64,000 bases of DNA, from contig CALVWJ010000001.1 of the NCBI GenBank assembly GCA_944366945.1, forward strand, positions 1 to 64,000, written 5' to 3'. The stretch is from an uncultured Clostridia bacterium (GTDB taxonomy: Bacteria > Bacillota > Clostridia > Christensenellales > CAG-138). The position numbers were made by a program, and so were the translations under genes. The notes under the pieces are model-generated. The model worked only from the letters and a program-made list of their open reading frames with translations. It was not told where the DNA came from and did no database searches. The first letter of the stretch is position 1. Every line of letters begins with the position of its first letter. This document shows, one piece after another, positions 1-64,000 of the stretch.

Positions 1-276
1 TTGGTGGAGCTCATGGTGGATACCGTCTGTTCCCGCAGGGAGACGATCCGCATTGCCGGGGACGACTATCCGGCGGAGGTGGTCAAATCCCGGTTCCTGA
101 AGCTGAACAGTTCCCACATCGAGTATGTGTTGGACCGTATGCGGGAGAACACCACCTATGTCCGCAACATCAAGAAATATCTGCTGGCTGCCCTGTATAA
201 CGCCCCGGCCACCATCGACAGCTACTATGCGTCCCTGGTGAACCACGACCTGTACGGCAGCGGAGAAAGGAGGTAA
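1..276 (+). CDS. Conjugative-element protein, C-terminal fragment (5' end outside window), function unknown
   Basis: Open frame runs off the window start. Sits immediately upstream of a PcfB-like gene in an ICE-type context. No recognisable catalytic motif. Confidence 0.35.
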   Translation: MVELMVDTVCSRRETIRIAGDDYPAEVVKSRFLKLNSSHIEYVLDRMRENTTYVRNIKKYLLAALYNAPATIDSYYASLVNHDLYGSGERR

Positions 277-282
277 TCACTC

Positions 283-771
283 ATGCAGGAAGAAGTCACC
301 CAGCGCACCGTTGCCCTCTGTGTGGAGGCCACCAAGCTCTCCGCCGGGATGCTGCAACAGGCCATGAAAAAAGTGCTGGACGAGATGCAGAAAGGAGTGA
401 CCGGCCGCAAGACCAAGCTGCACCACGGCAAGCAGACCCTCCGGCAGCTTATGAAGCACAACACCGGCGTTTCCAACATCGAAATCACCGACCAGAACAT
501 CCGGGCCTTTTCCGCCACCGCCAAGAAATACGGCATTGACTTTGCACTGAAAAAGGATACCAGCGGCGAGATACCCCGCTACCTGGTGTTCTTCAAGGGC
601 CGGGATGCCGACGTCATCACGGCGGCTTTTCGGGAGTTTTCCGCAAAGAACCTGGAGAAAGAGAAAAAGCCCTCCATCCGCAAGGAGCTGGACCAGGCAA
701 AGCAGCAGGCCAAAACCCAGCACCGCCAGCGGGAGAAGGTCAAGACCAAAGACCGGGGTGTGGAATTATGA
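283..771 (+). CDS. PcfB family (DUF3801) conjugative element protein
   Basis: ATG with GGAGG RBS 7-8 nt upstream. N-terminus MQEEVTQRTVAL... and lysine-rich C-terminal tail match my memory of PcfB-family proteins of Firmicute ICEs. Followed directly by a TraG-like gene. Confidence 0.55.
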   Translation: MQEEVTQRTVALCVEATKLSAGMLQQAMKKVLDEMQKGVTGRKTKLHHGKQTLRQLMKHNTGVSNIEITDQNIRAFSATAKKYGIDFALKKDTSGEIPRYLVFFKGRDADVITAAFREFSAKNLEKEKKPSIRKELDQAKQQAKTQHRQREKVKTKDRGVEL

Positions 772-1408
772 CGGTTGATTTGAAGAAGATTCTCATCCTC
801 AACCTTCCATATCTGCTGTTCGTGTATCTCTTTGATAAGCTCTGCCAGGCGGTGCGCCTCGCGCCCGGCCTTGACGCCTCTGAAAAGTTCCTGCATTTGA
901 GCCAAGGCTTTACGGAGGCGTTTTCTTATGCGGCACCAAGCCTGCATCCGCTGGACCTGCTGGCAGGTATTGCCGGGGCGGTCATCGTCCGGCTGGCGGT
1001 GTACGCCAAAGGAAAAAACGCCCGCAAATATCGCCGAGGCATCGAATACGGCAGCGCCCGGTGCCGGGTGAAGTCGGATACGGCGAACTGAAGGTATTTA
1101 TTGGGATGCTCTCCATGACCGAGGGATACACCGAAAGCTATGGCAAAACCAGCGCCGTTATATCATTTCCTATACGGACGACACGGGCGAATCCCACACT
1201 GTGGAGCCGCAGTTGTCTACTGAGATCAAGCAGCCCGTCATTGCGGGCGAAAAGACCGAGGCGGAAGAGAAAGCCGAGCAGGAACAGAAGCGCGCCATGC
1301 GCCATGAGCCAGTGGTAGGTCAGCGCGCTCGTGGCCTTCGCCATTATCGCCGTCGTCGTTGCGCTGATTGTGGTCGGTAAGTTTGCCCGAATGATGAAGA
1401 TGAAATGA
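768..1408 (+). pseudogene. Truncated and frameshifted conjugative coupling protein (TraG/VirD4 family) plus downstream gene fragments
   Basis: First 100 aa look like a TraG/VirD4 N-terminal membrane region ending ...KYRRGIEYGSAR. The frame terminates after the GSAR(W) motif. Downstream sequence carries protein-like fragments in all three + frames, including a C-terminal TM anchor VAFAIIAVVVALIVVGKFARMMKMK* in a different frame. This is consistent with an internal deletion and decay. Confidence 0.5.
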
Positions 1409-1416
1409 CGTTTTTA

Positions 1417-1458
1417 CCGCTGTAGAGGCCGCTTCCTCTGTAGCGGTTTTACTTTTTC
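1417..1458 (+). terminator. Rho-independent terminator-like hairpin
   Basis: ccgctgtagagg / cctctgtagcgg stem (with G-U pairs) followed by ttttactttttc. Confidence 0.45.
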
Positions 1459-1911
1459 ACCGTTTCCCAAAATGAAATATGCACTGCTTGCTGCTGCGGC
1501 GTTTGCCGCATTGCGCTTCTCTTCTTTTGCGAATCCAACCATGGCTTATGAAAGCTTGTCGCCTAAATTTTCATAAAGAAACAAATACTCGGCCGATATG
1601 GATGCGCGAATTCCATTACCCTTAAAAGAACACAGGACGGAGTAAAAAACCCGTCTGCCAAACGCCGTGAAAGTCGTAGGGTTTCACGGTGCGCTCGATC
1701 ACCTCCATTTTTTCTTGATTCTCGCATAAAAATCAAGCTTTTACGGAGGTTTACAGATGAAAACGACTCGTTCGGATATATACAGAGCAGCATTTCAAAC
1801 TTTATTCAAAAAAGATTCATTGGGCTTTGCCAAAATCGCGCCCGCAGAGGGGGATATTGGACGAAAGGGGAAATGTACCGCTTCCGTGGGGATGGAAGGA
1901 GGTGAACTCTC

Positions 1912-2328
1912 TTGGAGCTATCTTCTTTCCAGCAGAAAACCATACAGCACCAATTTGACCGTTTTGCAAAACTGGTGATTGCAGGTGAAGCAAAAAAGCA
2001 GAAGAAGGAGCTTGCGCGGCGAGGTAATAATGAAAAATTGTTTTCGGACCTGTCGCAAAAAGAGCAGAATTGGCTTTGCATGGAAGATGTCTATCCGTCC
2101 GAATATTACTGTTTCACCGTTGTCGGATACGATGTCCTCGTAAGAAGCGAGGCTGTTGGCAAGGCACTTTCTCATCTGACAAAGGAAAAGCGCGATGTCA
2201 TTCTCCTGGCTTTCTTTCTTGGCATGAATGATGGTGAAATTGCCGCTTGCCTGGATCGGGCACGTCGGACGGTCTGTTATCAGCGGACAAGCTCTCTCAA
2301 ACAGATGAGGGACTATTTGGAGGATTAA
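1912..2328 (+). CDS. Sigma-70 family (region 4) RNA polymerase sigma factor, Tn916 Orf7-like
   Basis: TTG start with GGAGGTG RBS. Pattern SSFQ..I..QFD... and C-terminal region-4 HTH (REILLL.F.GM.D.EIA..L...R.TV..) closely resemble Tn916 Orf7 as I recall it. Confidence 0.65.
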   Translation: MELSSFQQKTIQHQFDRFAKLVIAGEAKKQKKELARRGNNEKLFSDLSQKEQNWLCMEDVYPSEYYCFTVVGYDVLVRSEAVGKALSHLTKEKRDVILLAFFLGMNDGEIAACLDRARRTVCYQRTSSLKQMRDYLED

Positions 2329-2332
2329 CAAT

Positions 2333-2578
2333 ATGGCGAATAAAACAAAAGCGGCACCCGCTTTGCTACCGTTTCCCGTCATAGCCGCAGCTATAAATGG
2401 CGATGCGGACGCAATCAACGCAGTAGTAAAGTATTATGCAGGCTATATTGCAGCTCTGTCTACAAGACAGCTTTACGATGAAAACGGAACACCCTTCCTT
2501 GGCGTTGATGAGGAAATGCGGCGGCGACTGGAAACCAAGCTCATAACCCGCATATTGAACTTTAAGCTAATAGTCTAA
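2333..2578 (+). CDS. Helix-turn-helix protein, Tn916 Orf8-like (ICE regulatory module)
   Basis: LLPFPVIAAAINGDADAINAVVKYYAGYI...VDEEMRRRLETKLI closely resembles Tn916 Orf8 as I recall it. Lies immediately after the Orf7-like sigma factor. Confidence 0.6.
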   Translation: MANKTKAAPALLPFPVIAAAINGDADAINAVVKYYAGYIAALSTRQLYDENGTPFLGVDEEMRRRLETKLITRILNFKLIV

Positions 2579-3075
2579 TTCTCCCGCCCGTATGGACAGG
2601 AGCGCGTCCCTTTCCGCGCTCCTCCTGCGGGATTTGGGCGTGCCTTTCTGTCAAAGCCCGCTTTCAAAGTGGGCTTTGACGAGCAGACAGCCAAATGCAC
2701 ATTGAAAACCACATAACCAGTATTATCAGATACGTTAGCCCCACAGAGAGCGCAAAAACGCATATGGTACAATATGCGGCCTGCTAATCTCCCGAGAAGC
2801 AAAGGAGATTCGCCATGACCCGTGAGGCCTATAATGATACTTCTGCGCAGTCGAGATTAAGTTCCAGAGCGCAGCCCGGGCGTTGCCGGGGTGGTGAAAA
2901 CCCAATGATGGCGGACGCTCCCGTCAGTCTGATATGCTGCCCATACGCCTCGGGGAGTAGTGTCGAATAGAGGCGCGTTGAAGATATGGAAATATGCACG
3001 GCGGTCTATTGCTGCCATCGTGCAGATTCACATGGACCGCCGTTGATTTACAGCTTACACTTGTGAGGTGTTATC

Positions 3076-3297
3076 ATGAGTCCTACATTATCCAAAAGAG
3101 ACGCTTATCGGGTTATGTTTCGTGATTATCCCGATGTTGTATCTGTGGAGCAGATGAGTGAGATGTTGGGTATCTGCGAAAAATCTGCATATCGGCTTTT
3201 ACATGAAAACAAGATCGCTCATTTCAGAATTGGGCGCACCTATAAAATCCCGAAGCTTCACATTTTTGCCTACCTCAATGTAATCCATTGCGGCTGA
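3076..3297 (+). CDS. xis: Excisionase-family HTH DNA-binding protein (Xis-like)
   Basis: 73-aa HTH protein directly upstream of a tyrosine integrase, the canonical xis-int arrangement. Confidence 0.55.
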   Translation: MSPTLSKRDAYRVMFRDYPDVVSVEQMSEMLGICEKSAYRLLHENKIAHFRIGRTYKIPKLHIFAYLNVIHCG

Positions 3298-3390
3298 CTT
3301 CGTACCTTTGCGTCGCTATCTGCCCGTTGCTATACTGAAATCGTCAACAACGGGTGAATGTGGCTGCTACAACAAAAGGAGGATTATAAA

Positions 3391-4557
3391 ATGGTAGCAG
3401 GGCACCTAAGAGAAAAAAACGGGACTTTTCAGATTGTTTTGAGCTACAAAGATGCTCTTGGCAATCGAAAAACCAAATCCATCAGTACAGGACTTCCTAT
3501 TAAGGGAAACAAAAAGCGGGCGGAAGCCATGCTCATGGAAGCCCGACAGAACTTTGACAACGGCGTTTCCGGCGATAGCAAGAACAATCCAAAGAACATC
3601 TTGTTTACGGAGTTTATGTTGGAATGGCTGGAAATGATGAAGAACAGCGTAGAGATTACCACCTATGCCAATTATGCTATGGTAATCAAAAGCCGCATCA
3701 ATCCTTATTTTAGGGACAAGGGGCTTACGCTCTCGGAGCTTACTCCTAAACATATTCAAGATTACTACCTGTATAGCTTGAATGTGGAGAAGGTAAGCGC
3801 CAATACTGTGATTCATCGTCACGCCAACATAAGAAAGGCTCTCCAATACGCGCTGAAGCTCGGCTTGATCGACTTTAATCCGGCAGATAGGGTAGAGCGA
3901 CCAAAGAAGAACAAATATGTAGCTACCACCTACAACGAAAAGGAGTTAAAAAAACTGTTTGCCGCCGTCATAGGCCAGCGTATCGAGTTTGCCGTCATCC
4001 TTGGCGCATTCTATGGTTTACGCCGTAGTGAGATCGTCGGCATAAAATGGGATGCGATTGATTTTGAACGCAAAACCTTCACAATCAAGCATACCGTCAC
4101 AGAAGTCATGTTGGATGGTAAGGTAACTATGATTGACAAGGAGCGGACGAAAACAAAGTCCAGTCATCGCACATTGCCGTTGGTAAAACCGTTTGAGGAG
4201 CTGCTGCTTCGCATGAGAGCGGAGCAAGAATCCAATCGGCGGGTATGTGGTAACGCGTATTGCAGAAAGTATTTGGACTACATTTATGTGAATGAGCTGG
4301 GTGAGCTTGTAAAACCTAACTTCATTACTCAGAACTTCGCTATTGTTCTTGCAAACAATGAGTTGAAAAAGATCAGATTTCATGACCTTCGGCATAGCTG
4401 CGCCAGTCTCCTGTACGCACATGGTGTGAGCTTGAAAGAGATTCAAGAATGGCTTGGGCATAGCGATATATCTACGACTTCCAACATTTACACCCACTTG
4501 GATTACAGTTCAAAAGTATCTTCGGCGAATGCGATTTTAAGTGTTTTTCCGACCTAA
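3391..4557 (+). CDS. int: Tyrosine-type site-specific integrase (Int-Tn916 family, with N-terminal arm-binding domain)
   Basis: AAGGAGG RBS before the ATG at 3391. C-terminal catalytic signature HDLRHSCASLLYAHGVSLKEIQEWLGHSDISTTSNIYTHL (R..H..R..Y). N-terminal AP2-like arm domain. Local GC is visibly lower than the flanks. Confidence 0.85.
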   Translation: MVAGHLREKNGTFQIVLSYKDALGNRKTKSISTGLPIKGNKKRAEAMLMEARQNFDNGVSGDSKNNPKNILFTEFMLEWLEMMKNSVEITTYANYAMVIKSRINPYFRDKGLTLSELTPKHIQDYYLYSLNVEKVSANTVIHRHANIRKALQYALKLGLIDFNPADRVERPKKNKYVATTYNEKELKKLFAAVIGQRIEFAVILGAFYGLRRSEIVGIKWDAIDFERKTFTIKHTVTEVMLDGKVTMIDKERTKTKSSHRTLPLVKPFEELLLRMRAEQESNRRVCGNAYCRKYLDYIYVNELGELVKPNFITQNFAIVLANNELKKIRFHDLRHSCASLLYAHGVSLKEIQEWLGHSDISTTSNIYTHLDYSSKVSSANAILSVFPT

Positions 4558-4672
4558 CATTTCCCAAGGCAGAAAGGATACAGCTGAAATAACGGTACTT
4601 TCCTTAAAAGCGAGGGATTTGGGGGGATAAGAAAAGCCCGAAAACCTTAGATGTTATGCTGGTTTTCGGGCA

Positions 4673-4759
4673 TGGTGCCGGTGGTGGGACTCGAACCCAC
4701 ACGTTGTCGCCAACAACGGATTTTGAATCCGTCACGTCTGCCAATTCCATCACACCGGC
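4673..4759 (-). tRNA. tRNA-Leu (anticodon CAA), type II with long variable arm, CCA encoded
   Basis: Reverse complement reads GCCGGTGTGATGGAATTGGCAGACGTGACGGATTCAAAATCCGT...GTGGGTTCGAGTCCCACCACCGGCACCA. It has a 7-bp acceptor stem, an anticodon loop TTCAAAA and a GTTCGAGTC T-loop. Its 3' end is 115 bp from the int stop. Confidence 0.85.
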
Positions 4760-4900
4760 GCATCTTCAATCCCTTAGAGAACAAATCTCGGAAAATGGAG
4801 GGATGTTAGGAGGGATGTAGAAGCAAAAATCGGATATTCGATTGTCAAAAATGCCCTAAACGTGGGCTCTTCGCCGAATGTCACGGAGGATGGCGAAGTA

Positions 4901-4942
4901 GATTTTGAGTCCGTCACGTCTGCCAATTCCATCACTTCGGCG
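4901..4942 (-). repeat. 42-nt imperfect direct repeat of the tRNA-Leu 5' half (positions 1-41 of the tRNA), probable att scar or tRNA pseudo-fragment
   Basis: gattttgagtccgtcacgtctgccaattccatcacttcggcg versus tRNA region 4719-4760 ggattttgaatccgtcacgtctgccaattccatcacaccggcg (3 mismatches). The flanking sequence can form an acceptor-like stem but has no T-arm. Confidence 0.6.
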
Positions 4943-5079
4943 GATTACGAAAGAGAGTTTACCACAATTTGAACGATTCCGCAACCATAAAGTGTTTAAT
5001 TGCGTTATAATTAATATTAAAGCAAAATGCAAAGAACGCTTGTTTTGCTTTAAATCAGCTTTGCGGAGGAGGTAACCAG

Positions 5080-6054
5080 GTGAAACGGCGAACCGGGCTT
5101 ATGGCGGCCATGTTAGCGTTCCTGCTTCTGTTTGCAGGATGCGCTGCCAATAAAAACAATGCCACCAGCAGCGATGAAAGCATGAGCGAACGCCCGCAGA
5201 TGGCGGTGGAAGGAAGCGGTGAAGCTGCATATGATGCTTCTTATGGGCTGAGCGCAAGCCCAGAAGAGGTTAAACAGGCGGATGACGCGCAGGCACTTTA
5301 TGGGGGCCGAAAGGTAATCATGACCTACGATATCCGGCTGGAAACGGATGGGTTTGATGCTTTGATTGTTGCCTTGAAGGAGCGCCTTACGGCGATGGGC
5401 GGGTATGTGCAGAACTCCTACATCGATGGAAAAGAGCCGGAGTTTTATGGCGATAGCGGCCGTACAGCTACGCTTTCCCTGCGTGTTCCCGCTGAAAAGG
5501 CGGAAGCATTCTTCTCCGACTTGAAAACAATGGGGAACGTGCAGAGCGAGTGGGTCTATACGGACGATGTTACCACGGCTTACTTCGATAAGGAAACGCG
5601 CCTTTCTGTGCTCAACACCCAGCTGGAACGGCTGGAAAACATCTTGGTGCAAACGGATAACCTTGCGGATGTGCTGGCGCTTGAAGAGGAAATCGCCCGC
5701 GTGATGCTGGAGATTGAATCGCTGACCGGCGAGCTGCGCCGCTACGATGCGCTGATTGAATACAGCACGGTGGATGTGACGGTGTATGAAACCATTTACC
5801 GCGAAGGACCGGCTGGCGCAAAGAGCGTGGGCGAGCGGATCCAGGCGGGCTTCTCAGACTCACTGCATGGTGTTGGCGCGTTTTTTGTGAATGCGTTCGT
5901 GTGGCTCGTTTCAGCGCTGCCGGTGCTCATCGTGTTGGGCATCATTGCTGCGGTAGTACTTATCTGCATCCGCGCGGCACGCAAACGCCGCAGGGCACAT
6001 AAGGACGAAGCGGAAAAAACAGAAAAATTATATGAGGAGAGCAAAAAACAATGA
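5080..6054 (+). CDS. DUF4349-like lipoprotein (N-terminal lipobox, C-terminal TM anchor)
   Basis: GTG start with GGAGGAGG RBS. Signal peptide with lipobox LFAGC. C-terminal TM helix followed by a basic tail. Confidence 0.6.
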   Translation: MKRRTGLMAAMLAFLLLFAGCAANKNNATSSDESMSERPQMAVEGSGEAAYDASYGLSASPEEVKQADDAQALYGGRKVIMTYDIRLETDGFDALIVALKERLTAMGGYVQNSYIDGKEPEFYGDSGRTATLSLRVPAEKAEAFFSDLKTMGNVQSEWVYTDDVTTAYFDKETRLSVLNTQLERLENILVQTDNLADVLALEEEIARVMLEIESLTGELRRYDALIEYSTVDVTVYETIYREGPAGAKSVGERIQAGFSDSLHGVGAFFVNAFVWLVSALPVLIVLGIIAAVVLICIRAARKRRRAHKDEAEKTEKLYEESKKQ

Positions 6055-6881
6055 AGAAGAAACTCGTCGTGATTGGTGCTGCAGCTTTGTGCATGGCCTT
6101 GCTTGCCGGCTGCAAATCCGAGGAGCAGATCGCACAGAATTCCCAACCCCAATCCACCGTGATCTCCCCAGACGTTCATATTACCCAGGACGCATCTGAA
6201 CGCGACACGCTCACCGTGAACGGCGAAGGAGAAGTAAGGCTTACGCCGGATCTTGCGAGCGTTTCCATTTTGATCAACACCACGGAGCAAAAGGCGGCGG
6301 AGGCGCAGCGCATCAATGCCGAATTGACGGAGGCTGTGCTTGCTTCCCTCAAGGCCAACGGCATCCAGGATGCGGACATCAAAACGGAGAGTGTTTCCTT
6401 GTCTGAAGAATATAACTATGAAAAATCACCCGCTGAGCTTACGGGGTATTCCATGCGCAATGTGCTCAGCGTCACGGTACGGGAGATCGATTCGGTGGGA
6501 AAGGTAATTTCGGATGCGATTGCCGCAGGAGCAACAGGCACATCCAACCTCGCGTTTACTGTATCGGATAGCACCGGTGCTTATCAAGATGCGCTGAAAG
6601 CAGCGGTGGCACAAGCGCAGGGCAAGGCCGAAGCCACGGCAGAGGCATTAGGGGTGGAGCTCTCGCCGATTCCCGCCTCCGTAAACGAGGTAAGCAGCAG
6701 CTACCAGCCATACCTTTACGACAATACATTCGTGGAAGAAGTCCCGGAGGCTACCAGCAGCCCCAGCGCGAACGATGTTCCGGTCAGCACAGGAGAGCTT
6801 ACCATAACCGCGAAGGTAAACGTGGTGTATGAGATCGTTTCGGCGTATAGCGATGTATCCGAATCCGAACCGGAAGCTTAA
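6051..6881 (+). CDS. SIMPL domain (DUF541) lipoprotein
   Basis: Lipoprotein signal LLAGC. The C-terminal LTITAKVNVVYEI motif is typical of SIMPL/DUF541 proteins. Confidence 0.7.
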   Translation: MKKKLVVIGAAALCMALLAGCKSEEQIAQNSQPQSTVISPDVHITQDASERDTLTVNGEGEVRLTPDLASVSILINTTEQKAAEAQRINAELTEAVLASLKANGIQDADIKTESVSLSEEYNYEKSPAELTGYSMRNVLSVTVREIDSVGKVISDAIAAGATGTSNLAFTVSDSTGAYQDALKAAVAQAQGKAEATAEALGVELSPIPASVNEVSSSYQPYLYDNTFVEEVPEATSSPSANDVPVSTGELTITAKVNVVYEIVSAYSDVSESEPEA

Positions 6882-6903
6882 TCGGGTAGAATAGGCAAAT
6901 AAA

Positions 6904-6943
6904 AGCGATGCAAAAAGTGGCGAAAGCCACTTTTTGCATCGCT
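6904..6943. terminator. Bidirectional rho-independent terminator (perfect 18-bp inverted repeat)
   Basis: agcgatgcaaaaagtggc-gaaa-gccactttttgcatcgct lies between the convergent SIMPL (+) and flotillin (-) genes, with T/A runs on both sides. Confidence 0.7.
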
Positions 6944-6968
6944 GCTTGGTTCTTATATCGGCTTTGTA

Positions 6969-8366
6969 TTACGTTTCCTTTTTGGACGCTGCTTCCGCTT
7001 CCGCAGTGCCTTCGCCCTTGGCTGCACCGAGATAGCTGGGAAGCTGCATGCCTGCCATGTCAAATAGCTCCTGCATGGGCGGGATGCTCTTTACGATGCC
7101 GGAGAGGAAATTGGCAGTTGCAGTCTTGTCGCCATTCGCCCCATCCCAAACGGTAACTTTGTCGATCTTGATGTTCTTGATGGCATCCACTTGGATCTGC
7201 ATGAGCGCTTCCATCTTGTCGGCCAGCATGAGGCGCAATGCATCCGCCGGGTTGCCTGCTGCGGCGACCACCTGGGAGAAACCATCTGCCTGCTTGATGA
7301 GCATTTCCTGCGCGCCGCGGGCTTCCGCTTCCATGCGCATGTAGATCGCGTCTGCTTCACCGCGTGCTTTGCGCCGGATCTGCTCGGCCTGGGCTTCGGC
7401 TTCGAGCTCAATGCGCCGTTTTTCCACTTCGGTCTTCACGATGATGTCCGCTTCGAGTGTGGCCTTTTCGCGCGCTGCGCGGGCCTCTTCTGCTGCGCGT
7501 TCTGCGGAGTAGGATTCTTCAAGCGCTTTTGCCGCCTGCACTTTTTCCGCTGCGGTCGCAACGCGCTGTGCTTCCGCTTCCTGCTCGCGCAGCTTGGCGT
7601 TGGAGCGGGTTACATCAATGCGCGCATCGTTTTCACCCTGGATGGCGGTTGCGTTTGCCTGCGCCACCTTGATGCGCTGATCCATGTTGGCATTCGCTTC
7701 GCCGATCGCGCCGTCGCGTTCCTTTTCCGCAACGGATTTCTTTGCATCGTTGATGGCTTTGGCAGCGGCTTCACGGCCAAGCGCCGTAATATATCCGGAC
7801 TCATCGCTGATGTCCGTTACGTTTACGTTGATTAAGCGCAAACCGATCTTTTTAAGTTCGGTTTCCACGTTGCGGGAGACTGCCTCAAGGAACTTGTCGC
7901 GGTCGGTATTGATTTCTTCAATGTCCATCGTCGCCACAACGAGGCGCAGCTGGCCGAAAATGATATCCTTTGCCAATTCCTGGATCGAAGCAAGGCTTAG
8001 GCCAAGCAGGCGTTCCGCCGCATTCTGCATAACGCCCTGCTCGGTAGAGATTCCGACCGTGAAGCGGGAGGGGACGTCTACGCGGATGTTCTGGCGGGAA
8101 AGCGCGTTGACGAGATCTACCTGCAGGGACATGGGTGTAAGATCCAGAAACTGATAGGCCTGCACCAGCGGCCATACAAATGCTGCGCCGCCATGGATGC
8201 AGATGGATGATTTGCTCGAACCATCCTTGTTACGACCCACCTGGCCATAAATAACCATGATCTTGTCCGAAGGGCATTTCTTGTAGCGCGTGAGCAGCAC
8301 GAGCAGCAAGGAAAACAACAGCACCGCGATTACAACTACGGCAAGGATTCCTTCCAATCCAGGCAT
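6969..8366 (-). CDS. floT: Flotillin family SPFH/band-7 protein (FloT/YuaG-like)
   Basis: N-terminal TM, SPFH domain and long EA-rich coiled coil (EAEAQ repeats). Start placed at the ATG with AAGGGGG RBS. The longer N-terminal extension in the ORF track is rejected. Confidence 0.85.
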   Translation of the reverse strand: MPGLEGILAVVVIAVLLFSLLLVLLTRYKKCPSDKIMVIYGQVGRNKDGSSKSSICIHGGAAFVWPLVQAYQFLDLTPMSLQVDLVNALSRQNIRVDVPSRFTVGISTEQGVMQNAAERLLGLSLASIQELAKDIIFGQLRLVVATMDIEEINTDRDKFLEAVSRNVETELKKIGLRLINVNVTDISDESGYITALGREAAAKAINDAKKSVAEKERDGAIGEANANMDQRIKVAQANATAIQGENDARIDVTRSNAKLREQEAEAQRVATAAEKVQAAKALEESYSAERAAEEARAAREKATLEADIIVKTEVEKRRIELEAEAQAEQIRRKARGEADAIYMRMEAEARGAQEMLIKQADGFSQVVAAAGNPADALRLMLADKMEALMQIQVDAIKNIKIDKVTVWDGANGDKTATANFLSGIVKSIPPMQELFDMAGMQLPSYLGAAKGEGTAEAEAASKKET

Positions 8367-8413
8367 TTTGAGTTTACCCCCTTGTGATATGTTGAATTGT
8401 ATCAAATGATCGC

Positions 8414-9062
8414 TCAGCTTTTGGGCTGCACGATCAGCGTTGTCTTGCCGGATACGCCGATTACAATGACTTCTGCCCCGGTTTTGATGGGCGTTTGGCA
8501 ATCGGTTACGGCATCAATCTGCGTAAGCCGATCCTGCAAAAGCAGCGTTACTTTGCCCACTTCCGTGCGCGCAGGCGGGATCGTTAAATAAACAGTACCG
8601 GAAAGTCCCACGGCGTTGCGCACATCTAGCGTACCGTTGCATTGCAGGCGTAGGAAAGATTTAAGGATGAGCGCCGTCAGAACCATGGCGAAGGCGCCGG
8701 ATGCAACGGCAATCAATACCGCAATAGCACGGTCCATACCGCTGCGAAGCAGGGCCAGGCCAACCCAGCCACCCACAGCAAACAGCGCAATGATGCCGCG
8801 CAGGGAAAAAAGCTGAAGCCCCGCGCCGAAGCCGGCGTCTTGATCTCCGATAGAAGATGCGTCCGCGGCGCTGATATCCGGAATGTCCGGGATACCATCG
8901 CCATCCACATCAATGGTCAGATCCATGTCCGCATCCGCACCGTGGCCAAGGCCGATGAGCGTCAGCACAAATTGGATCAAAAGCAGTGCGGTTGCTGGAA
9001 AGGCGACAAACGCAAAGCCGCGTTCCAGCGCATCGAGCGATCCCCACCAGGCAAGCATATTG
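8414..9062 (-). CDS. NfeD family membrane protein (flotillin-associated, C-terminal OB-fold)
   Basis: Multi-TM N-terminal part plus C-terminal beta-rich domain, immediately upstream of flotillin (the yuaF-floT arrangement). GGGGGAGG RBS before the ATG at 9062. Confidence 0.7.
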
Positions 9063-9083
9063 ATTCCTCCCCCATAGAAACAA

Positions 9084-9632
9084 TTATAGGTCAAGCGCCT
9101 TAAGCAGGCGCTCTGCATTTTGGTGCAGCACGCTGGAAGAATATGCGAGCAGCATGATTTCAAGCACATTGATAAGGCGCACTTTTGCGCCGGCGTAAGG
9201 CTCGGCATAATCTGCAAGCGATGCTTCTACAGCTGTGCGCAATGCGCTTCGTGTTGGTACACCTGTGCCAAGGGCGCCAAGTGCGTCTGTAAAATGGTTG
9301 TACAGCAGGGTATCCCCCATTGCATGCTCATCCATGTGCGCACGCGCATGCGCAATGAGCGCAATGATGCTTTCAATCTGCAAAGAATCCTTGAGCGCAT
9401 TGATGATAAGCAAGCGCGAAAGCTGATCACGTGCATACCGCTTTCCGCGGGGCGGTGGCACAAACCCGCGCTTTACCCAATTTTGGATGGTGTGCGGGGC
9501 AAGACCGGTGATTTCTGCAACCTGTGAAAGCACGAGCCCGCCCGGGATAAACATCGGCGCAAGCAGGCGATCCGCAACACCAGGGTGTGAAAGCTCCACT
9601 TCGATCGTGGAACCAGGCAAAAGACCGATCAT
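9084..9632 (-). CDS. DUF1836 domain protein (MerR-like HTH family)
   Basis: Motif HTIQNWVKRGFVPPPRGKRYARDQLSRLLIINALK matches the DUF1836 signature as I recall it. GGTGAGGAGG RBS before the ATG at 9632. First gene of a DUF1836-nfeD-floT operon. Confidence 0.55.
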   Translation of the reverse strand: MIGLLPGSTIEVELSHPGVADRLLAPMFIPGGLVLSQVAEITGLAPHTIQNWVKRGFVPPPRGKRYARDQLSRLLIINALKDSLQIESIIALIAHARAHMDEHAMGDTLLYNHFTDALGALGTGVPTRSALRTAVEASLADYAEPYAGAKVRLINVLEIMLLAYSSSVLHQNAERLLKALDL

Positions 9633-9796
9633 GGAAACCTCCTCACCTTGTTTGTGCATAGTATAACATATGGTCATGTGACTGTCAATCGCGTTCAAGA
9701 TTATGCAATAGGATTGGCACGGACGGGAAAATTGCAGAATCAATGCGCAGCAATCGAATTTCGCGCTGCGCATTTGTTTAATTCGGTGCTGTTTTG

Positions 9797-10206
9797 TTAT
9801 TGGGCCAACGTATGCTCTGTGGCACGGGCAGCTCGAAATGCCTTAACAATCTGCATGGGCATGGCGATAGAGCCGATCCAGTAAGAAAGAAAAAGCTTGA
9901 TTCCAAAATAAATGAGCCACCCAATGATGGGGAGAAACAGGAACATACGCGGCTGTATGCTGCTAAGTGCGCGCCAGCCGCACGGCGTTCCGGCAACGAG
10001 CAGCGCAACGAAAAACGGGGCGCCGGGAGCGGAGAGGCAAAGAACGAAAACGATGGCAAAAATGGCGATGCTGCGGATGAACAATGGACGTTTTCCGACT
10101 TGACCTTTTCCGCATATGCCGCAATGCAGTTGCGGCACAAATTGCCGCCGGGTGCGCTTGCACAATCGTGGCAAAGCCCCCTTCCGCATTTGGCGCATTG
10201 GTTCAT
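9797..10206 (-). pseudogene. Zinc-ribbon + multi-TM membrane protein interrupted by a frameshift in an A4 run (or sequencing error)
   Basis: Frame A gives a clean N-terminal Cys4/Cys2 zinc ribbon MNQCAKCGRGLCHDCASAPGGNLCRNCIAAYAEKVKSEN and then becomes low-complexity. Frame B takes over at the tttt run (10091-10094) with a convincing 3-4 TM segment RPLFIRSIAIFAIVFVLCL...IGWLIYFGIKLFLSYWIGSIAM. Confidence 0.35.
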
Positions 10207-10287
10207 TGGGATGGAAATAGCAGTTCATAAATCTTCTTTGGGCTAATAACATATGAAGTTATTAAGTAGCGCCGCAGAAGGAACGAA

Positions 10288-10494
10288 ATGAATCAGAAGC
10301 GGCTCGTGATTGAACCGAAGCGGAAAGGGGATGGCGGATGCCGCACGTTTTCCATCCGAATCCGCAAGGAACTGGTTGCGCGGCTGGAAACGCTTTGCGC
10401 AGCAAGCGGCTATAGCAGGAACGAGCTGATCGGCCTATTGCTGGAATACGCTGCCGAAAACTGCGAAATTGCAGAGAATCCTCCAAACGCTTGA
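10288..10494 (+). CDS. Ribbon-helix-helix (CopG family) DNA-binding protein
   Basis: 68 aa. RTFSIRIRKELVARLETLCAASGYSRNELI is a typical RHH beta-strand plus helices. Confidence 0.55.
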   Translation: MNQKRLVIEPKRKGDGGCRTFSIRIRKELVARLETLCAASGYSRNELIGLLLEYAAENCEIAENPPNA

Positions 10495-10519
10495 CAAAAG
10501 GCGAAAACCCGCATAAACT
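10491..10519 (+). promoter_or_regulatory. Sigma-A-type promoter for the valS T-box leader
   Basis: TTGACA, 17-nt spacer, TAAACT. Confidence 0.4.
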
Positions 10520-10544
10520 AAAGCGTAATTGAACGATGTTTGCG

Positions 10545-10795
10545 TTGAAGAAGAGGAGTACGCGCTCCATCCTGCATCAGAGAGACGGCTTCACCGGCTG
10601 CAAGGGCTGTCGGCGGGCAGGCGCGGAAGGTCGCTTCGGAGCATTCCGGCTGAGCGGAGGTATTCGGGTAAGCTGGAACGGGCGCGCCGCGTTAAGGCGT
10701 ATTTGAGGTGGGGCAGCCATTGCGCGCCCAACAAAGGTGGTACCGCGAGCCATTCGTCCTTTGAGGCGAACGGCTCTTTTTATTTTCAGTAGGTT
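10545..10795 (+). promoter_or_regulatory. T-box riboswitch leader upstream of valS
   Basis: Conserved T-box sequence AAAGGTGGTACCGCG at 10733-10748 overlaps a terminator hairpin (gagccattcg...cgaacggctc) followed by tttttatttt. Stem-I-like AG/GA-rich region upstream. Confidence 0.7.
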
Positions 10796-10827
10796 GTGAA
10801 CCGAATAGAAACAGGAGGATTGAGCCA

Positions 10828-13464
<2,637 letters not shown>

Positions 13465-13609
13465 AGGCAATCGCGGCTTTTCGAGCACCTAAGGGATGGC
13501 GAACACTGCTTTTGCGGAAATTACGGGTGCGCGTAGCGGCTCTGCGCATGCTGTTTGGCATCGCTTGAACTGCAAGCTGGGCGCTGAAACAAAAAACATG
13601 CAATAGGTT

Positions 13610-13637
13610 GGGACGCCTGCCATGCGGTGGGCGTCCC
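13610..13637. terminator. Hairpin between convergent valS and crp-like gene, likely shared terminator
   Basis: gggacgcc...ggcgtccc stem. T-run on the minus-strand side, weaker on the plus side. Confidence 0.4.
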
Positions 13638-13647
13638 GCTTTGCGCG

Positions 13648-14334
13648 TTAATCCCGCGCAGGTTTCCCCCCAGCATAGAGACCTTTCCCACGGGCGCTTA
13701 GCGCTGCTGGATCGGCAATCCGGTAACGCCCACGCCCAGCGCGCTCGATAAGGCCTTGCGATGCAAGTTGCTCCAACGCGCGCAACAGGTGGCGGTAGCT
13801 CGTGCCGATTAAGTCTGCCGTTTCCGTGAGCGGTTCTGCAAATACGCCGGCGCGCGCCGTGGCGGCAATGTAGGCGCAAAGGCGCGTCTCAAGCGGATAA
13901 AGGATGATGTGGGAACAGTTGGCCGTGCTGTTCTTAAGCTTGCCTGCAAGCGCAGCCCCAACATAGTTTAAAAATGCAGGATTGGAGCGCAGCGCGTCCC
14001 GGTTGCGCGCAAGCGGGACGCCTGCGCATACAACATCGGTCATGGCGCGGATGCTTGTTTCGGCGGTGACGGTGCCGAGCATCAATTCCAAATCCCCAAT
14101 CAAGTCACCCGCTTGCGTGAAACAGAGCAGCAGCTCGCGCCCGTTTTCCGCAAGCACGCTTGCCTTTGCGCGCCCGGAAAGCACAAGCAGGAGATAGGGA
14201 AGCGGTTGGCCCGCCGTGCAGACCGCCTCACCCGGTGCAAAACGCAGCGCAACAGCGCCGAAAAGCGCATCCGAGAAGAGGCAGGCGCTGGCCATCCTTT
14301 GGCGTTGGAGTGCGGAAAGCGGAAATTGCTGCAT
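13648..14334 (-). CDS. Crp/Fnr family transcriptional regulator
   Basis: N-terminal cNMP-binding beta-roll and C-terminal HTH (TSYRHLLRALEQLASQGLIER). Confidence 0.75.
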   Translation of the reverse strand: MQQFPLSALQRQRMASACLFSDALFGAVALRFAPGEAVCTAGQPLPYLLLVLSGRAKASVLAENGRELLLCFTQAGDLIGDLELMLGTVTAETSIRAMTDVVCAGVPLARNRDALRSNPAFLNYVGAALAGKLKNSTANCSHIILYPLETRLCAYIAATARAGVFAEPLTETADLIGTSYRHLLRALEQLASQGLIERAGRGRYRIADPAALSARGKGLYAGGKPARD

Positions 14335-14427
14335 GGCTTGAATCCTCCTCCCTAGAATATGACATATGTCCTATTCATTGTCAAGCGGCTTGCCGTATCC
14401 TAATGGGCGGAAAAGGAGCACACGAAG

Positions 14428-15345
14428 ATGTATTATCTGATTTCATTCGTTACCGCAATGCTGGTGTCCGCAATGGTCGCAGTCAACGGAAATCTTTCCG
14501 CAGCCTATGGCACATACCTTTCCACAGTTATGATCCATTTGGTTGGCATTGTGCCGGCAACGGCGATTGCGCTTGCGCGCCGGGAGCGCCTTTTTGCTGT
14601 GCGCGGCATTCGCCCCGGCGTATTCCTGGGCGGCGCCATCGGCGTAATCACGGTTGTTTGCAACAATGCTGCCTACACCGGCGGGATCGGCGTTTGCGCA
14701 ATGGTTGCGCTGAGCCTCCTTGGGCAGACGGTCGCCTCCCTTTTTGTAGATCAGTTCGGCCTGTTCCACATGCCGGTGAAGCGCTTCAATGCTGCAAAGC
14801 TGCTCGGCCTTGCTTGCACGGCGGCAGGGATTGGGTGCATGCTGTATGGAGCGGAAACCTCGGTGCTGCCGGTGCTGCTTTCGTTTGTGATGGGGGTCAC
14901 GATTGTGCTTTCGCGCAGCGTGAACGCCATGCTCGCAGAAAAGACGAGCCTTTTTGTAAGCACATGGTATAATTACTCTGTGGGGCTTTCCGTGGCCCTC
15001 ATCGTATGGCTGCTTGCGGCGCTGTTTGGCAACACACCGCTGCTGCCCGGAGCAAACGTTGCGCCTCCGCCGCTTTGGGCATTTTTGGGCGGTTTCATGG
15101 GTGTGGTTACGGTGTCGGTGCAGAGCTTTGTCACGCCGCGCATGCCGGCGTTTCAGCTTACGCTGGTGCTCTTTATCGGCCAGGTATTCATGGGGCTTTT
15201 GCTCGATGCGTTTTCCGGCGCGGGCGGCTCTGTACAGGAATGGATTGGCGGCGTATGCGCCGTGGCGGGGCTTTCATTGAATGCATTATTGGATCAACGC
15301 GCACAAAGACGGTTGGCGCAAAAAACAGAAAACAATCCAAGTTGA
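14428..15345 (+). CDS. DMT superfamily transporter (DUF606/YdcZ-like, 10 TM)
   Basis: Highly hydrophobic 305-aa protein with an internal duplication pattern typical of the DMT/DUF606 family. Confidence 0.7.
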   Translation: MYYLISFVTAMLVSAMVAVNGNLSAAYGTYLSTVMIHLVGIVPATAIALARRERLFAVRGIRPGVFLGGAIGVITVVCNNAAYTGGIGVCAMVALSLLGQTVASLFVDQFGLFHMPVKRFNAAKLLGLACTAAGIGCMLYGAETSVLPVLLSFVMGVTIVLSRSVNAMLAEKTSLFVSTWYNYSVGLSVALIVWLLAALFGNTPLLPGANVAPPPLWAFLGGFMGVVTVSVQSFVTPRMPAFQLTLVLFIGQVFMGLLLDAFSGAGGSVQEWIGGVCAVAGLSLNALLDQRAQRRLAQKTENNPS

Positions 15346-15359
15346 AAGGGGTCAAAACC

Positions 15360-15689
15360 ATGCGGATCGATTTTTCCGAAATCAGCGAAACGGTGCTTTC
15401 CAAATTTAAGGGCGGCGAAAAGGAGATGCTTGCAAGGATGTATCTGGATGGAGAAAACCGCATCCTGCTGGGGCGGCTTGCACCAGGCGCTTCCATTGGA
15501 ACGCATGTACATGATACGAGCTGCGAAATTATCTATATCCTGCGTGGAACCGGGAAAGCGATGTGTGACGGCAGCCCGGAAACGCTTGCACCAGGCATAT
15601 GCCATTATTGCCCGAAAGGGCATTCCCACAGCCTTGTCAACGATGGCACGGAGGAACTCATGTTCTTTGCAGCAGTGCCACAACAGTAA
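15360..15689 (+). CDS. Cupin domain protein
   Basis: G(T)HVHD..EIIYILRGTG motif. Start at the ATG after GAAAGGGG. The upstream extension in the ORF track is rejected. Confidence 0.65.
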   Translation: MRIDFSEISETVLSKFKGGEKEMLARMYLDGENRILLGRLAPGASIGTHVHDTSCEIIYILRGTGKAMCDGSPETLAPGICHYCPKGHSHSLVNDGTEELMFFAAVPQQ

Positions 15690-15789
15690 AAACGTTTTCA
15701 TGAAAAAGCGAGTTGCTTTCCGCACGCATAAAGGCGCTTGCAAAGGGCGCAGTTGTTCATGTGGAAGTTGCAGCATTTGAAAAGCGCGC

Positions 15790-15828
15790 CACGCCGGCAG
15801 GAAGAAATGCCTGCCGGCGTGTTTTTTT
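15790..15828 (+). terminator. Rho-independent terminator after the cupin gene
   Basis: cgccggcagg-aagaaatg-cctgccggcg followed by tgtttttttgg. Confidence 0.65.
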
Positions 15829-15877
15829 GGAATTGCCCGGAAAGAATAGGGGGAGAGTTTTTAGGAGGGCATGTGGA

Positions 15878-18800
15878 TATGGCGGTAAACCGAGCGTTTT
15901 TTGGGCTTGTGGGCGCAACGCTGGAGGGAGAGCGGCTTGAAGAGCGCGCACGTGAATTGGCAGGCCGTGCCAGCGGGCGTGCCCGGCGCGCCCATTTTAC
16001 GGAGACGCTGCATCCAGGCGGCGACCGAAGGGCGATCCTTTCGGACTATAAGCGCCTTCTAGCCTGCGCCCGCGCTGGGGTAGAACTATCGCCTGCGGCA
16101 GAAACGCTGCTGGATTCCTTTTATGTTGTGGAAAAAAGCCTTATCGTGCTCATAAACGCAAGCGAGCAGCTGCGGGATCAAGCGCTGCCCGTAAACCGCG
16201 AAGGGGAGCATTTGGGCATCCCGCGGGCCTATTCGGCAGCTGTGGGCCTTGTAGGGCATCATAACGCACGCATAGAGGATGCTTCACTCGCGCGGTATTT
16301 GGCTGCCTATCAGCAGATAAGCCCTCTGTCCATGTGTGAACTTTGTGCCTTTCCGGCCATGCTCCGGCTTTGCGTGGTGCGCGCGGTGCGGCTGATGAGC
16401 ACGGCTGCCGCACATCGGGCAGAAGAGCATCTGCGCGCGAAGGAACTCGCAGATGTGCTCTGCCGCGTTGCCTGGGATGAAAAGCGGGTGGATGCAATCC
16501 TTGCGCGCGCTGGATTGCATGGACGCCCAGCCTGCGTGGAACGGCTGGCGTCGCTTTTGCAGGAACGGGATGCGTATCGCTTGATCGAACGCATGAACGC
16601 AGCGCTGCGCATGGCGGATGTGGATGCGGATACTCTTATTGGAAAAGACCGCAAAATTCAAACGCAGAATGCCATGCGCATGCAAAACGCGATTGCAAGC
16701 TTGCGCTTTCTTGATGCGCTTGATTTTCGGGATTTCTTTGAGCGGTTCAGCGCTGTGGAAGCGGCGCTGCGCGAGGACGCGGTTTACCCGCAGATGGATG
16801 CAGAAACGCGGGCGTATTATCGCGCCTGCGTGGAACGGTGCGCAGAGCAGCTTGCGGTGGCGGAAACGGTGGTTGCAAAAACGGCCGTGCGCCTTGCGCA
16901 GGAAGGGGAAGGCAGGCTGGCGCATGTGGGCGCTTACCTGTTTGAAGAAGGCGAGCCGCTGCTCTGGGCGGCACTGCGCCCGGACCGGCGGCATGTTCGC
17001 TGGACGGAAAACCGTAAACTGGCGCTTTTTGTTGTGGGAGAAGGCGTGCTCGCTGCGGCGCTTATCGCACTTGCTGCTACAGGTGGGATCGTGCCATTCC
17101 TTCTCGCGTTTCTCCCATCTTGGAGCCTTGGCCGCTTTCTTGCGGTGCGTATTGCCATGCTGGGACGCAAAGCAAAACGCATTCCGCGCATGGATTTTGC
17201 GGGGGGCGTGCCGGATACAGCGCGCACGCTCGTCGCCGTACCAACGCTGATCCTTTCCGAAGAGGGAATCGCCGCTTCGCTTGCACAGCTCGAAACGCAC
17301 TATCTGGCGAATCCGCTTGCCAATTGCTGCTTTGCGGTTTTAGGCGATTTTAAGGACGGCCCGGAGGAATGGCGCGATGGGGAGCGAGAGCTGCTCCAAA
17401 AGGCCAAGGAGCAGGTTGATGCGCTCAACGCACGGTATGCAAATGGCGGCGCGCCTATCTTTTATTTTTTGCACCGCAGGCGGGAGCTTTCCCGCTTTGA
17501 CGGCGTTTATATGGGGCGGGAGCGCAAACGTGGTGCGCTGTGTGACTTGGTTGAACTGCTTATGGCAGGGGATGCGGAACCCTTTGCGCTCATCAGCGCT
17601 CCGTTGCCGCAGGATATCCACTATTGCCTTACGCTGGATGCGGATACCCTTCTGCCGCCCGGGGCGTTGGCCAAATGCATCGGTGCGATCGCACATCCGC
17701 TGAACAGACCGGTTTCAGACCAAAATGGCGTGGTACGGCTGGGGCATGGTGTGATCGCTCCGCGCATGCGGCAAACGCTTTCTTCGGCTGCAAAAACGCC
17801 ATTTGCACGGCTCATGAGCGGAGAAAGCGGCGTAGATCTTTATGCGTCGGTTGCCAGCGAATTCTATCAAGACGTGTTTGGAACCGGGAATTTTGGCGGC
17901 AAAGGGATTTTCGATGTGGCTGCATTCCGGGCTGCACTATTGAACTGGATCCCGGAGAATACCGTTTTAAGCCATGACCTGCTGGAAGGTTGCTTCCTGC
18001 GGGCGGGATTCCTTGGGGATGTGGCGCTCTATGATGGAGAACCTTCTACGTTTGCCGCATGGTGGAAACGGCAACACCGCTGGATGCGCGGGGACTGGCA
18101 GCTCTTACCCTTCCTTTTGCCGCATCTGCGCGATGCGGCCGCAGGCCCCCATAAGACCCCGCTTTCCCTGCTTTCCCGCGTAAAGATGCTCGATAATCTG
18201 CGCCGCACCTTGCTTGCGCCATCCGTGCTTCTTCTGCTGCTTTTCATGCCGTATTTCGGTGCAGGCGCATATATCTGGATCGGGATTGTTGCGCTGTGGG
18301 ATGGCTTATTATGGGATATGTTTGCGCTGCTTGGATCCTTCTTTTTGAATGGATTTCGGGCACGAGGCGGCTGGGGTGCCCTGCGAGATCGCGGAGAAGC
18401 GGCACTGCGCGCACTCCTTGAGTTCGTGACACTTCCCTTCGCTGCATACAGGAATTGCGATGCTATCATCCGCTCCCTTTGGCGCGTGCTCATCTCGCAT
18501 CGCAATATGCTGGAATGGCAGACGGCTGCGGAAGCCTCAAAGAAAGGAAAAACGGAAGGCCTACTGAACACATGCAGGCTGCTTTGGCCCTGCCTTACAG
18601 CAGGCGGGCTGATGACGCTCAGCATTTTTATGGGGCGTATGCCTTTGGCGAGCGCGGTTTTGGCACTGCTGTTTTTTGCTGCGCCTGCGCTCGTGCTGCG
18701 CCTGGATCGCCCGTGCGCAGAGGAGGCGCTTGCCCCGGCCGTGCGCGCAGCCATTGCGGAATGGGCTGCGCGCACCTGGAACTACTTTGAAACCTTCTGC

Positions 18801-21800
18801 AAGGAGGAGCAGGGATTCCTGCCGCCGGATAATTTTCAAGAGGCCCCTCTAGGCGTTACGGTCGACAACACCTCTCCCACCAATATTGGTATGGCAATGC
18901 TTTCCACCGTGGCGGCACACCTGCTTGGACTGATCGATGTACAATGCCTCATTCTGCGCCTTGAACGCATGGCAGAGCGCATCGAGGATGCGGAAAAATG
19001 GAACGGCCATCTCTATAATTGGTATGCGTTGGAACCGTTTGTTCCGCTTGAACCGCGTTATGTTTCCACGGTGGACAGCGGTAACTTGGCCGCATGCCTG
19101 CTCGCATGCGAAAGCGCGCTTCTCTCATTTGGCACGAAGGAGGCAGAAACGCTGGCGGGCCGCCTGCGCGCACTTGCGGAGGGTATGGATTTCCGCGCAC
19201 TGTACGATCCGAAGAAAAAGCTATTCCACATTGGATTCGATTGCGTTTCCGGAACGCTTACGAAGTCCTGGTATGATCTGCTTGCCTCAGAAGCGCGCTT
19301 GACAAGCTTTACTGCGATCGCATTGCACCAGGTGGATGCGGAACACTGGCAAAACCTTTCCCGCCTGCTTGTGGATGCGGATGGCGGGAGAACGCTCATC
19401 TCCTGGAGCGGCACGATGTTTGAATATCTCATGCCCGCCCTCCTTACGGGGGTGGTGCCTGGGAGTCTTCTCGATGAAAGCTGCACGGCTGCAGTGCGCG
19501 CGCAGCGCGCGGCAGTGCCTGCAGGAACGCCGTGGGGCATTTCGGAATCGGGATACTATGCGTTTGACCGGGCGATGTTTTACCAATACCGCGCCTTTGG
19601 CGTGCGCGCAGTCGCGCTTTGCCCGGCGCGGGAACGGGAGCGCGTAATTGCACCATATGCTTCCATGCTTGCGCTCATGGCTGCCCCGCGGGCAGCAGTG
19701 GAAAACTTGATGCGCCTTGAGGCACTTGGAGCCCTGGGGAAATATGGATTTTATGAGGCTCTGGATTTTACGCCACAGCGCCTACGCGCAGAGGTGCCGT
19801 TTGAAACGGTGAAAAGCTACATGGCGCATCACCAAGGCATGAGCCTTTGCGCTGCGGCGAATGCCCTCACAGACGGCGCACTTGCAAAGTGCTTCCTCCG
19901 CGTGCCCGAAGTGCGCGCGATGAGCTTGTTGCTTGCGGAAAAACGGCCATCGCTTGCACTTACCATTCGTGCGTTCCGCAGTGCCAGCACAGGAGAGGAA
20001 AAACCGCTGCCACGCCGGGAAAGCAAGCCGCGCGTAGTCACGCGCCTGGGGGCTGTGCCGGAAACGCAGCTGCTCACAAATGGGCGCTATACCGTTTTTT
20101 TAACGGATCATGGCCTTTCTTACAGCCGCTGCGGCGAAACGCTGCTTACGCGATTCCGGCCAGATCCGTTGCGCGCGGATTCCGGCATCCATTTCCTCGT
20201 GCGGGATGGGGGGCAGGTCTGGTCCCTTGCGGGTGCGCCAGCTAATACGCAGGCAGATGCATACCGCGTAACGCTCGAGCCGTACAAGGTAACCTATGAG
20301 CGCAGGGATGGCAGCATTTCCTCGCGCCTTGCCGTCTGCGTATCTCCTCGCCATGACGGCGAGATACGACATCTGCTCCTTAAAAACGATGGCTTGGAAC
20401 CGCACGAGTTGGAAGTGGGCGCTTTTGCGGAGATTGCGCTTGCTACGCAGGAGGAAGACCTCGCCCATCCTGCGTTTGTGAAGCTTACCGTTGACGCGCA
20501 ATTGGAAGGAGATACGCTCCTTTTTACGCGCAGAGGGAAGAATGCCTGTTGGGCCTATGCGCGCCTTGCCGGCCCCGTAAAGCCCAAGTACGCGGTGGAT
20601 CGGCTTTCCTACCTGGGCCGTAACCGCACTTATGTGCAGGCTATGCAAACGCCTATGGTTACGCCGGAAACGGTTGCATCTCCCATCGAACCCGGGCTTT
20701 GCGCGCGTGCGAGCATCACCTTGAAGCCGGGGGAAAGCGCGGAATTTACGCTCCTTATCGGCATGGCGGAAAGCGAGAAAGCAGCGCTTTCGGAGGTAGA
20801 AGCCATGCAGGCTGAAGCGGGCGAAGCGTTTGACCTTGCCTGGGCACATGCAAACAGCGCCCTGCGTTTTCAAGGCATTGAACCTGGAAAGGCAGTGCTG
20901 TTTGAGCGTATTGCCGCACGGATCATTCTTGGCATTCCGCAGGGCCGCGCGCTTCCTGCCGGGCTATGCTTAGGCATCCCAGGGTTTTGGAAGCTTGGCA
21001 TTTCCGGAGATCTGCCTATCGTGCTGCTGCGCGTGGAACGGCATGCTTCCGTACGCATTGCAAAAACGCTGCTGGAACTGCATGCTTATTTACGCGCGCG
21101 CGGCGTTCGGTTCGACCTGGCATTGATTGGCGTCTATCCAAACGAATATGCGTGCGAGCTGCGCTTGCGCTTGCAGGACATGATCGAAGCCTGCGCAGGT
21201 GGAGAGGAGACCGTGCATCTTCTGCATGCCTATGCGCTGTCCGAAGCGGATCGCGCAACGCTTGAGACGCTTTGTCTCATCTGCGTAGATCCGAAAAAGA
21301 GTTTGGACCGCCAATTCCTTACGCCAGCTGCGCGGGAGATGCCAACACCTACCTTTACGCCGCGGCGGGAGGCACGCGGTGCATTTGCGCCCGAAGAGGA
21401 AAAACTACAGTTTTCAAATGGCTGTGGAGGATTTAATGCAGCGGGAGATGAATATGTGATCCGCCTTGCGCCGGGAGAAAGCACGCCGCTTCCCTGGGCA
21501 AACGTGCTTGCAAACGAGCGTTTTGGAACGCTTGTAACGGAAAGCGGGGGCGGATATACCTGGTGCGGGAATAGCCGGGAGCATAAGCTTACCCCGTGGG
21601 CAAACGATCCGGTACGTGATCCCAAAGGAGAAATCTTGTTGCTTTATGATTTGGATGACAGGACGGCGTGGACGCTCACGCAGGGGCCACTTTCGCGTGG
21701 TGCGCGCACGGAGACGCGCCACGGGTTCGGGTATACAAGTTTTGCTTCCGAAGCCGAGGAGCTTTCCGCAACGCTCCTGGTATTTGTGGATGCGGAGCAG

Positions 21801-23705
21801 CCTGTGAAATATTCGCTATTGACGTTGCACAACCCTATGCTGCGGGAGCGGCATGTGGGCGTGGTTTATGCGGCGGAATGGGTGCTTTCCAGCCTGCCGC
21901 ATCCCGAGGCGGTGCACACGCGCTTTGACGGCCACGCCTGCTATGCAGAAAATCTGCGGGAACCCGCTGCAACCCAGGCCTATATTGCCATGGCAGGCGG
22001 AGCGGATGCAGTAGAGTGTGCAACATGCCGGGAGGATGTGCTCTGCGGCGGCTGGGCGCGCGATGCCTGGGATGCTGTGGAAAACGCCTATGGAACGGGT
22101 TTTTGTGCGCTGCGCACGCAGCTTACGCTTGCCCCGGGTGAAACGCGCACCCTGGTGTTATTGATGGGCGAGGATACGCCGGAAACGATTGCCCCGCTTA
22201 TCTCCTTGGATGCGCACGCGGTGCAAGCGCGCCTCCAGATGGTAAAAGCACTCTGGCAGGCACGGCTTGCCGCCGTGCAGGTGCAGACGCCGGATCGGGG
22301 GATGAATGTGCTCCTCAATGGGTGGCTGCTTTACCAGACGTGGAGCGCCCGCGTGCTTGGCCGCACGGGGTATTACCAATGCGGCGGCGCCATCGGCTTT
22401 AGGGATCAGCTCCAGGATATGCTTTGCCTCCTGCATATGGATCCTGCGCGCGTGCGTGCACATCTGCTGTTGTGCGCTGCGCGCCAGTTCGAGGCAGGGG
22501 ATGTGCTGCACTGGTGGCATCCGCCGGCAAATGGCGTGCGTACCCACATCACAGATGATCGGCTGTTCCTGCCTTATGTGGCGCTTGCCTATGCGGAAGC
22601 CACGGGGGATGCATCCATCTGGGATGTGAGCGTGCCTTACCTTCAAGATAAACCCATTCCGGAAGGGGCGCGCGATCTGTATTGCGCGATGGAAGAAGGG
22701 GAGAAACAAGAGCCGATTTACCTGCACTGCGCACGGGCAATTGAGTGCACGCTTGCATTTGGCCCACATGGCTTGCCGCTGATGGGGGATGGCGATTGGA
22801 ACGACGGCATGGATCGAGTAGGAGAAGACGGCGGTGAAAGCGTCTGGCTCGGCATGTTCCTTGTGGATGTGCTTTCCCGTTTTGCACCGATTGCCGCACA
22901 GCGCGGAGATGATGCGCGCGCTGCGCATTATACCGCATCCGCAGAGCAGCTTCGCGCTGCATTGGAGGAGGCGGGCTGGGATGGCGCCTGGTACCGCCGG
23001 GCATATTTTGCAAACGGGGAGAGCCTCGGTTCACGCGGCAGCGCTGCTTGCGCGATCGATCTGCTCAGCCAGGCATGGGCTGCAATCTGCGGCCTTGCGC
23101 ATGCGCAGGAGGCGTTTGATTCTGCAATGGCGCTACTTGTAAACCGGGAAAATGGCCTGGTACGGTTGCTTGCACCACCGTTTGAACGACCAGATGCAAA
23201 CGTTGGGTATATCAGTAACTATCTCGCAGGCGTGCGGGAAAACGGCGGGCAGTATACACATGCTGCGGCATGGCTGCTGCGCGCGGCCTGCCGCTTGAAA
23301 AAGGCGGATTGCGCGCAGGAGCTTTTCTCCATGCTCAACCCAATCTCGCATGCGGATAGCACGTTTTCCATGCGGCGCTACAAAGCGGAGCCCTATGTGC
23401 TTGCCGGCGACGTTTATGCCGTGGGCCGTAACGCAGGGCGTGGCGGCTGGACCTGGTATACCGGCGCAGCCGGCTGGCTCTATACGGTTGTGCTTTCGGA
23501 TGTCCTTGGCGTGGTGCGGCGAGGGGAGCGCTTGTTTGTTTCGCCATGCACACAATTTCCGGAATACACCGTGCGCTACCGCTTTGGAAACGCAGTATAT
23601 GCAATCACGGTACGCGGCGGAGCGCAGGGGCCGCAGGATGGAATTCCACTTGTGGACGATGGCCTCATCCACAACCTTTTGATCGAGCCGGGGAAGGCTA
23701 CTTGA
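15878..23705 (+). CDS. Cyclic beta-1,2-glucan synthase-like giant membrane glycosyltransferase (GT84 domain + GH94 phosphorylase-like domain), about 2609 aa
   Basis: TAGGAGGG RBS 7 nt before the ATG at 15878. GT84-type DxD motif LTLDADTLLPPGA. TM clusters before and after the GT domain. GH94 signatures LISWSGTMFEYLMPAL and GGAIGFRDQLQDM. Overall Cgs/NdvB/ChvB architecture. Confidence 0.8.
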
Positions 23706-23736
23706 AATGCGGAGGCGTTTGCGGTAAAGTAAAGGC

Positions 23737-25662
23737 ATGACAAAGCAAACGCCTCCTGCATATCCATCCAATTTTCTGCCTACTACGGCTGCGGAACTTG
23801 CCGCACGCGGCATTGTGCAGCTTGATTTCGTATATATTATTGGCGATGCTTATGTAGACCACCCGAGCTTTGGGCCAGCGATCATCAGCCGCGTGCTCGA
23901 AAGCCACGGATACACGGTCGGCATCATTGCCCAGCCGGATTGGCACAGCGCAGAGGAAATGAAACGCCTGGGCCGGCCGCGTCTTGCGTTCCTTATCAGC
24001 GCGGGAAACATTGATTCCATGGTAAACCATTATACCTCCGCAAAAAAACGCCGCTCCAGCGATGCTTATACTCCTGGCGGCGAAGCGGGCAGGCGGCCCG
24101 ACCGCGCGACGATCGTTTATGCGAACCGCGCGCGGGAGGCTTATCGTGGCGTCCCGGTGGTGATAGGAGGCATTGAAGCAAGCCTTCGGCGCTTTGCACA
24201 TTACGATTATTGGGATGATAAAGTGCGAAGGAGCATCCTTGCAGATTCTGGCGCCGATCTCCTCATTTACGGCATGGGCGAACGGCAAATTGTTGAGATT
24301 GCAGATGCGCTTGCAAGTGGCTTGCCAATCGAGCAGGTTACCTACATAAATGGAACCTGCTACATGACCCGTTCCTTGGAACAGGTTTATGAATACGAGC
24401 AAATCGAAAGCTATGAGGCTGTTGCACGGGATAAAAAAGCATATGCATCCGCCTTTATGACGCAATATAGGGAACAGGATGCCATTCGGGGGAAACGCCT
24501 CGTGCAGCCGCATGGGGATGGGTTCCTCGTGGTCAACCCGCCGGCCGCTCCGTTGACGACAGAAGAACTTGACGCAGTCTATGAACTCCCTTACATGCGC
24601 GCGCCACACCCTTCTTATCAAAAAGAGATACCGGCCCTTTTCGAGGTAAAGTTTTCACTTACTTCTTGCCGCGGGTGTTTTGGCGCATGCGCATTCTGCG
24701 CGCTTACGTTCCACCAAGGCCGGGTAATTTCCGCGCGCAGCCATGCATCGCTCCTGCGGGAGGCGGAGCTGCTCACCCGCCAGCCGGATTTTAAAGGAAA
24801 CATCCACGATGTCGGCGGCCCAACGGCGAACTTCCGCCAGCCAGCCTGCAAAAAGCAGCGCAAAAACGGCGTGTGCGCCGACCGGCAATGCCTGGGCTTT
24901 ACGCCCTGCAAAAACCTCGAGGTGGATCATCGGGACTATATCGCATTGCTGCAAAAACTTTCAGCGGTGCCCGGAGTAAAGCATGTCTTTGTTCGTTCGG
25001 GAATTCGCTATGATTATGTGATGTATGATAAAAGCGATGCCTTTTTGCGCACGCTGATTCAAAACCATGTTTCGGGGCATCTCAAAGTGGCGCCAGAACA
25101 CGTATCCGATCGGGTGCTGCTGCGCATGGGCAAGCCTGCCTGCACCCTTTATGACCGCTTTGTTGCAAAATTCATGCAGCTGAACCGCAACCTTGGTAAA
25201 GAGCAGTATATTGTGCCATATTTCATGTCTTCTCACCCTGGAAGCGATCTCGCAGCAGCGGTAGAACTTGCTGAATACCTAAAGCGAACTGGGCAGCGGC
25301 CGGAGCAAGTGCAGGATTTTTATCCAACGCCCGGCACGCTTTCCACATGCATGTATTATACTGGATTTGACCCGCGCACGGGTGAGCGGGTTTACGTGCC
25401 TCGGAGTGCATCTGAAAAGGCAATGCAACGTGCGCTGATGCAATACTTTATGCCGCAATATCGAGCGCTTGCACGCAAAGCGCTCGAGAAGGCAGGCAGG
25501 GAGGATCTCATCGGCTTTGGAAAACATGCACTTGTACCCCCGGCTAAACAGAATATAGAAGGAAATGAAAATAAAAAATGCAGGAAAACAAGACGGAACT
25601 TGCATGAAAAGGGCGGAAAAATGCTGCGAAATACGCGTAGAGACGCTTCAAGGCACCGCTGA
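23737..25662 (+). CDS. ygiQ: YgiQ family radical SAM protein (UPF0313)
   Basis: N-terminal YgiQ-specific domain (IIGDAYVDHPSFG) and radical SAM core (SCRGCFGACAFC). Confidence 0.85.
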   Translation: MTKQTPPAYPSNFLPTTAAELAARGIVQLDFVYIIGDAYVDHPSFGPAIISRVLESHGYTVGIIAQPDWHSAEEMKRLGRPRLAFLISAGNIDSMVNHYTSAKKRRSSDAYTPGGEAGRRPDRATIVYANRAREAYRGVPVVIGGIEASLRRFAHYDYWDDKVRRSILADSGADLLIYGMGERQIVEIADALASGLPIEQVTYINGTCYMTRSLEQVYEYEQIESYEAVARDKKAYASAFMTQYREQDAIRGKRLVQPHGDGFLVVNPPAAPLTTEELDAVYELPYMRAPHPSYQKEIPALFEVKFSLTSCRGCFGACAFCALTFHQGRVISARSHASLLREAELLTRQPDFKGNIHDVGGPTANFRQPACKKQRKNGVCADRQCLGFTPCKNLEVDHRDYIALLQKLSAVPGVKHVFVRSGIRYDYVMYDKSDAFLRTLIQNHVSGHLKVAPEHVSDRVLLRMGKPACTLYDRFVAKFMQLNRNLGKEQYIVPYFMSSHPGSDLAAAVELAEYLKRTGQRPEQVQDFYPTPGTLSTCMYYTGFDPRTGERVYVPRSASEKAMQRALMQYFMPQYRALARKALEKAGREDLIGFGKHALVPPAKQNIEGNENKKCRKTRRNLHEKGGKMLRNTRRDASRHR

Positions 25663-25753
25663 AAAGGAATGCGTGAAAACCACAAAATTAAAAATGCATT
25701 CTTCATTTCTGACTTTCTTTTCACGATTCCTTATGATAAAATCATAGAAAGTA

Positions 25754-25797
25754 GCATGCCGTGCTAAGAAACGGCATGCGTTGGCCTATTTATTTTC
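25754..25797 (+). terminator. Terminator hairpin between ygiQ and the hydrogenase-flavoprotein operon
   Basis: gcatgccgt-gctaagaa-acggcatgc followed by a T-rich stretch. Confidence 0.45.
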
Positions 25798-25815
25798 AAG
25801 GAGGGTAAAAGACAC

Positions 25816-26304
25816 ATGGACAATGGACAGGGCGCTCGGAAAGAACTTTACGAGCAGCTGGACAAAGTCATCCTGCAATGGAAAGACCAGCCCGGTGGGC
25901 TACTCCCGATCATGCAGAATGCGCAGGAGATTTTTGGTTGTGTGGATGAAGATGTGCAGCACTATATCTCCAAAGAGGTGGGCGTTCCCGTATCTACTAT
26001 TTATGGTGTAGCAACGTTCTATTCCCAGTTTACATTGCAACCCAAAGGAAAATATGCGATCGGCCTTTGCCTTGGAACGGCCTGCTATGTGCGTGGCTCT
26101 CAGCTCGTTATGGACGAACTGGTCAAACAGCTTGGCGTCGAGCCTGGCCATACTACGCCGGACGGCCTGTTTACCTTGGATGCCACCCGTTGCATCGGCT
26201 GCTGCGGCCTTGCCCCCGCAATGATGATTAATGACGACGTTTATGGAAAAGTAACGCCGGAGGAAGTATCTGGCATTCTGAATAAATATCGCCAAATCGG
26301 CTGA
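25816..26304 (+). CDS. NuoE-like [2Fe-2S] thioredoxin-fold subunit (HydC/HndA-type flavoprotein small subunit)
   Basis: Cys pattern C..C....CxxxC (GLCLGTACYVRG...RCIGCCGLAP) typical of the NuoE 24-kDa family. GGAGGG RBS. Confidence 0.85.
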   Translation: MDNGQGARKELYEQLDKVILQWKDQPGGLLPIMQNAQEIFGCVDEDVQHYISKEVGVPVSTIYGVATFYSQFTLQPKGKYAIGLCLGTACYVRGSQLVMDELVKQLGVEPGHTTPDGLFTLDATRCIGCCGLAPAMMINDDVYGKVTPEEVSGILNKYRQIG

Positions 26305-26321
26305 AAAACGAGGAGCACCGC

Positions 26322-26684
26322 GTGAAAGTATCCCAAATTGCGCAGATCCTGCGGGCAGAAGTCCGTTGCGGGGAAGAAAACCTTGGGTTGGATATTCCCT
26401 ATGCCGTCGCAAGCGATATGATGAGCGATGTGCTGGTTTGCAACGACTCTGACCGCGTGCTGATTTCCGGGCTTTGCACAGTGCATACTGTACTTACGGC
26501 CCAGATTTTGGATTTGCGCGCCATCGTATTCGTGCGCGGCAAGCGCCCTACCCCGGAAATGATCGAGGTAGCAGAGGAAAATGGGATCACTGTCCTCTGC
26601 ACGGATATGAGCATGTTTAACACCTGCGGCGAGCTCTACAAGCATGGCATGAAAGGACGCGCGCGCCCGGATGGAACGGATTGA
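26322..26684 (+). CDS. DRTGG domain protein
   Basis: 120-aa protein with the arrangement LISGLCTVHTVLTAQILDLRAIVFVRG typical of DRTGG domains. Sits in the hydrogenase regulatory cluster. Confidence 0.55.
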   Translation: MKVSQIAQILRAEVRCGEENLGLDIPYAVASDMMSDVLVCNDSDRVLISGLCTVHTVLTAQILDLRAIVFVRGKRPTPEMIEVAEENGITVLCTDMSMFNTCGELYKHGMKGRARPDGTD

Positions 26685-27114
26685 AAAAGAGACGACCTAT
26701 CAGGAAACACGCAAAGTTGAGAAGGGGGATTTTGCTGCAGCAGGGCAGATTTCCGCTTCGTATAAAAACATGCTGAAACGGTTGGGAGTAGACTCCAAAG
26801 TGGTGCGCAGGCTTGCCATTGCTTCTTATGAAGCAGAAATCAATCTTGCGATTCACACGTTTGGCGGAAGTATGACCATTACGGTTTACCCCGACCACAT
26901 TGTTCTCGTCGTTAAGGATACGGGTCCGGGCATTGCAGATATCGGCCTTGCGATGCAGGAAGGCTATTCTACCGCATCGGAACAGGTGCGCATGCTGGGA
27001 TTTGGTGCCGGAATGGGACTTCCAAATATGAAACGCTGCTCGGATACTTTTGAGATCACCTCTGAGTTAGGAATTGGAACAACGATTGAAATGGGCTTTC
27101 TTTTAACTCCATAA
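26671..27114 (+). CDS. GHKL-type ATP-binding protein (anti-sigma-factor/RsbW-like Ser kinase fold)
   Basis: N, G1 and G2 boxes (EAEINLAIHT, VKDTGPGIAD, GFGAGMGLPN). Confidence 0.65.
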   Translation: MERIEKETTYQETRKVEKGDFAAAGQISASYKNMLKRLGVDSKVVRRLAIASYEAEINLAIHTFGGSMTITVYPDHIVLVVKDTGPGIADIGLAMQEGYSTASEQVRMLGFGAGMGLPNMKRCSDTFEITSELGIGTTIEMGFLLTP

Positions 27115-27175
27115 ATCGTAATGGAATCAATCCGCCTGGAGCGGTCCAGCGCACACGCTGGCAGAAGGAGTGCGT

Positions 27176-28459
27176 ATGGATAAAAAACAGATCTACCATA
27201 GCGTTAAACTGGAAAAGGACAAATGCGTAGGTTGCACAACATGCTTAAAGCGGTGCCCGATGGAATGCATCCGTGTGCGTAACGGAAAGGCGAGTATCCT
27301 TTACGAACTGTGTATTGATTGCGGCGTATGCGTGCGCATTTGCCCGCACAACGCGAAGGTCGCGCAGACGGATCCGATCAATGAGATCTTCCGTTACAAA
27401 CACCGCATTGCACTGCCTGCGCCAACGCTTTATGGGCAATTTCGAAACGTTACAAGCGTAGACCATGTACTCAGTGCCTTGCTTTCACTCGGGTTTAGCG
27501 ATGTGTTTGAGGTAGCACGCGCAGCGGATATTGTATCTGCCACCATGCGCGAGCTGCTGAAGACCACAACGGCCAGGCCGCTGATTTCTTCTGCTTGCCC
27601 TGCGGTCGTAGCTCTTATCCAGGTTCGTTTCCCGGAGTTGCTTCCAAATGTTGCCAACGTGCTTTCCCCCAAGGAGGTGGCAGGCAAGATGGCAAAGGAG
27701 GAATACTCCAGGGAGCACAATGTCCCTATTGAAGAAATTGGTGCGTTTTTTATCACCCCATGCCCGGCAAAAATGGCTAGCATCCATTCTGGACGGAGTG
27801 GCTATGTGGATGGCGCAATTGCAATTCAAGATATTTATGGTCTGCTTTCTTCCCAGCTTAGACAGCCTGTTTCGGAGAAAATTCGTAAGAAACGTCATGC
27901 GAGCTGGCAGGGCGTCAATTGGGCCACCTATGGCGGCGAGTGCGCATCGCTCCATCGTAGCAATACGCTTTCGGTGGATGGCATCCATAATGTAATTTAT
28001 GCGCTTGAGGAAATTGAAAACGGAAAGCTGGATGATCTTGAGTTCTTTGAAGGCTCTGCCTGTGAAGGCGGTTGTGTGGGTGGGCCGCTGGTGTTTGAAA
28101 ATGCCTTTGTTGCCCAAAACACGGTGCGCAAACTTGTGGAGCGCATGCGGGAAGAGGATGGCGATCTTCCGCCTGCCCTGCCTGCACCGCGGGATGACAT
28201 TTTGACGGATCCGTGTGCTCCGAGGGATACGCTAAAGCTTTCTGATAATATTGCTGAGGCAATCAGCATGATGGAGCGCATTGACGAACTTACAAAAACC
28301 TTTAAGGGGCTTGATTGCGGCTCCTGCGGCAGCCCAACCTGTCGCACGCTTGCAGAGGACATCGTTCTCGGGTATGCCAAGGAAGTGGACTGCGTGTTTA
28401 AGCTTAAGGAAAAGGTAGAGCAGCTTGCACGCCAGATGGTGGATTTGACCAACCTGTAG
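27176..28459 (+). CDS. HydS-like putative sensory [FeFe] hydrogenase: 2x[4Fe-4S] ferredoxin domain, degenerate H-cluster domain, C-terminal Cys4 motif
   Basis: N-terminal CVGCTTCLKRCP and CIDCGVCVRICP. H-cluster motifs altered relative to catalytic HydA: L1 SSACP instead of TSCCP, L2 TPCPAKM, L3 EGSACEGGCVGGP instead of MACPGGC. C-terminal CGSCGSPTC(x16)C. Confidence 0.75.
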   Translation: MDKKQIYHSVKLEKDKCVGCTTCLKRCPMECIRVRNGKASILYELCIDCGVCVRICPHNAKVAQTDPINEIFRYKHRIALPAPTLYGQFRNVTSVDHVLSALLSLGFSDVFEVARAADIVSATMRELLKTTTARPLISSACPAVVALIQVRFPELLPNVANVLSPKEVAGKMAKEEYSREHNVPIEEIGAFFITPCPAKMASIHSGRSGYVDGAIAIQDIYGLLSSQLRQPVSEKIRKKRHASWQGVNWATYGGECASLHRSNTLSVDGIHNVIYALEEIENGKLDDLEFFEGSACEGGCVGGPLVFENAFVAQNTVRKLVERMREEDGDLPPALPAPRDDILTDPCAPRDTLKLSDNIAEAISMMERIDELTKTFKGLDCGSCGSPTCRTLAEDIVLGYAKEVDCVFKLKEKVEQLARQMVDLTNL

Positions 28460-28487
28460 CAGGGAAGAAAACGTATGGGAGGCAAAC

Positions 28488-28823
28488 ATGACCGTTGCGC
28501 AATTGATAGAACCGCTGGAATTGACGTTGCTAACGCCGCAAACAAGCCTTGAACGCGAGGTAACAGGTGGCTGTGTCTGCGATCTGCTCAGCTTTGTGAT
28601 GGCGCGCGGGGATGCGGGCATGGCCTGGATCACTGTGCAGACACACTTGAACGTGATCGCGGTTGCTAGCTTGCATGAGTTTTCCTGCGTGATTGTGGCC
28701 GAAGGCTCTGCGGTGGAGCCGGAAACGCTTGCTAAAGCTACGGAAGAGGATATTCCGGTGCTGCGCAGCGCGCTTTCCGAATATACGCTCAGCGGCAGAC
28801 TGTATGCGCTAGGCGTGCGCTGA
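28488..28823 (+). CDS. DRTGG domain protein (second copy)
   Basis: 111 aa, similar architecture to 26322-26684 (WITVQTHLNVIAVASL...VIVAEG). Confidence 0.5.
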   Translation: MTVAQLIEPLELTLLTPQTSLEREVTGGCVCDLLSFVMARGDAGMAWITVQTHLNVIAVASLHEFSCVIVAEGSAVEPETLAKATEEDIPVLRSALSEYTLSGRLYALGVR

Positions 28824-28829
28824 AAAACG

Positions 28830-29537
28830 ATGAAAAGCCCGGTGGACCTGCACATCCACTCCTGCCTTTCGCCCTGCGCAGATGATGATATGACCCCCTG
28901 GAACATCGTGGGCATGGCAAAACTCAAAGGGCTGGCTGCCGTTGCTGTGTGCGATCACAACAGTGCGCGCAACCTACCTGCAGCATGCAAGGCGGGCAGG
29001 GAATACGGCGTGTGCGTGCTGCCCGGAATCGAGGTCACGAGCCGGGAGGATGTGCACCTGCTCTGCTATTTTGAAACGCTTAGCCAAGCCATGGATATGG
29101 GAATGCGGATCGAACGTGAACAGCCCCACATCAAGAACAAACCGGAGCTGTTTGGCCATCAGATCCTTGTGGATGAAGATGATACATTTTTGGGGGAGGC
29201 AGAACATCTCCTGCTTGCGGCGTGCAACCTTTCCATTTCGGATCTTGCGCAGGCTGCATGGGAGCTTGGCGGCGTGATGGTTCCGGCGCACATTAACAAG
29301 GGGGCGAACAGCCTTTTGCCGGTGCTGGGCATGCTGCCCGAAAATATCGCGTTGCCAACGGTGGAAATCTTTCGGACGGTGCCGCATCGCGCGGCGGGAA
29401 AGCTCTGCCTTCATGCGAGCGACGCACACACGCTTGTTGATATCCGCGAAGCGGAGGACGCCTGCGTGCTGGAACTTCAAGAACTTACGCCGGCAGCCCT
29501 TATCCAGGTGCTGCGCAAGGGAAAGGGGGAAACGTGA
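28830..29537 (+). CDS. PHP domain phosphoesterase
   Basis: N-terminal HIHS and DHN metal-binding motifs (VDLHIHSCLSPCADD...AVCDHNS) characteristic of the PHP family. Confidence 0.7.
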   Translation: MKSPVDLHIHSCLSPCADDDMTPWNIVGMAKLKGLAAVAVCDHNSARNLPAACKAGREYGVCVLPGIEVTSREDVHLLCYFETLSQAMDMGMRIEREQPHIKNKPELFGHQILVDEDDTFLGEAEHLLLAACNLSISDLAQAAWELGGVMVPAHINKGANSLLPVLGMLPENIALPTVEIFRTVPHRAAGKLCLHASDAHTLVDIREAEDACVLELQELTPAALIQVLRKGKGET

Positions 29538-30094
29538 AGGAGATTTCGCTGCATATACTTGACCTGGCACAAAATTCCATCCGTGCAGGTGCGGGCAATG
29601 TGCTGATCCGCATCGAGGAAGACAGCGCTGCGGATACCTTTTCGGTCTCCCTTACCGACGATGGCTGCGGCATGGGCGCGGAGATGGCAAAATCGGTGCA
29701 AAACCCGTTTGTGACCACGCGCACCACCCGCAAGGTCGGGTTGGGCATTCCGCTGTTTAAGGCTGGCTGCGAGAACTGCGCAGGCACATTTACGCTGGAA
29801 AGTGAATTGGGGCGCGGGACACGCATTGCCGGCACCTATCAGCGCAGCCATATTGACCGGCCGCCGCTTGGCAACATTGCGGACACCATTGCAATGCTCA
29901 TCGCGGCCAATCCAAAGCTTCACCTTAGATATGAGCATAAGCTCAACGGCGAGGAATACGCACTTGATACGGCGGAGATCCAGGAGATCCTGGGCGAGGT
30001 TCCGCTGGATACGCCGGAAGTGACCGCCTTTATCGCCGAATTTATCCATAGCAACGAATCAGAATTAGAATCAACGGAGGTACAGAAATCATGA
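29534..30094 (+). CDS. GHKL-type ATP-binding protein (second histidine-kinase-like ATPase)
   Basis: HATPase_c boxes (HILDLAQNSIRAG, LTDDGCGMG, GLGIPL). Translationally coupled to the PHP gene. Confidence 0.6.
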   Translation: MKEISLHILDLAQNSIRAGAGNVLIRIEEDSAADTFSVSLTDDGCGMGAEMAKSVQNPFVTTRTTRKVGLGIPLFKAGCENCAGTFTLESELGRGTRIAGTYQRSHIDRPPLGNIADTIAMLIAANPKLHLRYEHKLNGEEYALDTAEIQEILGEVPLDTPEVTAFIAEFIHSNESELESTEVQKS

Positions 30095-30459
30095 AGACAC
30101 TCAAAGAGTTAGAGGCGATCCGGCAGAAAACGCTCAATGAGCTCAATCTGCGCAAAAACCGCGAGGATGGTATTCGCGTGGTGGTCGGCCTTGCCACCTG
30201 CGGCATCGCGGCGGGCGCGCGCCCGGTCATGGCCGCCTTTGTGGACGAGGTGAATAAGCGCCAGCTTACCAACGTCACGGTTTCCCAAACTGGCTGCATC
30301 GGACTTTGCCGCTTGGAACCCATCGTGGAAGTCTATCTCCCAGGCCAGGAGAAGGTAACCTATTGCAAGGTAACCCCGGATCAAGTGGGGCGCATCGTAT
30401 CGGAGCATATCGTCAACGGGAACCCCGTTATGGAATACACCATCGGCAATTTTGAGTAA
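30091..30459 (+). CDS. Thioredoxin-like [2Fe-2S] ferredoxin domain protein
   Basis: Cys pattern LATCGIAAG...GCIGLCRLEP typical of the NuoE-like/HndB 2Fe-2S fold. Confidence 0.7.
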   Translation: MKTLKELEAIRQKTLNELNLRKNREDGIRVVVGLATCGIAAGARPVMAAFVDEVNKRQLTNVTVSQTGCIGLCRLEPIVEVYLPGQEKVTYCKVTPDQVGRIVSEHIVNGNPVMEYTIGNFE

Positions 30460-30493
30460 AAATCACTGAAGGACAAGAAGGAGAGTTAAGAAG

Positions 30494-32284
30494 ATGATCT
30501 ACAGGTCGCATGTGCTGGTCTGCGCGGGCACGGGTTGCACGTCCTCCAATTCCCTGCGCATCATTGAGAACTTCCATAAAAAACTGGAAGAAACCGGATA
30601 CGACAAGGAAGTCCAGGTCATCCGCACGGGCTGCTTCGGCCTTTGTGCGGCAGGCCCGATCGTTGTGGTTTACCCTGAGGGCGTATACTACAGCCACGTT
30701 AAACCGGAGGATGTTGAGGAGATCGTAAACGAGCACATCATCAAGGGACGCCCCGTGCAGCGCCTCATTTACAAGGAGCATGATGAAAGCGGCGTCAACA
30801 CCACGCTCAACGATTCTGATTTCTATAAAAAGCAGCACCGCATCGCCTTGCGCAACTGCGGCATGATCGACCCGGAAAACATCGATGAATATATTGCCTT
30901 TGACGGCTATAAAGCGCTCGGGAAGGTGCTCACCGAGATGACCCGCGATGAGGTTATCGACACCGTGATCCGCTCCGGCCTGCGCGGCCGTGGCGGCGGC
31001 GGATTCCCGACCGGCTTGAAGTGGAAATTTGCTAAAGCGCCCGAAAGCGATGTTAAATACGTTTGCTGCAATGCAGACGAAGGTGACCCAGGCGCATTCA
31101 TGGATCGTTCCGTTCTTGAAGGCGATCCGCATTCTGTGCTGGAAGCTATGACGATTGCGGGCTATGCAATTGGCGCACAGCAGGGCTATATTTATGTGCG
31201 TGCGGAATATCCCATCGCAGTAAAACGCCTGCGCGTTGCTATCGGGCAGGCCAGGGAATACGGCCTGCTGGGCGATAACATCATGGATACTGGCTTCAAA
31301 TTTGACATTGACCTCCGCCTTGGCAGCGGCGCATTCGTTTGCGGCGAAGAAACCGCGCTGCTTGCTTCCATTGAAGGCGGCCGCGGCGAGCCGCGCCCGC
31401 GCCCCCCATTCCCGGCGGTAAAGGGGCTTTTTGGCAAACCGACCCTGCTCAATAACGTAGAAACCTATGCAAACATCTGCCAGATCATCTTGAACGGGCC
31501 GGAATGGTTTGCCTCCATGGGCACCGAAAAGAGCAAGGGCACGAAGGTGTTCGCGCTGGGCGGAAAGATCAACAACACGGGCCTTGTAGAAATCCCCATG
31601 GGCACTACGCTGCGTGAAGTCATCTATGAGATTGGCGGCGGCATCCCGAACGGGAAAAAGTTTAAAGCCGCGCAAACCGGTGGCCCCTCCGGCGGTTGCA
31701 TCCCAGCACAACATTTGGATGTGCCTATCGATTATGACAACTTGATCTCCATTGGCTCCATGATGGGATCGGGCGGCATGATCGTTATGGACGAAGACAA
31801 CTGCATGGTGAACATCGCGAAATTCTTCCTTGAATTCACGGTGGATGAATCCTGCGGCAAATGCCCGCCCTGCCGAATCGGTACGCGGCGCATGCTCGAG
31901 ATGCTGGAAAAGATCACGAGCGGAAAGGGCGAACCGGGCGATATCGAAAAGCTGGAGAAGCTCGCTTACAACATCAAAGCGGCAGCTCTCTGCGGCCTTG
32001 GGCAGACCGCGCCGAACCCCGTGCTTTCTACCATCCGCTATTTCCGCGATGAATATGAAGCGCATATTTATGAAAAGCGTTGCCCGGCTGGCGTGTGCAA
32101 GGCACTGCTTCAGTATACCATCGATCCGGAAAAGTGCCGCGGGTGCAGCCTCTGCGCGCGCAAGTGCCCGGCTGGCGCAATCTCCGGTGAAATCAAGAAG
32201 CCGTTTGTGATCGATCCCGCGAAGTGCATTAAGTGCGGCGCGTGCATGGAAGCGTGCAAATTTGGTGCGATCAGCAAGAAATAA
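30494..32284 (+). CDS. NuoF-like NAD(P)H-binding flavoprotein subunit (HydB/HndC-type; N-terminal 2Fe-2S, FMN/NADH core, C-terminal 2x[4Fe-4S])
   Basis: GRGGGGFPTG (FMN/NADH motif), ESCGKCPPCR, C-terminal CRGCSLCARKCP and CIKCGACMEACK. Confidence 0.9.
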   Translation: MIYRSHVLVCAGTGCTSSNSLRIIENFHKKLEETGYDKEVQVIRTGCFGLCAAGPIVVVYPEGVYYSHVKPEDVEEIVNEHIIKGRPVQRLIYKEHDESGVNTTLNDSDFYKKQHRIALRNCGMIDPENIDEYIAFDGYKALGKVLTEMTRDEVIDTVIRSGLRGRGGGGFPTGLKWKFAKAPESDVKYVCCNADEGDPGAFMDRSVLEGDPHSVLEAMTIAGYAIGAQQGYIYVRAEYPIAVKRLRVAIGQAREYGLLGDNIMDTGFKFDIDLRLGSGAFVCGEETALLASIEGGRGEPRPRPPFPAVKGLFGKPTLLNNVETYANICQIILNGPEWFASMGTEKSKGTKVFALGGKINNTGLVEIPMGTTLREVIYEIGGGIPNGKKFKAAQTGGPSGGCIPAQHLDVPIDYDNLISIGSMMGSGGMIVMDEDNCMVNIAKFFLEFTVDESCGKCPPCRIGTRRMLEMLEKITSGKGEPGDIEKLEKLAYNIKAAALCGLGQTAPNPVLSTIRYFRDEYEAHIYEKRCPAGVCKALLQYTIDPEKCRGCSLCARKCPAGAISGEIKKPFVIDPAKCIKCGACMEACKFGAISKK

Positions 32285-32298
32285 CCTCAAACAAGCAA

Positions 32299-32332
32299 AA
32301 GAGCATCTCCTGCCGAGGAGATGCTCTTTTTT
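32299..32332 (+). terminator. Strong rho-independent terminator after hydB-like gene
   Basis: aagagcatctcc-tgccga-ggagatgctctt followed by tttt. Confidence 0.7.
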
Positions 32333-33045
32333 CGCGCGGCATCTCCTTTGGAAATTTAGGGGATCCCAGAGCAGTGGCTTGAAACGGATCTGGCGGCGCG
32401 AAAGACCATGCAAACCTTGCAAAAGTGATATCCGGCACATCCCAGACCACCTAAGAGCATCTAACCAAACTTTATTTTGGCGCAGACGCTCGATCATGCG
32501 CGAAAGAAGAGAGGCCATCGCCTGCGGAACCAAGGAAAACGGAATTGCGCTGCATAAGCAGCACCCGCTCTCTGCTGCATTGCCCAGGATACGGCCGAAA
32601 ATTCACACCCCGTTTAGGGGCAGTGGCCTAAAAAACATCGCTCTTGAAGGGGGATCTTGTGGCAACCGCATCGGCATCGCCGAGAGCCGTGCCACAGCGG
32701 GCTTGCCTCTCCCTCTTTCGCGCATCTGTCGCAGATTTGCCCGCTTCAAGGGCGCAGCGCCAAGTGCAGCTCCATTGTTCTGGCGCAAAGCAGGCGGACG
32801 CAGGCAGACTATCCTCTTCCCAAGCATCCAACACAGCGCCGAGGTGAATGGAACCGAACTTGACCGGCGGTTTCCTCTGTTATCGCCTCTTTTAGGGAGG
32901 CATGCTCAATTTTGCTTTGCAATGGAAGAACTTGGGCACAGGGCAACTTGGGCGTATTCGCCGCACAAAGCATGCCGAACCGCACAGGGTGCGGCGCATC
33001 GAATGCGTTTAGGGACAATTTTCAAAGGATGGACTTGAAAAACGG

Positions 33046-33061
33046 GTTAGAATATGCTAAC
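33046..33061. promoter_or_regulatory. Candidate operator: imperfect palindrome overlapping a putative promoter of the ZIP transporter
   Basis: gttagAATATGctaac lies about 40 bp upstream of the ZIP start, next to a TTGAAA -35-like hexamer. Confidence 0.25.
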
Positions 33062-33097
33062 TTTGTATGGAGCGATATTGCATCCGGAGGAAATACG

Positions 33098-33886
33098 ATG
33101 CACGAAACTATAAAGCTATCCATTGGGGTGTTTATTCCGTTCCTTGGGACGGTGCTCGGGGCTGCAACGGCCCTTTTTATGAAAAAAGCCATGCATGTGC
33201 GCTTGCAAAAGCTTCTGTTGGGCTTTGCGGCGGGGGTGATGATTGCGGCTTCCGTATGGTCATTGCTGATTCCCGCCATTGCGATGGCAGAAGCGGCAGG
33301 AAAGGTAGCCTGGGTGCCTGCGGCGACAGGTTTTTTGGTAGGGATCGGCTTCCTGCTCGCATTGGATACGTTGATCCCCCATCTGCATCTGAACGCTACA
33401 ATGCCGGAAGGGCGCCCCAGCATGCTGGAAAGGTCGCTTATGCTGGTGCTTGCGGTCACCTTGCATAATATTCCGGAAGGAATGGCAGTTGGCGTTGTGT
33501 TCGCCGGGATGCGCGCTGGAAATGAAGCGATCACAGCCGCTGGCGCGTTCGCGCTCGCCGCCGGGATCGCGATTCAAAATTTCCCGGAGGGCGCGATCAT
33601 CTCCATGCCCTTGGTGAACCTTGGTGTTTCGCGGAAAAAGGCGTTCGGCTATGGCGTTCTTTCCGGGGCTGTGGAGCCGATCGGCGCGGTGCTCACGATT
33701 TTGCTGACCTCCCTTGTAACGCCGATCCTGCCTTATATCCTGGCGTTTGCCGCAGGCGCGATGCTTTATGTTGTAATAGAAGAACTGATCCCGGAAGCGC
33801 AGCAAGGGGAACATTCGAATCTCGGCACCATTGGCGCGGCGTTGGGCTTTGCGCTGATGATGGTGCTGGATGTTGCGCTTGGATGA
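33098..33886 (+). CDS. ZIP family metal (Zn/Fe) transporter, ZupT-like
   Basis: GGAGGAAA RBS. 8 TM with HNIPEG and HN.PEGA motifs (LHNIPEGMAVG, IQNFPEGAIIS). Confidence 0.85.
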   Translation: MHETIKLSIGVFIPFLGTVLGAATALFMKKAMHVRLQKLLLGFAAGVMIAASVWSLLIPAIAMAEAAGKVAWVPAATGFLVGIGFLLALDTLIPHLHLNATMPEGRPSMLERSLMLVLAVTLHNIPEGMAVGVVFAGMRAGNEAITAAGAFALAAGIAIQNFPEGAIISMPLVNLGVSRKKAFGYGVLSGAVEPIGAVLTILLTSLVTPILPYILAFAAGAMLYVVIEELIPEAQQGEHSNLGTIGAALGFALMMVLDVALG

Positions 33887-34097
33887 AAAAACCAGAAAAA
33901 AGGAAAGAGCCCATCGCCATCTTCTGGCCGCCGGGCTCTTTTTCTGTCGTATCGTTTTTTGCTTTCAGCTTTTCGGCTCACGGGGCTGATGGCCCATGTT
34001 TGGCGTTTGGCCGCATCCAGGGCGCGCCGTGCCTTTTTGCTGAGTTTTTCCCTTGGGATAAACTGCTTTTTCATGAGATGTTTCCTCCGTTTTTAAA

Positions 34098-34898
34098 TTA
34101 AAGCTTATGTTCCATTTCCGCGCGCCAATGGAGGATCGCTTCAAGGACGCCGCCGCCGATGGCAAGCGCCTTATCGGAAACCGTGAAGCAATGCTCCCGC
34201 GCGCAACGCGGGTCAATATCGCCGGCTTTGGTACCAGCGGAGATGGAGATGCCGTCGGGCAGGATGCCGCGCAGGCAGCCTGCGATTTCCGCACGGAGTG
34301 GGACGCCATCCACATCTGCAACAATGGAGCCTGCGGTGACCATGGCCCCGATGGGGAAATGGCCATGAAATATGCCAGCGGCCGGCGCATAGAGCACGCG
34401 CTCGCGCGTATATCCTCCAACGTTGCCGGGAATGCCGGTATTGGGGAGGGCGGAACCTTCATAAATGCAGCGCCCAAGGGTATGCCCGCGCATCGTTTCG
34501 ATCACGCAGTGGCAGTCCACGCCTGCCGTAAAGCCCGGCCCCAGCGCAACGACGAGCGGCGCATCTGAAATGCGTGTACCGAGATTGCGCTTTGCAAGCA
34601 TCGCGTCGACGAGCACATCGGGATGGTATCGCGCGATGCTTGTTCCCGTGGGATCAACGATTACGGCCGGTACATGCGCATGAAGCGCCGCGCGCACCTC
34701 CGCTTCGGTTTGGCACAAATGGGAAGTTACGCTTTCTACTGTGGCAGAACCGCGGTAAACGGCGTCTGAAAATGCCACCGTACGCCGCACGGCAGTCGGC
34801 GCTGCAAGTTCGGTCAGAATCAATGAAAAGCCGCAGCGGTGCAGCCGCATGGCCACACCTGTTGCAAGGTCGCCTGCGCCGCGTATTAAAACCAGCAT
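34098..34898 (-). CDS. yqeB: YqeB family selenium-dependent molybdenum hydroxylase system protein
   Basis: N-terminal MLVLIRGAGDLATGVAMRLHRCGF Rossmann-like start as I recall it for the YqeB family. GAGAGGA RBS. Adjacent to a yqeC-like gene. Confidence 0.6.
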   Translation of the reverse strand: MLVLIRGAGDLATGVAMRLHRCGFSLILTELAAPTAVRRTVAFSDAVYRGSATVESVTSHLCQTEAEVRAALHAHVPAVIVDPTGTSIARYHPDVLVDAMLAKRNLGTRISDAPLVVALGPGFTAGVDCHCVIETMRGHTLGRCIYEGSALPNTGIPGNVGGYTRERVLYAPAAGIFHGHFPIGAMVTAGSIVADVDGVPLRAEIAGCLRGILPDGISISAGTKAGDIDPRCAREHCFTVSDKALAIGGGVLEAILHWRAEMEHKL

Positions 34899-35581
34899 CC
34901 AATCACATCCTCTCGTAATGCGCAAACGGCGGCGGGGTATCCTGCCGCACGAAGCTCCTTTGCAATAGCGTCCCCCTGCGCGTGCAGTTCCGGCGTATCC
35001 GCCTGGTTGAGCAGCGCTACCGCGGGGCATGCTGCGCTGCTATGCTGGAACGCTCGAAGCATAAGGCGCACAATATCTTCTTCCACAATGCAATGCGCCG
35101 GATCCATGCCGGCTTCCACGCACCGGTGCAGCACTTCGCCGGCCGGCTTGCCAAGCGCAGAAAGGCCGGCAATCTGGATGACAAGCCCTGTATTTGCAGG
35201 GATACAGGGTTCAGAATCCCTGTGCCATTTCAGCGGCATGTGCCGTGAACCGTCCGCCTCGCAAAGCACATAGTCGAACGCTGCTGCCGCAGCCGTAAGA
35301 TATTGCGGCGCAAGCCCGGTCATTTTGCCGTTGCCGTTTGGGTATCCCATAAGGACGAGCTGCGCACGCTGTGCGGCAGCGGCGGCTTCTTCCGGTGTAG
35401 CAGGTGCGCAAAATGTTGTGCCTGCCGGAGGGGGAAAGGCAAGGTGCGTCGTGGTAGTAAGCAAAACAGAGGCACCAGCTTCGGCAAGCCATTGCCCAAG
35501 CTTGAAAAGGAGCGTCGTTTTGCCACCGCCCCCAATGATTGCCGTAATCTTTGGCAGGCTGCAGGGAAATGAAAACCGCAT
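34886..35581 (-). CDS. yqeC: YqeC family selenium-dependent hydroxylase accessory protein (P-loop)
   Basis: ITAIIGGGGKTTLLFKL P-loop at the N-terminus. Size and position next to yqeB match the YqeC marker family. Confidence 0.6.
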   Translation of the reverse strand: MRFSFPCSLPKITAIIGGGGKTTLLFKLGQWLAEAGASVLLTTTTHLAFPPPAGTTFCAPATPEEAAAAAQRAQLVLMGYPNGNGKMTGLAPQYLTAAAAAFDYVLCEADGSRHMPLKWHRDSEPCIPANTGLVIQIAGLSALGKPAGEVLHRCVEAGMDPAHCIVEEDIVRLMLRAFQHSSAACPAVALLNQADTPELHAQGDAIAKELRAAGYPAAVCALREDVIGCWF

Positions 35582-36122
35582 GAGGCTCTCCTGTTCGCAC
35601 GCAAGTTTTTAATTATCATACTATATTTTTCGGGAAATACCAATGGGATGCGCGCAAAGCTTTGGTATTTTAGGAAGGGAAATATCCTCCGGCACTTCAA
35701 AGCTTTTGCTCTCTCTGAGCAGCCCTGCCACCGCAAAGAAAAGAGCGAATGCTAGGCACAAAACCGAAATCCTTGCCCAAAACGCGTTACACCCAAATAT
35801 AAAAAGAGGCCTTAGCTTTTGGGCTCTGCGCAGGGTCTCGGACATCCCCCTTAACGGGAATGAACGCATATGGAAATTGAGGTTGCACCGGAGCATGCAG
35901 AAAAGCTGCGAGAAAACTGGGCGCGCAGATTCCGCTTTTAAAGACGATGCGAAAGAATATGCATGCCTGGCTTTCTTGAAACTGCTGCGCGCTTTAGGGC
36001 AGCTCTCCTACAACAACGGGCTACAGTAAGGTATTGCCGAAAAACACCATACTTTGGATGGACAAAGCGTTCACAATCTGCTATAATGAAATAGCGTTAT
36101 TCTCAAGAAAAAATAACGGTCG

Positions 36123-37238
36123 GTGTACCATATGCATGTTTCACGCAAAAACAGATCAATCAAACCGCATCAACGCTGCATGCACGCCCCTTCCAGGATG
36201 TTGTTCCTGCTTGCGCTGTTTCTGCTTGCGTTGTTTTTGGCTTCTTTCGCGTTTGGGCGTTATGGCGTTCCAATTTGGGATGTGGCGCGCATTCTTGTTT
36301 ATCGATGCGCCGCGCTCGTAGAAGATGGGCTAAGCTGGTTGCTGCAACGCACCGTTGCGTTCCTGCCGGAAACCGTGCCGTGGGCGGCACAAATGGAAAC
36401 GGTTGTGATCAACATTCGCCTGCCGCGCATTTTGCTTGCCTGCATGGTGGGATGCTGCCTTTCGGCTGCGGGCGCATCCTACCAGGGTGTATTTCAAAAC
36501 CCCATGGCATCGCCGGATCTGTTGGGCGCTTCCTCCGGCGCAGCATTCGGCGCAGCGCTCGCAATTCTTTACGGCGCATCAAACGAGGGCGTTTCACTTG
36601 CCGCATTTGCAGCAAGCCTCATCACGGTTCTGCTCGTGTTTTTGCTTGCACAGCGCGCGCCGGGGCATCGGGTTGTGAATTTGATCCTGGGTGGCATTAT
36701 GATCGGCTCCCTGTTTACGGCAGCAACATCCTATGTGAAGCTCGTAGCGGATCCAACGAACCAGCTCCCCGCGATCACCTATTGGCTGATGGGAAGCCTT
36801 TCCGGCGCGAAGCTTTCAGAGCTTGGGTTTGCGGCTGTGCCTATGGCGCTCGGCTGCATTCCATTGCTGTTAATCCGCTGGCGCATCAATCTTTTAACGC
36901 TGGGGGATGAGGAGGCGCAGACGCTTGGGGTGAACACGAACCTGCTGCGCTTGGCCGTTATCCTCTGTGCAACACTTGTTACGGCGGCGAGCATTGCCGT
37001 TTCGGGCATGATAGGCTGGGTTGGCCTAGTGATCCCGCATTTTGCGCGGAAGCTTGTGGGGAGCAATTACCGCTACCTTATGCCTGCTTCCATGCTGCTA
37101 GGCGCCGCATTTTTGCTTGTGGTGGATAATGTTTCGCGCAACCTGCTTGCGGTGGAGATCCCTATCGGCATCTTGACTGCCTTTGTGGGCGCGCCCTTCT
37201 TCATTTATTTGCTTATGAGGCGGGAGAAAACGCTGTGA
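36123..37238 (+). CDS. FecCD family ABC transporter permease (siderophore/heme/cobalamin type); exact start uncertain (alternative ATGs at 36180 and 36198)
   Basis: 9-10 TM with the conserved FecCD region (LGDEEAQTLGVN...GMIGWVGLVIPH). Confidence 0.8.
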   Translation: MYHMHVSRKNRSIKPHQRCMHAPSRMLFLLALFLLALFLASFAFGRYGVPIWDVARILVYRCAALVEDGLSWLLQRTVAFLPETVPWAAQMETVVINIRLPRILLACMVGCCLSAAGASYQGVFQNPMASPDLLGASSGAAFGAALAILYGASNEGVSLAAFAASLITVLLVFLLAQRAPGHRVVNLILGGIMIGSLFTAATSYVKLVADPTNQLPAITYWLMGSLSGAKLSELGFAAVPMALGCIPLLLIRWRINLLTLGDEEAQTLGVNTNLLRLAVILCATLVTAASIAVSGMIGWVGLVIPHFARKLVGSNYRYLMPASMLLGAAFLLVVDNVSRNLLAVEIPIGILTAFVGAPFFIYLLMRREKTL

Positions 37239-38014
37239 GCATTGTGGTGGAACAACTGCATTTTGCCTATGGCCAGCGCTCCGTGCTGCGCGGGGTGAGC
37301 TTTTCGGCGGAGGATGGGCGCCTTCTTGCAGTGCTCGGGCCCAACGGCGCTGGAAAAACCACGTTGTTTCGGTGCATCCTTGGCCTAATGAGCCGCTATG
37401 AAGGGCGCATTCTCGTGGACGGAACGGATGCGCGCACGCTGCCCGCCCGCGCGCTCGCGCACCGCATTGCCTATATCCCACAGGTGCATGGGCAAGCATT
37501 TTCCTATTCCGTGCTGGAGATGGTGCTTATGGGCACCACCCATGGCCTTTCGCCGCTTGCCGTGCCAAAGGAGAAGGAGAAAGCAGCAGGGCTCGCGGCA
37601 TTGGAAAGGCTCGGAATTGCACAGCTTGCGCAAAAGCCTTTTTCCAAGCTTTCCGGTGGGGAACAGCAGCTTGTTCTTATTGCGCGTGCGCTTGCGCAGG
37701 CAGCGCATACGCTCGTGATGGATGAACCCACGGCAAGCCTTGACTATGGCAACCAGGTACGGGTGCTGGAGCATGCGCGCGCGCTTGCGCGGGAAGGTTA
37801 CGCGGTGGTGTTTTCCACGCACAACCCGCAACACGCTCTCTCTTATGCGGATGGGGTGCTTGCGCTGTTGGAAGGGGAAACTGCGGCCTTGGGAGATCCA
37901 TCGGAGGTTATGGATGCAGCGCTGCTTTACCGCCTTTACGGCGTGCACACGGAGTTCCTAAAAACGGGAAGCGGGATTTTGATCGCGCCGCGCGTTGGGG
38001 AGGGAAATGCATGA
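37235..38014 (+). CDS. ABC transporter ATP-binding protein (FecE-like)
   Basis: Walker A GPNGAGKTT, signature LSGGEQQ, Walker B LVMDEPT. Confidence 0.85.
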   Translation: MSIVVEQLHFAYGQRSVLRGVSFSAEDGRLLAVLGPNGAGKTTLFRCILGLMSRYEGRILVDGTDARTLPARALAHRIAYIPQVHGQAFSYSVLEMVLMGTTHGLSPLAVPKEKEKAAGLAALERLGIAQLAQKPFSKLSGGEQQLVLIARALAQAAHTLVMDEPTASLDYGNQVRVLEHARALAREGYAVVFSTHNPQHALSYADGVLALLEGETAALGDPSEVMDAALLYRLYGVHTEFLKTGSGILIAPRVGEGNA

Positions 38015-38730
38015 AATTTGAATGGACAGAGGAAACGATCCGTTTTCGTGAAGATGCTGCAGTGCGCGTGCAATTCGATGCGGCGATTGCACAGCATATT
38101 CTTCCGTTCCTTCCAGAGAATGCCCATGTTTGTGATGCTGGCTGTGGCCTCGGCTTCCTAAGTCTTGCGCTTGCGCCGCATTGCCGCCGCATTACCGCGG
38201 TGGACGCAAGCTCCGCTGCGCTTGCAGTGCTTGCACGCAACGCAGTGCGCATGGGCTATGATAACATTCAAATTGTCCAAGGCGATTTGTTCGCCCAGCG
38301 GCCCACCCCCCGCTATGATGCGATGGTATTCTGCTTTTTCGGGCACACGAAGGAAACGCTCAAAGCGGTGCGCACGCAGTGCAAGGGGCGCGCCATCCTT
38401 GTGAAGCGGGACCACATAGAACATCGTTTTGCGGCTGGAAATCAGCCGGCCCAGCGGCTGAATTTCCAAACGGCATGCCAGGAGCTCACCGCGCTCCATG
38501 TGCCGCATACGACGCAAACGTTTTCCCTTGAAATGGGGCAACCATTTCGCTCGCGCGAAGAAGTGGCGCGTTTTTTTGCAATCTATGGTGGAAGCGGCGC
38601 GCACTCTGCTATGACGCAGATGGAAGAAGTTATAAAAACCGGGGATTTGGAATTTCCCTATTATTTTTCCGCCAGATGCGCACTGGGCTTGATTGTGCTG
38701 GATGCGGGAGAGATTCCCGATTTGCCATAA
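38011..38730 (+). CDS. Class I SAM-dependent methyltransferase embedded in the ABC transporter operon
   Basis: Motif I VCDAGCGLGFLSLALA. Motif post-I ITAVDAS. Overlapping stop/start with flanking genes. Confidence 0.6.
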   Translation: MKFEWTEETIRFREDAAVRVQFDAAIAQHILPFLPENAHVCDAGCGLGFLSLALAPHCRRITAVDASSAALAVLARNAVRMGYDNIQIVQGDLFAQRPTPRYDAMVFCFFGHTKETLKAVRTQCKGRAILVKRDHIEHRFAAGNQPAQRLNFQTACQELTALHVPHTTQTFSLEMGQPFRSREEVARFFAIYGGSGAHSAMTQMEEVIKTGDLEFPYYFSARCALGLIVLDAGEIPDLP

Positions 38731-38754
38731 ACCTTGTTTTTGGAGGATACTCGT

Positions 38755-39912
38755 ATGAAAAAGTTGATCGCTTTGGTGCTAGCGGCTCTGTTGGTTGCAT
38801 CGCTCGCGGGATGCACCGAGGATACGCTTGTGCCCACGGATACGCCGGCGCCCGTTGATACGCTCGCACCGGCGCAAATAGAAGCGCCGGAAGAAACCAC
38901 GCCCCCAGAGGAGGTTGCGCCTAATACACGCACCTTTACGGATTCCATTGGGCGCACGGTAGAGCTGCCAGCAGAAATTGAAAAAGTCGCGGTTTCCGGA
39001 CCGCTGGCGCAGATTGTGCTGTTTGCGCTCTGCCCGGATAAACTCGTTGGCATTGCATCTGCATGGGATACATCCGCAGAGCAGTATCTTGCAACGGAGT
39101 ACTATAACCTTCCGGAACTTGGCCAACTTTATGGTGGGCAAGGGGAACTGAACCTGGAAACCCTGCTTGCAAGCGGGGCCGAGATCGTGATCGATGTGGG
39201 CGAGCCAAAGGATAGCGCAGTGGAGGACCTTGACGCGCTGCAGGAGCAGACGGGGATCCCGTTTGTGCATGTTACGGCAACGACCGAAACGATGGGGGAT
39301 GCTTACCGCAAACTGGGCGAGCTGGTCGGCATGCCCGATGCCGCGGAGGAACTTGCTGCATATTGCAATAGAATCTATGCGCAAACGCTTGCGCTTGCAG
39401 AGCGCGTTGAAAAGGTCAACCTGCTTTACTGTTTGGGGGATGCCGGCCTAAACGTGATTGCGCAGGGAAGCTATCATGCGGAGATCATCGACCTGCTTTC
39501 CAACAATCTGGCCGTCGTGGAGGCGCCTTCCAGCAAGGGGACAGGCAATGAAGTGGACATGGAACAGATCCTCCTCTGGAATCCGGATGTGATCCTGTTT
39601 GCGCCCGACAGCATCTATGCTACCGTGGGGGAAGACGCAACCTGGCAGGAGGTTGCCGCCATCCGGAACGGCACATATTATGAGGTCCCGCTGGGGCCCT
39701 ACAATTGGATGGGGTTCCCGCCTTCCGTGCAGCGGTACCTCGGCATGCTCTGGATGGCGAAACTCCTCTACCCCGAGGCGGCCACTTATGATCTTTATAC
39801 GGAAGTAGCTGCATATTTCAAGCTGTTTTATCACAGCGACCTTACCGAAGCGCAATATGATGCCTTGGTGGAGCATTCTATCGGGGCTGCGGCTGAAGCG
39901 CCTGCCGCATAA
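38755..39912 (+). CDS. ABC transporter substrate-binding lipoprotein, TroA-like class III fold
   Basis: GGAGGA RBS. Lipobox LAGC. Pro/Thr-rich linker. Two-lobe binding-protein pattern typical of FecB/BtuF-type SBPs. Confidence 0.7.
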   Translation: MKKLIALVLAALLVASLAGCTEDTLVPTDTPAPVDTLAPAQIEAPEETTPPEEVAPNTRTFTDSIGRTVELPAEIEKVAVSGPLAQIVLFALCPDKLVGIASAWDTSAEQYLATEYYNLPELGQLYGGQGELNLETLLASGAEIVIDVGEPKDSAVEDLDALQEQTGIPFVHVTATTETMGDAYRKLGELVGMPDAAEELAAYCNRIYAQTLALAERVEKVNLLYCLGDAGLNVIAQGSYHAEIIDLLSNNLAVVEAPSSKGTGNEVDMEQILLWNPDVILFAPDSIYATVGEDATWQEVAAIRNGTYYEVPLGPYNWMGFPPSVQRYLGMLWMAKLLYPEAATYDLYTEVAAYFKLFYHSDLTEAQYDALVEHSIGAAAEAPAA

Positions 39913-39916
39913 TGCT

Positions 39917-40945
39917 ATGAAAGAATTGTTTGAAGCGCTGCGGGATGCAATCGCTCGCGGCGAGGATGCGGTACTCTGCACGATTGTTGCAAGCTCCGGC
40001 TCCACACCGCGGGGCAGCGGTGCGAGAATGGCAGTTTTTGCGGATGGCACAACGCGCGGGACTGTCGGCGGCGGCGCGGTGGAGCATGAGAGCGTTGCGC
40101 TTGCCCGGCAGGCGCTTGCACGCCGATGCGCGCTTACTCAAGGATTCCACCTTGCACCGAACCAGGTTGCAGACATCGGCATGGTATGCGGCGGGCAGGT
40201 AGTGGTTGCGTTCCAATTCTTTGCCGGTGGGGATGCGGCTGCGCAGGCATTGTTTTCGTATCTTGCAGCGCTGTTTCAAATGCACCGGGATGCGTGGTTG
40301 GTCACGAAGCTTGCAAACGGTGTCGCCGTAGAGTTGGGCGTTTATACGCGCGAAGAAGGACTTCTGTTTGCAGAGGATATTCCAGAGGCGGAGATTCTCC
40401 CGCTCCTTGGGCCGCGCGTAGCGCGCACGCAAGGGGAACCCTGCTATTGCGTGGAACCGCTGACCCGCGCCGGGTTCGTTTATGTGTTCGGCGGAGGACA
40501 TGTTTCGCAGGCGCTTGTGCCAGTGCTCTCCAAGATCGAGTTTTCCATAGTGGTATATGAAGACAGGGAACGCTTTGCGAGCCCTGCGCGTTTCCCCGAT
40601 GCAGCACGCATCCTCGTTGCGCCATTTGCGGAGGCGGCTGCCCGCGTTTCCATAACGCCGAATGATTATGCCGTTATTATGACGCGGGGGCATCAAGCGG
40701 ACTTTGCAGTGCTTGTACAGATGCTTCGAACCCCTGCCTCATACATCGGCATGATCGGAAGCCGGCATAAAATCGCAGCAACACATGCGCGGCTGCTTGC
40801 GGCTGGCATCCCGGAGGCGGAATTTGCGCGTATCCATTCGCCGATCGGACTGCCCATCGGCGCGGAAACGCCGGAAGAGATTGCGATCAGCATTGCGGCG
40901 GAACTGATCGCGCATCGTGCCAATGCGCGGAGGGGAGAGGCATGA
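39917..40945 (+). CDS. xdhC: XdhC/CoxI family molybdenum cofactor insertion/sulfuration accessory protein
   Basis: N-terminal XdhC_CoxI region (AVLCTIVASSGSTPRGSGARM) and C-terminal Rossmann domain (VFGGGHVSQALV...IGSR.K). Confidence 0.7.
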   Translation: MKELFEALRDAIARGEDAVLCTIVASSGSTPRGSGARMAVFADGTTRGTVGGGAVEHESVALARQALARRCALTQGFHLAPNQVADIGMVCGGQVVVAFQFFAGGDAAAQALFSYLAALFQMHRDAWLVTKLANGVAVELGVYTREEGLLFAEDIPEAEILPLLGPRVARTQGEPCYCVEPLTRAGFVYVFGGGHVSQALVPVLSKIEFSIVVYEDRERFASPARFPDAARILVAPFAEAAARVSITPNDYAVIMTRGHQADFAVLVQMLRTPASYIGMIGSRHKIAATHARLLAAGIPEAEFARIHSPIGLPIGAETPEEIAISIAAELIAHRANARRGEA

Positions 40946-41496
40946 TACAAAAGCGCCATATCCTTTTGACCGGCGCGCGCGGTGCCGGAAAGAGTACGCT
41001 GATACGAAAGCTCTGCGCTGCAAGCGGCATGCCGGTTTATGGATTCGTTACAAAACGGGAAGCAGCGGATGCCGCAGGATTTCATCCTATTTATATTCAC
41101 CCAGCAGGCGCTTTGGAGGCCGACCGTCGCTACGAGGCAGCAAACCTAACGGGAACCTGCAACAGCAAAGTGCATAGGGTACACCTTGAAGCATTCGATG
41201 TTTTGGGCGCAGCATATCTAAATGCCGCGCAGCCGGGCGGCATTCTTGTAATGGATGAGCTGGGCTTTATGGAGGCGGAAGCGCAGGCGTTCCAAAAGGC
41301 TGTGTTCGATGCCCTTGCAGGCACGGTGCCCGTGCTTGCAGCGATAAAGGATCGGGAGGATGTGCCGTTTTTGCAGGCGGTGCGCGCGCATCCAAATGCA
41401 CTGCTTTATACCGTCACACCAAAAACAAGGGATATGCTCTTTGAAACACTGCTCCCGCAGGTGCTGGCTTGGCGGGAAACAGATCCGTTACAGTAA
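40942..41496 (+). CDS. THEP1-like nucleoside-triphosphatase (P-loop NTPase)
   Basis: Walker A ILLTGARGAGKSTLI and Walker B VMDELG. Start overlaps the xdhC stop. Confidence 0.55.
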   Translation: MIQKRHILLTGARGAGKSTLIRKLCAASGMPVYGFVTKREAADAAGFHPIYIHPAGALEADRRYEAANLTGTCNSKVHRVHLEAFDVLGAAYLNAAQPGGILVMDELGFMEAEAQAFQKAVFDALAGTVPVLAAIKDREDVPFLQAVRAHPNALLYTVTPKTRDMLFETLLPQVLAWRETDPLQ

Positions 41497-41510
41497 TTTA
41501 AATGCAGGGA

Positions 41511-41539
41511 AAACGCCCGATTCTGGCCGGGCGTTTTCG
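41511..41539 (+). terminator. Rho-independent terminator after the NTPase gene
   Basis: aacgcccg-attctggc-cgggcgtt followed by ttcg. Confidence 0.5.
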
Positions 41540-42136
41540 AATATTGGGAACTCCTTTGGTCTAACACTGCACCCGTGCACACGGCGGGAAATAATGGAAG
41601 GAATTTTTCTGCTTTAAACGCTTTTGCGTTTGATTCCCCGCACCCCTCGTTCTGCCGGGAAAGCAGTCCGTGCCACTCGCACAGGGCCGCAAAAGCCTCT
41701 CTGCAAAGGCTTTGCTGGCTGTTTTCCGCCCGCGGAATCAAGCGCAAGGCGGCATGCCTTGCCGGGGATAGCCATGGACGAAGCTTGGATGCAGGACATA
41801 GCGGAAGAAACACGCCGATATAGGGCATTCCCAAAGAACACAGCTTAGACCGCCCCAAAACAGATGCGGATACGAAGATGCACTATGGCCGGTGTGTCAT
41901 AAAAAGAACCTAAGGCTTCTACGAGATTGTCATGCAGGCCGCCCAGCTTGACTCGGGAGCGCACCGCCATCCTCAGACAGAGCAAATTGCAGCGCCCGGC
42001 TTTGGCCGAGCGCTGCAATGGAAGGATATTTCCCAGAAAATTAAAATGGACGCACGCCATTGCCATAGGCGAAATCCTAAAAATGGCTTTCGATATGAAC
42101 GCCTGGGCGCACACTGCAGAATGCTTTTGCAGGCGC

Positions 42137-43285
42137 TTATGCACCGAGGTAGCTCAATAGGAACGCGAGCATCGTGCGCAGGCCATCGGGCAAGCTTGCA
42201 AGCTCAATAAACTCCTCGCGCGTATGCGCGCCGCTGCCGCGGTAGATGCCCGTGCTCAAAGCAGGGATCCCACAGGAAAACGGGATGTTGCAATCGGTGG
42301 AGCTGGAATGGAAGGAGGGCGTGAGCCCGGTTTCCGACTGGAGTGCTGCCGTCATGCGCGCTTCGAGCGCCTGCTGGCGCGCAGGATCCACTTCGCCCAT
42401 GCAGGGGCGCTCACCCAGCAGAGTCACTTCTACTGCGATGCCCATGTTGCGGTAAGCGGCAACGACGCTTTCAAACATTGCTTTCATTTGATCGAGGCAG
42501 CTGCGGCAATCGGAACGGTATTCATAGAGCATGGAAGCTTCCTGCGCAATGGTATTCACAGAAGTGCCGCCTTCGATGCTGCCCACATTGTAGGTGGTTT
42601 TGCTGTTGCCTTCGGCGGGTGGCTTTACGGCATAGAGCGTGTTGATCATGGAAGCAAGCATGTGGATCGCATTGCGGTTGCCAAAAGCCCCAAAGGAGTG
42701 GCCGCCTTCCGTGCGAACTGTGACCCGATAACGGGCGCTGCCGACCGCTTTGTTGCAAACGCTGCCCAGCGAGCCATCAAACGAGATCACTTCCCGCACG
42801 CGGCCCGCATAATCCTGCATCAGCTGACGGCAGCCCTTTAGGTTCCCGAGCCCTTCCTCGCAGGAATTGGCCACGAACAGGAACCCGCAATCCGCCGTTT
42901 GCGGCTGAGCATTGAAATAGCGCGCTGCAAGCATGAGCGCGGCAAGGTTTGCCGTGTCATCCCCAACGCCCGGGCAATAAAGCCTGCCGTTTTCCTGGCG
43001 CATGGGCATGGGCTCTAAATCGGGAAAAACGGTGTCCGTATGCGCCATAAAGACCACCACTTCGCGGTTAGGCGCGCAATGAACCGGCGCAATCACGTTT
43101 TGCGCCGCGTCGATCGTAACGCCCGAAAAGCCGTTCTTCTCAAACCAGTTCTTAATGAATGCCGCGCGTTGCCCTTCCTGGTGCGAAGGCGCAGGAATCT
43201 TGCAAAGCTCCTTGATCAGCGCAACAAGCACATCCTCCTGTTCGCGCGCATAGGCACGCGCCGCTTCCAAACGTTGCAACTCCAT
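42137..43285 (-). CDS. M20 family metallopeptidase (peptidase T/ArgE/DapE-like)
   Basis: Metal-binding motifs HTDTV and GVGDD, plus the dimerisation-domain pattern. Confidence 0.8.
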   Translation of the reverse strand: MELQRLEAARAYAREQEDVLVALIKELCKIPAPSHQEGQRAAFIKNWFEKNGFSGVTIDAAQNVIAPVHCAPNREVVVFMAHTDTVFPDLEPMPMRQENGRLYCPGVGDDTANLAALMLAARYFNAQPQTADCGFLFVANSCEEGLGNLKGCRQLMQDYAGRVREVISFDGSLGSVCNKAVGSARYRVTVRTEGGHSFGAFGNRNAIHMLASMINTLYAVKPPAEGNSKTTYNVGSIEGGTSVNTIAQEASMLYEYRSDCRSCLDQMKAMFESVVAAYRNMGIAVEVTLLGERPCMGEVDPARQQALEARMTAALQSETGLTPSFHSSSTDCNIPFSCGIPALSTGIYRGSGAHTREEFIELASLPDGLRTMLAFLLSYLGA

Positions 43286-43321
43286 TGGAAATCCTCCTTG
43301 TATTATGAAATGAAACCCTTC

Positions 43322-43654
43322 TTAGCAAAGCTCTGCCATGCTCCAATCTGCAAGCCGATCCAGGATGGGCATGAGCGTTTCGGCCCGTGCGGTTAAACTG
43401 TATTCCACGCGCACGGGGACTTCAAGATATTCTTGCCGCGCAACGAGTCCATCCTGCTCAAGCTCCTTAAGCGCTGCGGAGAGCACGGTATTGGAAACAC
43501 CATCAAGGCTTTTGCGCAACGCGTTATAGCGGGAAGTCCCGTTGTTATGCAACGAACAGAGAATCTGCATTTTCCATTTTCCGCCGATGAGGCCGAGGGC
43601 CCGGTTGAGCGGGCAGGTTTCCATGCAGGGACAGTTGGGATGCGCAGCTTCCAT
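43322..43654 (-). CDS. HxlR family winged-helix transcriptional regulator
   Basis: CPLNRALGLIGGKWKMQIL...VEYSLT signature. Divergent from a LysE exporter. Confidence 0.7.
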   Translation of the reverse strand: MEAAHPNCPCMETCPLNRALGLIGGKWKMQILCSLHNNGTSRYNALRKSLDGVSNTVLSAALKELEQDGLVARQEYLEVPVRVEYSLTARAETLMPILDRLADWSMAELC

Positions 43655-43768
43655 GCGGTAAGCACCTCCTAAGTTGGTTAGCGGGAACTGCGTTCTTGCG
43701 GAACGCAAAAAAACTATTATAATAATAGCAGGTTAGGAAAACGGAGTAAAGCCGGAAAGGGGAAACCA

Positions 43769-44389
43769 ATGGAATTCTATTTGCAGGGGCTGACGATTGG
43801 CCTTGCTTATGTTGCACCGATCGGCCTGCAGAACCTGTTTGTCATCAATTCCGCGCTCACCCAAAAGCGCGGCAGGGCGTATTTGACTGCGCTGATCGTT
43901 ACGTTTTTCGATGTCACGCTGATGCTTGCATGCTTTTTCGGCGTTGGTGCATTGATGGAGCGCTTTCGCTGGCTCCAGCTTGCGATCCTGCTTGTGGGAA
44001 GCTTGATCGTATGCTGGATCGGCATTGGCCTGCTGCGCAGCAAGGCGACGCTCGATACAAGCCGGGCCAATGTCAACGTATCCGTTCTGCAGCTTGCAGG
44101 GAAAGCCTGCGTGGTAACCTGGTTTAACCCGCAGGCGCTCATCGATGGCACCATGCTCTTTGGCGCGTTCCATGCCTCACTCCCCGCCGGGCTTGAGCTA
44201 CCCTTCGTGCTGGGGGCTGCTTCTGCATCGATCCTGTGGTTTTCCGGCATCACTACGCTCATTACGCTTTTCAGCGCAAAATTCAACGACAAGGTGCTGC
44301 GTTGGATCAACATTGTCTGCGGCTGCGTCATCATCTTTTACGGGCTGAAGCTGCTTTATAACTTCGTGCAGATGGTTATGGGCATGTAA
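43769..44389 (+). CDS. LysE/RhtB family amino-acid exporter
   Basis: Six TM. N-terminal GLTIGLAYVAPIGLQN motif. Confidence 0.8.
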   Translation: MEFYLQGLTIGLAYVAPIGLQNLFVINSALTQKRGRAYLTALIVTFFDVTLMLACFFGVGALMERFRWLQLAILLVGSLIVCWIGIGLLRSKATLDTSRANVNVSVLQLAGKACVVTWFNPQALIDGTMLFGAFHASLPAGLELPFVLGAASASILWFSGITTLITLFSAKFNDKVLRWINIVCGCVIIFYGLKLLYNFVQMVMGM

Positions 44390-44579
44390 AGCGCAAGATT
44401 CTCCATATCTGGGTGAAAAACATGCATGCATGAAGATCGGCAGGCAACGATGCTTGGAGCAAGAAACAAGCATTTGGAAAGTTCGATGGCTGTGAAACGG
44501 TTTTGCGCTTTTTGCCTACATTTTCGTTCATATGGAAACGGGCAGCAAAAAGCTGCCCGTCTGTTTTTGCCATATTCAA

Positions 44580-45671
44580 TTAAGCGAAGATCCTTGCATA
44601 GAGCGCTTCCAGATGCGGCGGATCCAGCGGCGTGCCCGTGTTGCGTGCGCCGCCCTGCGCGGCTGTCTGCTCCGCCCAAAGGGGGAACATGGTGCGATCC
44701 GGCGTGAAATCGATTGGGTAATTGCGCTGCACATAAGCGGTAAGCTCTGCCTGGGACATGCCGAGCGCATTCAACGCGGCAGCGAGGCGGTCCGGCCGGT
44801 GCTCGGCCACCTCCTCGACATATACTGGGAGGGCAAAGGCGTTCGCAAGGCCATGCGCGGTTCCATGGAAATAGGTAAAAGGATATGCGATGGAATGCAT
44901 GAGCGTGGTGCCCGTTTGGGAGATGGTTACGCCGCCAAGCAGCGAAACAAGCATGAGCGCATCGCGTAAGGAAACCACATCGCCAGCCTCAAGCTGCGGC
45001 ATCAACGCCCTAAAGCGGGAAAGCGCATAAAAGTTCAGCGCATCCGTGAGCGGGGTAGCTTTAAGCGAAATCACGCTTTCAAGGCAATGCGTAAAGGCAT
45101 CCATCGCAGTGCTGCGCGTGATGGCCAGAGGCAGATTGTCGGTATAGGTTGGATCCAGCAGCGCAACGCGGGGATAGGTTTGCAGGCTGCCAAAGGAACG
45201 CTTGGTTTTTACGGCGTGATAGGTCATCACGGACCAGGGCGTGGCCTCGCTCCCGGTGCCCGAGGTGGTTGGCACTGCCACAATCGGAAGGACTGCATTT
45301 TCATAGGAATTGGTAAAAAGCTGCTCAGCGGGAATGTCGTTTGCAGCAAATACGGCTACGGCTTTTGCTGCATCAAGCGGAGAACCGCCGCCAATGCCGA
45401 TGATGAAATCCGCATGGTATGCCCGCGCCTGCGCACCGACGGCACGGCACTGCTCCACATCGGGATTGTTGCCAATGCCTTCAAACACACTGCATTCGAT
45501 TTTTTCATGGGTGAGCGCAGCGATCACATCGGCAAGGGCGCCGCTGGCACGCCCAGAGCGCTTGCCAGTTACAACAAACGCGCGTGCGCCCAAACGCAAT
45601 GCAGCGCTGTTGCGCTGCACAATACCGCGGCCAAAATGAATATCTGTTGGAAAGCGGAACCCAAATTCCAT
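44580..45671 (-). CDS. Iron-containing (group III) alcohol dehydrogenase
   Basis: GGGSPLD(A)AK NAD-binding motif and metal-binding His cluster. Confidence 0.85.
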   Translation of the reverse strand: MEFGFRFPTDIHFGRGIVQRNSAALRLGARAFVVTGKRSGRASGALADVIAALTHEKIECSVFEGIGNNPDVEQCRAVGAQARAYHADFIIGIGGGSPLDAAKAVAVFAANDIPAEQLFTNSYENAVLPIVAVPTTSGTGSEATPWSVMTYHAVKTKRSFGSLQTYPRVALLDPTYTDNLPLAITRSTAMDAFTHCLESVISLKATPLTDALNFYALSRFRALMPQLEAGDVVSLRDALMLVSLLGGVTISQTGTTLMHSIAYPFTYFHGTAHGLANAFALPVYVEEVAEHRPDRLAAALNALGMSQAELTAYVQRNYPIDFTPDRTMFPLWAEQTAAQGGARNTGTPLDPPHLEALYARIFA

Positions 45672-45725
45672 AAAAACCTCCGGGATGGCATCAAATATGC
45701 ATAATTATACCATCCCGAAGAAAGT

Positions 45726-46427
45726 TTAGCAAGCGGCAGCAAGATGATCCGAAGCAAAATCCGTAAACGCCTGGCAAACCAGCTGGTAACCAGCTTCGCT
45801 TGGGTGCACGCCGTCGATGCAGATGAGGTCGCGGAAGCGCGGCTGATCCAGAAAATAACTACGCACATCCACCAGCGGGCAATCCGTTTCTTCTGCAATG
45901 TGCACAATGGCGTTGGAGTAAGATTCATGGAAGCGGTAAATGCGCTGCACATCTCCAAGCCAGCGAAGGATCTGTTTCGGGTCGTTCCCATTGCGTCCTA
46001 GAAAGGCAAGGTAGCGCTCCGCATCAATCGGCGGCAGGGTCATGAGCACCGGCTGGATATTTGCCTGCTTTAAATCGCGCACCATGCTGCGGTAGGTTTC
46101 CTTGAACTTGGAAAGCTGCGTGATCGGCTTGTGCTCCGACTCGGGCAGCACGGAAATCTCATTCCATTTGAAGTTGCAGTCGTTCCCGCCAAACTCTACG
46201 AGCGCATAATCGCATGCAATGCCCTTTTCCAGGTCCTGGCGGAGCAGGGAATATCCTTTTTCTACTGTAATGCCGAAGCGTGAACGGTTTTCTGTTTCCA
46301 CGGCAAAGCGCTCGCGGAATTTTGCAAGGTATTCTTCCATTAGGGCATGATAGCGGTAAGCGCGGTCGATCACCGTGCCCTTCATTACAGAATCCCCATA
46401 GATTCTTGCTTTGAGCGTCATTTTCAT
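45726..46427 (-). CDS. SGNH/GDSL family hydrolase
   Basis: IYGDSV block I, GGND block III and DGVHPS block V. Confidence 0.65.
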   Translation of the reverse strand: MKMTLKARIYGDSVMKGTVIDRAYRYHALMEEYLAKFRERFAVETENRSRFGITVEKGYSLLRQDLEKGIACDYALVEFGGNDCNFKWNEISVLPESEHKPITQLSKFKETYRSMVRDLKQANIQPVLMTLPPIDAERYLAFLGRNGNDPKQILRWLGDVQRIYRFHESYSNAIVHIAEETDCPLVDVRSYFLDQPRFRDLICIDGVHPSEAGYQLVCQAFTDFASDHLAAAC

Positions 46428-46613
46428 ATGCGCCACCTCCTATGCCATAGTATCTCCAAATTTTATTAATATTTGCGCCACAATCTGGTATTGAATACTA
46501 GATTAATTAGATTATAATGCCAATCGGACAATAAGTCAAGCTCAATTGACGGTTTCTGCCATGGTATGCTATACTTTTCAAAAATGTGCGGATGTGCAGG
46601 TAGGAGGAGCAGG

Positions 46614-47228
46614 ATGCGGATTACGGCGGAACAGGCAGGGAAGTTCCATTGCCCGCGCTGGGAGGAGCTTCCGAAGCTGATGCTCTACATGGATCAAGTG
46701 ATCCTTGTGCTGGAGGAAACGCTCTCGCTGTTTGTGGAAGAAAAGGAACATGTTGTAACCTCCACGATGATCAACAACTACGTCAAGCAGAAGGTCATCG
46801 AACCGCCGGTTCAGAAGAAATATGGGCGGGAGCAGCTCGCGCAGCTGATGATCGTTTGCCTCTTGAAAAAGGTGCTTTCCATCAGTGAGATCGCAAGTCT
46901 CATGGAGCTGATGCAGAGGCAGCTCTCGCCGCAGGAAGCATATGATAGCTTTTGCAGCGCACTTGAAAACGCGTTGGCTAAGGCTTTCGCGCAAGAACAG
47001 CGCGAGGTGCCGGCCATCGCAAGCGGAGACCCGATTTTGGTTGCGCAGAGCGCAGCGCTTGCCGCGCTCATGGGCAAACTCGTTGTGGAGGATTGCCTTG
47101 CCACGCAGGCAACTGCGCAGCCGCATGCTGCAAAAAGCGCAGCCTCTGCGAAGCAGGCGCCGCAGAAAGCGGGGACGCAAGCAGCCAAGCGGCAGGGGGG
47201 AGCGGAAGCGCAGCGCGCAAAACCGTGA
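46614..47228 (+). CDS. DUF1836 domain protein (second paralogue in window) with Ala/Gln-rich C-terminal tail
   Basis: GGAGGAG RBS. FHCPRWEELPKLMLYMDQVI and MINNYVKQKVIEPPVQKKYGREQL motifs. Confidence 0.55.
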   Translation: MRITAEQAGKFHCPRWEELPKLMLYMDQVILVLEETLSLFVEEKEHVVTSTMINNYVKQKVIEPPVQKKYGREQLAQLMIVCLLKKVLSISEIASLMELMQRQLSPQEAYDSFCSALENALAKAFAQEQREVPAIASGDPILVAQSAALAALMGKLVVEDCLATQATAQPHAAKSAASAKQAPQKAGTQAAKRQGGAEAQRAKP

Positions 47229-47370
47229 ACAAATTGAAAAAAGCCTTGCATTTGGCCTGGAATTTGAATTGCAAAACGTGTTTGGTTGTGATAAGCTATA
47301 CTGACGGCGGTATGTCCATGGCATGTACATGCTGCGTTCGTGTAGCTTAATTATAATTTCGGAGGGTTTT

Positions 47371-48654
47371 ATGGCAACGATGGAAAAGCTCGAAGGGAGC
47401 AAGGTGAAACTGACGATCGAGATCGCAGCGGATGAATTTGAGAAGGCTGTGCAGGAGGCCTACCTTAAAACGAGGAAAAAGTATAGCGTCCCAGGCTTCC
47501 GCAAGGGGCATGCGCCGCGCAAAGTGATCGAAAATGCATATGGCTGGATCGTATTCTTTGATGATGCGTTCGACCTTGTCTATCCCAATGCATACGAAGC
47601 CGCCGTGCAGGAACATGGCATCACGCCCGTGGACCGGCCAGATGTTTCCATCGTATCCGTTGAACAGGGTGCCCCCATCGTTTTCACGGCGGAAGTGGCT
47701 GTGAAACCCGAAGTTACCCTGGGCGCCTATAAGGGTATAGAAGTAGAGAAGCAGGAGTATAATGTTACGGACGAAATGGTGGAGGCCGAAATCGATAAGG
47801 AGCGCGAAAAGATCGCGAGCACCTCTGAGATCACGGACCGCCCCGTTGCCAATGGCGACAAGATCAACCTCGATTATTCCGGCAGCGTGGATGGCGTGAA
47901 GTTCGAAGGCGGCACTGCGGAAGGCCAGGAGCTGACCATCGGGTCCGGCACGTTTATCCCGGGCTTTGAGGAGCAGCTGGTTGGCATGAACCCCGGCGAG
48001 GAAAAGGACATTACCGTAACCTTCCCGGAAAAGTACCATTCCGAAGAGCTTGCGGGCAAGGAAGCGGTATTCCATGTGAAGGTAAACGCAATCCTTGAAA
48101 CGAACCTTCCCGAGGCGGATGACGAATTCGCAAAGGACGTTTCCGAGTTTGATACCATTGCGGAATTGCGCGCGGACAAACGCAAAAAGCTTGAAGAGGC
48201 CGAAGCTCTCCACGCAAAGAACGTGCGCGAAAATGCGCTGATCACGAAGGCCTGTGAAAATGCCACCGTTGAAATCCCGGAAGCGATGATCGAGCGCCAG
48301 ATTGATCATATGCTCAACGATATCCGCTACCGTTTGAGCATGCAGGGCATCTCGCTTGAGGATTACTGCAAGTATACGGGATCCTCCATCGAAGCGATGC
48401 GCAAAGAAATGCGCGGCGATGCGGAAAAGCGCGTGAAGAGCCAGCTCGTGCTTGAGGCGATCTCCAAGGCGGAGGCCCTCGAGGCGACTGCAGAAGAAAT
48501 CGAGCAGAAGCTTGATGAATATGCCGCCCAGTTTGGCGACAAGGCAGAAAGCTTTAAGAAAGGGTTGACGGAGGAAGATAAGCTCTACTTTGCCGACCAG
48601 ATCGTGCTCGATAAGACCATCGCTCTGCTTTGCGACAACGCGGTGGAAAAATAA
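47371..48654 (+). CDS. tig: Trigger factor
   Basis: N-terminal ribosome-binding GFRKGHAP motif and FKBP-type PPIase domain. GGAGGG RBS. Confidence 0.9.
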   Translation: MATMEKLEGSKVKLTIEIAADEFEKAVQEAYLKTRKKYSVPGFRKGHAPRKVIENAYGWIVFFDDAFDLVYPNAYEAAVQEHGITPVDRPDVSIVSVEQGAPIVFTAEVAVKPEVTLGAYKGIEVEKQEYNVTDEMVEAEIDKEREKIASTSEITDRPVANGDKINLDYSGSVDGVKFEGGTAEGQELTIGSGTFIPGFEEQLVGMNPGEEKDITVTFPEKYHSEELAGKEAVFHVKVNAILETNLPEADDEFAKDVSEFDTIAELRADKRKKLEEAEALHAKNVRENALITKACENATVEIPEAMIERQIDHMLNDIRYRLSMQGISLEDYCKYTGSSIEAMRKEMRGDAEKRVKSQLVLEAISKAEALEATAEEIEQKLDEYAAQFGDKAESFKKGLTEEDKLYFADQIVLDKTIALLCDNAVEK

Positions 48655-48705
48655 GCGGAACCGAAAGGAACGCTGAAGCAATATACGAGTGAAGGAGGAA
48701 GCAAT

Positions 48706-49290
48706 ATGAGCCTCATCCCGATGGTGGTAGAACAATCCAACCGGGGCGAACGTTCCTATGATATCTATTCACGCCTTTTGAAGGACAGGATTGTCTTCCT
48801 TGGAGGTGAGATTACCGATGAGGAGGCCAACCTGGTTGTGGCGCAGCTTCTTTTCCTGGAAGCGGACGATCCGGATAAAGACATCAGCCTTTATATCAAC
48901 AGCCCGGGCGGCTCGGTAACGGCTGGCATGGCGATTTATGACACCATGCAGTACATCAAATGCGATGTTTCTACCATCTGCATTGGCATGGCTGCGAGCA
49001 TGGGTGCGTTCCTGCTTGCAGCGGGCGCAAAAGGGAAGCGCCGGGCGCTTCCCAACAGCGAGATCATGATTCATCAGCCGCTTGGCGGTGCCCGCGGTCA
49101 AGCAACCGATGTGGCTATTCATGCGGAATGGCTGCTGCGCACGAAGAAAAAACTCAATGAGATCCTTGCTGCGCGCACCGGCCAACCCATTGAACGCGTC
49201 CAGGCAGATACGGAACGCGACAATTTCATGGCGGCCGAAGACGCGCTGCGATACGGCCTTATTGACGAAATTATCCCTCCAAGGAGGTAA
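48706..49290 (+). CDS. clpP: ATP-dependent Clp protease proteolytic subunit
   Basis: Catalytic triad context GMAASMG, HQP. Confidence 0.95.
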
Positions 49291-49294
49291 AGGA

Positions 49295-50560
49295 ATGGCA
49301 AAATATGACGAGAAAGGCTCCGTAAAATGCTCGTTCTGCGGGAAATCGCAGGATGAGGTGCACCGGGTTATCGCGGGGCCGGGCGTCTACATTTGCAGCG
49401 AATGCATTGAGCTTTGCCGCGAAATCCTGGAAGACGATGTGGATACCGCGCCGGTAGACCTTGCGGATATCCCAAAACCGCATGATATTGCTGCGATATT
49501 GGATCAATATGTAATTGGCCAGCAGGATGCAAAGCGCGCTTTGGCGGTTGCGGTATATAATCATTATAAGCGCATCAATGCGGGCGAATCCAACGATGAT
49601 GTTGAGCTGCAAAAAAGCAACATCATTATGTTGGGGCCTACCGGCTGCGGCAAAACCATGCTGGCACAGACGCTTGCAAAGATCCTCAACGTGCCGTTTG
49701 CCATGGCGGATGCCACCTCGCTGACCGAGGCGGGCTATGTGGGCGAGGATGTGGAAAACATTCTGCTCAAGCTGATCCAGGCTGCGGATTTTGATGTGGA
49801 GCGCGCGGAGAAGGGCATCATCTATATCGACGAGATCGACAAGATTGCCCGTAAGAGCGAGAACACATCCATCACGCGCGATGTTTCCGGCGAGGGTGTG
49901 CAACAGGCGCTTTTAAAGATTTTGGAAGGCACAGTTGCAAGCGTGCCGCCGCAGGGCGGGCGCAAGCATCCACACCAGGAATTCATCCAGATTGACACCA
50001 CAAAGATCCTGTTCATCTGTGGCGGCGCGTTTGCGGGCATTGAGGATATCATTTCCAAACGCACGGGCAAGAAGATCATGGGCTTTGGCGCTGATGTGCA
50101 ATCCAACGTGGAAAAAGATGTGGGAGCAATCCTCAAGAACATCTTGCCGGAAGACCTGCTCAAGTTCGGTTTGATCCCCGAATTTGTGGGCCGCATGCCC
50201 ATCATCGTGACGCTGCATCAGCTGGATCAAGATGCGCTCATCGACATTTTGACGAAGCCGAAAAACGCGCTTACGCGGCAGTACAAGAGGCTGTTTGAAA
50301 TGGATGGGGTAGAGCTTGTGTTCGAGGATGATGCGCTGGTTGAAATCGCGAAAAAGGCGATTGAGCGCAAAACCGGTGCGCGCGGCCTGCGCGCAATCTG
50401 CGAGGAAGTGATGCTCGATATCATGTATGATATTCCATCCCGCACGGATGTCAAGCGCTGCATCATCACCAAGGATGTCATCGATAAGATCGCACCGCCT
50501 CGTTTCGAACTGACGGCAGCAGAGCCCGCTGCGGCACTGCCCGAAGGCAATGCGGTATAA
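49295..50560 (+). CDS. clpX: ATP-dependent Clp protease ATP-binding subunit ClpX
   Basis: N-terminal C4 zinc finger CSFCGK...CSEC. Walker [18 protein letters not shown]. Confidence 0.95.
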
Positions 50561-50870
50561 AGCTTTCATGAAAGTGGAACAAAAGGGCAAGCACGCTTGC
50601 GTGCAAGCCCTTTTCCTTTTGTTGGGGCATGTACGATAATTTGAGAAGGTGGTTGCGGGAAAAGCAGAAGCCTCAACGCATAAAACATGATGGAGGAATG
50701 GCAGGGATTTGCAAAGCATCCTACGCCGAGCCTTGAAAAGCCAAAGTAAAAGAAAAAGCGTAGCTAACCCATGATCGCTAGGACAAAAAGTTGCCAACTC
50801 TTAACTGTTCTATATTTAAAAAAGAAATCCATACTAACGCTACAGACGATGAGAAGCCCGGAGGAATGGT

Positions 50871-52550
50871 ATGGAGATCGTGATCTGGATTTTGGTGCAG
50901 CTTGCCTTGTTTGGCGGCTTGCTGTGGTTTGTGAGTGCGCGGCGGGATAAAGAACTGGGCGTAGCGCGGCGTCGTCCTGCTCCTAAGAACGAGACGCGTG
51001 AATTGCACGCCTTGCGCGCGCAGCGCGCACGCGCGTTGAATATGCCGCTTGCAGAGCTCGCGCGGCCAGCAAAAATGGAAGACATCGTCGGCCAGGAGGA
51101 TGCCATCCGTGCGCTGCGCGCAGCCATGTGTGGCCCAAATCCCCAGCATGTGTTGCTGTATGGCCCGCCAGGCGTTGGAAAAACCTGCGCGGCGCGCCTG
51201 GTACTCGAAGAGGCCAAACGCAATCCCGAATCCCCGTTTGATGAACAATCCGCTTTTGTTGAGGTGGATGCTACCTGCGTGCGCTTTGATGAACGTGCGA
51301 TTGCGGATCCGCTGATCGGCTCCGTGCATGACCCGATTTATCAAGGCGCAGGAACGCTTGGAGCCCAGGGTGTGCCCCAGCCAAAACCGGGCGCGGTTAC
51401 GCGGGCGCATTGCGGGGTGCTTTTCCTCGATGAGATCGGAGAGCTGCACCCGATGCAGATGAACAAATTGCTTAAGGTTCTTGAGGATCGGCGCGTTTAT
51501 TTTGACAGCGCATATTATTCGCCGGAAAATGCTGCGATTCCGCCGCATATCCACGATATTTTCCAAAATGGATTGCCTGCGGATTTCCGCCTAATCGGTG
51601 CGACCACGCGCAGCCCGGAAGAAATCCCGCCGGCGCTCCGCTCGCGGTGCGTTGAACTGTTTTTCCGCCCGCTTGGCCAGGCTGATCTTGCCGCGATTGC
51701 ACAAGGCGCTGCGCGCCGGCTGGGCGTGAGGATTGGCGATGCTGCACTGCAAACCTGCGCTTCCTATTGCGCTTCGGGCCGCGATGCAGTGAATATCGTG
51801 CAGCTTGCAGGCGGCGCTGCGCACGCGGAAGGCCGGGAAGAGATTTCCCTTGAAGATGTGCTTTGGGTTGCCGAAACGTGCCGCCATAGCCGCAGGTTGG
51901 TGCAGCGCATTTCCGATACGCCGCGCGTAGGCGTATGCGCTGGGCTAGCGGTATCTAGCTCTGGGCAGGGGCTTGCAATCGAAATTGAATGCACGGCCGT
52001 ACGCGCGGAGCACGGCATGGGAACGCTGCTTTTGGGCGGCATGGTGGAAGAGGAGGAGATCGACCTTCGTACGCGCAAGCTCCGCCGTAAAGGCACGGCG
52101 CGCGTTTCCGTGGAAAATGTCCGCGAGGCGTTTCGCCGGCGCTTTGGGCTTGATTGCAGGGATTATGATGTGCGCTTTAACGTGCCGGGCGGCATGCCGA
52201 TGGATGGACCTTCGGCAGGCATTGCGCTATCTGTGGCGCTTATGAGCGCCATTACTGGGGAAGCTCCCATGGCGCGCATTGCGCTGACAGGCGAGATCAC
52301 CGCACAGGGCGAAGTGCGCCCCGTGGGCGGCGTGCGGGAAAAGCTTGCAGCAGCAGTGGAAGCGGGCGCACAAACGCTCGTGCTCCCAGCGGATAACTGG
52401 GAAGAAGGGTTTTCCAAATTGCCCGCAGCGGTATACCCTGTTCGGGATATTGCAGAAGTAATGCGCATTGCGTTTGGCGTTACCCATGAAACGCACGCCA
52501 AGGAAGACATGCCTTCTGTGCTTGAGCAGCAGATGGCGATTGGCGATTGA
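50871..52550 (+). CDS. lonB: LonB-type ATP-dependent protease (sporulation-associated, N-terminal TM)
   Basis: N-terminal TM, AAA+ (GPPGVGKT) and Lon protease domain (PMDGPSAGIA). Position after clpX as in spore-formers. Confidence 0.85.
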   Translation: MEIVIWILVQLALFGGLLWFVSARRDKELGVARRRPAPKNETRELHALRAQRARALNMPLAELARPAKMEDIVGQEDAIRALRAAMCGPNPQHVLLYGPPGVGKTCAARLVLEEAKRNPESPFDEQSAFVEVDATCVRFDERAIADPLIGSVHDPIYQGAGTLGAQGVPQPKPGAVTRAHCGVLFLDEIGELHPMQMNKLLKVLEDRRVYFDSAYYSPENAAIPPHIHDIFQNGLPADFRLIGATTRSPEEIPPALRSRCVELFFRPLGQADLAAIAQGAARRLGVRIGDAALQTCASYCASGRDAVNIVQLAGGAAHAEGREEISLEDVLWVAETCRHSRRLVQRISDTPRVGVCAGLAVSSSGQGLAIEIECTAVRAEHGMGTLLLGGMVEEEEIDLRTRKLRRKGTARVSVENVREAFRRRFGLDCRDYDVRFNVPGGMPMDGPSAGIALSVALMSAITGEAPMARIALTGEITAQGEVRPVGGVREKLAAAVEAGAQTLVLPADNWEEGFSKLPAAVYPVRDIAEVMRIAFGVTHETHAKEDMPSVLEQQMAIGD

Positions 52551-52745
52551 AGGAATGGGCGCGCATGGCAAAACACATCCGCCTAATGGATTAGCCAGTG
52601 CCTGTAAGCGTGCCTTGCATGCTCCATTGCGCTTTCTGCATAGTTCGAATGCTAGGCGGTGGAGCATTTGCAACGTAAAGCCTTTTCGGGTTCGCGCATG
52701 CCGCCCAAAACGATTGTGGCTGGTGAAGCCAAAGCGAGCTTCAAC

Positions 52746-52783
52746 AAATGAGATTGGCGTATTGCAGAATACAATGCTGCAAT
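52746..52783 (+). terminator. Strong palindromic terminator about 195 nt downstream of lonB
   Basis: ggcgtattgcag-aatacaatg-ctgcaatacgcc (perfect 12-bp stem) followed by ttttt. Confidence 0.55.
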
Positions 52784-53418
52784 ACGCCTTTTTGCGATGA
52801 TTACCATTCGGAAACGGGAATTAAAAACTAGCCACATGCAGAAGACGATGGGCAAAGCAGGCTTTGCAAAAAAACAACGTCAAATGGCAAACGAATTTTG
52901 TGCTCGGGTATCCCATCCTGCTTGAACCCCTAATTCGAAATGCCCTTAATAGGTCAAACGAGTTGCGTTGTGGCTCGCGGACAAAGAATCCGGCGCGTGT
53001 AAGGGCGTAAGGGGAGGCATGCTCCATTCAAAGTTCCAAAAACGATTTTTGTTGCACGTGCATGGCGCTGCTGTGGAGAACATGCGAAACCATCGTATGC
53101 ATTTGGGCAGCTGCACGGTCGTGCTATTGCCGAAACATGCTGCCGGATGCGCTTGAACATGTTTGCGCGGCTTTCATGCCCCAAGGAGCCTGCTTTAGAG
53201 CACAGGCCGGAAACTCCGAATATCCTCCTGTACTGCCCCGAACAAAAGGCTTAAAACATTTTAACCCGCTGTCCCTCAAGAGCAGGGCAGGGCTTTTGCC
53301 TTTTGATTCCTTTTTTATGTTTTTGCACCAAATTCATATTGTTGTCACATAAACAGTTTATATGTATAATGAAATAACACCCATGTTGGAACGATCCAAC
53401 GAAAAAGGAATGAAGACA

Positions 53419-55800
53419 ATGGAACAGATCAACAAAATTTATGAACATATCCCGGTTGTCCCGCTGCGGGGCCTGGTTGTGCTGCCCGGCGAGCTGCTGC
53501 ATTTTGATGCGGGAAGGCAAGGGAGCGTTAAAGCGCTTGCGGCAGCTTCCGAAGAAGGGAAATTCGTTTTTCTTACATCCCAGAAGGACATCCGCAAAAA
53601 TGACGTTGGACGGGATGACATCTATCGTATTGGCACGGTTTGCCGCATCCGCCAGATGCTCAGCCTTCCCGGCGATACAATGCGCGTGCTCGTATATGGC
53701 ATCTGCCGTGCGCGTTTTACAAGCTTGGAACACGGCGAGTATCTAACCGCAGATGCTGTGCAGCTTGATCCGCCGCCTTATGATGAAACCGAAGCGGAGG
53801 CGTTACGCCGCCGCTTGGCCAAGGCACTTGGGGAGTATACGGCCCTTTCCACCAAGCTCACGGCAGATACTGCGGAGAGCATTTCGCGCACGGAGGATGC
53901 GGGGGCGTTTGCGGATGCGGTTGCCAATGTAACGCTCGGCAAGATGGAGCAGCGGCAGCGCGTGCTGGAATGCTTTGACGTGCCGGAACGCCTGCGCGAA
54001 ACCCTTACGCTCGTGTTGGATGAAATTGAGATCCTGCGCGTGGATCGACGCATTTCGCAGGAAGTCAAACGCAGGGTGGATAAAAACCAGAAGGAATACT
54101 ATCTGCGCGAGCAGATGAAAGCCATCCGCGCGGAGCTGGGCGAAACGGATCAAGCGGAGGCGGATGCGCTCCTCGAACGCCTTGAAAAGAAGGATATGCC
54201 GGAGGAACTGCGCGAAACGGTGAAAAAAGAAATCGACCGCTTCCGCGATTTGCCCGCTGGCTCGCATGAGCAGCCGCAGATGCGCAACTACATTGAATGT
54301 ATGCTTGATCTGCCGTGGACGGAACAGACGCAGGATGACCTTGACCTTGCGCATGCGCGCGCAGTGCTGGATGCGGATCATTATGGCTTGGAAAAGGTAA
54401 AGGACCGCATCATTGAACATCTTGCCGTTGCAAGGCTTACGGGAAAGGTTACAGGCCAGATTTTATGTTTCGTTGGGCCTCCGGGCGTGGGAAAAACTTC
54501 GGTTTCTGAATCCATCGCCCGCGCGCTTGGACGCAATTTTGTGCGCATGAGCTTGGGCGGTGTGCATGATGAAGCGGAGATCCGCGGCCATCGCCGTACC
54601 TATATTGGCGCAATGCCCGGCCGGGTTATCGAGGCCATGCGAAAGGCAGGTTCTGTGAACCCTGTGCTGCTGTTTGATGAGATTGATAAGCTCACGAGCG
54701 ATATGCGGGGCGATCCTGCTTCGGCGATGCTCGAGGTGCTGGACAGCGCGCAGAACCACGCCTTCCAGGACCACTTCCTGTCCGTGCCTTACGATCTTTC
54801 CAAGGTGATGTTCATCACTACTGCAAACAGCACGGATACGATTCCTCGGCCGCTCCTTGACCGCATGGAGGTTATAGAGGTGCCGAGCTATCTTGAAAAT
54901 GAAAAGCGGGAGATTGCCAAACGGCATTTGCTGCCCAAACAGATGGAAAAGCACGGGCTGAAAAAATCCATGCTGAGCATCTCGGATGATGTGCTTTCTG
55001 CGCTTATCCGTGGTTACACACGTGAGGCTGGTGTACGCGAGCTGGAACGGACGCTTGCCAAGGTGTGCCGCAAAGCCGCCTGCGAGATCGGTGAAGGAAA
55101 AACGCGCGTGCGGCTTACGGCGCAGCGCATGCGGGAGTACCTTGGACCGGAACGCTATTTGGACATCCAGGCGCATAAGGATGATATGATAGGCGTTGTA
55201 AATGGCCTTGCATGGACGAGCGTGGGCGGCGTGTTGCTGGAGGTTGAAGTGCAGTCCGTTCCAGGAAGTGGCCAGGTGATTCTGACTGGAAAACTGGGCG
55301 ATGTGATGCAGGAAAGCGCCCGTGCAGCGCTCACCTTTTTAAAAGCGCATGCGGAAGTGTTGGGAATTCCAGCGCTTGACAAACGAGACATCCACGTGCA
55401 TGTGCCGGAAGGTGCTGTGCCGAAGGATGGCCCTTCTGCCGGCATTACGATCATGACAGCCATGGCAAGCGCGCTTACCGGGATCCCCGTGCGCGCGGAT
55501 GTAGCCATGACAGGTGAGATCACGTTGCGCGGACGCGTGCTTCCGATAGGCGGGCTGCGCGAGAAACTGCTTGCTGCAACGCGAGCGGGCATAACGAAAG
55601 TGATCATCCCAGAGGAAAACCGTAAGGACCTCTTTGATGTGCCTGCGGAAGTGCAAAGCGCATTGCACATTGTTTATGCGCGAGATGCAATGTGCGTGCT
55701 TGCAGAAGCGCTTACCCGCATGCCGGGCGGGCAGGAGGCTTGCCCGGAAATGCTGCCGCTGCATGTAAGCGCACATGAGCGGCCGGGGGCAATCCAATAA
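53419..55800 (+). CDS. lon: ATP-dependent protease La (LonA); alternative start at 53410
   Basis: N-terminal LON domain, AAA+ Walker [10 protein letters not shown] and protease domain [10 protein letters not shown]. Confidence 0.9.
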
Positions 55801-55812
55801 AAATAAGAGAGA

Positions 55813-56424
55813 ATGCTGAAAAACATGGAAGGTTTTACGATTAAAAAAGCGGCGTTTGAAACGAGCGTGGGCCTGGGCGGGAAATACCCTTCCGGCGGTG
55901 TACAGATCGCCATGGTAGGGAAATCCAATGTGGGAAAATCGAGCTTGATCAATTCGTTGTGCAACAATTTCAAGCTGGCTCGCATTTCTTCCAGCCCGGG
56001 CAAAACACGGCTGATCAATTTCTTCCGCGTGAATGACGCGTTTTATTTGGTGGATCTTCCTGGATACGGCTTTGCAAAAGCCCCCAAGGTAGAACAGGAA
56101 AAATGGGGTAAGTTGATGGAGGACTATTTAGCTTCTGGCTTGCTGACGCATATTTTCCTGCTGATTGACATTCGGCATGCGCCCACCGCAGAGGATAGGC
56201 AGATGTTTCAATGGATCCTGTATTACGGGGTACCCTTTACGCTCATTGCAACCAAAGCGGATAAACTTGCACGTTCCAAACGCCAGCAAGCCGCCAACAC
56301 GGCGGCGAAACTCCTTGGCGCACCGCCTTATGCGATTCCCTATTCATCGGAAACGGCGGAAGGGCGGGAAGAAGTGTGCGCGCGCATTGGCGGCATCCTT
56401 TCGGACGGAATGCCAGGCATATGA
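55813..56424 (+). CDS. engB: Ribosome biogenesis GTPase YsxC/EngB
   Basis: G1 GKSNVGKSS, G3 DLPGYG and G4 TKADK. Conserved position after lon. Confidence 0.85.
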   Translation: MLKNMEGFTIKKAAFETSVGLGGKYPSGGVQIAMVGKSNVGKSSLINSLCNNFKLARISSSPGKTRLINFFRVNDAFYLVDLPGYGFAKAPKVEQEKWGKLMEDYLASGLLTHIFLLIDIRHAPTAEDRQMFQWILYYGVPFTLIATKADKLARSKRQQAANTAAKLLGAPPYAIPYSSETAEGREEVCARIGGILSDGMPGI

Positions 56425-56439
56425 TGCAAATAGACGATA

Positions 56440-56490
56440 AAAGCGGCACGCTCCATATAATGGAGCATGCCGCTTCTTTTTTTCATGATT
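56440..56490 (+). terminator. Terminator after engB
   Basis: gcggcacgctcc-atataat-ggagcatgccgc followed by ttcttttttt. Confidence 0.55.
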
Positions 56491-56580
56491 ATTGCGAGAT
56501 CGCGAAAATGGGTATTGACATATAAAAGCCCCTTTCGCATAATAGTGGAGTAAAAAAACAATCTGCTGGAGGGTACCGTG

Positions 56581-56976
56581 ATGGGCCTAAGAAAATGTCC
56601 TCGCTGTGAGCTGAATTATATCCGTGATGATGAAAAGTATTGCAACGTCTGCAAACGCGAAATGAAAGGGGAGCCGGATGCCGAAGAGGCCACCATGCTG
56701 TGCATTGAGTGTGGGGAGAACCCTGCGGTAAAAGGATCGGAGCTTTGCGCAATCTGCCTGCGCGAAGCGCGGAGACAGGAAAAGCTTTCCGATCTTCCGG
56801 AAGATATGCGTGCAGCGAGCGATCTTTCCCTTACGAGCGTTGCGCTGGATGAAATCGAAGTTCCCCTGCCCGCAGATGGGGAAATCCCGGAGAGCGAGCT
56901 GGATGAAATCGATAAGGAACTTGGAGAGGATGACGCGGACGAGCTTTCCGATGAGGATGAGTCGGAAGATGCATGA
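56581..56976 (+). CDS. Hypothetical double zinc-ribbon protein with strongly acidic C-terminal tail
   Basis: Two CxxC...CxxC pairs (CPRCE..CNVCK and CIECG..CAICL). C-terminal DE-rich tail. Preceded by a TTGACA-17-CATAAT promoter-like sequence. Confidence 0.45.
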   Translation: MGLRKCPRCELNYIRDDEKYCNVCKREMKGEPDAEEATMLCIECGENPAVKGSELCAICLREARRQEKLSDLPEDMRAASDLSLTSVALDEIEVPLPADGEIPESELDEIDKELGEDDADELSDEDESEDA

Positions 56977-56991
56977 CGCGTTTGGAGCAGG

Positions 56992-57684
56992 ATGAAGGTA
57001 TTTGCATTGGCGGACCTGCATCTTTCCGGCAGCGTCAACAAGCCGATGGACGTGTTTGGCCCGGCGTGGGATAACCACCTTACGCGCATTCAAACAGCTT
57101 GGAGTGAAACGGTAGACCCGGGAGATCTCGTGCTGATCCCGGGTGACATCAGCTGGGCAATGCGCCTGGAGGAAGCACAAACAGATCTTGAAACGATTGC
57201 TGCGCTGCCTGGCACAAAGCTTCTTTTGCGCGGAAATCATGATTACTGGTGGAATTCCCTTTCCAAGGTGCGTGCCGCGTTGCCCGAAGGAATGTATGCG
57301 CTCCAAAATGATGCGTTTGCGTTTGGAAACCTGGCCATTGTGGGATCGCGTGGATGGGTATGCCCTGGGAGCGCTGGCTTTGACGATGCGGTGGATAGCC
57401 CGATTTATGAGCGGGAAGTGATTCGCCTGGGGCTTTCGTTTTCTCATGCGCAAGAGGGTAGGCCTATTCTATGCATGATGCATTATCCACCATTTAATGA
57501 ACGGAGAAAGCCTTCTGGCTTTACTGCAACGATTGAGCAATTTGGCACAAAACATGTGGTGTATGGGCACCTTCATGGCAAAGCATGCCGCAATGCTTTC
57601 GAAGGTGAACGCAATGGCGTGCAATATACGCTGTGCTCGGCAGATCATCTAAATTTTAAACCGAAATTCATCATGGAAATATAA
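56992..57684 (+). CDS. Metallophosphoesterase (calcineurin-like phosphodiesterase)
   Basis: DLH, GD, GNHD and GHLH motifs. Confidence 0.75.
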   Translation: MKVFALADLHLSGSVNKPMDVFGPAWDNHLTRIQTAWSETVDPGDLVLIPGDISWAMRLEEAQTDLETIAALPGTKLLLRGNHDYWWNSLSKVRAALPEGMYALQNDAFAFGNLAIVGSRGWVCPGSAGFDDAVDSPIYEREVIRLGLSFSHAQEGRPILCMMHYPPFNERRKPSGFTATIEQFGTKHVVYGHLHGKACRNAFEGERNGVQYTLCSADHLNFKPKFIMEI

Positions 57685-57722
57685 TATAACAAACAAAATC
57701 ACTGGATGACAAAAAGCCTCCT

Positions 57723-57750
57723 CAAAAGGAGGCTTTTTTGCATAAAAGTG
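57723..57750 (+). terminator. Rho-independent terminator
   Basis: aagcctcct-caaa-aggaggctt followed by tttt. Confidence 0.7.
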
Positions 57751-57844
57751 CTTTTTAGATAAATAAGCAACATATGCTGGAGATAGCTCTGATAATTTGG
57801 AAAATAATGGAAAACAATGAAAACAGGGATAAAATTCAATTAAA

Positions 57845-57876
57845 GTGGTGACAAGTGTGGTGAAGTGGTGTATAAT
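57845..57876 (+). promoter_or_regulatory. Pmra promoter with MraZ-box-like direct repeats at 10-bp periodicity
   Basis: GTGGTG (57845), GTGTGGTG (57855) and GTGGTG (57865) repeats spaced about 10 nt apart. GTGACA -35, 17-nt spacer, TG-extended TATAAT at 57871. Confidence 0.45.
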
Positions 57877-57939
57877 GGGTTCAGATGATGCGAAGGTGTA
57901 TGCATATGCACATTTGCAGAATGCAAGGAGGCGTACGCG

Positions 57940-58386
57940 ATGCTGATCAACTCGTTTGAGCATAACGTGGACGCCAAGGGCCGGCTTTTTATTCCGGCTA
58001 AGTGGCGCGAGGATTTGGGAAGCACCATGATCGTTACCCGGGGCATGCTGGGGAAAACCGATCGGCGGTGCCTCTTTGGCATGTCGCTCGCAACATGGGA
58101 CATGCTCCTTGAACGCTACAATAGAATCGCAATGACGGATGTGAAAGCCCAGAATGCGTTGCGCATGACTTTTGCAAATGCCTGTGACTGCGAACTGGAC
58201 AAGCAAGGGCGTATCCTTATTTCTGGTACGTTGCGCAAATATGCTGGCATCGACAAGGATGCAGTGCTCGTAGGCATGGGAAATCGCATCGAGATCTGGA
58301 GCGGCGAGATGTGGGCGGCGCAGCTTGAAGCAAGCGAAAACGAAGAAGAAGACACGTTTGCTTATCTTGCGGGGCTTGGCATATGA
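57940..58386 (+). CDS. mraZ: Transcriptional regulator MraZ
   Basis: Two SpoVT/AbrB-like halves with DxxGR motifs (DAKGRLFIP, DKQGRILIS). Confidence 0.9.
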   Translation: MLINSFEHNVDAKGRLFIPAKWREDLGSTMIVTRGMLGKTDRRCLFGMSLATWDMLLERYNRIAMTDVKAQNALRMTFANACDCELDKQGRILISGTLRKYAGIDKDAVLVGMGNRIEIWSGEMWAAQLEASENEEEDTFAYLAGLGI

Positions 58387-59321
58387 GCGAGTTCCATCAT
58401 ATCCCCATCCTGCGGGAGACTGTAGTTGCGTTGCTGGCCCCCCAACGAGGCGGGATTTTTATAGATGGGACGCTTGGCGGCGGAGGTCATGCCGAAGCTG
58501 TGCTGGAACGCCTGCCAAAGGGTGGACGGCTTTATGGCATTGACCGGGATGGTGCTGCAATTGAGGCTGCATCCCGGCGGCTTGCTCGATATGGTGAAGC
58601 GTTTACCGCCATTCATGGAAATTTCTTTGATATGAAACGCCTGCTTGCTCAATGCGGCGTGATGGAAGTGGATGGCATTCTTTTGGATCTTGGCGTATCT
58701 TCGCATCAGCTTGATACGCCGCAGCGTGGATTTTCCTACCGAGAAGATGCACCGCTGGATATGCGCATGGACCCATCTGCTCCCCTTTCCGCTTACGACG
58801 TTGTGAACGGTTATCCGGCGGAGACGCTTGCAAGAATCCTAAAGGAGTATGGCGAGGAACGCTATGCTTCCCGTATCGCAAATGCAATTGTGCAACGGCG
58901 TGCAGAAGCGCCGCTGAACAGCACAATGGAACTTGCAGAACTTGTAAAACGCGCCCTACCGGCTCCGGCACGGCGGGAAGCGCAGCATCCAGCACGGCGC
59001 ACCTTCCAGGCGTTGCGCATTGAGGTGAATGGAGAACTTGCAGGCCTTGCGGAAGCGCTTACAGATGCGCATGATCTGCTGCGGCCGGGCGGAGTGCTGG
59101 CCGTAATCACGTTTCACTCGCTGGAGGATAGAATCGTGAAGCAGTTATTCCGCACATTTGAGCATCCTTGCACCTGCGACCCGCACGCGCCGGTGTGTAC
59201 CTGTGGAAAAAAGCCCACCGTGCGGGCGCTCACGAAAAAGCCGATTATGGCGGATGAGACGGAACTTGAGGCAAACCCACGTGCCCACAGCGCCAAGCTG
59301 CGGGCGATTGAGAAGTTATAA
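58383..59321 (+). CDS. rsmH: 16S rRNA (cytosine1402-N4)-methyltransferase RsmH
   Basis: HIPIL...DGTLGGGGH SAM-binding motif. Conserved position after mraZ. Confidence 0.9.
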   Translation: MSEFHHIPILRETVVALLAPQRGGIFIDGTLGGGGHAEAVLERLPKGGRLYGIDRDGAAIEAASRRLARYGEAFTAIHGNFFDMKRLLAQCGVMEVDGILLDLGVSSHQLDTPQRGFSYREDAPLDMRMDPSAPLSAYDVVNGYPAETLARILKEYGEERYASRIANAIVQRRAEAPLNSTMELAELVKRALPAPARREAQHPARRTFQALRIEVNGELAGLAEALTDAHDLLRPGGVLAVITFHSLEDRIVKQLFRTFEHPCTCDPHAPVCTCGKKPTVRALTKKPIMADETELEANPRAHSAKLRAIEKL

Positions 59322-59342
59322 GTTGAGGCGGGAACGAATACC

Positions 59343-59927
59343 ATGGCAATAGCGGCAAGAAAAGACGAATACATCTACGCCCCCTCGCGGGTCTATTCCC
59401 ATAGCCGCGCAGCAGTGGCTGAGGCGCTGCCAGAAAACGCGCAGGAAGAGGCGCCACGTCCGGTACAGCCGGAGCCAAAAACGGTGCCGCAGCACACCCG
59501 GCAGCCCGCGGTCAAAACGCGGATTCATCGAGGGGTTTCCGTGCGGCAGAGGCGCAAGCAGCGCACATTGCCGCGGGTGTTGAGCGTAGGATGCGTGTTC
59601 ATCATGGCCGCGATCCTCATCGGTGTGATCATGCGATACTCCATGATCACTCTCGCCTATTCCAACATCAACGATTTGGAGGACCAGATTGCCGAAAGCG
59701 AACGCAATATAGCGGCGCTGAATGTGCAGCTCAACAGTGCAATTGATCTCAACGCTGCGCGAGAAACAGCGCTTGCGGCCGGGCTGGGTTATCCTACGGC
59801 AGAGCAAATTGTTACCGTGCGCGAAACGGTAGGCAGTTATCAAAAAGATGATGGCGGGGCAGATGGGGAGCTTGACCAAAAACAGGATGAGGGCGCGGAT
59901 CCGGCTGGGTCGCTTGATACGGACTGA
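59343..59927 (+). CDS. ftsL: FtsL-like cell division protein (single TM plus coiled coil) with extended Pro/Gln-rich N-terminus
   Basis: Position between rsmH and the PBP gene. TM segment VGCVFIMAAILIGVIM followed by a coiled coil. Confidence 0.5.
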   Translation: MAIAARKDEYIYAPSRVYSHSRAAVAEALPENAQEEAPRPVQPEPKTVPQHTRQPAVKTRIHRGVSVRQRRKQRTLPRVLSVGCVFIMAAILIGVIMRYSMITLAYSNINDLEDQIAESERNIAALNVQLNSAIDLNAARETALAAGLGYPTAEQIVTVRETVGSYQKDDGGADGELDQKQDEGADPAGSLDTD

Positions 59928-59953
59928 CGCTCCCTTCCTTCGGAGGAAAACAC

Positions 59954-62092
59954 ATGGGAGCACCCAGCGTTTCTTACAAGAAAAGACTGCTCGCAGCTTT
60001 AATCGTGGTCGCCACCCTGTTTGCGGCGCTCATCGGGCGGCTGTTCTATATTCAGATCATCCAGAGCGATGCTTTGCAGGAGCGCGCGCTTTCCCAATGG
60101 ACGCGGGATACCTCCCTTTCCGCAGCGCGCGGGAATATCCTGGATGCAACGGGCGTGGTGCTTGCCCAAAGCGGCACAGCTTATAAGGTGGTCCTTTGGC
60201 CGAAAAGCATCGAGGCGGATGAGCGGGAGCGTGTTGCAACGGAGCTTGCAGAACTGCTTGGAATGGATTATGCGAACGTGCTTTCCAAGGTCAGCGATAC
60301 CTCCAAACAGGAGATCATCCTGGCCCGCCGCGTGGAACGCGAAGTGATCGATCAGATCTCAGCGCGAAAGCTCGGAATGGGCGTGGGTTCTGCGATTGAT
60401 ACAAAACGATATTATCCTTCGGGAAGCTTGTTTTCCCAGCTTCTCGGGTTTACCACGGTGGATGGCGTCGGGCAATCCGGGCTCGAGCAAAAGTATGATA
60501 AGTACCTTGCCGGCGAGAATGGCCGCATGATCACGGAAACCGATCGCGATGGCAACACGCTCGCTTATGGCGTACAGGAAATTATTGAGCCTGTGGATGG
60601 TTATAACCTGGTGTTAACAGTGGATAGTGTGTACCAGGCGGCACTTGAAAAAGCGTGCAAGGAAGCGCTTGAGGTAAACGACGCAAAAACGGCGCAGGGC
60701 ATCCTTATGAACTGCAAAACGGGAGAGATTCTTGCCATTACCACCCAGCCGGATTATGATCCAAACGACCCGCCGCGCAATGATGCGGAGCTACTCGCTT
60801 CGGTTACGCGCAACCGCATTGTGGCCGATGCATATGAACCGGGCTCTACGTTCAAGCTGATAACGCTGGCTTCTGCCCTTGACAGCAACGCGATTGATGA
60901 AACCTTCAACATCAACTGCCCGGGCTACCACATCGTGAACGGGGAAAAGATCCGCTGCTGGAAATCGGGCGGCCACGGCCAGCAAAACCTTTTTGAAGTG
61001 GCGCAAAACTCGTGTAACCCTGCCTTTATGGCAATGGCGCAGGCCATGGGCGTGGAGACGTTCTATGAATACATTTACGCTTTTGGCTTTGGGTCCTCTA
61101 CGGGAAGCAACATCACGGGCGAGGCAAGCGGCATCGTGACGCATCAGAAATATATTACAGAAAACACCCTTGCGCGCATCGGATTTGGCCAGAGCATCGC
61201 GGTAACGCCCCTTCAATTGGCAACGGCCGTCTGCGCGGTGGTCAACGGCGGGAATTTGATGCAGCCCTATGTGCTGGATCGGATCGTGGCGAATGATGGT
61301 ACGGTGATCCTTCAGAATGAGCCCACGGTTGTGCGCCGGGTAATCAGCGAGGAAACCTCCGCATTGGTACGGCAAATTGCAGAAAGCGTGGTTTCCGATG
61401 GCAGCGGCCGCAACGCTGCAATCCCGGGATACCGCATTGGCGGCAAAACGGGTACAGCGCAAAAATATGAGGATGGGAAGATCGCAGAGGGCAAACTGGT
61501 CGCCTCATTCATCGGCTTTGCACCTGCGGATGATCCGGAATTCGTGTGCCTCATCCTTGTGGATGAACCGCAGGTGGGTACGATCTTTGGAAGCACGGTG
61601 GCGGCGCCGTTTGTGAAGCAGATGCTGGAAGAGACGCTGCGCCATGCGGGTTACTTGCCGGAGGGCAGCGAGGAATCCGTTGCCGTTCCAGCGCTTACCG
61701 GGCTAACCATTGCAGAAGCGGAGGATGCCCTGGAGGAGCTCGGCCTTGTTGCTACGGTGCAGGATGACCCTTCCGAGCTAGTTACCGCGCAAGTGCCGGC
61801 CGAAGGCCAGACGGCTGTGAAAGGTTCGGGTGTGTTGCTATATACGGAAAGCACCAGCATAGAGCTTTCGGAAGAAGACTCAAATGAACCGGAACTTGTC
61901 ACGGTGCCCAACGTAGTTGGCATGACGCGCCTTGCGGCGAGCGATGCGCTTGCTGCAAAAGGGCTTAAGATCCGAATCAGCCCGGAGGATCAAACCGGAG
62001 AAGCAATTCGGCAGTCCCCCGCCGCAGGCGAAAGCGTTGCGGCAGGCACAGAGGTACTTGTTGAATTTTCCGATACCAATATCGGAGATTGA
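59954..62092 (+). CDS. Class B penicillin-binding protein (FtsI/SpoVD-like) with two C-terminal PASTA domains
   Basis: Transpeptidase motifs STFK, SCN and KTGT, followed by two PASTA repeats. Confidence 0.85.
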   Translation: MGAPSVSYKKRLLAALIVVATLFAALIGRLFYIQIIQSDALQERALSQWTRDTSLSAARGNILDATGVVLAQSGTAYKVVLWPKSIEADERERVATELAELLGMDYANVLSKVSDTSKQEIILARRVEREVIDQISARKLGMGVGSAIDTKRYYPSGSLFSQLLGFTTVDGVGQSGLEQKYDKYLAGENGRMITETDRDGNTLAYGVQEIIEPVDGYNLVLTVDSVYQAALEKACKEALEVNDAKTAQGILMNCKTGEILAITTQPDYDPNDPPRNDAELLASVTRNRIVADAYEPGSTFKLITLASALDSNAIDETFNINCPGYHIVNGEKIRCWKSGGHGQQNLFEVAQNSCNPAFMAMAQAMGVETFYEYIYAFGFGSSTGSNITGEASGIVTHQKYITENTLARIGFGQSIAVTPLQLATAVCAVVNGGNLMQPYVLDRIVANDGTVILQNEPTVVRRVISEETSALVRQIAESVVSDGSGRNAAIPGYRIGGKTGTAQKYEDGKIAEGKLVASFIGFAPADDPEFVCLILVDEPQVGTIFGSTVAAPFVKQMLEETLRHAGYLPEGSEESVAVPALTGLTIAEAEDALEELGLVATVQDDPSELVTAQVPAEGQTAVKGSGVLLYTESTSIELSEEDSNEPELVTVPNVVGMTRLAASDALAAKGLKIRISPEDQTGEAIRQSPAAGESVAAGTEVLVEFSDTNIGD

Positions 62093-62152
62093 AGAAAAAT
62101 GTGGCGCTGCTGAAATAGGCAGCTCAAGGATAGAAAGGGAAACGGCGTAAAG

Positions 62153-63598
62153 ATGCGGCTATCTGAATTGGAAAATGCAACGGCATGCGAAAGGCGAACG
62201 GGTGATGACCTCCCGATCGCTGCGTTGCAATACAATTCGCGCAAAGTTGGCAAGGGGGATTTGTTCTTTTGCATTGTTGGCACTTTTGCTGACGGCCACA
62301 CCTATGCAGCACAGGCCGTAGAAGCAGGCGCAGCAGCCCTTGTTGTGGAACGCGAGCTCCCCCTGCCAGTCCCGCAGGTTATAGTGAAAAACACGCGCAT
62401 TGCCATGGCAGAAATGGCGGCGGCGTTTTATGGATATCCTGCGCGGGGCATGCGCATTGTGGGCGTGACAGGTACCAACGGGAAAACCAGCACCACCTAT
62501 ATGCTCAAAGCGATTGCGGAGCAGTGCGGCTGGAAGGTTGGGCTGATCGGAACCATCCGCAACCTCATTGGAACGCGGATTATCGATACGGAGCGGACAA
62601 CGCCGGAAAGCGTTGACCTGCAGCGCATCCTGCGCGAGATGAAAGAGGAAGGCGTAGACCTTGTGGTGATGGAGGTTTCCTCCCATTCGCTGGATCAGAA
62701 CCGCGTGCATGGCATCGCGTTTGAAACAGCCATTTTCACCAACTTAACGCAGGACCACCTGGACTATCATAAAACATTTGAAAACTATTTCGCGGCAAAG
62801 ATGCGCATTTTCGCGCAGGCGCAGCAAGCTGTGGTAAACCGGGATGACCCCCATGCGGAACGCATTCTTGGGGAGCTTTCCATCCCCTACAAAACCTTTG
62901 GCATTCGGGAGAAAGCCGATGTTTCCGCCGCTGAAATCGACATCACAACGCGCGGCGTGCAGTTCGATATGCATTGTGCGCTTGGAAACGTGCGGATGTA
63001 TGTTCCCATCCCCGGGCTGTTCAGCGTATTCAATGCGATGGGCGCCGCCGCTGCTGCAATGCAGCTTGGGCTTCCGCTCTCCGCAGTGAAGAACGGGATT
63101 GAAACCATGGGCAGCGTTTCCGGCCGGCTGGAGCCTTTGCCCACTGGCGGGCGGGATTTTACAGTGCTCTTGGATTATGCGCACACGCCGGATGCCCTTG
63201 AGAATATCTTAAAAACCGCACGCGGCTTTGCAGAGGGGCGTATTGTTACGCTCTTTGGGTGCGGAGGCGATCGTGACCATGCCAAACGCCCCATCATGGG
63301 CGAAATTGCCGGGCGCTTTTCGGATTTCCTCATCGTTACGAGCGATAACCCGCGCTCGGAGGACCCGATGGCGATCATCGAGGCAGTGCTTGAAGGCGTG
63401 CAGAAATCCGCGTGCCCGTACGTGGTCGTAGAGAACCGTTATGAGGCTATCCGCTATGCTCTTTCGCATGCAAAACCGAAAGATGTAATTATTCTTGCAG
63501 GAAAAGGCCATGAAAACTACCAGGAGGTGGGCGGCGGGAAGCGCCGCTTCGACGAAAAGGAGATCGTGGCCGAACTGCTTGGCACGAACGAGAAATAA
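62153..63598 (+). CDS. murE: UDP-N-acetylmuramoyl-L-alanyl-D-glutamate--2,6-diaminopimelate ligase
   Basis: Mur ligase P-loop GVTGTNGKTST. DNPR motif near the C-terminus, typical of meso-DAP-adding MurE. Confidence 0.9.
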   Translation: MRLSELENATACERRTGDDLPIAALQYNSRKVGKGDLFFCIVGTFADGHTYAAQAVEAGAAALVVERELPLPVPQVIVKNTRIAMAEMAAAFYGYPARGMRIVGVTGTNGKTSTTYMLKAIAEQCGWKVGLIGTIRNLIGTRIIDTERTTPESVDLQRILREMKEEGVDLVVMEVSSHSLDQNRVHGIAFETAIFTNLTQDHLDYHKTFENYFAAKMRIFAQAQQAVVNRDDPHAERILGELSIPYKTFGIREKADVSAAEIDITTRGVQFDMHCALGNVRMYVPIPGLFSVFNAMGAAAAAMQLGLPLSAVKNGIETMGSVSGRLEPLPTGGRDFTVLLDYAHTPDALENILKTARGFAEGRIVTLFGCGGDRDHAKRPIMGEIAGRFSDFLIVTSDNPRSEDPMAIIEAVLEGVQKSACPYVVVENRYEAIRYALSHAKPKDVIILAGKGHENYQEVGGGKRRFDEKEIVAELLGTNEK

Positions 63599-63636
63599 CC
63601 TGCGGGCACATTGCCCGGTTGGATTGGGAGGATGCT

Positions 63637-64000
63637 ATGGAATATCCGATTTACGCATTGCTGTTGGCGGCGATCGTTACGATTGCGCTGGGGCCGCTGC
63701 TCATCCCGCTCTTGAAACGGCTGAAATTCGGGCAAACCGAACGTGATGATGGGCCACAATCGCATTTGAAGAAAACGGGAACCCCCACAATGGGCGGCAT
63801 CATGTTTATCATCGGCATCCTGGTGGGAACGCTGGCGTTTTCCCTCAATGCAACAGAGCTTGCGTTGCCCGCACTGCTTGTGACGGCAGGGTTCGCGCTC
63901 GTAGGGTTCCTGGATGATTTTTTGAAGGTGCGGTATAAAAATACCGTTGGCCTCAAGGCGTATCAAAAGATCATTGCACAGTTTGGAATCGCGCTGATTC
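63637..64000 (+). CDS. mraY: Phospho-N-acetylmuramoyl-pentapeptide transferase MraY (5' part; continues past window end)
   Basis: N-terminal TM topology plus the conserved GTPTMGG and DD..K motifs. Confidence 0.85.
   Translation, partial: MEYPIYALLLAAIVTIALGPLLIPLLKRLKFGQTERDDGPQSHLKKTGTPTMGGIMFIIGILVGTLAFSLNATELALPALLVTAGFALVGFLDDFLKVRYKNTVGLKAYQKIIAQFGIALI

Follow-up and report, generated by a model that had tools for sequence, protein, structure and literature searches.

Cyclic β-1,2-glucans are periplasmic osmoprotectants and serve as host-interaction or virulence factors in Brucella, Agrobacterium, and rhizobia. Does a 7.8-kb gene within 64 kb of DNA from a Clostridia-class anaerobe (the whole stretch analyzed, hereafter "the window") encode an intact synthase for such rings, in a cell that is presumably a monoderm without a periplasm? 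The assignment of the host, already suspected in the initial annotation to be of Clostridia type, was corroborated by the relatives of its ValS, the nearest named of which include gut-associated taxa (Christensenellaceae and Ca. Pelethousia). The gene, here designated cgs, is not in itself a discovery, because database annotations and the Thermoanaerobacter enzyme that defines family GH189 already imply it. For the same reason, the view that Cgs is characterized almost exclusively in Proteobacteria is outdated: GH189 was founded on TiCGSCy, the cyclization domain of TiCGS (Thit_1831; PDB 8WY1) from Thermoanaerobacter italicus (Tanaka et al, 2024; PMC10834661), and homologues of Cgs occur in many phyla. 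Acidobacteriota, Chloroflexota, Verrucomicrobiota, Planctomycetota, Bacillota, and Actinomycetota are among the phyla with homologues; a scan of contigs, in which the matches listed had 33–41% identity, serves to show this breadth.

The longest ORF at the locus spans positions 15738..23705 on the + strand. The likely start of cgs is the ATG at 15879, from which one uninterrupted frame (15879..23705, +), matching PDB entries 8rf0/8rf9 over the full length, encodes 2608 amino acids followed by a stop codon. Thus, the region and the single ORF of the initial annotation stand, whereas the start shifts from 15878 to 15879 and the length from 2609 to 2608 aa. Gene callers assigned 2608 aa to the homologues with 99% and 82% identity as well, and 2602 aa to one with 79%. 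The strong RBS and the preceding terminator, both noted before, could be located precisely: a Shine-Dalgarno sequence (AGGAGG, 15863..15868, +) was read from the sequence 10 nt before the ATG, and further upstream lies an intrinsic-terminator-like hairpin with a T-run (15790..15828, +; hairpin 15790–15821), consisting of a 12-bp stem with 10 GC pairs and a TTTTTTT tail. The hairpin closes the upstream cupin/YdcZ transcript and parts cgs from it. As had been stated, no other gene in the window comes near cgs in size, the second being valS (878 aa). Eight antisense or off-frame ORFs inside it (160–338 aa) had no Pfam match and, with the sense frame being under purifying selection, were rejected as genes, which agrees with their earlier dismissal as spurious.

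A long gene in an unexpected host could be a relic that no longer functions, or could have been acquired horizontally not long ago and have no role there. Its GC content (58–59%) is slightly above the window average (∼55%), and the family is patchy among Clostridia, both of which would fit this explanation. However, the 7.8-kb frame is uninterrupted and has its own RBS behind a clean terminator, orthologues of equal length were found at the same locus at 99, 82, 55, and 47% identity, and relatives down to 47% identity retained the locus together with the same downstream genes. Furthermore, dN/dS (calculated against the 82%-identical orthologue) was ∼0.10 in the N-terminal domain (NTD), the transmembrane plus glycosyltransferase (TM+GT) region, the cyclization (CY) domain, and the glycoside phosphorylase (GP) region alike. 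Purifying selection and vertical conservation of cgs within its clade are thereby shown, and the chance that it is a relic or an idle newcomer is close to nil.

The protein is colinear over its full length with the chains of A. tumefaciens Cgs (AtCgs) resolved by cryo-EM (8rf0/8rf9; E = 0, 1407 bits). The alignment spans residues 50–1100 and 1091–2558 of the query, and alignments of sub-regions agree with it. This bears out the Cgs/NdvB/ChvB architecture initially proposed for the single ORF, and the domain order NTD-TM-GT84-TM-CY-GH94 is that of characterized Cgs. The former two-module scheme (GT84 plus GH94) was incomplete, as it left out the cyclization domain (GH189), which is a third catalytic module. 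Pfam recognized PF10091, two stretches of PF06165, and PF17167. All 17 of the 17 functionally tested or highlighted residues that were mapped onto the protein (GT84, primer tyrosine, GH189, and GH94) are conserved. The N-terminal cytoplasmic scaffold domain (15879..17012, +; aa 1 to ∼378) was placed through the alignment with the AtCgs NTD, which begins at query residue 50. A Kyte-Doolittle scan, inspection by eye, and the AtCgs alignment predicted six TM helices arranged in three hydrophobic hairpins: TM1-2 (17013..17159, +; aa ∼379–427; hydropathy scan and AtCgs TM alignment), TM3-4 (18201..18344, +; aa ∼775–822; hydropathy scan), and TM5-6 (18564..18698, +; aa ∼896–940; hydropathy scan).

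Between the first and the second hairpin lies the GT84 glycosyltransferase domain, a modified GT2 fold (17166..18188, +; aa ∼430–770). As neither Pfam nor NCBIfam contains a GT84 model, membership was judged by the alignment with AtCgs, from which the residues were also mapped. D490, R549, D587/D589 (the LDAD motif, as reported initially), Y655, D700 (SHDLLEG), R734-W735, and R737 (QHRWMRGDW) are present, and AtCgs D527, R586, D624/D626, Y694, D739, R773, and R776 are all conserved, as D490, R549, D587/D589, Y655, D700, R734, and R737. In AtCgs, D527 binds UDP, D624/D626 form the DxD motif, D739 is the catalytic base, and R773 belongs to the RW motif; D527, D624, D739, and R773 are listed as conserved motif residues, and D624, D626, D739, R586, R776, and Y694 were mutated (PMC10901819). 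Y694 is the self-glucosylated primer tyrosine of AtCgs (PMC10901819); the candidate primer Y655 aligns with it (GVDLY versus GIDPY) in the IF1-homology loop. The alignment to a Cgs that had been suggested for checking the catalytic Asp residues, carried out with the A. tumefaciens enzyme, thus found all of them conserved.

With library models the GT region scored below threshold, 19.8 bits for Pfam GT2_3 (PF13632; cutoff 27) and 19.7 bits for NCBIfam MdoH (cutoff 328), whereas the Pfam scores of the GH94 and GH189-related domains are far higher. The protein might, hence, mainly degrade or recycle glucans, with GH94 and GH189 acting on imported β-1,2-glucans and the GT module being vestigial; other Firmicutes, Listeria and Lachnoclostridium, do use soluble GH94 β-1,2-oligoglucan phosphorylases in catabolism (PMC3960220; PMC10901819). 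However, the weak Pfam score results from the absence of a GT84 model in the library, and the alignment to the N-terminal half of AtCgs reached 503 bits. Moreover, none of the GT84 motifs is disrupted, the primer tyrosine is in place, dN/dS of the TM+GT region (∼0.09) is as low as that of the remainder of the protein, and no sugar-uptake or glucosidase genes are present near cgs. A mainly degradative enzyme is, thus, very improbable.

The cyclization domain (18699..19991, +; aa ∼941–1371), a GH189-type (α/α)6 transglycosylase, was delimited by alignments with 8rf0 and 8wy1 and by PF10091; its alignment with TiCGSCy (8wy1) had an E value of 2e-106, and its fold is predicted from sequence identity to be a GH144/GH162-like (α/α)6 domain. 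S1101/D1104/E1300 of AtCgs and E1356/E1400/E1442/H1536/H1537 of TiCGS (numbering offset confirmed from the construct range 1005–1591) are conserved as S1063, D1066, acid/base E1138, E1182, nucleophile E1223, and H1317/H1318. In TiCGS, E1442 is the nucleophile and E1356 the acid/base, with E1400 and H1536/H1537 in supporting roles (PMC10834661). The third motif quoted in the initial annotation, SWSGTMFEY (∼1175–1183), is indeed present, but SWSGTMFEYLMPAL sits in this middle domain and not in GH94. What the domain lacks, at ∼aa 1088–1091, is the insert of four helices that AtCgs and TiCGS have: DSGN and LLASE are separated by 72 aa in the query, compared with 196 in AtCgs and ∼228 in TiCGS, and the clade represented in the window is altogether without this dimerization insert of roughly 115–160 aa. 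The short form as a mark of Firmicutes or monoderms was considered and rejected, as Alpha- and Gammaproteobacteria, Acidobacteriota, and Planctomycetota have it too, whereas some Bacillota have the long form. The four-helix motif is a trait of AtCgs and TiCGS and does not define the family.

The remainder of the protein is the GP region (19992..23702, +; aa ∼1372–2608), delimited by Pfam and AtCgs alignments and composed of two supersandwich subdomains, an RFL subdomain (∼20871–21332, +; ∼aa 1665–1818), and the GH94 catalytic domain (22254–23510, +; aa 2126–2544). Pfam matched PF06165 with E = 5e-91 and PF17167 with E = 3e-105. The active-site residues D2393 and D2528 of AtCgs, the Asp of GFRDQ and the catalytic acid of DWND, respectively (PMC10901819), are conserved as D2176 in GFRDQLQD (2173–2180, present as quoted initially) and the predicted catalytic acid D2309 in DWNDG. 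Soluble GH94 phosphorylases matched the full-length query with 1e-51 to 1e-60 and the C-terminal segment with ∼1e-42 to 1e-45. A soluble cellobiose or chitobiose phosphorylase, which had been set as the test of the Cgs assignment, does not account for the GT84 motifs, the membrane module, and the full-length match to AtCgs.

Taken together, the product of cgs is probably an intact cyclic β-1,2-glucan synthase of known enzyme type; judged from its sequence, we put the probability at roughly 0.85. Its substrate, ring product, ring size, and cellular destination are deduced by analogy. By homology with AtCgs and TiCGS, the protein would reside in the cytoplasmic membrane via its six predicted TM helices, with every catalytic domain facing the cytoplasm. 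The GT84 domain would use UDP-glucose to glucosylate the protein's own Tyr655 and then to grow linear β-1,2-glucan on this primer. Over-long chains would be shortened through phosphorolysis by the GH94 domain (catalytic acid D2309), which may double as a glucan-binding scaffold, and the GH189 domain, employing nucleophile E1223 and acid/base E1138, would cut the chain and join it to its own end, a transfer presumably freeing a ring of roughly 17–25 glucoses. The missing four-helix insert, the sub-threshold GT hits, and the lack of a ChvA/NdvA-type exporter nearby count against this reading. The literature on Gram-positives and Firmicutes yielded no account of a Firmicute that produces cyclic glucans, which is a weak negative, and literature data on the biochemistry of any full-length Bacillota Cgs were not found either; in a rumen study that cites the structure of Cgs, GH94 abundance is the sole relevant mention.

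Using the ChvA-like protein of a Komagataeibacter locus as the probe, tblastn detected no full-length homologue of a ChvA/NdvA-type exporter within the 64 kb of the window or next to cgs in the Bacillota loci examined. In other phyla as well, such an exporter gene seldom adjoins cgs (3 of 86 loci), and because adjacency is rare everywhere, the missing neighbor is uninformative about the genome as a whole. Without this exporter in the window or adjoining Bacillota cgs, the periplasmic destination of the classical system does not apply; ChvA/NdvA is part of the proteobacterial system and not of the Cgs enzyme. The gene next downstream is, as noted initially, ygiQ, encoding a radical SAM protein (Radical_SAM_N + DUF3362; 23737..25662, +). 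As it begins 31 nt downstream of cgs with no terminator in between, both genes are probably cotranscribed.

A Cgs-family enzyme whose output departs from the proteobacterial paradigm could make rings of other sizes, mainly linear or enzyme-bound β-1,2-glucan, a cytoplasmic osmolyte, or a glucan modified by YgiQ. The lack of the 115–158-aa four-helix insert of AtCgs and TiCGS, the presumed lack of a periplasm in the Clostridia-class host, and the absence of a ChvA-like exporter near cgs could be read in this way, as could the fact that cgs immediately precedes ygiQ in three or more diverged Bacillota lineages (4–31 nt apart in the clade of the window). However, the three modules have each retained all of their catalytic residues, so that the distinct product deemed likely in the initial annotation is not supported, although a distinct physiological role in a monoderm anaerobe may exist; and the short CY form, occurring outside monoderms as well, is not tied to their lifestyle. 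For the most part, ygiQ has no cgs beside it: cgs lies upstream in 2 of 80 YgiQ loci, and in 1 of 45 with enough upstream flank, for which reason a general coupling of both genes was rejected. One close relative of this Cgs, from Christensenellaceae (locus L086), has no ygiQ at its locus. A differing output is, therefore, unlikely. It is similarly doubtful that, in a number of Bacillota anaerobes, cgs and the uncharacterized ygiQ constitute a conserved unit of two genes, with a fate of the glucan unlike that in Proteobacteria; if so, the glucan might be modified by YgiQ, or be kept as a cytoplasmic or cell wall–associated solute, and the unit would give a first clue to the function of the YgiQ family.

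The presence in a Clostridia-class anaerobe of an intact Cgs that evolves under purifying selection places the pathway in bacteria presumed to be without a periplasm and offers an entry point to the question of whether gut Clostridia produce cyclic glucans. A naturally shorter Cgs without the dimerization insert may also suit structural or synthetic-biology work, and the conserved pairing of cgs and ygiQ is a possible clue to an orphan radical SAM family.

Among known systems, BcsA-type membrane GT2 synthases share with Cgs the GT fold, the DxD motif, the catalytic Asp, the Q/RxxRW motif, and a site beneath TM helices; Cgs, in contrast, has neither a transmembrane export channel nor PilZ, and the loop carrying the primer tyrosine replaces the IF1 helix (PMC10901819). 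Soluble GH94 phosphorylases (cellobiose/chitobiose, e.g., 1V7V and 3QDE; LpSOGP, Lin1839) have the supersandwich, the (α/α)6 domain, and the DWND acid in common with the C-terminal ∼750 aa of the query, but are catabolic enzymes of ∼800–1000 aa lacking its GT, TM, and cyclization modules. The biochemically best-characterized full-length Cgs is that of Brucella abortus (BaCGS), a virulence factor with a periplasmic product (PMC10834661); according to its description, to which this likeness is confined, the same three modules perform initiation, elongation, length control, and cyclization (PMC10834661). AtCgs (ChvB/NdvB; 8RF0/8RF9/8RFE/8RFG; Sedzicki et al, 2024; PMC10901819) shares the order NTD, TM, GT84, TM, CY, and GP1-RFL-GP2-GP3, and the GT84, primer-Tyr, CY, and GH94 residues tested there are all conserved in the query. 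The deposited 8rf0 chain is longer (2818 versus 2608 aa). AtCgs has a ∼115-aa four-helix CY motif making a back-to-back dimer contact, which the query lacks, and several shorter deletions in GP1/RFL leave the query with 696 versus 747 aligned residues. The hosts differ as well, the query stemming from a Clostridia-class anaerobe with no chvA-type exporter adjacent. TiCGS, of which the isolated cyclization domain only was assayed (PMC10834661), carries, between DSGN and LLASE, an insert of ∼158 aa that is missing from the query, and T. italicus is thermophilic, whereas gut-associated taxa are among the nearest named ValS relatives of the query host. Both organisms belong to the class Clostridia, and E1442, E1356, E1400, and H1536/H1537 of TiCGS correspond to E1223, E1138, E1182, and H1317/H1318 of the query.

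The longest plus-strand ORF in the window runs from 15738 to 23705. Within it, cgs likely starts at the in-frame ATG at 15879, 10 nt past an AGGAGG (15863-15868), which would yield a protein of 2608 aa; gene-caller lengths of homologues are 2608 aa (99% and 82% identity) and 2602 aa (79% identity). The start at 15878 and the length of 2609 aa proposed in the initial annotation are both off by one. The terminator it had placed upstream corresponds to a strong terminator-like hairpin at 15790-15821 (12-bp stem with 10 GC pairs, followed by a T-run). That cgs is the largest gene of the window was borne out, as was the presence of spurious ORFs in its interior: eight ORFs (160-338 aa) on the opposite strand or in another frame, none with a Pfam match, are attributable to the GC content of 58-59%.

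A Pfam scan of Cgs revealed the PF10091 "Glycoamylase" domain at aa 1133-1339, the GH94 supersandwich as two PF06165 stretches (E=5e-91), the GH94 catalytic domain PF17167 at aa 2126-2544 (E=3e-105), and, below threshold, a GT2 match at aa 584-805; the NCBIfam scan returned a weak match to MdoH and nothing else. A Rossmann-fold-like subdomain lies between GP1 and GP2 of the phosphorylase region. Among PDB sequences, Cgs matched 8wy1, the cyclization domain of the Thermoanaerobacter italicus enzyme TiCGS (residues 1005-1591), at E=2e-106, and soluble cellobiose and chitobiose phosphorylases matched the C-terminal part of Cgs only. From these matches, the reading as a soluble GH94 enzyme devoid of a membrane GT module fails, and the search settles, at the level of sequence, the identity of the protein. 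The GT84 plus GH94 assignment made at the outset was essentially right but missed one catalytic module, the cyclization (GH189) domain. The motifs quoted in its support were all found in the translated sequence; SWSGTMFEYLMPAL, however, taken for a GH94 signature, lies inside the cyclization domain. Hydropathy analysis predicted three hydrophobic hairpins (aa 379-427, 775-822, and 896-940), consistent with the six-helix TM domain of Agrobacterium tumefaciens Cgs (AtCgs), and a fourth hydrophobic stretch (aa 1003-1028) within the soluble cyclization domain.

All residues tested or highlighted in PMC10901819 and PMC10834661 were mapped by alignment to 8rf0 (AtCgs) and 8wy1, and each was verified in the translated sequence. 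The 8rf0 chain numbering is that of the paper, as S1101/D1104, E1300, D2393, and D2528 land at the published places; TiCGS numbering is the 8wy1 chain index plus 1003. Conservation was complete (17/17). In the GT84 part, D490, R549, D587/D589 (in LDAD), D700 (in SHDLLEG), R734-W735, and R737 correspond to AtCgs D527, R586, D624/D626, the catalytic base D739, R773 of the RW motif, and R776, respectively. Y655 corresponds to Y694, on which AtCgs glucosylates itself (PMC10901819). In the cyclization domain, S1063/D1066 match AtCgs S1101/D1104; E1138 matches AtCgs E1300 and the TiCGS acid/base E1356; E1182 (in SWSGTMFEY), E1223 (in WGISESG), and H1317/H1318 match TiCGS E1400, the nucleophile E1442, and H1536/H1537. 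D2176 (in GFRDQLQD) and D2309 (in DWNDG) of the GH94 region are equivalent to AtCgs D2393 and the catalytic acid D2528.

By homology to the enzymes of these two studies, every catalytic domain of Cgs would reside on the cytoplasmic side. GT84 would use UDP-glucose to glucosylate Tyr655 and then grow a linear β-1,2 chain on that primer, whose length GH94 would cap by phosphorolysis while also offering a glucan-binding surface. GH189 would form a glycosyl-enzyme on E1223, with E1138 working via the 3-OH of the +2 glucose, and then move the chain onto its own 2-OH end, setting the ring free. The isolated TiCGS domain yields rings of DP 17 and above. Purifying constraint appears even along the protein: relative to the 82%-identity orthologue (L081), dN/dS (Nei-Gojobori) was ∼0.10 overall and ∼0.09-0.11 in each of the N-terminal, TM plus GT, cyclization, and phosphorylase parts, ratios that are approximate because dS (∼1.16) is near saturation. 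Orthologues at 82%, 55%, and 47% identity are of near-equal length and occupy the same locus.

The argument for novelty in the initial annotation was overstated, as this kind of enzyme and its presence outside Proteobacteria are already well known. At least 2181 proteins of a large collection match Cgs at E≤1e-10, and at least 598 stretches from species-representative genomes encode relatives, of which those listed include Acidobacteriota, Chloroflexota, Verrucomicrobiota, Planctomycetota, Nitrospirota, Actinomycetota, Bacteroidota, Bdellovibrio, and Bacillota (Neobacillus, Salipaludibacillus, and several Clostridia MAGs). Several sources already label relatives "cyclic beta-1,2-glucan synthetase". 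The founding member of GH189, TiCGS, is a Clostridia-class enzyme (PMC10834661); T. italicus, termed "Gram-negative" in a review (PMC11842490), is taxonomically a member of Clostridia. A proteobacterial speciality therefore holds for physiology and full-length biochemistry, but not for occurrence, and no evidence pointed to the distinct product that had been suggested.

As annotated, ygiQ follows cgs, with a gap of 31 nt (junction 23705-23737) and no terminator between. In relatives at 82%, 55%, and 47% Cgs identity, the gap is 31, 21, and 4 nt, respectively, and the pair is kept while the genes upstream differ. Three Bacillota MAGs whose Cgs is ∼40% identical and has the long cyclization domain share the pair, and the one examined in detail (L014) has wholly different flanks on both sides; a further lineage at ∼35% (L126) carries it too. 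Altogether, at least three diverged lineages of Bacillota (35-82% Cgs identity; the window and loci L081, L082, L084, L013-L015, L087, and L126) have cgs directly 5′ of ygiQ, a radical-SAM gene. Conversely, cgs was upstream in 2 of 80 sampled YgiQ loci and absent from the other 78, and a Christensenellaceae relative carries cgs with no ygiQ at the locus. An ancestral gene order from which cgs was repeatedly lost could account for this pattern, as could a functional link. The 90%-identity cluster of protein P0011 has a 2584-aa Cgs representative, yet contains many YgiQ proteins of ∼648 aa; gene calls that fuse cgs with ygiQ, only 4 nt apart there, likely chain both families, which inflates its apparent member count (5283). 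No ChvA/NdvA-type exporter was found in the 64-kb window, nor next to cgs at any of the Bacillota loci examined; such exporters rarely adjoin cgs in any phylum (3 of 86 loci), so this absence says little about the whole genome.

The Crp/Fnr-family regulator (13648-14334, −, divergent), YdcZ-type DMT membrane protein (14428-15345, +), and small cupin (∼15360-15689, +) upstream of cgs are conserved as a trio in the 82%-identity relative only and are therefore probably unrelated to it. Downstream of ygiQ, an FeFe-hydrogenase-associated cluster (25816-32284) encodes a NuoE-like 2Fe-2S protein, a histidine-kinase-like ATPase, an FeS-domain protein resembling the Fe-hydrogenase large subunit (27170-28459), a PHP-domain protein, and a NuoF-like subunit (30494-32284); relatives with as little as 47% Cgs identity keep this block 3′ of cgs/ygiQ. 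Directly 5′ of valS (10828-13464) is a T-box leader (10536-10764; 101.8 bits), typical of Firmicutes, and ValS is 77-79% identical to that of Candidatus Pelethousia (Bacillota, Clostridia, Eubacteriales), Christensenellaceae, Clostridia, and Eubacteriales MAGs. Together with the hydrogenase cluster and the clpX-lonB-lon and mraW-PBP-murE blocks, the T-box leader and the ValS matches support the proposed Clostridia-type anaerobe, presumably a monoderm. A 900-aa ORF antisense to valS (10786-13488, −) is probably another spurious high-GC ORF; three ORFs without Pfam match (8414-9217, 34098-35030, and 47347-48735, all −; 267, 310, and 462 aa) are putative genes. A pemK RNA motif (2831-2908), a phage-type tyrosine integrase (3358-4557, +), the adjoining tRNA-Leu(CAA) (4673-4759, −), and a fall in GC to 47-49% across 2001-6000 may mark one border of an integrated mobile element.

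Compared with the characterized enzymes, the cyclization domain of the window's clade is short. At aa ∼1088-1091 (window ∼19140-19150), AtCgs carries ∼115 additional residues, a four-helix insert that forms the back-to-back dimer contact (PMC10901819), and TiCGS ∼158, all of which Cgs lacks. Among homologues, the distance from DSGN to LLASE is bimodal, either ∼69-88 or ∼180-300 aa. The long form is found in some Clostridia MAGs, and the short one is shared by Sphingomonadaceae, Gammaproteobacteria, Acidobacteriota, Planctomycetota, and Neobacillus; rather than a lineage hallmark, it is a variant recurring in unrelated phyla.

Follow-up and report, generated by a model that had tools for sequence, protein, structure and literature searches.

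A group D (M2e) [FeFe] hydrogenase encoded within a hydA-less hydrogenase operon of a Christensenellaceae-like bacterium

Introduction

To which class does an [FeFe] hydrogenase with altered H-cluster motifs belong, and what might it do among the genes of a bifurcating hydrogenase? The question is raised by hydS, a gene located in a 64-kb stretch of DNA (64,000 nucleotides, hereafter the window) from a Christensenellaceae-like gut bacterium. The initial annotation took its product to be a non-catalytic, group C-type hydrogenase that may transduce H2 partial pressure. Christensenellaceae are heritable human gut bacteria that supply Methanobrevibacter with H2 (PMC7002349). A switch that responds to H2 and acts on Christensenellaceae hydrogenase genes would bear on this syntrophy.

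A published scheme parts PAS-bearing group C (M2f) from PAS-less group D (M2e); at the M353 position, M2e enzymes carry Ser or Thr and TmHydS (M2f) carries Gly (PMC8163306, PMC10407848). The group D prototype is TamHydS of Thermoanaerobacter mathranii (Land et al. 2020, PMC8163306; PMC10407848; PMC13104023). It binds [2Fe]adt, reacts with H2 and combines low turnover and high H2 affinity with a stabilised Hred state, and H2 changes its secondary structure. CO tolerance is a further property expected of group D enzymes. The physiological role and signalling route of group D enzymes have been described as unknown (PMC8163306, PMC13104023). Apart from their physiology, these hydrogenases are models for the tuning of the H-cluster by the protein shell.

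The hydS gene and the motifs of its product

The start of hydS was assigned to the ATG at 27176, located 5 nt 3' of a GAAGGAG Shine-Dalgarno sequence. An in-frame GTG at 27170 is an improbable start since it overlaps this sequence, and the resulting 427-aa product is the same as in public gene calls. The gene and the motifs discussed below are as follows.

27176..28459, + strand: hydS, 427-aa ORF, group D (M2e) [FeFe] hydrogenase
27224..27346, + strand: N-terminal F-domain with two [4Fe-4S] motifs (C17/C20/C23/C27 and C46/C49/C52/C56), from sequence and Pfam Fer4
27584..27601, + strand: L1, ISSACP (from I137); Ala140 occupies the CpI C299 proton-relay position and Cys141 is a [4Fe-4S]H ligand
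27752..27775, + strand: L2, ITPCPAKM (from I193); Thr194 occupies the M353 position, Cys196 and Lys199 are kept (K199 = K358)
28049..28087, + strand: L3, EGSACEGGCVGGP; Glu292 (TamHydS E289), Ser294 at the M497 position, ligands Cys296 and Cys300
28316..28393, + strand: C-terminal Cx2Cx4Cx16C [4Fe-4S] site (C381, C384, C389, C406), flanked by D380, E394, D395 and D405; Pfam PF04060

The domain content first read from the sequence was borne out. Pfam recognises two Fer4 motifs within residues 12-60 (C17xxC20xxC23xxxC27P and C46xxC49xxC52xxxC56P), the H-cluster domain Fe_hyd_lg_C at residues 76-304 (E = 1.5e-34) and, over the additional Cys4 site C381-x2-C384-x4-C389-x16-C406, the PF04060 'putative Fe-S cluster' family at residues 378-408 (E = 3.6e-9). 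The AF2 model has a pLDDT of 88 and its top PDB fold matches are [FeFe] hydrogenases. The family is large, with more than 7,500 homologs.

The modification of all three signature motifs is likewise confirmed, the group A signatures TSCCP, MPCxxKK and ExMxCxxGCxxGGGQP being altered in HydS. These are not alignment artefacts, as the motifs fall at the canonical positions, gap-free, whether HydS is aligned by HMMER to the D. desulfuricans hydrogenase or by MAFFT to sequences of groups A3, B and D. They are also kept in 63 to 88 homologs, well above chance: the eight Cys residues of the F-domain are invariant (63 homologs), ISSACP is found in 82/88 distinct homologs, at the M353 position 57 of the 88 have Thr and 25 have Ser, and 86 have the C-terminal Cx2Cx4Cx16C motif. 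HydS retains all four H-cluster Cys (C141, C196, C296 and C300) and the cyanide-binding K199. The group A proton-pathway residues E279, E282, R286 and C299 are missing, their places being taken by M124, L127, a gap and A140, respectively.

No PAS domain was detected in HydS by Pfam, and the protein ends 21 residues past its last Cys, C406. The proposal that the Cys4 site replaces the PAS domain was mistaken: since group C enzymes carry both, the site is not a PAS substitute, and group D enzymes simply lack the PAS domain.

HydS is an ortholog of TamHydS

The TamHydS sequence was rebuilt from the supplement of PMC13104023 and checked at 17/17 published residue positions; the native ortholog of T. 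thermocopriae is 99% identical to it. HydS shares 49% identity with TamHydS over 423 aa (412 bits, E = 2e-146), with the same domain order and a similar length (427 vs 435 aa). Both have an identical ISSACP in L1, a hydroxyl residue at the M353 position and a C-terminal Cys4 site in which spacing and flanking acidic residues are identical (C379...C404 in TamHydS). The residues that the literature describes for group D are found in HydS as R33, R35, K38, K61, D380, S386, E394, D395, D405, E255, E292 and D268. Among these, E255, E292 and D268 correspond to the proton-path residues E252, E289 and D265 of TamHydS, and R33, R35, K38, K61, D380, E394, D395 and D405 to its R30, R32, K35, K58, D378, E392, D393 and D403.

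The two proteins differ at the M353 position (Thr in HydS, Ser in TamHydS) and at the M497 position (Ser vs Leu), and HydS has a 3-residue deletion past L2 and an extra Cys31. One published group D signature, Ser/Thr at the S249 position, is replaced by Tyr252 in HydS. This position is Tyr, Phe or Ala in the clade to which HydS belongs and mostly Ser elsewhere, and it was called just moderately conserved in the group D literature.

A neighbor-joining tree was built from sequences of group D (23), group A3 (14) and group B (1). In it, HydS and the TamHydS ortholog fell into a group D clade split from group A3 in 200/200 bootstraps. The tree has no group C member because the scan for T. maritima HydS in genome contigs, with a DNA pattern taken from published mutagenesis primers, gave no match; that gene was probably codon-optimised. 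Scores against family models agree with the tree: HydS reaches 97.8 bits with TIGR02512 (group A; cut-off 405.95), 78.5 bits with the NCBIfam A6 model (cut-off 765) and 165.7 bits with TIGR04105 (group B; cut-off 450). It is about 30% identical to a group B enzyme at locus L072, about 22% to co-located group A3 HydA and 17-23% to solved group A enzymes. Thus HydS is, close to certainly, a group D (M2e) [FeFe] hydrogenase and the ortholog of TamHydS.

A position inside catalytic group A, with the odd motifs arising from misalignment, was the outcome that the initial annotation had set against its own reading. Only the shared fold speaks for it, and it is already refuted by the TIGR02512 score (98 vs 406 bits), the 17-23% identity, the gap-free motifs and the bootstrap values, with the group A, A6 and B1 models all far below cut-off; its probability is practically nil. 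Another assignment is to the group C (M2f) sensory hydrogenases of the TmHydS/HfsB/R. albus HydS type. HydS and group C have in common an Ala in place of C299, the F-domain at the N-terminus and the Cx2Cx4Cx16C site, and HydDB, which has no group D class, places every sensory type in group C. Against this assignment, HydS is without a PAS domain, has Thr where TmHydS has Gly at the M353 position, carries proton-path residues described for group D alone and is both orthologous and syntenic with TamHydS, so that membership in group C is very improbable. The earlier label was therefore right in placing HydS in a presumed sensory branch outside group A but wrong in the choice of group C (Thr194, the proton path and the missing PAS domain point to group D), and 'group C-type' is tolerable only under the HydDB scheme.

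HydS is a typical member of an already described class of low activity and presumed H2 sensing. The term 'non-catalytic' is too strong for it, given the slow H2 turnover of TamHydS, which interconverts H+ and H2 at low rates (PMC8163306, PMC10407848). The suggestion of an H2 sensor fits the presumed sensory branch, but sensing is putative for the whole of group D, and the latest work on the group found the C-terminal cluster to be unresponsive to H2.

A nine-gene operon without hydA

The hydS gene is the fourth of nine genes separated by overlaps or short gaps, in the order hydC-DRTGG-ATPase-hydS-DRTGG-PHP-ATPase-hydD-hydB, with a terminator at the end. The other features of the operon are listed below.

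25709..25737, + strand: promoter-like site 5' of hydC, a consensus match that is weak evidence
25816..26304, + strand: hydC, NuoE-like [2Fe-2S] subunit, first operon gene; Pfam 2Fe-2S_thioredx, E = 5.7e-50; 54% identical to Thermoanaerobacter HydC
26322..26684, + strand: DRTGG-like small protein 1, 120 aa; weak Pfam DRTGG and Hpr_kinase_N matches; invariant D32-x-x-S35
26671..27114, + strand: GHKL ATPase 1, SpoIIAB-like putative Ser/Thr kinase, 147 aa; Pfam HATPase_c and HATPase_c_2; conserved N, G1 and G2 boxes
28488..28823, + strand: DRTGG-like small protein 2, 111 aa; Pfam Hpr_kinase_N (27 bits) and DRTGG; invariant D32-L-L-S35
28830..29537, + strand: PHP-family metal-dependent phosphoesterase, 235 aa; Pfam PHP; PDB neighbours are PHP phosphoesterases
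29534..30094, + strand: GHKL ATPase 2, histidine-kinase-like, 186 aa; Pfam HATPase_c, E = 3e-12; its usual place is between hydC and hydD
30091..30459, + strand: hydD, small thioredoxin-like [2Fe-2S] ferredoxin; weak Pfam/NCBIfam 2Fe-2S matches; 59-81% identical to HydD orthologs
30494..32284, + strand: hydB, NuoF-like flavin/FeS subunit of bifurcating hydrogenases; Pfam Complex1_51K, NADH_4Fe-4S and Fer4; 74% identical to Thermoanaerobacter HydB
32297..32336, + strand: strong intrinsic terminator (GAGCATCTCC...GGAGATGCTC followed by T7), closing the operon after hydB

The Thermoanaerobacter ortholog of DRTGG-like protein 1 clears the DRTGG cut-off. GHKL ATPase 1 is distantly SpoIIAB-like: it matches the NCBIfam anti-sigma F factor model with 3.7e-13 and 49.6 bits vs a cut-off of 135, and SpoIIAB is its nearest PDB sequence. 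The PHP protein conserves the metal ligands H8, H10, D42/H43, E68, H76, H154, D198 and H200. From these ligands and the conserved ATP-binding boxes, the PHP protein and GHKL ATPase 1 are both predicted to be active. Orthologs of GHKL ATPase 2 were found in all canonical hydC-k2-hydD-hydB-hydA arrays.

Promoter-like sites are no more numerous in this DNA than in shuffled sequence. A Rex operator was also considered 5' of hydC, where there is a single site with 3 mismatches (25707-25726); since 45 of 100 shuffles had at least as many matches, this is no more than expected by chance. Near the operon Rfam gave no RNA elements at gathering thresholds, and for the gap at 32285-33120 it gave no match even at E <= 1.

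A location next to a multimeric group A (bifurcating) hydrogenase is counted among the marks of group D genes. In this locus hydC, hydD and hydB are present, whereas hydA is absent: tblastn with HydA found neither the gene nor a remnant after hydB, and no other hydrogenase gene in the 64-kb window. The genes hydE, hydF and hydG were not found within the window either. Two candidates were rejected there, a radical-SAM gene at 23737-25662, which is YgiQ-type, and a GTPase gene at 55813-56424, which encodes a small EngB-like protein. The hydC-first, hydA-less order is conserved in the Christensenellaceae-like clade down to 61% HydS identity.

A conserved partner set for group D hydrogenases

A census of related loci identified a five-gene module that is present in nearly all cases and consists of genes for a DRTGG protein, a SpoIIAB-like ATPase/kinase, HydS, a second DRTGG protein and a PHP phosphoesterase; it is usually found upstream of hydC-ATPase-hydD-hydB-hydA. 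The kinase-like ATPase gene lies immediately 5' of hydS in 77/77 loci and DRTGG1 is upstream in 74 of these 77. Downstream, DRTGG2 was found in 66/72 loci and the PHP gene in 64/72, and hydB and hydA follow in 31 and 27 of 39 loci, respectively. Several loci have the module without hyd genes nearby.

Being a typical family member, the HydS gene itself adds little to what has been described. The census is more useful, as it delineates a near-universal partner set (the ATPase in 77/77 loci, the two DRTGG-like proteins and the PHP protein in about 90%) and so provides concrete candidates for H2-dependent phosphorylation. Our literature search found no paper linking the DRTGG/SpoIIAB-like ATPase/PHP set with hydrogenases, and searches on 'TSCSP' and on the hydrogenase content of Christensenella returned nothing useful.

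Proposed mechanism and alternatives

The locus as a whole is best explained by a group D HydS that acts with a kinase/phosphatase relay to control a HydABC-type hydrogenase, an explanation that we regard as fairly likely. By analogy with TamHydS, HydS would bind a normal H-cluster and three accessory [4Fe-4S] clusters. It lacks the fast group A proton pathway and would use a Glu255/Glu292/Asp268 route instead, which would result in a slow reaction with H2 and a held reduced state of the H-cluster. The co-encoded GHKL ATPase/kinase, the two DRTGG-like proteins and the PHP phosphoesterase may then read the state of HydS, whether redox or conformational, as it changes with H2, and could together constitute a kinase/phosphatase relay of the partner-switching kind. 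As the conserved module has no DNA-binding protein and GHKL ATPase 2 is found among hydC, hydD and hydB, the relay would most likely regulate the NAD(H)/ferredoxin-linked HydABC-type hydrogenase post-translationally. It would thereby adjust the production of H2 to its partial pressure. Gene linkage and motif conservation are the basis for the proposed kinase, phosphatase and DRTGG roles.

Some observations count against this explanation. Among solved structures, the PHP protein is closest to nucleotide phosphoesterases and not to protein phosphatases, and ligand binding is a better-known function of DRTGG domains than accepting phosphate. Furthermore, Tyr252 stands at the proton-path S249 position, the presumed target gene, hydA, is missing from the operon and the window, and the window also has no hydEFG for H-cluster assembly. 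Under the proposed relay, the catalytic hydA of the Christensenellaceae-like clade would have to lie outside the nine-gene operon.

Since TamHydS is catalytically active, a metabolic role for HydS is conceivable. HydS could be a slow but genuine hydrogenase that activates H2 as the partner of HydB, HydC and HydD, with its F-clusters carrying electrons to the NAD(H)/ferredoxin module. The position of hydS between hydC and hydB in a tight operon without hydA, with this order kept to 61% HydS identity and a terminator after hydB, would agree with such a role, as does the H+/H2 interconversion catalysed by TamHydS. However, HydS has neither the N-terminal [2Fe-2S]/NuoG-like domains nor the C-terminal domain, which dock HydA to HydB/HydC and are present in the HydA proteins of loci L006 to L015. 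No clade-specific change restores a group A feature, as Ala140 and Thr194 remain and HydS has none of the proton-path residues of group A. The regulatory-type neighbours are intact, most lineages have the module beside a complete hydABC, and several loci have no hyd genes nearby. We thus consider a metabolic role unlikely. Slightly less probable still is that hydA has been wholly lost in the Christensenellaceae-like nine-gene operon and that the group D enzyme is itself the H2-activating subunit, feeding or gating the HydB/HydC flavin module. If true, HydS would be no detached sensor but part of a hydrogenase complex that carries its own kinase/phosphatase switch.

It might also be argued that HydS is a redox or iron-sulfur sensor whose signal is not H2 but the state of the ferredoxin/NADH pool, or else a scaffold like Nar1 that has no functional [2Fe] subcluster. 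The three accessory clusters and the absence of hydEFG from the window would be compatible with this, as would a Rex-like half-match 5' of hydC, though that is at chance level. In addition, DRTGG-type domains are elsewhere metabolite-binding regulatory modules, according to the Pfam description and a match to the regulatory region of CBS-pyrophosphatase. On the other hand, the family shows little or no variation at the four H-cluster Cys, at K199 or at Glu255, which contacts adt, a pattern that fits selection for a working H-cluster. The prototype, moreover, takes up [2Fe]adt and is reactive towards H2. A role as redox sensor or scaffold is likewise unlikely, and control of a HydABC-type hydrogenase through a relay remains the reading that we prefer.

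Comparison with known systems

The closest system is the TamHydS locus, where the neighbours are orthologous to those of HydS (DRTGG, ATPase, DRTGG, PHP, hydC, ATPase, hydD and hydB). The HydS locus differs from it in having hydC at the front of the operon and no hydA, and its host is a mesophilic gut bacterium as opposed to a thermophile. The group C enzymes of Thermotoga maritima (TmHydS), R. albus (HydS) and T. saccharolyticum (HfsB) resemble HydS in the N-terminal 2x[4Fe-4S] domain, the replacement of the proton-relay Cys by Ala and the Cx2Cx4Cx16C site, and share with group D a low activity and a presumed regulatory role. They differ from HydS in having a PAS domain at the C-terminus, in carrying Gly at M353 and in lacking the group D proton path. 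Their genes are accompanied by PAS-type kinases and PP2C-type phosphatases, in contrast to the DRTGG, SpoIIAB-like and PHP neighbours of hydS.

The logic proposed for HydS is also that of the [NiFe] system of Cupriavidus necator (HoxBC, kinase HoxJ and regulator HoxA), where a slow, inhibitor-resistant hydrogenase reports H2 to a kinase. However, HoxBC belongs to an unrelated protein family with a different cofactor, and HoxJ is a PAS histidine kinase working with a DNA-binding response regulator, whereas the HydS module has neither a response regulator nor a DNA-binding protein. In the partner-switching systems SpoIIAB/SpoIIAA/SpoIIE and RsbW/RsbV/RsbU, as in the HydS module, the gene for a small GHKL Ser-kinase-like ATPase lies by those for small alpha/beta proteins and a phosphatase. 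The HydS module, known here from its genes, has DRTGG-like instead of STAS proteins, a PHP instead of a PP2C enzyme and no sigma factor, so the resemblance is in logic only.

With respect to the HydABC(D) bifurcating hydrogenases of C. subterraneus, A. woodii, T. kivui and T. maritima, the hydC, hydD and hydB products are clear orthologs (54-89% identical). The catalytic HydA gene of those systems is missing from this operon, and HydS, about 22% identical to HydA, does not have its docking domains.

Two minor points concern related loci. The locus is not equivalent to the hfsABCD operon of T. saccharolyticum, as HfsB is of the PAS-bearing type; that organism has a separate group D locus (L012) with the same module as found here. 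An 'AraC regulator' has been reported beside TamHydS, but Pfam detects none in the Thermoanaerobacter locus, where the flanking genes are DRTGG-like and DRTGG2 gives a weak PucR-N match.

Sequence assignment of HydS

A GAAGGAG ribosome-binding site precedes the ATG start codon of hydS by 5 nt, and public gene calls for over 100 metagenome assembly blocks yield an identical product. The gene and the domains of its product are:

27176-28459, plus strand: hydS, one ORF of 427 codons
HydS residues 12-60: two ferredoxin-type 4Fe-4S motifs (Pfam)
HydS residues 76-304: iron-only hydrogenase large-subunit domain (Pfam, E = 1.5e-34)
HydS residues 378-408: PF04060 "putative Fe-S cluster" domain (Pfam)

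The motifs ISSACP, ITPCPAKM, EGSACEGGCVGGP and C381-x2-C-x4-C-x16-C406, all of them read by the initial annotation, occupy the canonical positions without gaps in two alignments, one made with HMMER against the D. desulfuricans enzyme and the other aligning HydS jointly with sequences of groups A3, B and D. According to these alignments, Ala140, Thr194 and Ser294 correspond to C299, M353 and M497 of CpI. The H-cluster cysteines C141, C196, C296 and C300 are kept together with Lys199 (K358), and E279, E282 and R286 of the group A proton path are substituted. An AlphaFold2 model built from 63 sequences is confident (pLDDT 88.3, pTM 0.86). Among solved structures it matches [FeFe] hydrogenases best (TM-scores 0.62-0.68, 17-23% identity), and no group C or D structure is among the matches listed.

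Against NCBIfam models HydS scored 98 bits for group A (cut-off 406), 78 bits for A6 (cut-off 765) and 166 bits for B1 (cut-off 450), which places it in neither group A nor group B. Group D corresponds to subclass M2e, whose prototype is TamHydS from Thermoanaerobacter mathranii. This subclass has two N-terminal [4Fe-4S] motifs, an H-domain without the relay cysteine, Ser or Thr in place of M353, and a C-terminal Cx2Cx4Cx16C site with no PAS domain (PMC8163306); the proposal that the Cys4 site of HydS replaces a PAS domain does not hold. We reconstructed the TamHydS protein from its coding sequence, read by machine from the PMC13104023 supplement; the result matches the published residue at 17/17 positions named in the papers and has 99% identity with the native T. 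thermocopriae JCM 7501 gene. HydS aligns with TamHydS at 49% identity across 423 residues (E = 2e-146, 412 bits), and its best alignment with a solved group A enzyme reaches about 70 bits.

The conserved group D residues involved in inter-domain salt bridges and cluster tuning (R30, R32, K35, K58, D378, E392, D393 and D403) have their equivalents in R33, R35, K38, K61, D380, E394, D395 and D405 of HydS. Likewise, the proton path E252, E289 and D265 of TamHydS, exclusive to group D in the literature, corresponds to E255, E292 and D268. Only one position differs: S249, graded in the literature as moderately conserved, is Tyr252 in HydS. In a neighbour-joining tree HydS fell inside the group D clade, which was split off in 200/200 bootstraps. 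The sequences in this tree came from groups D (23), A3 (14) and B (one) and none from group C, and the choice of D over C therefore rests on four other features, namely the lack of a PAS domain, the residue at the M353 position, the group D proton path and the orthology with TamHydS.

Taken together, HydS carries every sequence character of group D except that at S249, and does not fit groups A, B and C. The initial annotation was right about all the motifs and in calling the protein HydS-like and not a catalytic group A enzyme, given the score far below the group A cut-off and the bootstrap result. Its label "group C-type" should read D, and is valid only in the scheme of HydDB, which has no group D and pools every sensory type under C. 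Membership of group C proper is very improbable in view of the four features, and membership of group A still more so. HydS is a further member of an already known and biochemically characterised kind; at E <= 1e-10, over 7,500 proteins that share its architecture and length were scored.

Some traits mark the clade of the window protein: Tyr or Phe at the S249 position (Tyr252, 27929-27931), Ser at the M497 position (Ser294, 28055-28057), an extra Cys in CPMEC adjoining the first cluster motif (Cys31, 27266-27268) and a deletion of three residues after L2.

Gene neighbourhood of hydS

The gene lies in a tightly packed operon of nine genes (25816-32284, plus strand), closed directly after hydB by a strong intrinsic terminator (32297-32336).

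Table. Genes of the hydS operon in order, all on the plus strand (family and profile assignments)
1: hydC (NuoE-like)
2: DRTGG-like protein 1
3: SpoIIAB-like GHKL ATPase 1
4: hydS (27176-28459)
5: DRTGG-like protein 2
6: PHP phosphoesterase
7: GHKL ATPase 2
8: hydD (small 2Fe-2S protein)
9: hydB (NuoF-like)

The N, G1 and G2 boxes are retained in both GHKL ATPases, as is the complete His, Asp and Glu metal-ligand set in the PHP protein, and the two DRTGG paralogs have in common an invariant D-x-x-S motif. A Rex-operator-like sequence with three mismatches (25707-25726) overlaps a promoter-like site upstream of hydC; it is at chance level statistically and was rejected as a Rex operator.

In Thermoanaerobacter, Caldanaerobacter and Thermoanaerobacterium, loci of the TamHydS type have orthologs of all nine genes, in the order DRTGG1-ATPase1-HydS-DRTGG2-PHP-HydC-ATPase2-HydD-HydB-HydA. 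We surveyed 80 metagenomic loci plus genomic loci with profile HMMs, leaving out copies of the window and counting only loci with enough flank. ATPase 1 was immediately upstream of hydS in 77/77 loci; DRTGG1 was present in 74/77, DRTGG2 in 66/72 and PHP in 64/72, and hydB and hydA lay downstream of hydS in 31/39 and 27/39, respectively, figures that describe the nearer part of the HydS family because loci were chosen by HydS similarity (44-80% identity). No DNA-binding protein belonged to the conserved set in these loci, and the AraC-type regulator mentioned in the TamHydS paper was not found in the Thermoanaerobacter locus. In the openly accessible literature, no paper ties DRTGG or PHP proteins to hydrogenases. 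The near-universal five-gene module thus offers testable candidates for the group D signalling route.

In the HydA genes downstream of group D loci (L006-L015, L021 and others) L1 reads TSCSPGW in 30/30, with Cys at CpI position 299 and Ser at 300. The same motif is found in A. woodii HydA1 (PDB 7q4v), and T. kivui HydA1 (8a6t) has TSCCPSW.

A second point of interest is the hydA-less, hydC-first operon of this gut Christensenellaceae-like lineage. In most other lineages hydA immediately follows hydB. The window and its relatives L001-L005, L017, L097 (from a Christensenellaceae MAG) and L098, with HydS identities of 61-100%, have hydC first and no hydA after hydB, and the order hydC-DRTGG-ATPase-hydS-DRTGG-PHP-ATPase-hydD-hydB is kept down to 61%. 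No other hydrogenase gene was found by tblastn with HydA in the 64-kb window, nor are hydE, hydF or hydG present within it. Other loci have hydC after hydD, hydA upstream of the module, or just the module, without any hyd gene within 10 kb; gene order is therefore variable around the five-gene core, and this lineage is not alone in lacking a nearby hydA. The exact protein comes mainly from ENA and Logan metagenome assemblies, its 90%-identity cluster includes a Christensenella sp. MAG entry labelled only "4Fe-4S binding protein", and two related metagenome loci, L038 and L017 (80% identity), carry the label human gut.

Possible mode of action

HydS belongs to group D and retains all H-cluster and accessory-cluster ligands, and hydS is linked almost obligately to two GHKL ATPases, two DRTGG-like proteins and a PHP phosphoesterase. 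TamHydS binds a standard H-cluster, turns over H2 slowly with high affinity, stabilises Hred and shows little inhibition by CO; the term "non-catalytic" used initially was too strong. A slow metabolic hydrogenase, possibly acting directly with HydB, HydC and HydD in the hydA-less operon, would also show such turnover; given the linkage to the ATPases and their companions, we consider this role unlikely. Moreover, H2 alters the secondary structure of TamHydS and does not reduce its C-terminal cluster. That HydS is a redox sensor with no specificity for H2, or a scaffold lacking the [2Fe] subcluster, seems equally doubtful beside the bound H-cluster of the prototype and the retained ligands.

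We favour, with some confidence, a sensor coupled to a relay, each single step of which is much less certain than the whole. An H2-dependent state of HydS would modulate the adjoining SpoIIAB-like ATPase/kinase. The DRTGG-like proteins could be substrates or partners of this kinase, perhaps via the invariant Ser, or alternatively metabolite-binding modulators, and the PHP enzyme might undo the modification made by the kinase. The output would be post-translational control of a HydABC-type hydrogenase, possibly through ATPase 2, located among the hyd genes.

Other features of the window

Upstream of the operon lies a giant protein of 2,655 aa (15738-23705, plus strand) with glucoamylase-like and GH94 phosphorylase domains, separated from it by a YgiQ-type radical-SAM gene (23737-25662). 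The giant gene is also upstream of the operon in L001, L003, L004 and L097, immediately adjoining it in the last. Between the hydB terminator and a ZIP metal transporter lie about 770 intergenic nt (32337-33108) with a G+C content of about 55%, ordinary for the window. Rfam matches nothing in this gap, even with the threshold relaxed to E <= 1, and public gene calls disagree there on small ORFs of 33 to 169 aa. YqeC, XdhC-family and NTPase genes on either side of an iron-siderophore-type ABC transporter (34098-35581 and 39857-41496) are suggestive of a molybdenum hydroxylase accessory cluster.

The stretch 283-4759 groups a DUF3801 protein with a tyrosine integrase (3358-4557), a pemK RNA motif (2831-2908) and a minus-strand tRNA gene (4676-4759); it looks like the end of a mobile element integrated at a tRNA. 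Finally, a T-box leader (102 bits; 10536-10764, plus strand) precedes the valyl-tRNA synthetase gene (10828-13464, plus strand); the longer minus-strand ORF of 900 aa (10786-13488) matches no family and was discarded as a shadow ORF.

Follow-up and report, generated by a model that had tools for sequence, protein, structure and literature searches.

Maturation of the Mo-Cu CO dehydrogenase by CoxD, CoxE, CoxF and CoxI relies on an XdhC-family protein paired with a P-loop ATPase, which together finish the active site of this xanthine-oxidase-family enzyme. CoxD is a MoxR-type AAA+ ATPase, whereas the NTPase of the operon described here is of the THEP1 type, and the Cox system has neither the transporter nor the methyltransferase found here. 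On the side of uptake, MolBC-A of Haemophilus influenzae (HI1470/HI1471/HI1472) is by experiment a molybdate/tungstate importer of type II (PMC4031551, PMC4245157). The yqeB/yqeC selenium-hydroxylase gene set, described in 2008, includes in E. faecalis a ModE gene beside xdhC (PMC2432076).

The locus lies in a window of 64 kb, the whole stretch of DNA that was analysed, and contains a six-gene operon that is widely conserved in anaerobic bacteria and apparently undescribed so far. Our preferred reading, to which we give a probability of about 0.6, is a molybdenum-regulon operon for uptake and cofactor maturation built around a MolBC-A-like importer. The features of the region are as follows.

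from 33098: ZIP/ZupT-like transporter
34098..34898, minus strand: yqeB (TIGR03309 357 bits, cut-off 220)
34886..35581, minus strand: yqeC, P-loop accessory protein (TIGR03172 169 bits, cut-off 73; PF19842 132 bits)
36059..36087, plus strand: sigma-70-type promoter of the importer operon (TGGACA, 17 nt, TG-n-TATAAT)
36095..36118, palindromic: ModE-type operator ('Mo box') CGTTATTCTCAAGAAAAAATAACG
36180..37238, plus strand: type II ABC importer permease, FecCD family, MolB-like (PF01032 297 bits)
37235..38014, plus strand: ABC ATPase without TOBE domain (ABC_tran; start overlaps the permease stop, GTGA)
38011..38730, plus strand: orphan class I SAM-dependent methyltransferase (start overlaps the ATPase stop, ATGA)
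38755..39912, plus strand: class III (Peripla_BP_2) substrate-binding lipoprotein, SBP (PF01497, lipobox LAGC)
39917..40945, plus strand: XdhC-family molybdenum cofactor chaperone (XdhC_CoxI 70 bits, XdhC_C 152 bits)
40942..41496, plus strand: THEP1-like P-loop NTPase (NTPase_1; PF03266 89 bits)

Operon structure and conservation of the cassette

The importer unit is a six-gene operon spanning 36059-41496, in the order permease, ATPase, methyltransferase, SBP, XdhC, NTPase. The genes are tightly packed on the plus strand, with GTGA or ATGA overlaps at the permease/ATPase, ATPase/methyltransferase and XdhC/NTPase junctions, the last of which bears out the translational coupling of the NTPase to xdhC proposed in a sequence-only reading of this DNA. 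The methyltransferase and SBP genes are separated by 24 nt that contain a GGAGGA ribosome-binding site, and the start of XdhC is most likely 39917 (MKELFEAL..., 342 aa), 4 nt past the SBP stop, rather than 39857. The promoter shows 11 of 12 consensus matches and an extended -10 element, and its -35 and -10 boxes align in distant loci. The divergent yqeC overlaps the start of yqeB by 13 nt, and yqeB is called as 266 aa in contigs of the same species.

Every gene named in the sequence-only reading is confirmed, as is the family given for it. The ZIP/ZupT-like transporter, whose start opened the region delimited there and which went unmentioned in its text, is conserved beside it in no relative but the closest one. 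The reported lack of a nearby hydroxylase extends to the whole 64 kb window, where the called genes and the large ORFs examined include neither an XDH-type subunit nor selD nor any moa/moe gene.

The cassette recurs across Clostridia and some Chloroflexi. Among the 56 complete loci, defined by at least 4 kb on either side of the methyltransferase gene, the exact gene order is seen in 29, the ABC genes in 54, XdhC in 43 and the NTPase in 47. In most loci the methyltransferase gene is placed between those for the ATPase and the SBP; variant orders are methyltransferase-XdhC-NTPase-permease-ATPase-SBP in Flexilinea and, in L089, XdhC between the permease and ATPase genes. An ordinary iron-siderophore importer lying by chance beside unrelated XdhC, NTPase and methyltransferase genes has a next to negligible probability. 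Source annotations of the SBP do read 'iron complex transport system substrate-binding protein', and several of its fold neighbours bind iron or siderophores, but in both Clostridia and Chloroflexi the partners recur in several orders, their start and stop codons overlapping, and the operator is a Mo box and not a Fur box. The conservation data already contradict a chance neighbourhood.

The importer and its solved relatives

The best solved relative of the permease is HI1471 MolB (224.8 bits), ahead of HmuU (183), FhuB (179) and BtuC (129), and the best single-domain solved relative of the ATPase is HI1470 MolC (121.7 bits). The closest solved relatives of the SBP are 4pag, 4ovk, 4hn9, MolA (3psa, E 4e-12) and TM0189; BtuF is absent from this set, in agreement with the Foldseek ranking. 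Thus MolBC-A provides the best relative of the permease and significant relatives of SBP and ATPase, and shares with the present importer a FecCD-type permease, a small TOBE-less ATPase and a class III SBP. The importer type had been regarded as unexpected for molybdenum, a view that does not hold with Haemophilus influenzae MolB and MolA as nearest solved relatives of permease and SBP (PMC4031551).

The two systems differ in that the present SBP is a Gram-positive lipoprotein only ~22% identical to MolA, and in that MolBC-A has no SAM methyltransferase, XdhC chaperone or THEP1-like NTPase, all three of which are carried by the present operon. The low identity of the SBP to MolA and its nearest solved relatives (~22-25%), together with an AF2 model too poor to show how large a substrate would fit (pLDDT 68), weighs against the molybdenum reading. 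Across loci the SBP has a median identity of 72%, the highest among the cassette proteins.

The Mo box and the genes behind it elsewhere

The operator is a 24-bp palindrome (CGTTATTCT-N6-AAAATAACG) that begins 8 bp past the -10 box and covers the probable start of transcription; it is the sole match in the window (0.06 expected). Allowing at most one mismatch, 38 sites were located in 1.41 Mb of loci against ~3 expected, and ~29 of them immediately precede the permease gene. The E. coli ModE consensus (ATCGNTATATA-N6-TATATANCGAT) has the same 24-bp span and the same outer CGnTAT/ATAnCG half-sites (PMC545781), but its inner half-site is ATA/TAT where the present box has TCT/AGA. A ModE-type box over the promoter also parallels MolBC-A, whose expression is repressed by molybdate (PMC4031551).

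As in the E. coli ModE regulon, the box fronts mod transport and moa genes in other contigs. It precedes a modE-N gene followed by a probable modABC-type transporter, the components of which fall just below cut-offs (L206); a yqeB-mog-moaA-xdhC-modABC operon (L182); moaA (L154); a MOSC-MoaB fusion (L115); and modA divergent from a molybdopterin oxidoreductase (L142). In 120 box-bearing metagenome contigs a gene for a ModE N-domain is found within 300 bp in 29 and yqeB in 10. Unlike E. coli ModE, the box-associated regulators consist of the ModE N-terminal domain only (~110-134 aa) or are fusions, usually without Mop domains. A ModE-domain gene stands directly upstream of the cassette in L063, and in L032 and L025 the gene that runs divergently from the permease encodes a Mop molbindin (95.8 bits with TIGR00638, cut-off 55). 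Mop molbindins store free molybdate.

Since the operon would be repressed via a ModE-type operator over its transcription start, we place it in the molybdenum regulon; and because a MolBC-A-like transporter, XdhC and the NTPase sit under this molybdenum-type operator, the operon probably supplies molybdenum to enzymes encoded elsewhere. In this scheme molybdenum scarcity would switch the operon on, and the importer (lipoprotein SBP, FecCD permease and ATPase) would take up molybdate, tungstate or another small molybdenum species. The XdhC-family chaperone and the THEP1-like NTPase may then receive, finish and insert the molybdenum cofactor (Moco) into xanthine-oxidase-family hydroxylases whose genes lie in other parts of the genome, and the divergent yqeC-yqeB pair of the present lineage may add a selenium-dependent variant of this maturation. 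The methyltransferase would act in the cytoplasm, its substrate being either the imported species or the cofactor bound to XdhC.

Two observations on regulation weigh against the molybdenum reading. The ModE-domain proteins reach only 57-66 bits with TIGR00637, whose cut-off is 98.5, and none is encoded in the 64 kb window. In 14 of 80 loci, and in L087, an IclR-family regulator is present instead, with a weak Mo box or none; regulators of this family usually sense organic molecules.

The adjacency of the cassette to a cobamide-remodelling operon in one Oscillospiraceae lineage also counts against it, and bears on whether the importer could be of the corrinoid (BtuFCD) type, with accessory proteins acting on cobamides. 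In eight Oscillospiraceae loci the cassette forms an unbroken run with CbiR-like, CobT, CobU, CobS and CobC genes, with a DUF4430 gene nearby; among NCBIfam models the permease scores best with archaeal BtuC and the ATPase with a corrinoid ABC ATPase, neither reaching its cut-off, and the closest PDB match of the SAM-binding domain of the methyltransferase is CbiT (E 3e-7). However, the cob-adjacent loci retain a remnant of the importer's own operator between yqeC and the permease gene, BtuC is the weakest solved relative of the permease and BtuF does not match the SBP. Neither the 64 kb window nor seven diverse loci, one of them cob-adjacent, yielded a cobalamin or Moco riboswitch. A corrinoid importer would also leave the molybdenum regulon and the Mop and ModE neighbours unexplained, and we hold it to be very improbable.

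Maturation proteins, the methyltransferase and the selenium link

XdhC scores just below two equivalog cut-offs (NF045664 323.8 against 350; TIGR02964 152.5 against 161.6) and has 2we7 and 3on5 as PDB relatives. Those of the NTPase are 1ye8 (Aquifex THEP1) and 2i3b (human NTPCR), and its best 120 database matches are all at least 54% identical.

The presence of a Moco-binding chaperone gene inside a transporter operon, in L089 even between the permease and ATPase genes, could also be accommodated if preformed Moco, molybdopterin or chelated molybdenum were salvaged from microbes or food, bound by XdhC and processed by the NTPase and the methyltransferase. We regard this as unlikely, as we know of no bacterial Moco importer, permease and SBP are nearest to the oxyanion importer MolBC-A and not to cofactor importers, a Mop molbindin adjoins the cassette in L025 and L032, and about a quarter of the complete loci are without XdhC. 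In its favour, a fixed and complex ligand would account for the unusual conservation of the SBP, and control by the molybdenum regulon is compatible with salvage too. The usual cargo of type II importers is a large cofactor such as B12, heme or a siderophore (PMC4245157), and proteins of the XO or DMSOR families are reported from hundreds of prokaryotes that lack both a complete Moco pathway and a known molybdenum transporter (PMC6147048).

The strictly linked methyltransferase is a further point against the preferred molybdenum reading, as molybdate uptake offers no reason for it. The protein gives only generic SAM-binding matches (residues 25-135) and has a C-terminal half of its own, which contains an EMGQPFRS motif whose MGQP core never varies. 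Two cysteines, Cys41 and Cys124, occur in every sequence, and Cys45 and Cys108 are kept in at least 90% of them. Its AF2 model (pLDDT 91) matches only generic small-molecule methyltransferases in Foldseek, and thiol S-methyltransferases are among its fold neighbours. The protein had been described as TehB/UbiE-sized, which is right as to size but not as to family: the TehB model (cut-off 218) gives 19 bits and there is no UbiE match.

YqeB and YqeC are both well above their TIGRFAM cut-offs, in support of the original assignment, and yqeB is a marker of selenium-dependent molybdenum hydroxylase maturation. The present locus shares yqeB, yqeC and a near-NF045664-type XdhC with the 2008 gene set, and its Mo box is also seen ahead of yqeB-xdhC clusters on other contigs. 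It differs in that hydroxylase, selD, MocA and SirA-like genes are not nearby, in that XdhC is part of a transporter operon, and in that the cassette in most lineages has no adjoining yqeB/yqeC. Although the pair flanks the cassette here and in close relatives, yqeB adjoins it in only 5 of the 56 complete loci and is an accessory neighbour in the present lineage only; 13 of 80 loci have a YqeC-family gene close to the cassette, at times within a cobamide operon. The selenium link is therefore limited to some lineages. Of the unit proposed originally, importer, methyltransferase, XdhC and NTPase form a conserved, Moco-linked set that appears uncharacterised so far, but the lineage-specific yqeB and yqeC are not part of it.

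The sequence-only reading further raised the possibility that selenium or another chalcogen is imported, methylated and fed into a labile Se-Mo cofactor made with YqeB and YqeC. The flanking bona fide yqeB and yqeC, the Mo box in front of yqeB-xdhC clusters, and the conserved cysteines and thiol S-methyltransferase fold neighbours of the methyltransferase agree with this, but we consider it improbable given the scarcity of adjoining yqeB, the departure from TehB and the lack of selD or any other selenium gene found in the 64 kb window. The evidence on the substrate is instead related to molybdenum, with a ModE-type operator common to modABC, moaA and yqeB-xdhC and with Mop and ModE-domain neighbours. 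Apart from yqeB and yqeC, the one selenium-related exception among the verified neighbours and the regulon is one tRNA-Sec gene close to the L042 cassette.

Gene arrangement and spread of the cassette

The region between 34098 and 41496 holds two divergent transcription units, a minus-strand pair and a six-gene plus-strand unit running from permease to NTPase (hereafter the cassette).

Genes of the two transcription units, with family-model scores
34098–34898, minus strand, yqeB; TIGR03309 357.1 bits (cut-off 220), full model length
34886–35581, minus strand, yqeC; TIGR03172 169.2 bits (cut-off 73), PF19842 131.6 bits (cut-off 27.6)
36180–37238, plus strand, FecCD permease
37235–38014, plus strand, ABC ATPase
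38011–38730, plus strand, class I SAM methyltransferase
38755–39912, plus strand, Peripla_BP_2 lipoprotein, the substrate-binding protein (SBP)
39917–40945 (most likely start), plus strand, XdhC; PF02625 XdhC_CoxI 70.4 bits, PF13478 XdhC_C 152 bits
40942–41496, plus strand, NTPase_1/THEP1-like NTPase; PF03266 88.8 bits (cut-off 23.9)

The yqeC and yqeB genes overlap by 13 nt, and the six plus-strand genes lie head to tail, with start/stop overlaps (GTGA or ATGA) at three junctions and gaps of 24 and 4 nt at the remaining two. YqeB and YqeC both score above the curated equivalog cut-offs (357 versus 220 and 169 versus 73 bits), and no hydroxylase such as a xanthine-dehydrogenase-type subunit, no selD and no moa/moe gene was seen among the genes examined in the 64-kb window. 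The observation made in the sequence-only reading, of hydroxylase maturation genes around an ABC importer with no hydroxylase nearby, is therefore confirmed. The unit as first delimited began at 33098, which is the start of a separate ZIP-family gene (33098–33886, plus strand). Its product, a ZIP/ZupT-like metal transporter, matches PF02535 and scores 130 bits with the ZupT model (cut-off 252); such a gene lies beside the cassette in only two other loci, the closest relative (L007) and one where it shows 34% identity and occupies the opposite strand (L013). The 600-nt gap between yqeC and the permease gene contains a 128-residue ORF (35643–36029, plus strand) that gene calling picks up in some contigs of the same species; it matches no Pfam family, the DNA around it is unconserved outside close relatives, and it is probably no real gene.

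An alignment of 26 members of the methyltransferase family was used to scan one genome per species and returned 80 loci, from Christensenellales, Oscillospiraceae, Fusibacter, Peptococcaceae, Flexilinea, Dehalococcoidales and a few bins labelled Bacteroidales. In 56 of these loci the sequence extends 4 kb or more to either side of the methyltransferase gene; among them, all three ABC genes are present in 54, the NTPase in 47 and XdhC in 43, and the exact order permease-ATPase-methyltransferase-SBP-XdhC-NTPase is kept in 29. Flexilinea shows the order methyltransferase-XdhC-NTPase-permease-ATPase-SBP, one locus (L089) carries the XdhC gene between those for the permease and the ATPase, and four loci have methyltransferase, XdhC and NTPase without a transporter. 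The rearranged cassettes retain the same partner genes; a chance neighbourhood is the less likely explanation. The genomic surroundings are unrelated between lineages, and the cassette is therefore a self-contained module, to which yqeB and yqeC are neighbours in some lineages only. Clustering of all ORFs of the 80 loci revealed no universal neighbours beyond the cassette, the only recurrent ones being IclR (14 loci), YqeC (13) and cob genes (7–8). The proposed linkage of importer, methyltransferase, XdhC and NTPase holds, while the inclusion of yqeB and yqeC in its core does not: yqeB adjoins the cassette in 5/56 loci, and a YqeC-family gene is found near it in 13/80. Median identity across loci is 72% for the SBP, markedly above that of its partners (methyltransferase 43%, XdhC 50%, NTPase 50%).

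Two sets of surroundings are recorded here as such. An IclR regulator, a 161-residue protein, a Big_2 protein and a MotA/ExbB-like protein are encoded upstream of the cassette in L078 (4552–7837) and likewise in L056, two contigs binned as Bacteroidales, where a binning error may be involved; the 161-residue protein of L078 has a sub-threshold molybdopterin-binding oxidoreductase domain (PF00174, 22 bits versus 24). A Peptococcaceae metagenome-assembled genome (L042) carries a tRNA-Sec gene (4397–4489, minus strand) 5.5 kb upstream of the cassette.

The Mo box and its probable regulon

Upstream of the permease gene stand a near-consensus promoter (TGGACA-17-TGcTATAAT, 36059–36087) and, eight bases past it, the 24-bp palindrome CGTTATTCTCAAGAAAAAATAACG (36095–36118), referred to as the Mo box. 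The palindrome is unique in the window, in which 0.06 matches are expected by chance, and promoter and palindrome together can be aligned across very distant loci. With at most one mismatch, CGTTAT-N12-ATAACG occurs at 38 sites in 1.41 Mb of loci (about 3 expected), some 29 of them just upstream of the permease gene. In its outer half-sites and its length, the consensus in the cassette loci (CGTTATTCT-N6-AGAATAACG) agrees with the E. coli ModE box, ATCGNTATATA-N6-TATATANCGAT, and with a site predicted for modDABC of Geobacter (PMC545781). In outline the E. coli box reads CGNTAT-N12-ATANCG and the present one CGTTAT-N12-ATAACG, both of 24 bp.

A scan of public metagenome contigs found the box in at least 120, and the operons downstream of it were checked against NCBIfam. 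Within the 120 matches listed, the cassette itself stands behind the box in only one; a gene for a ModE N-terminal domain lies within 300 bp of it in 29, and yqeB in ten.

Genes behind the Mo box in metagenome contigs
L206: modE-N, then probable modA, modB and modC/wtpC-like gene, each just under cut-off
L182: yqeB, mog/moaB, moaA, xdhC, modABC
L154: moaA alone (also, by eye, L210 and L106)
L115: MOSC-MoaB fusion
L142 (same arrangement in L146): modA divergent from a molybdopterin oxidoreductase

Since the box precedes mod, moa and yqeB operons, it is therefore read as the operator of a molybdenum regulon with the cassette as a member, and a role of the cassette in Mo acquisition or cofactor maturation is very probable.

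The ModE N-domain proteins encoded near the box score 57–66 bits with TIGR00637, below its cut-off of 98.5. No ModE-family regulator gene was found in the window. A tblastn search with a ModE sequence gave leads in other loci, and the matches in two Christensenellaceae loci (L032 and L025) were then verified with Pfam and NCBIfam. In both, the permease gene and one for a 74-residue Mop molbindin (TIGR00638, 95.8 bits versus 55) are divergent, and L032 also encodes a MocA/DVU_1551-like nucleotidyltransferase fused to a ModE helix-turn-helix domain (1898–2830, minus strand). Through this fusion a 109-residue ModE-domain protein was located in another cassette locus (L063), encoded directly upstream, with the Mo box placed between its gene and that of the permease. 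Another unusual fusion protein, in L099 (1596–2537, minus strand), combines a ModE helix-turn-helix domain with the C-terminal portion of a ModC/WtpC-like ATPase. The putative control of the cassette through the Mo box by ModE proteins consisting of the N-terminal domain only appears to be undescribed. An IclR-family regulator is found beside the cassette in 14/80 loci and in L087, where the Mo box is degenerate or absent, and the Fusibacter and Flexilinea cassettes have no Mo box. Between yqeC and the permease gene, a stretch of 600 nt, Rfam models detected no riboswitch (gathering score or E up to 10), nor did they in seven diverse cassette loci.

Relatives of the importer and its predicted cargo

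The nearest solved structure to the permease is HI1471 MolB (224.8 bits), followed by HmuU (183), FhuB (179) and BtuC (129), and the best single-domain match of the ATPase is HI1470 MolC (121.7 bits). Significant PDB matches of the SBP are four uncharacterised structural-genomics proteins (4pag, 4ovk, 4hn9, 2etv) and, ranked behind them, HI1472 MolA (E 4e-12, 49 bits, about 22% identity); BtuF was not matched in this search. The AF2 model of the SBP is poor (pLDDT 68, conserved loops disordered), and Foldseek with this low-confidence model returned the same order of relatives. MolBC-A of Haemophilus influenzae is an experimentally established type II importer of molybdate and tungstate whose genes are repressed by molybdate (PMC4031551, PMC4245157). 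The importer class had been called unexpected for molybdenum, which is incorrect because MolBC-A, the closest solved relative of the permease, transports molybdate and tungstate. The permease and the ATPase are homologues of MolB and MolC, respectively. Control by molybdenum may be predicted for the cassette from the ModE-type box at its likely transcription start. The cargo would be molybdate or tungstate with about even odds.

Bacterial molybdenum uptake is usually credited to ModABC, WtpABC and TupABC, and MolBC-A is treated as a Haemophilus curiosity. The present loci point to a broad distribution of a MolBC-A-like importer among Clostridia of the gut and of digesters and in some Chloroflexi, where it would belong to the Mo regulon and be genetically tied to cofactor-maturation proteins. 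A second, more distant FecCD-type importer lies behind the same Mo box in L147 (1536–4694). Genes for a methyltransferase, XdhC and an NTPase are missing there, and identity to the window proteins is 43% for the permease and 23% for the SBP.

A corrinoid importer of the BtuCDF type is a less likely alternative, and the main observation in its favour comes from a single Oscillospiraceae lineage. In eight of its loci (L058, L064, L065, L074, L076, L077, L082 and L084; about 2.5–9.9 kb in each) the cassette, or its methyltransferase-XdhC-NTPase part, adjoins an operon of CbiR-like, CobT, CobU, CobS and CobC genes. In these loci yqeC and the permease gene are nevertheless still separated by a half-degenerate Mo box, which makes cob unit and importer probably separate transcripts; in addition, a cobalamin riboswitch is absent in the loci searched, and BtuC and BtuF rank last as relatives of permease and SBP. 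Membership in the BtuCDF group was also rejected on family models, with 246 bits versus 461 for BtuC and 211 versus 537 for the corrinoid ATPase. A bona fide yqeC (TIGR03172, 172 bits) overlaps cobC, the last gene of the cob operon in this lineage, and this linkage suggests a possible role of YqeC outside Se-Mo hydroxylases. The CbiR-like gene is an AP_endonuc_2 member; the cob block is inverted in L077, where yqeC stays with the cob genes, and a DUF4430 gene lies upstream in L058, L064 and L076.

Cofactor-handling proteins, proposed role and flanking genes

XdhC possesses the N-terminal XdhC_CoxI and the Rossmann XdhC_C domains, with 2we7 and 3on5 as PDB relatives. Its scores fall below the equivalog cut-offs of NF045664, the aldehyde oxidoreductase maturation factor (323.8 versus 350 bits), and TIGR02964 (152.5 versus 161.6), and by these scores it is a near relative of both rather than a member. 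The NTPase, with its P-loop GARGAGKST at residues 11–19 and its match to 1ye8 (E 1.5e-13), is a typical THEP1/NTPCR-type P-loop protein that scores under the equivalog NF010248 (77 bits versus 156). Of its 494 homologues (E up to 1e-8), the best 120 each share 54% identity or more with it; none of these 120 lies in a distant context, and all appear to belong to the cassette.

The methyltransferase homologues align over their full length with about 40–65% identity and form a compact family. In the 26-member alignment an MGQP core within the motif EMGQPFRS is invariant, as are Cys41 and Cys124; 90% of the sequences or more also share Cys45 and Cys108, and the catalytic motif IV position reads FCFFG. 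NCBIfam, Pfam and PDB sequence searches and Foldseek gave matches to generic class I SAM methyltransferases only, with the family-model matches restricted to the SAM-binding region and the Foldseek neighbours of the confident AF2 model (pLDDT 91) being generic small-molecule methyltransferases. The protein is neither a TehB nor a UbiE methyltransferase (TehB NF008405, 19.4 bits versus 218; no UbiE model matched), nor is it HemK. Uptake of a chalcogen is a less likely function of the importer.

The best-supported reading combines these elements, with a probability of roughly 0.6, in an operon of the Mo regulon. The operon would be induced by Mo starvation, its MolBC-A-like importer would take up molybdate or tungstate, and XdhC and the NTPase would assist the maturation of xanthine-oxidase-family enzymes encoded elsewhere; in the lineage of the window, YqeB and YqeC would supply the selenium-dependent version of this maturation. 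Gut bacteria depend on Se/Mo hydroxylases for breaking down purines and uric acid, a process to which the cassette would be relevant. The cassette opens three things to experiment: a family of orphan methyltransferases linked to Mo handling, a first setting in which bacterial THEP1-type NTPases may be given a function, and a defined Mo-box operator with an N-terminal-domain-only ModE protein.

Salvage is an unlikely alternative, in which the type II importer would take up preformed Moco, or else a molybdopterin/Mo complex, from the gut or digester environment and hand it to XdhC, while the NTPase and the orphan methyltransferase would recondition it. The XdhC chaperone gene embedded in a transporter operon and the strong conservation of the SBP speak for it, as do reported bacteria with "orphan" xanthine-oxidase- or DMSO-reductase-family enzymes that lack both a complete Moco pathway and a known Mo transporter (PMC6147048). 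The affinity of the importer to MolBC-A and the Mop molbindin neighbour speak against it. If true, salvage would explain an active cofactor in bacteria with such enzymes, and the cassette thus bears on where these organisms obtain it. The component families are all familiar, and one member of the transporter class is a characterised importer of Mo. A partial literature search found no published description of the cassette; the fixed association of such an importer with XdhC, a THEP1-type NTPase and an orphan methyltransferase, and the wide spread of the cassette in anaerobes, appear to be undescribed.

Upstream, the region is flanked by a GH94 glucan synthase, a radical SAM gene and a hydrogenase-like sensor cluster, and downstream by an M20 peptidase followed by HxlR, LysE, Fe-ADH, trigger factor, ClpX, Lon and an mraZ-murE block. 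The M20 peptidase was rejected as a YgeY-type selenium-linked hydrolase (59 bits, cut-off 321). The GH94 gene is a giant ORF of 2655 residues (15738–23705, plus strand) with GH94 catalytic, supersandwich and glucoamylase-like domains, an architecture similar to that of a cyclic beta-1,2-glucan synthase or phosphorylase. The cluster at about 26671–32284 (plus strand) encodes a histidine-kinase-like ATPase, an [FeFe]-hydrogenase large-subunit and Fer4 protein, a PHP-domain protein and a NuoE/NuoF-like flavoprotein of 596 residues, and is probably a sensory or bifurcating hydrogenase module. A T-box leader (10536–10764, plus strand; RF00230, 101.8 bits) presumably precedes an aminoacyl-tRNA synthetase gene. 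Near the start of the window, a pemK RNA motif (2831–2908, plus strand; RF02913, 57.8 bits) and a tRNA-Leu(CAA) gene (4673–4759, minus strand) enclose an ORF of 399 residues (3358–4557), a stretch that could mark an integrated element.
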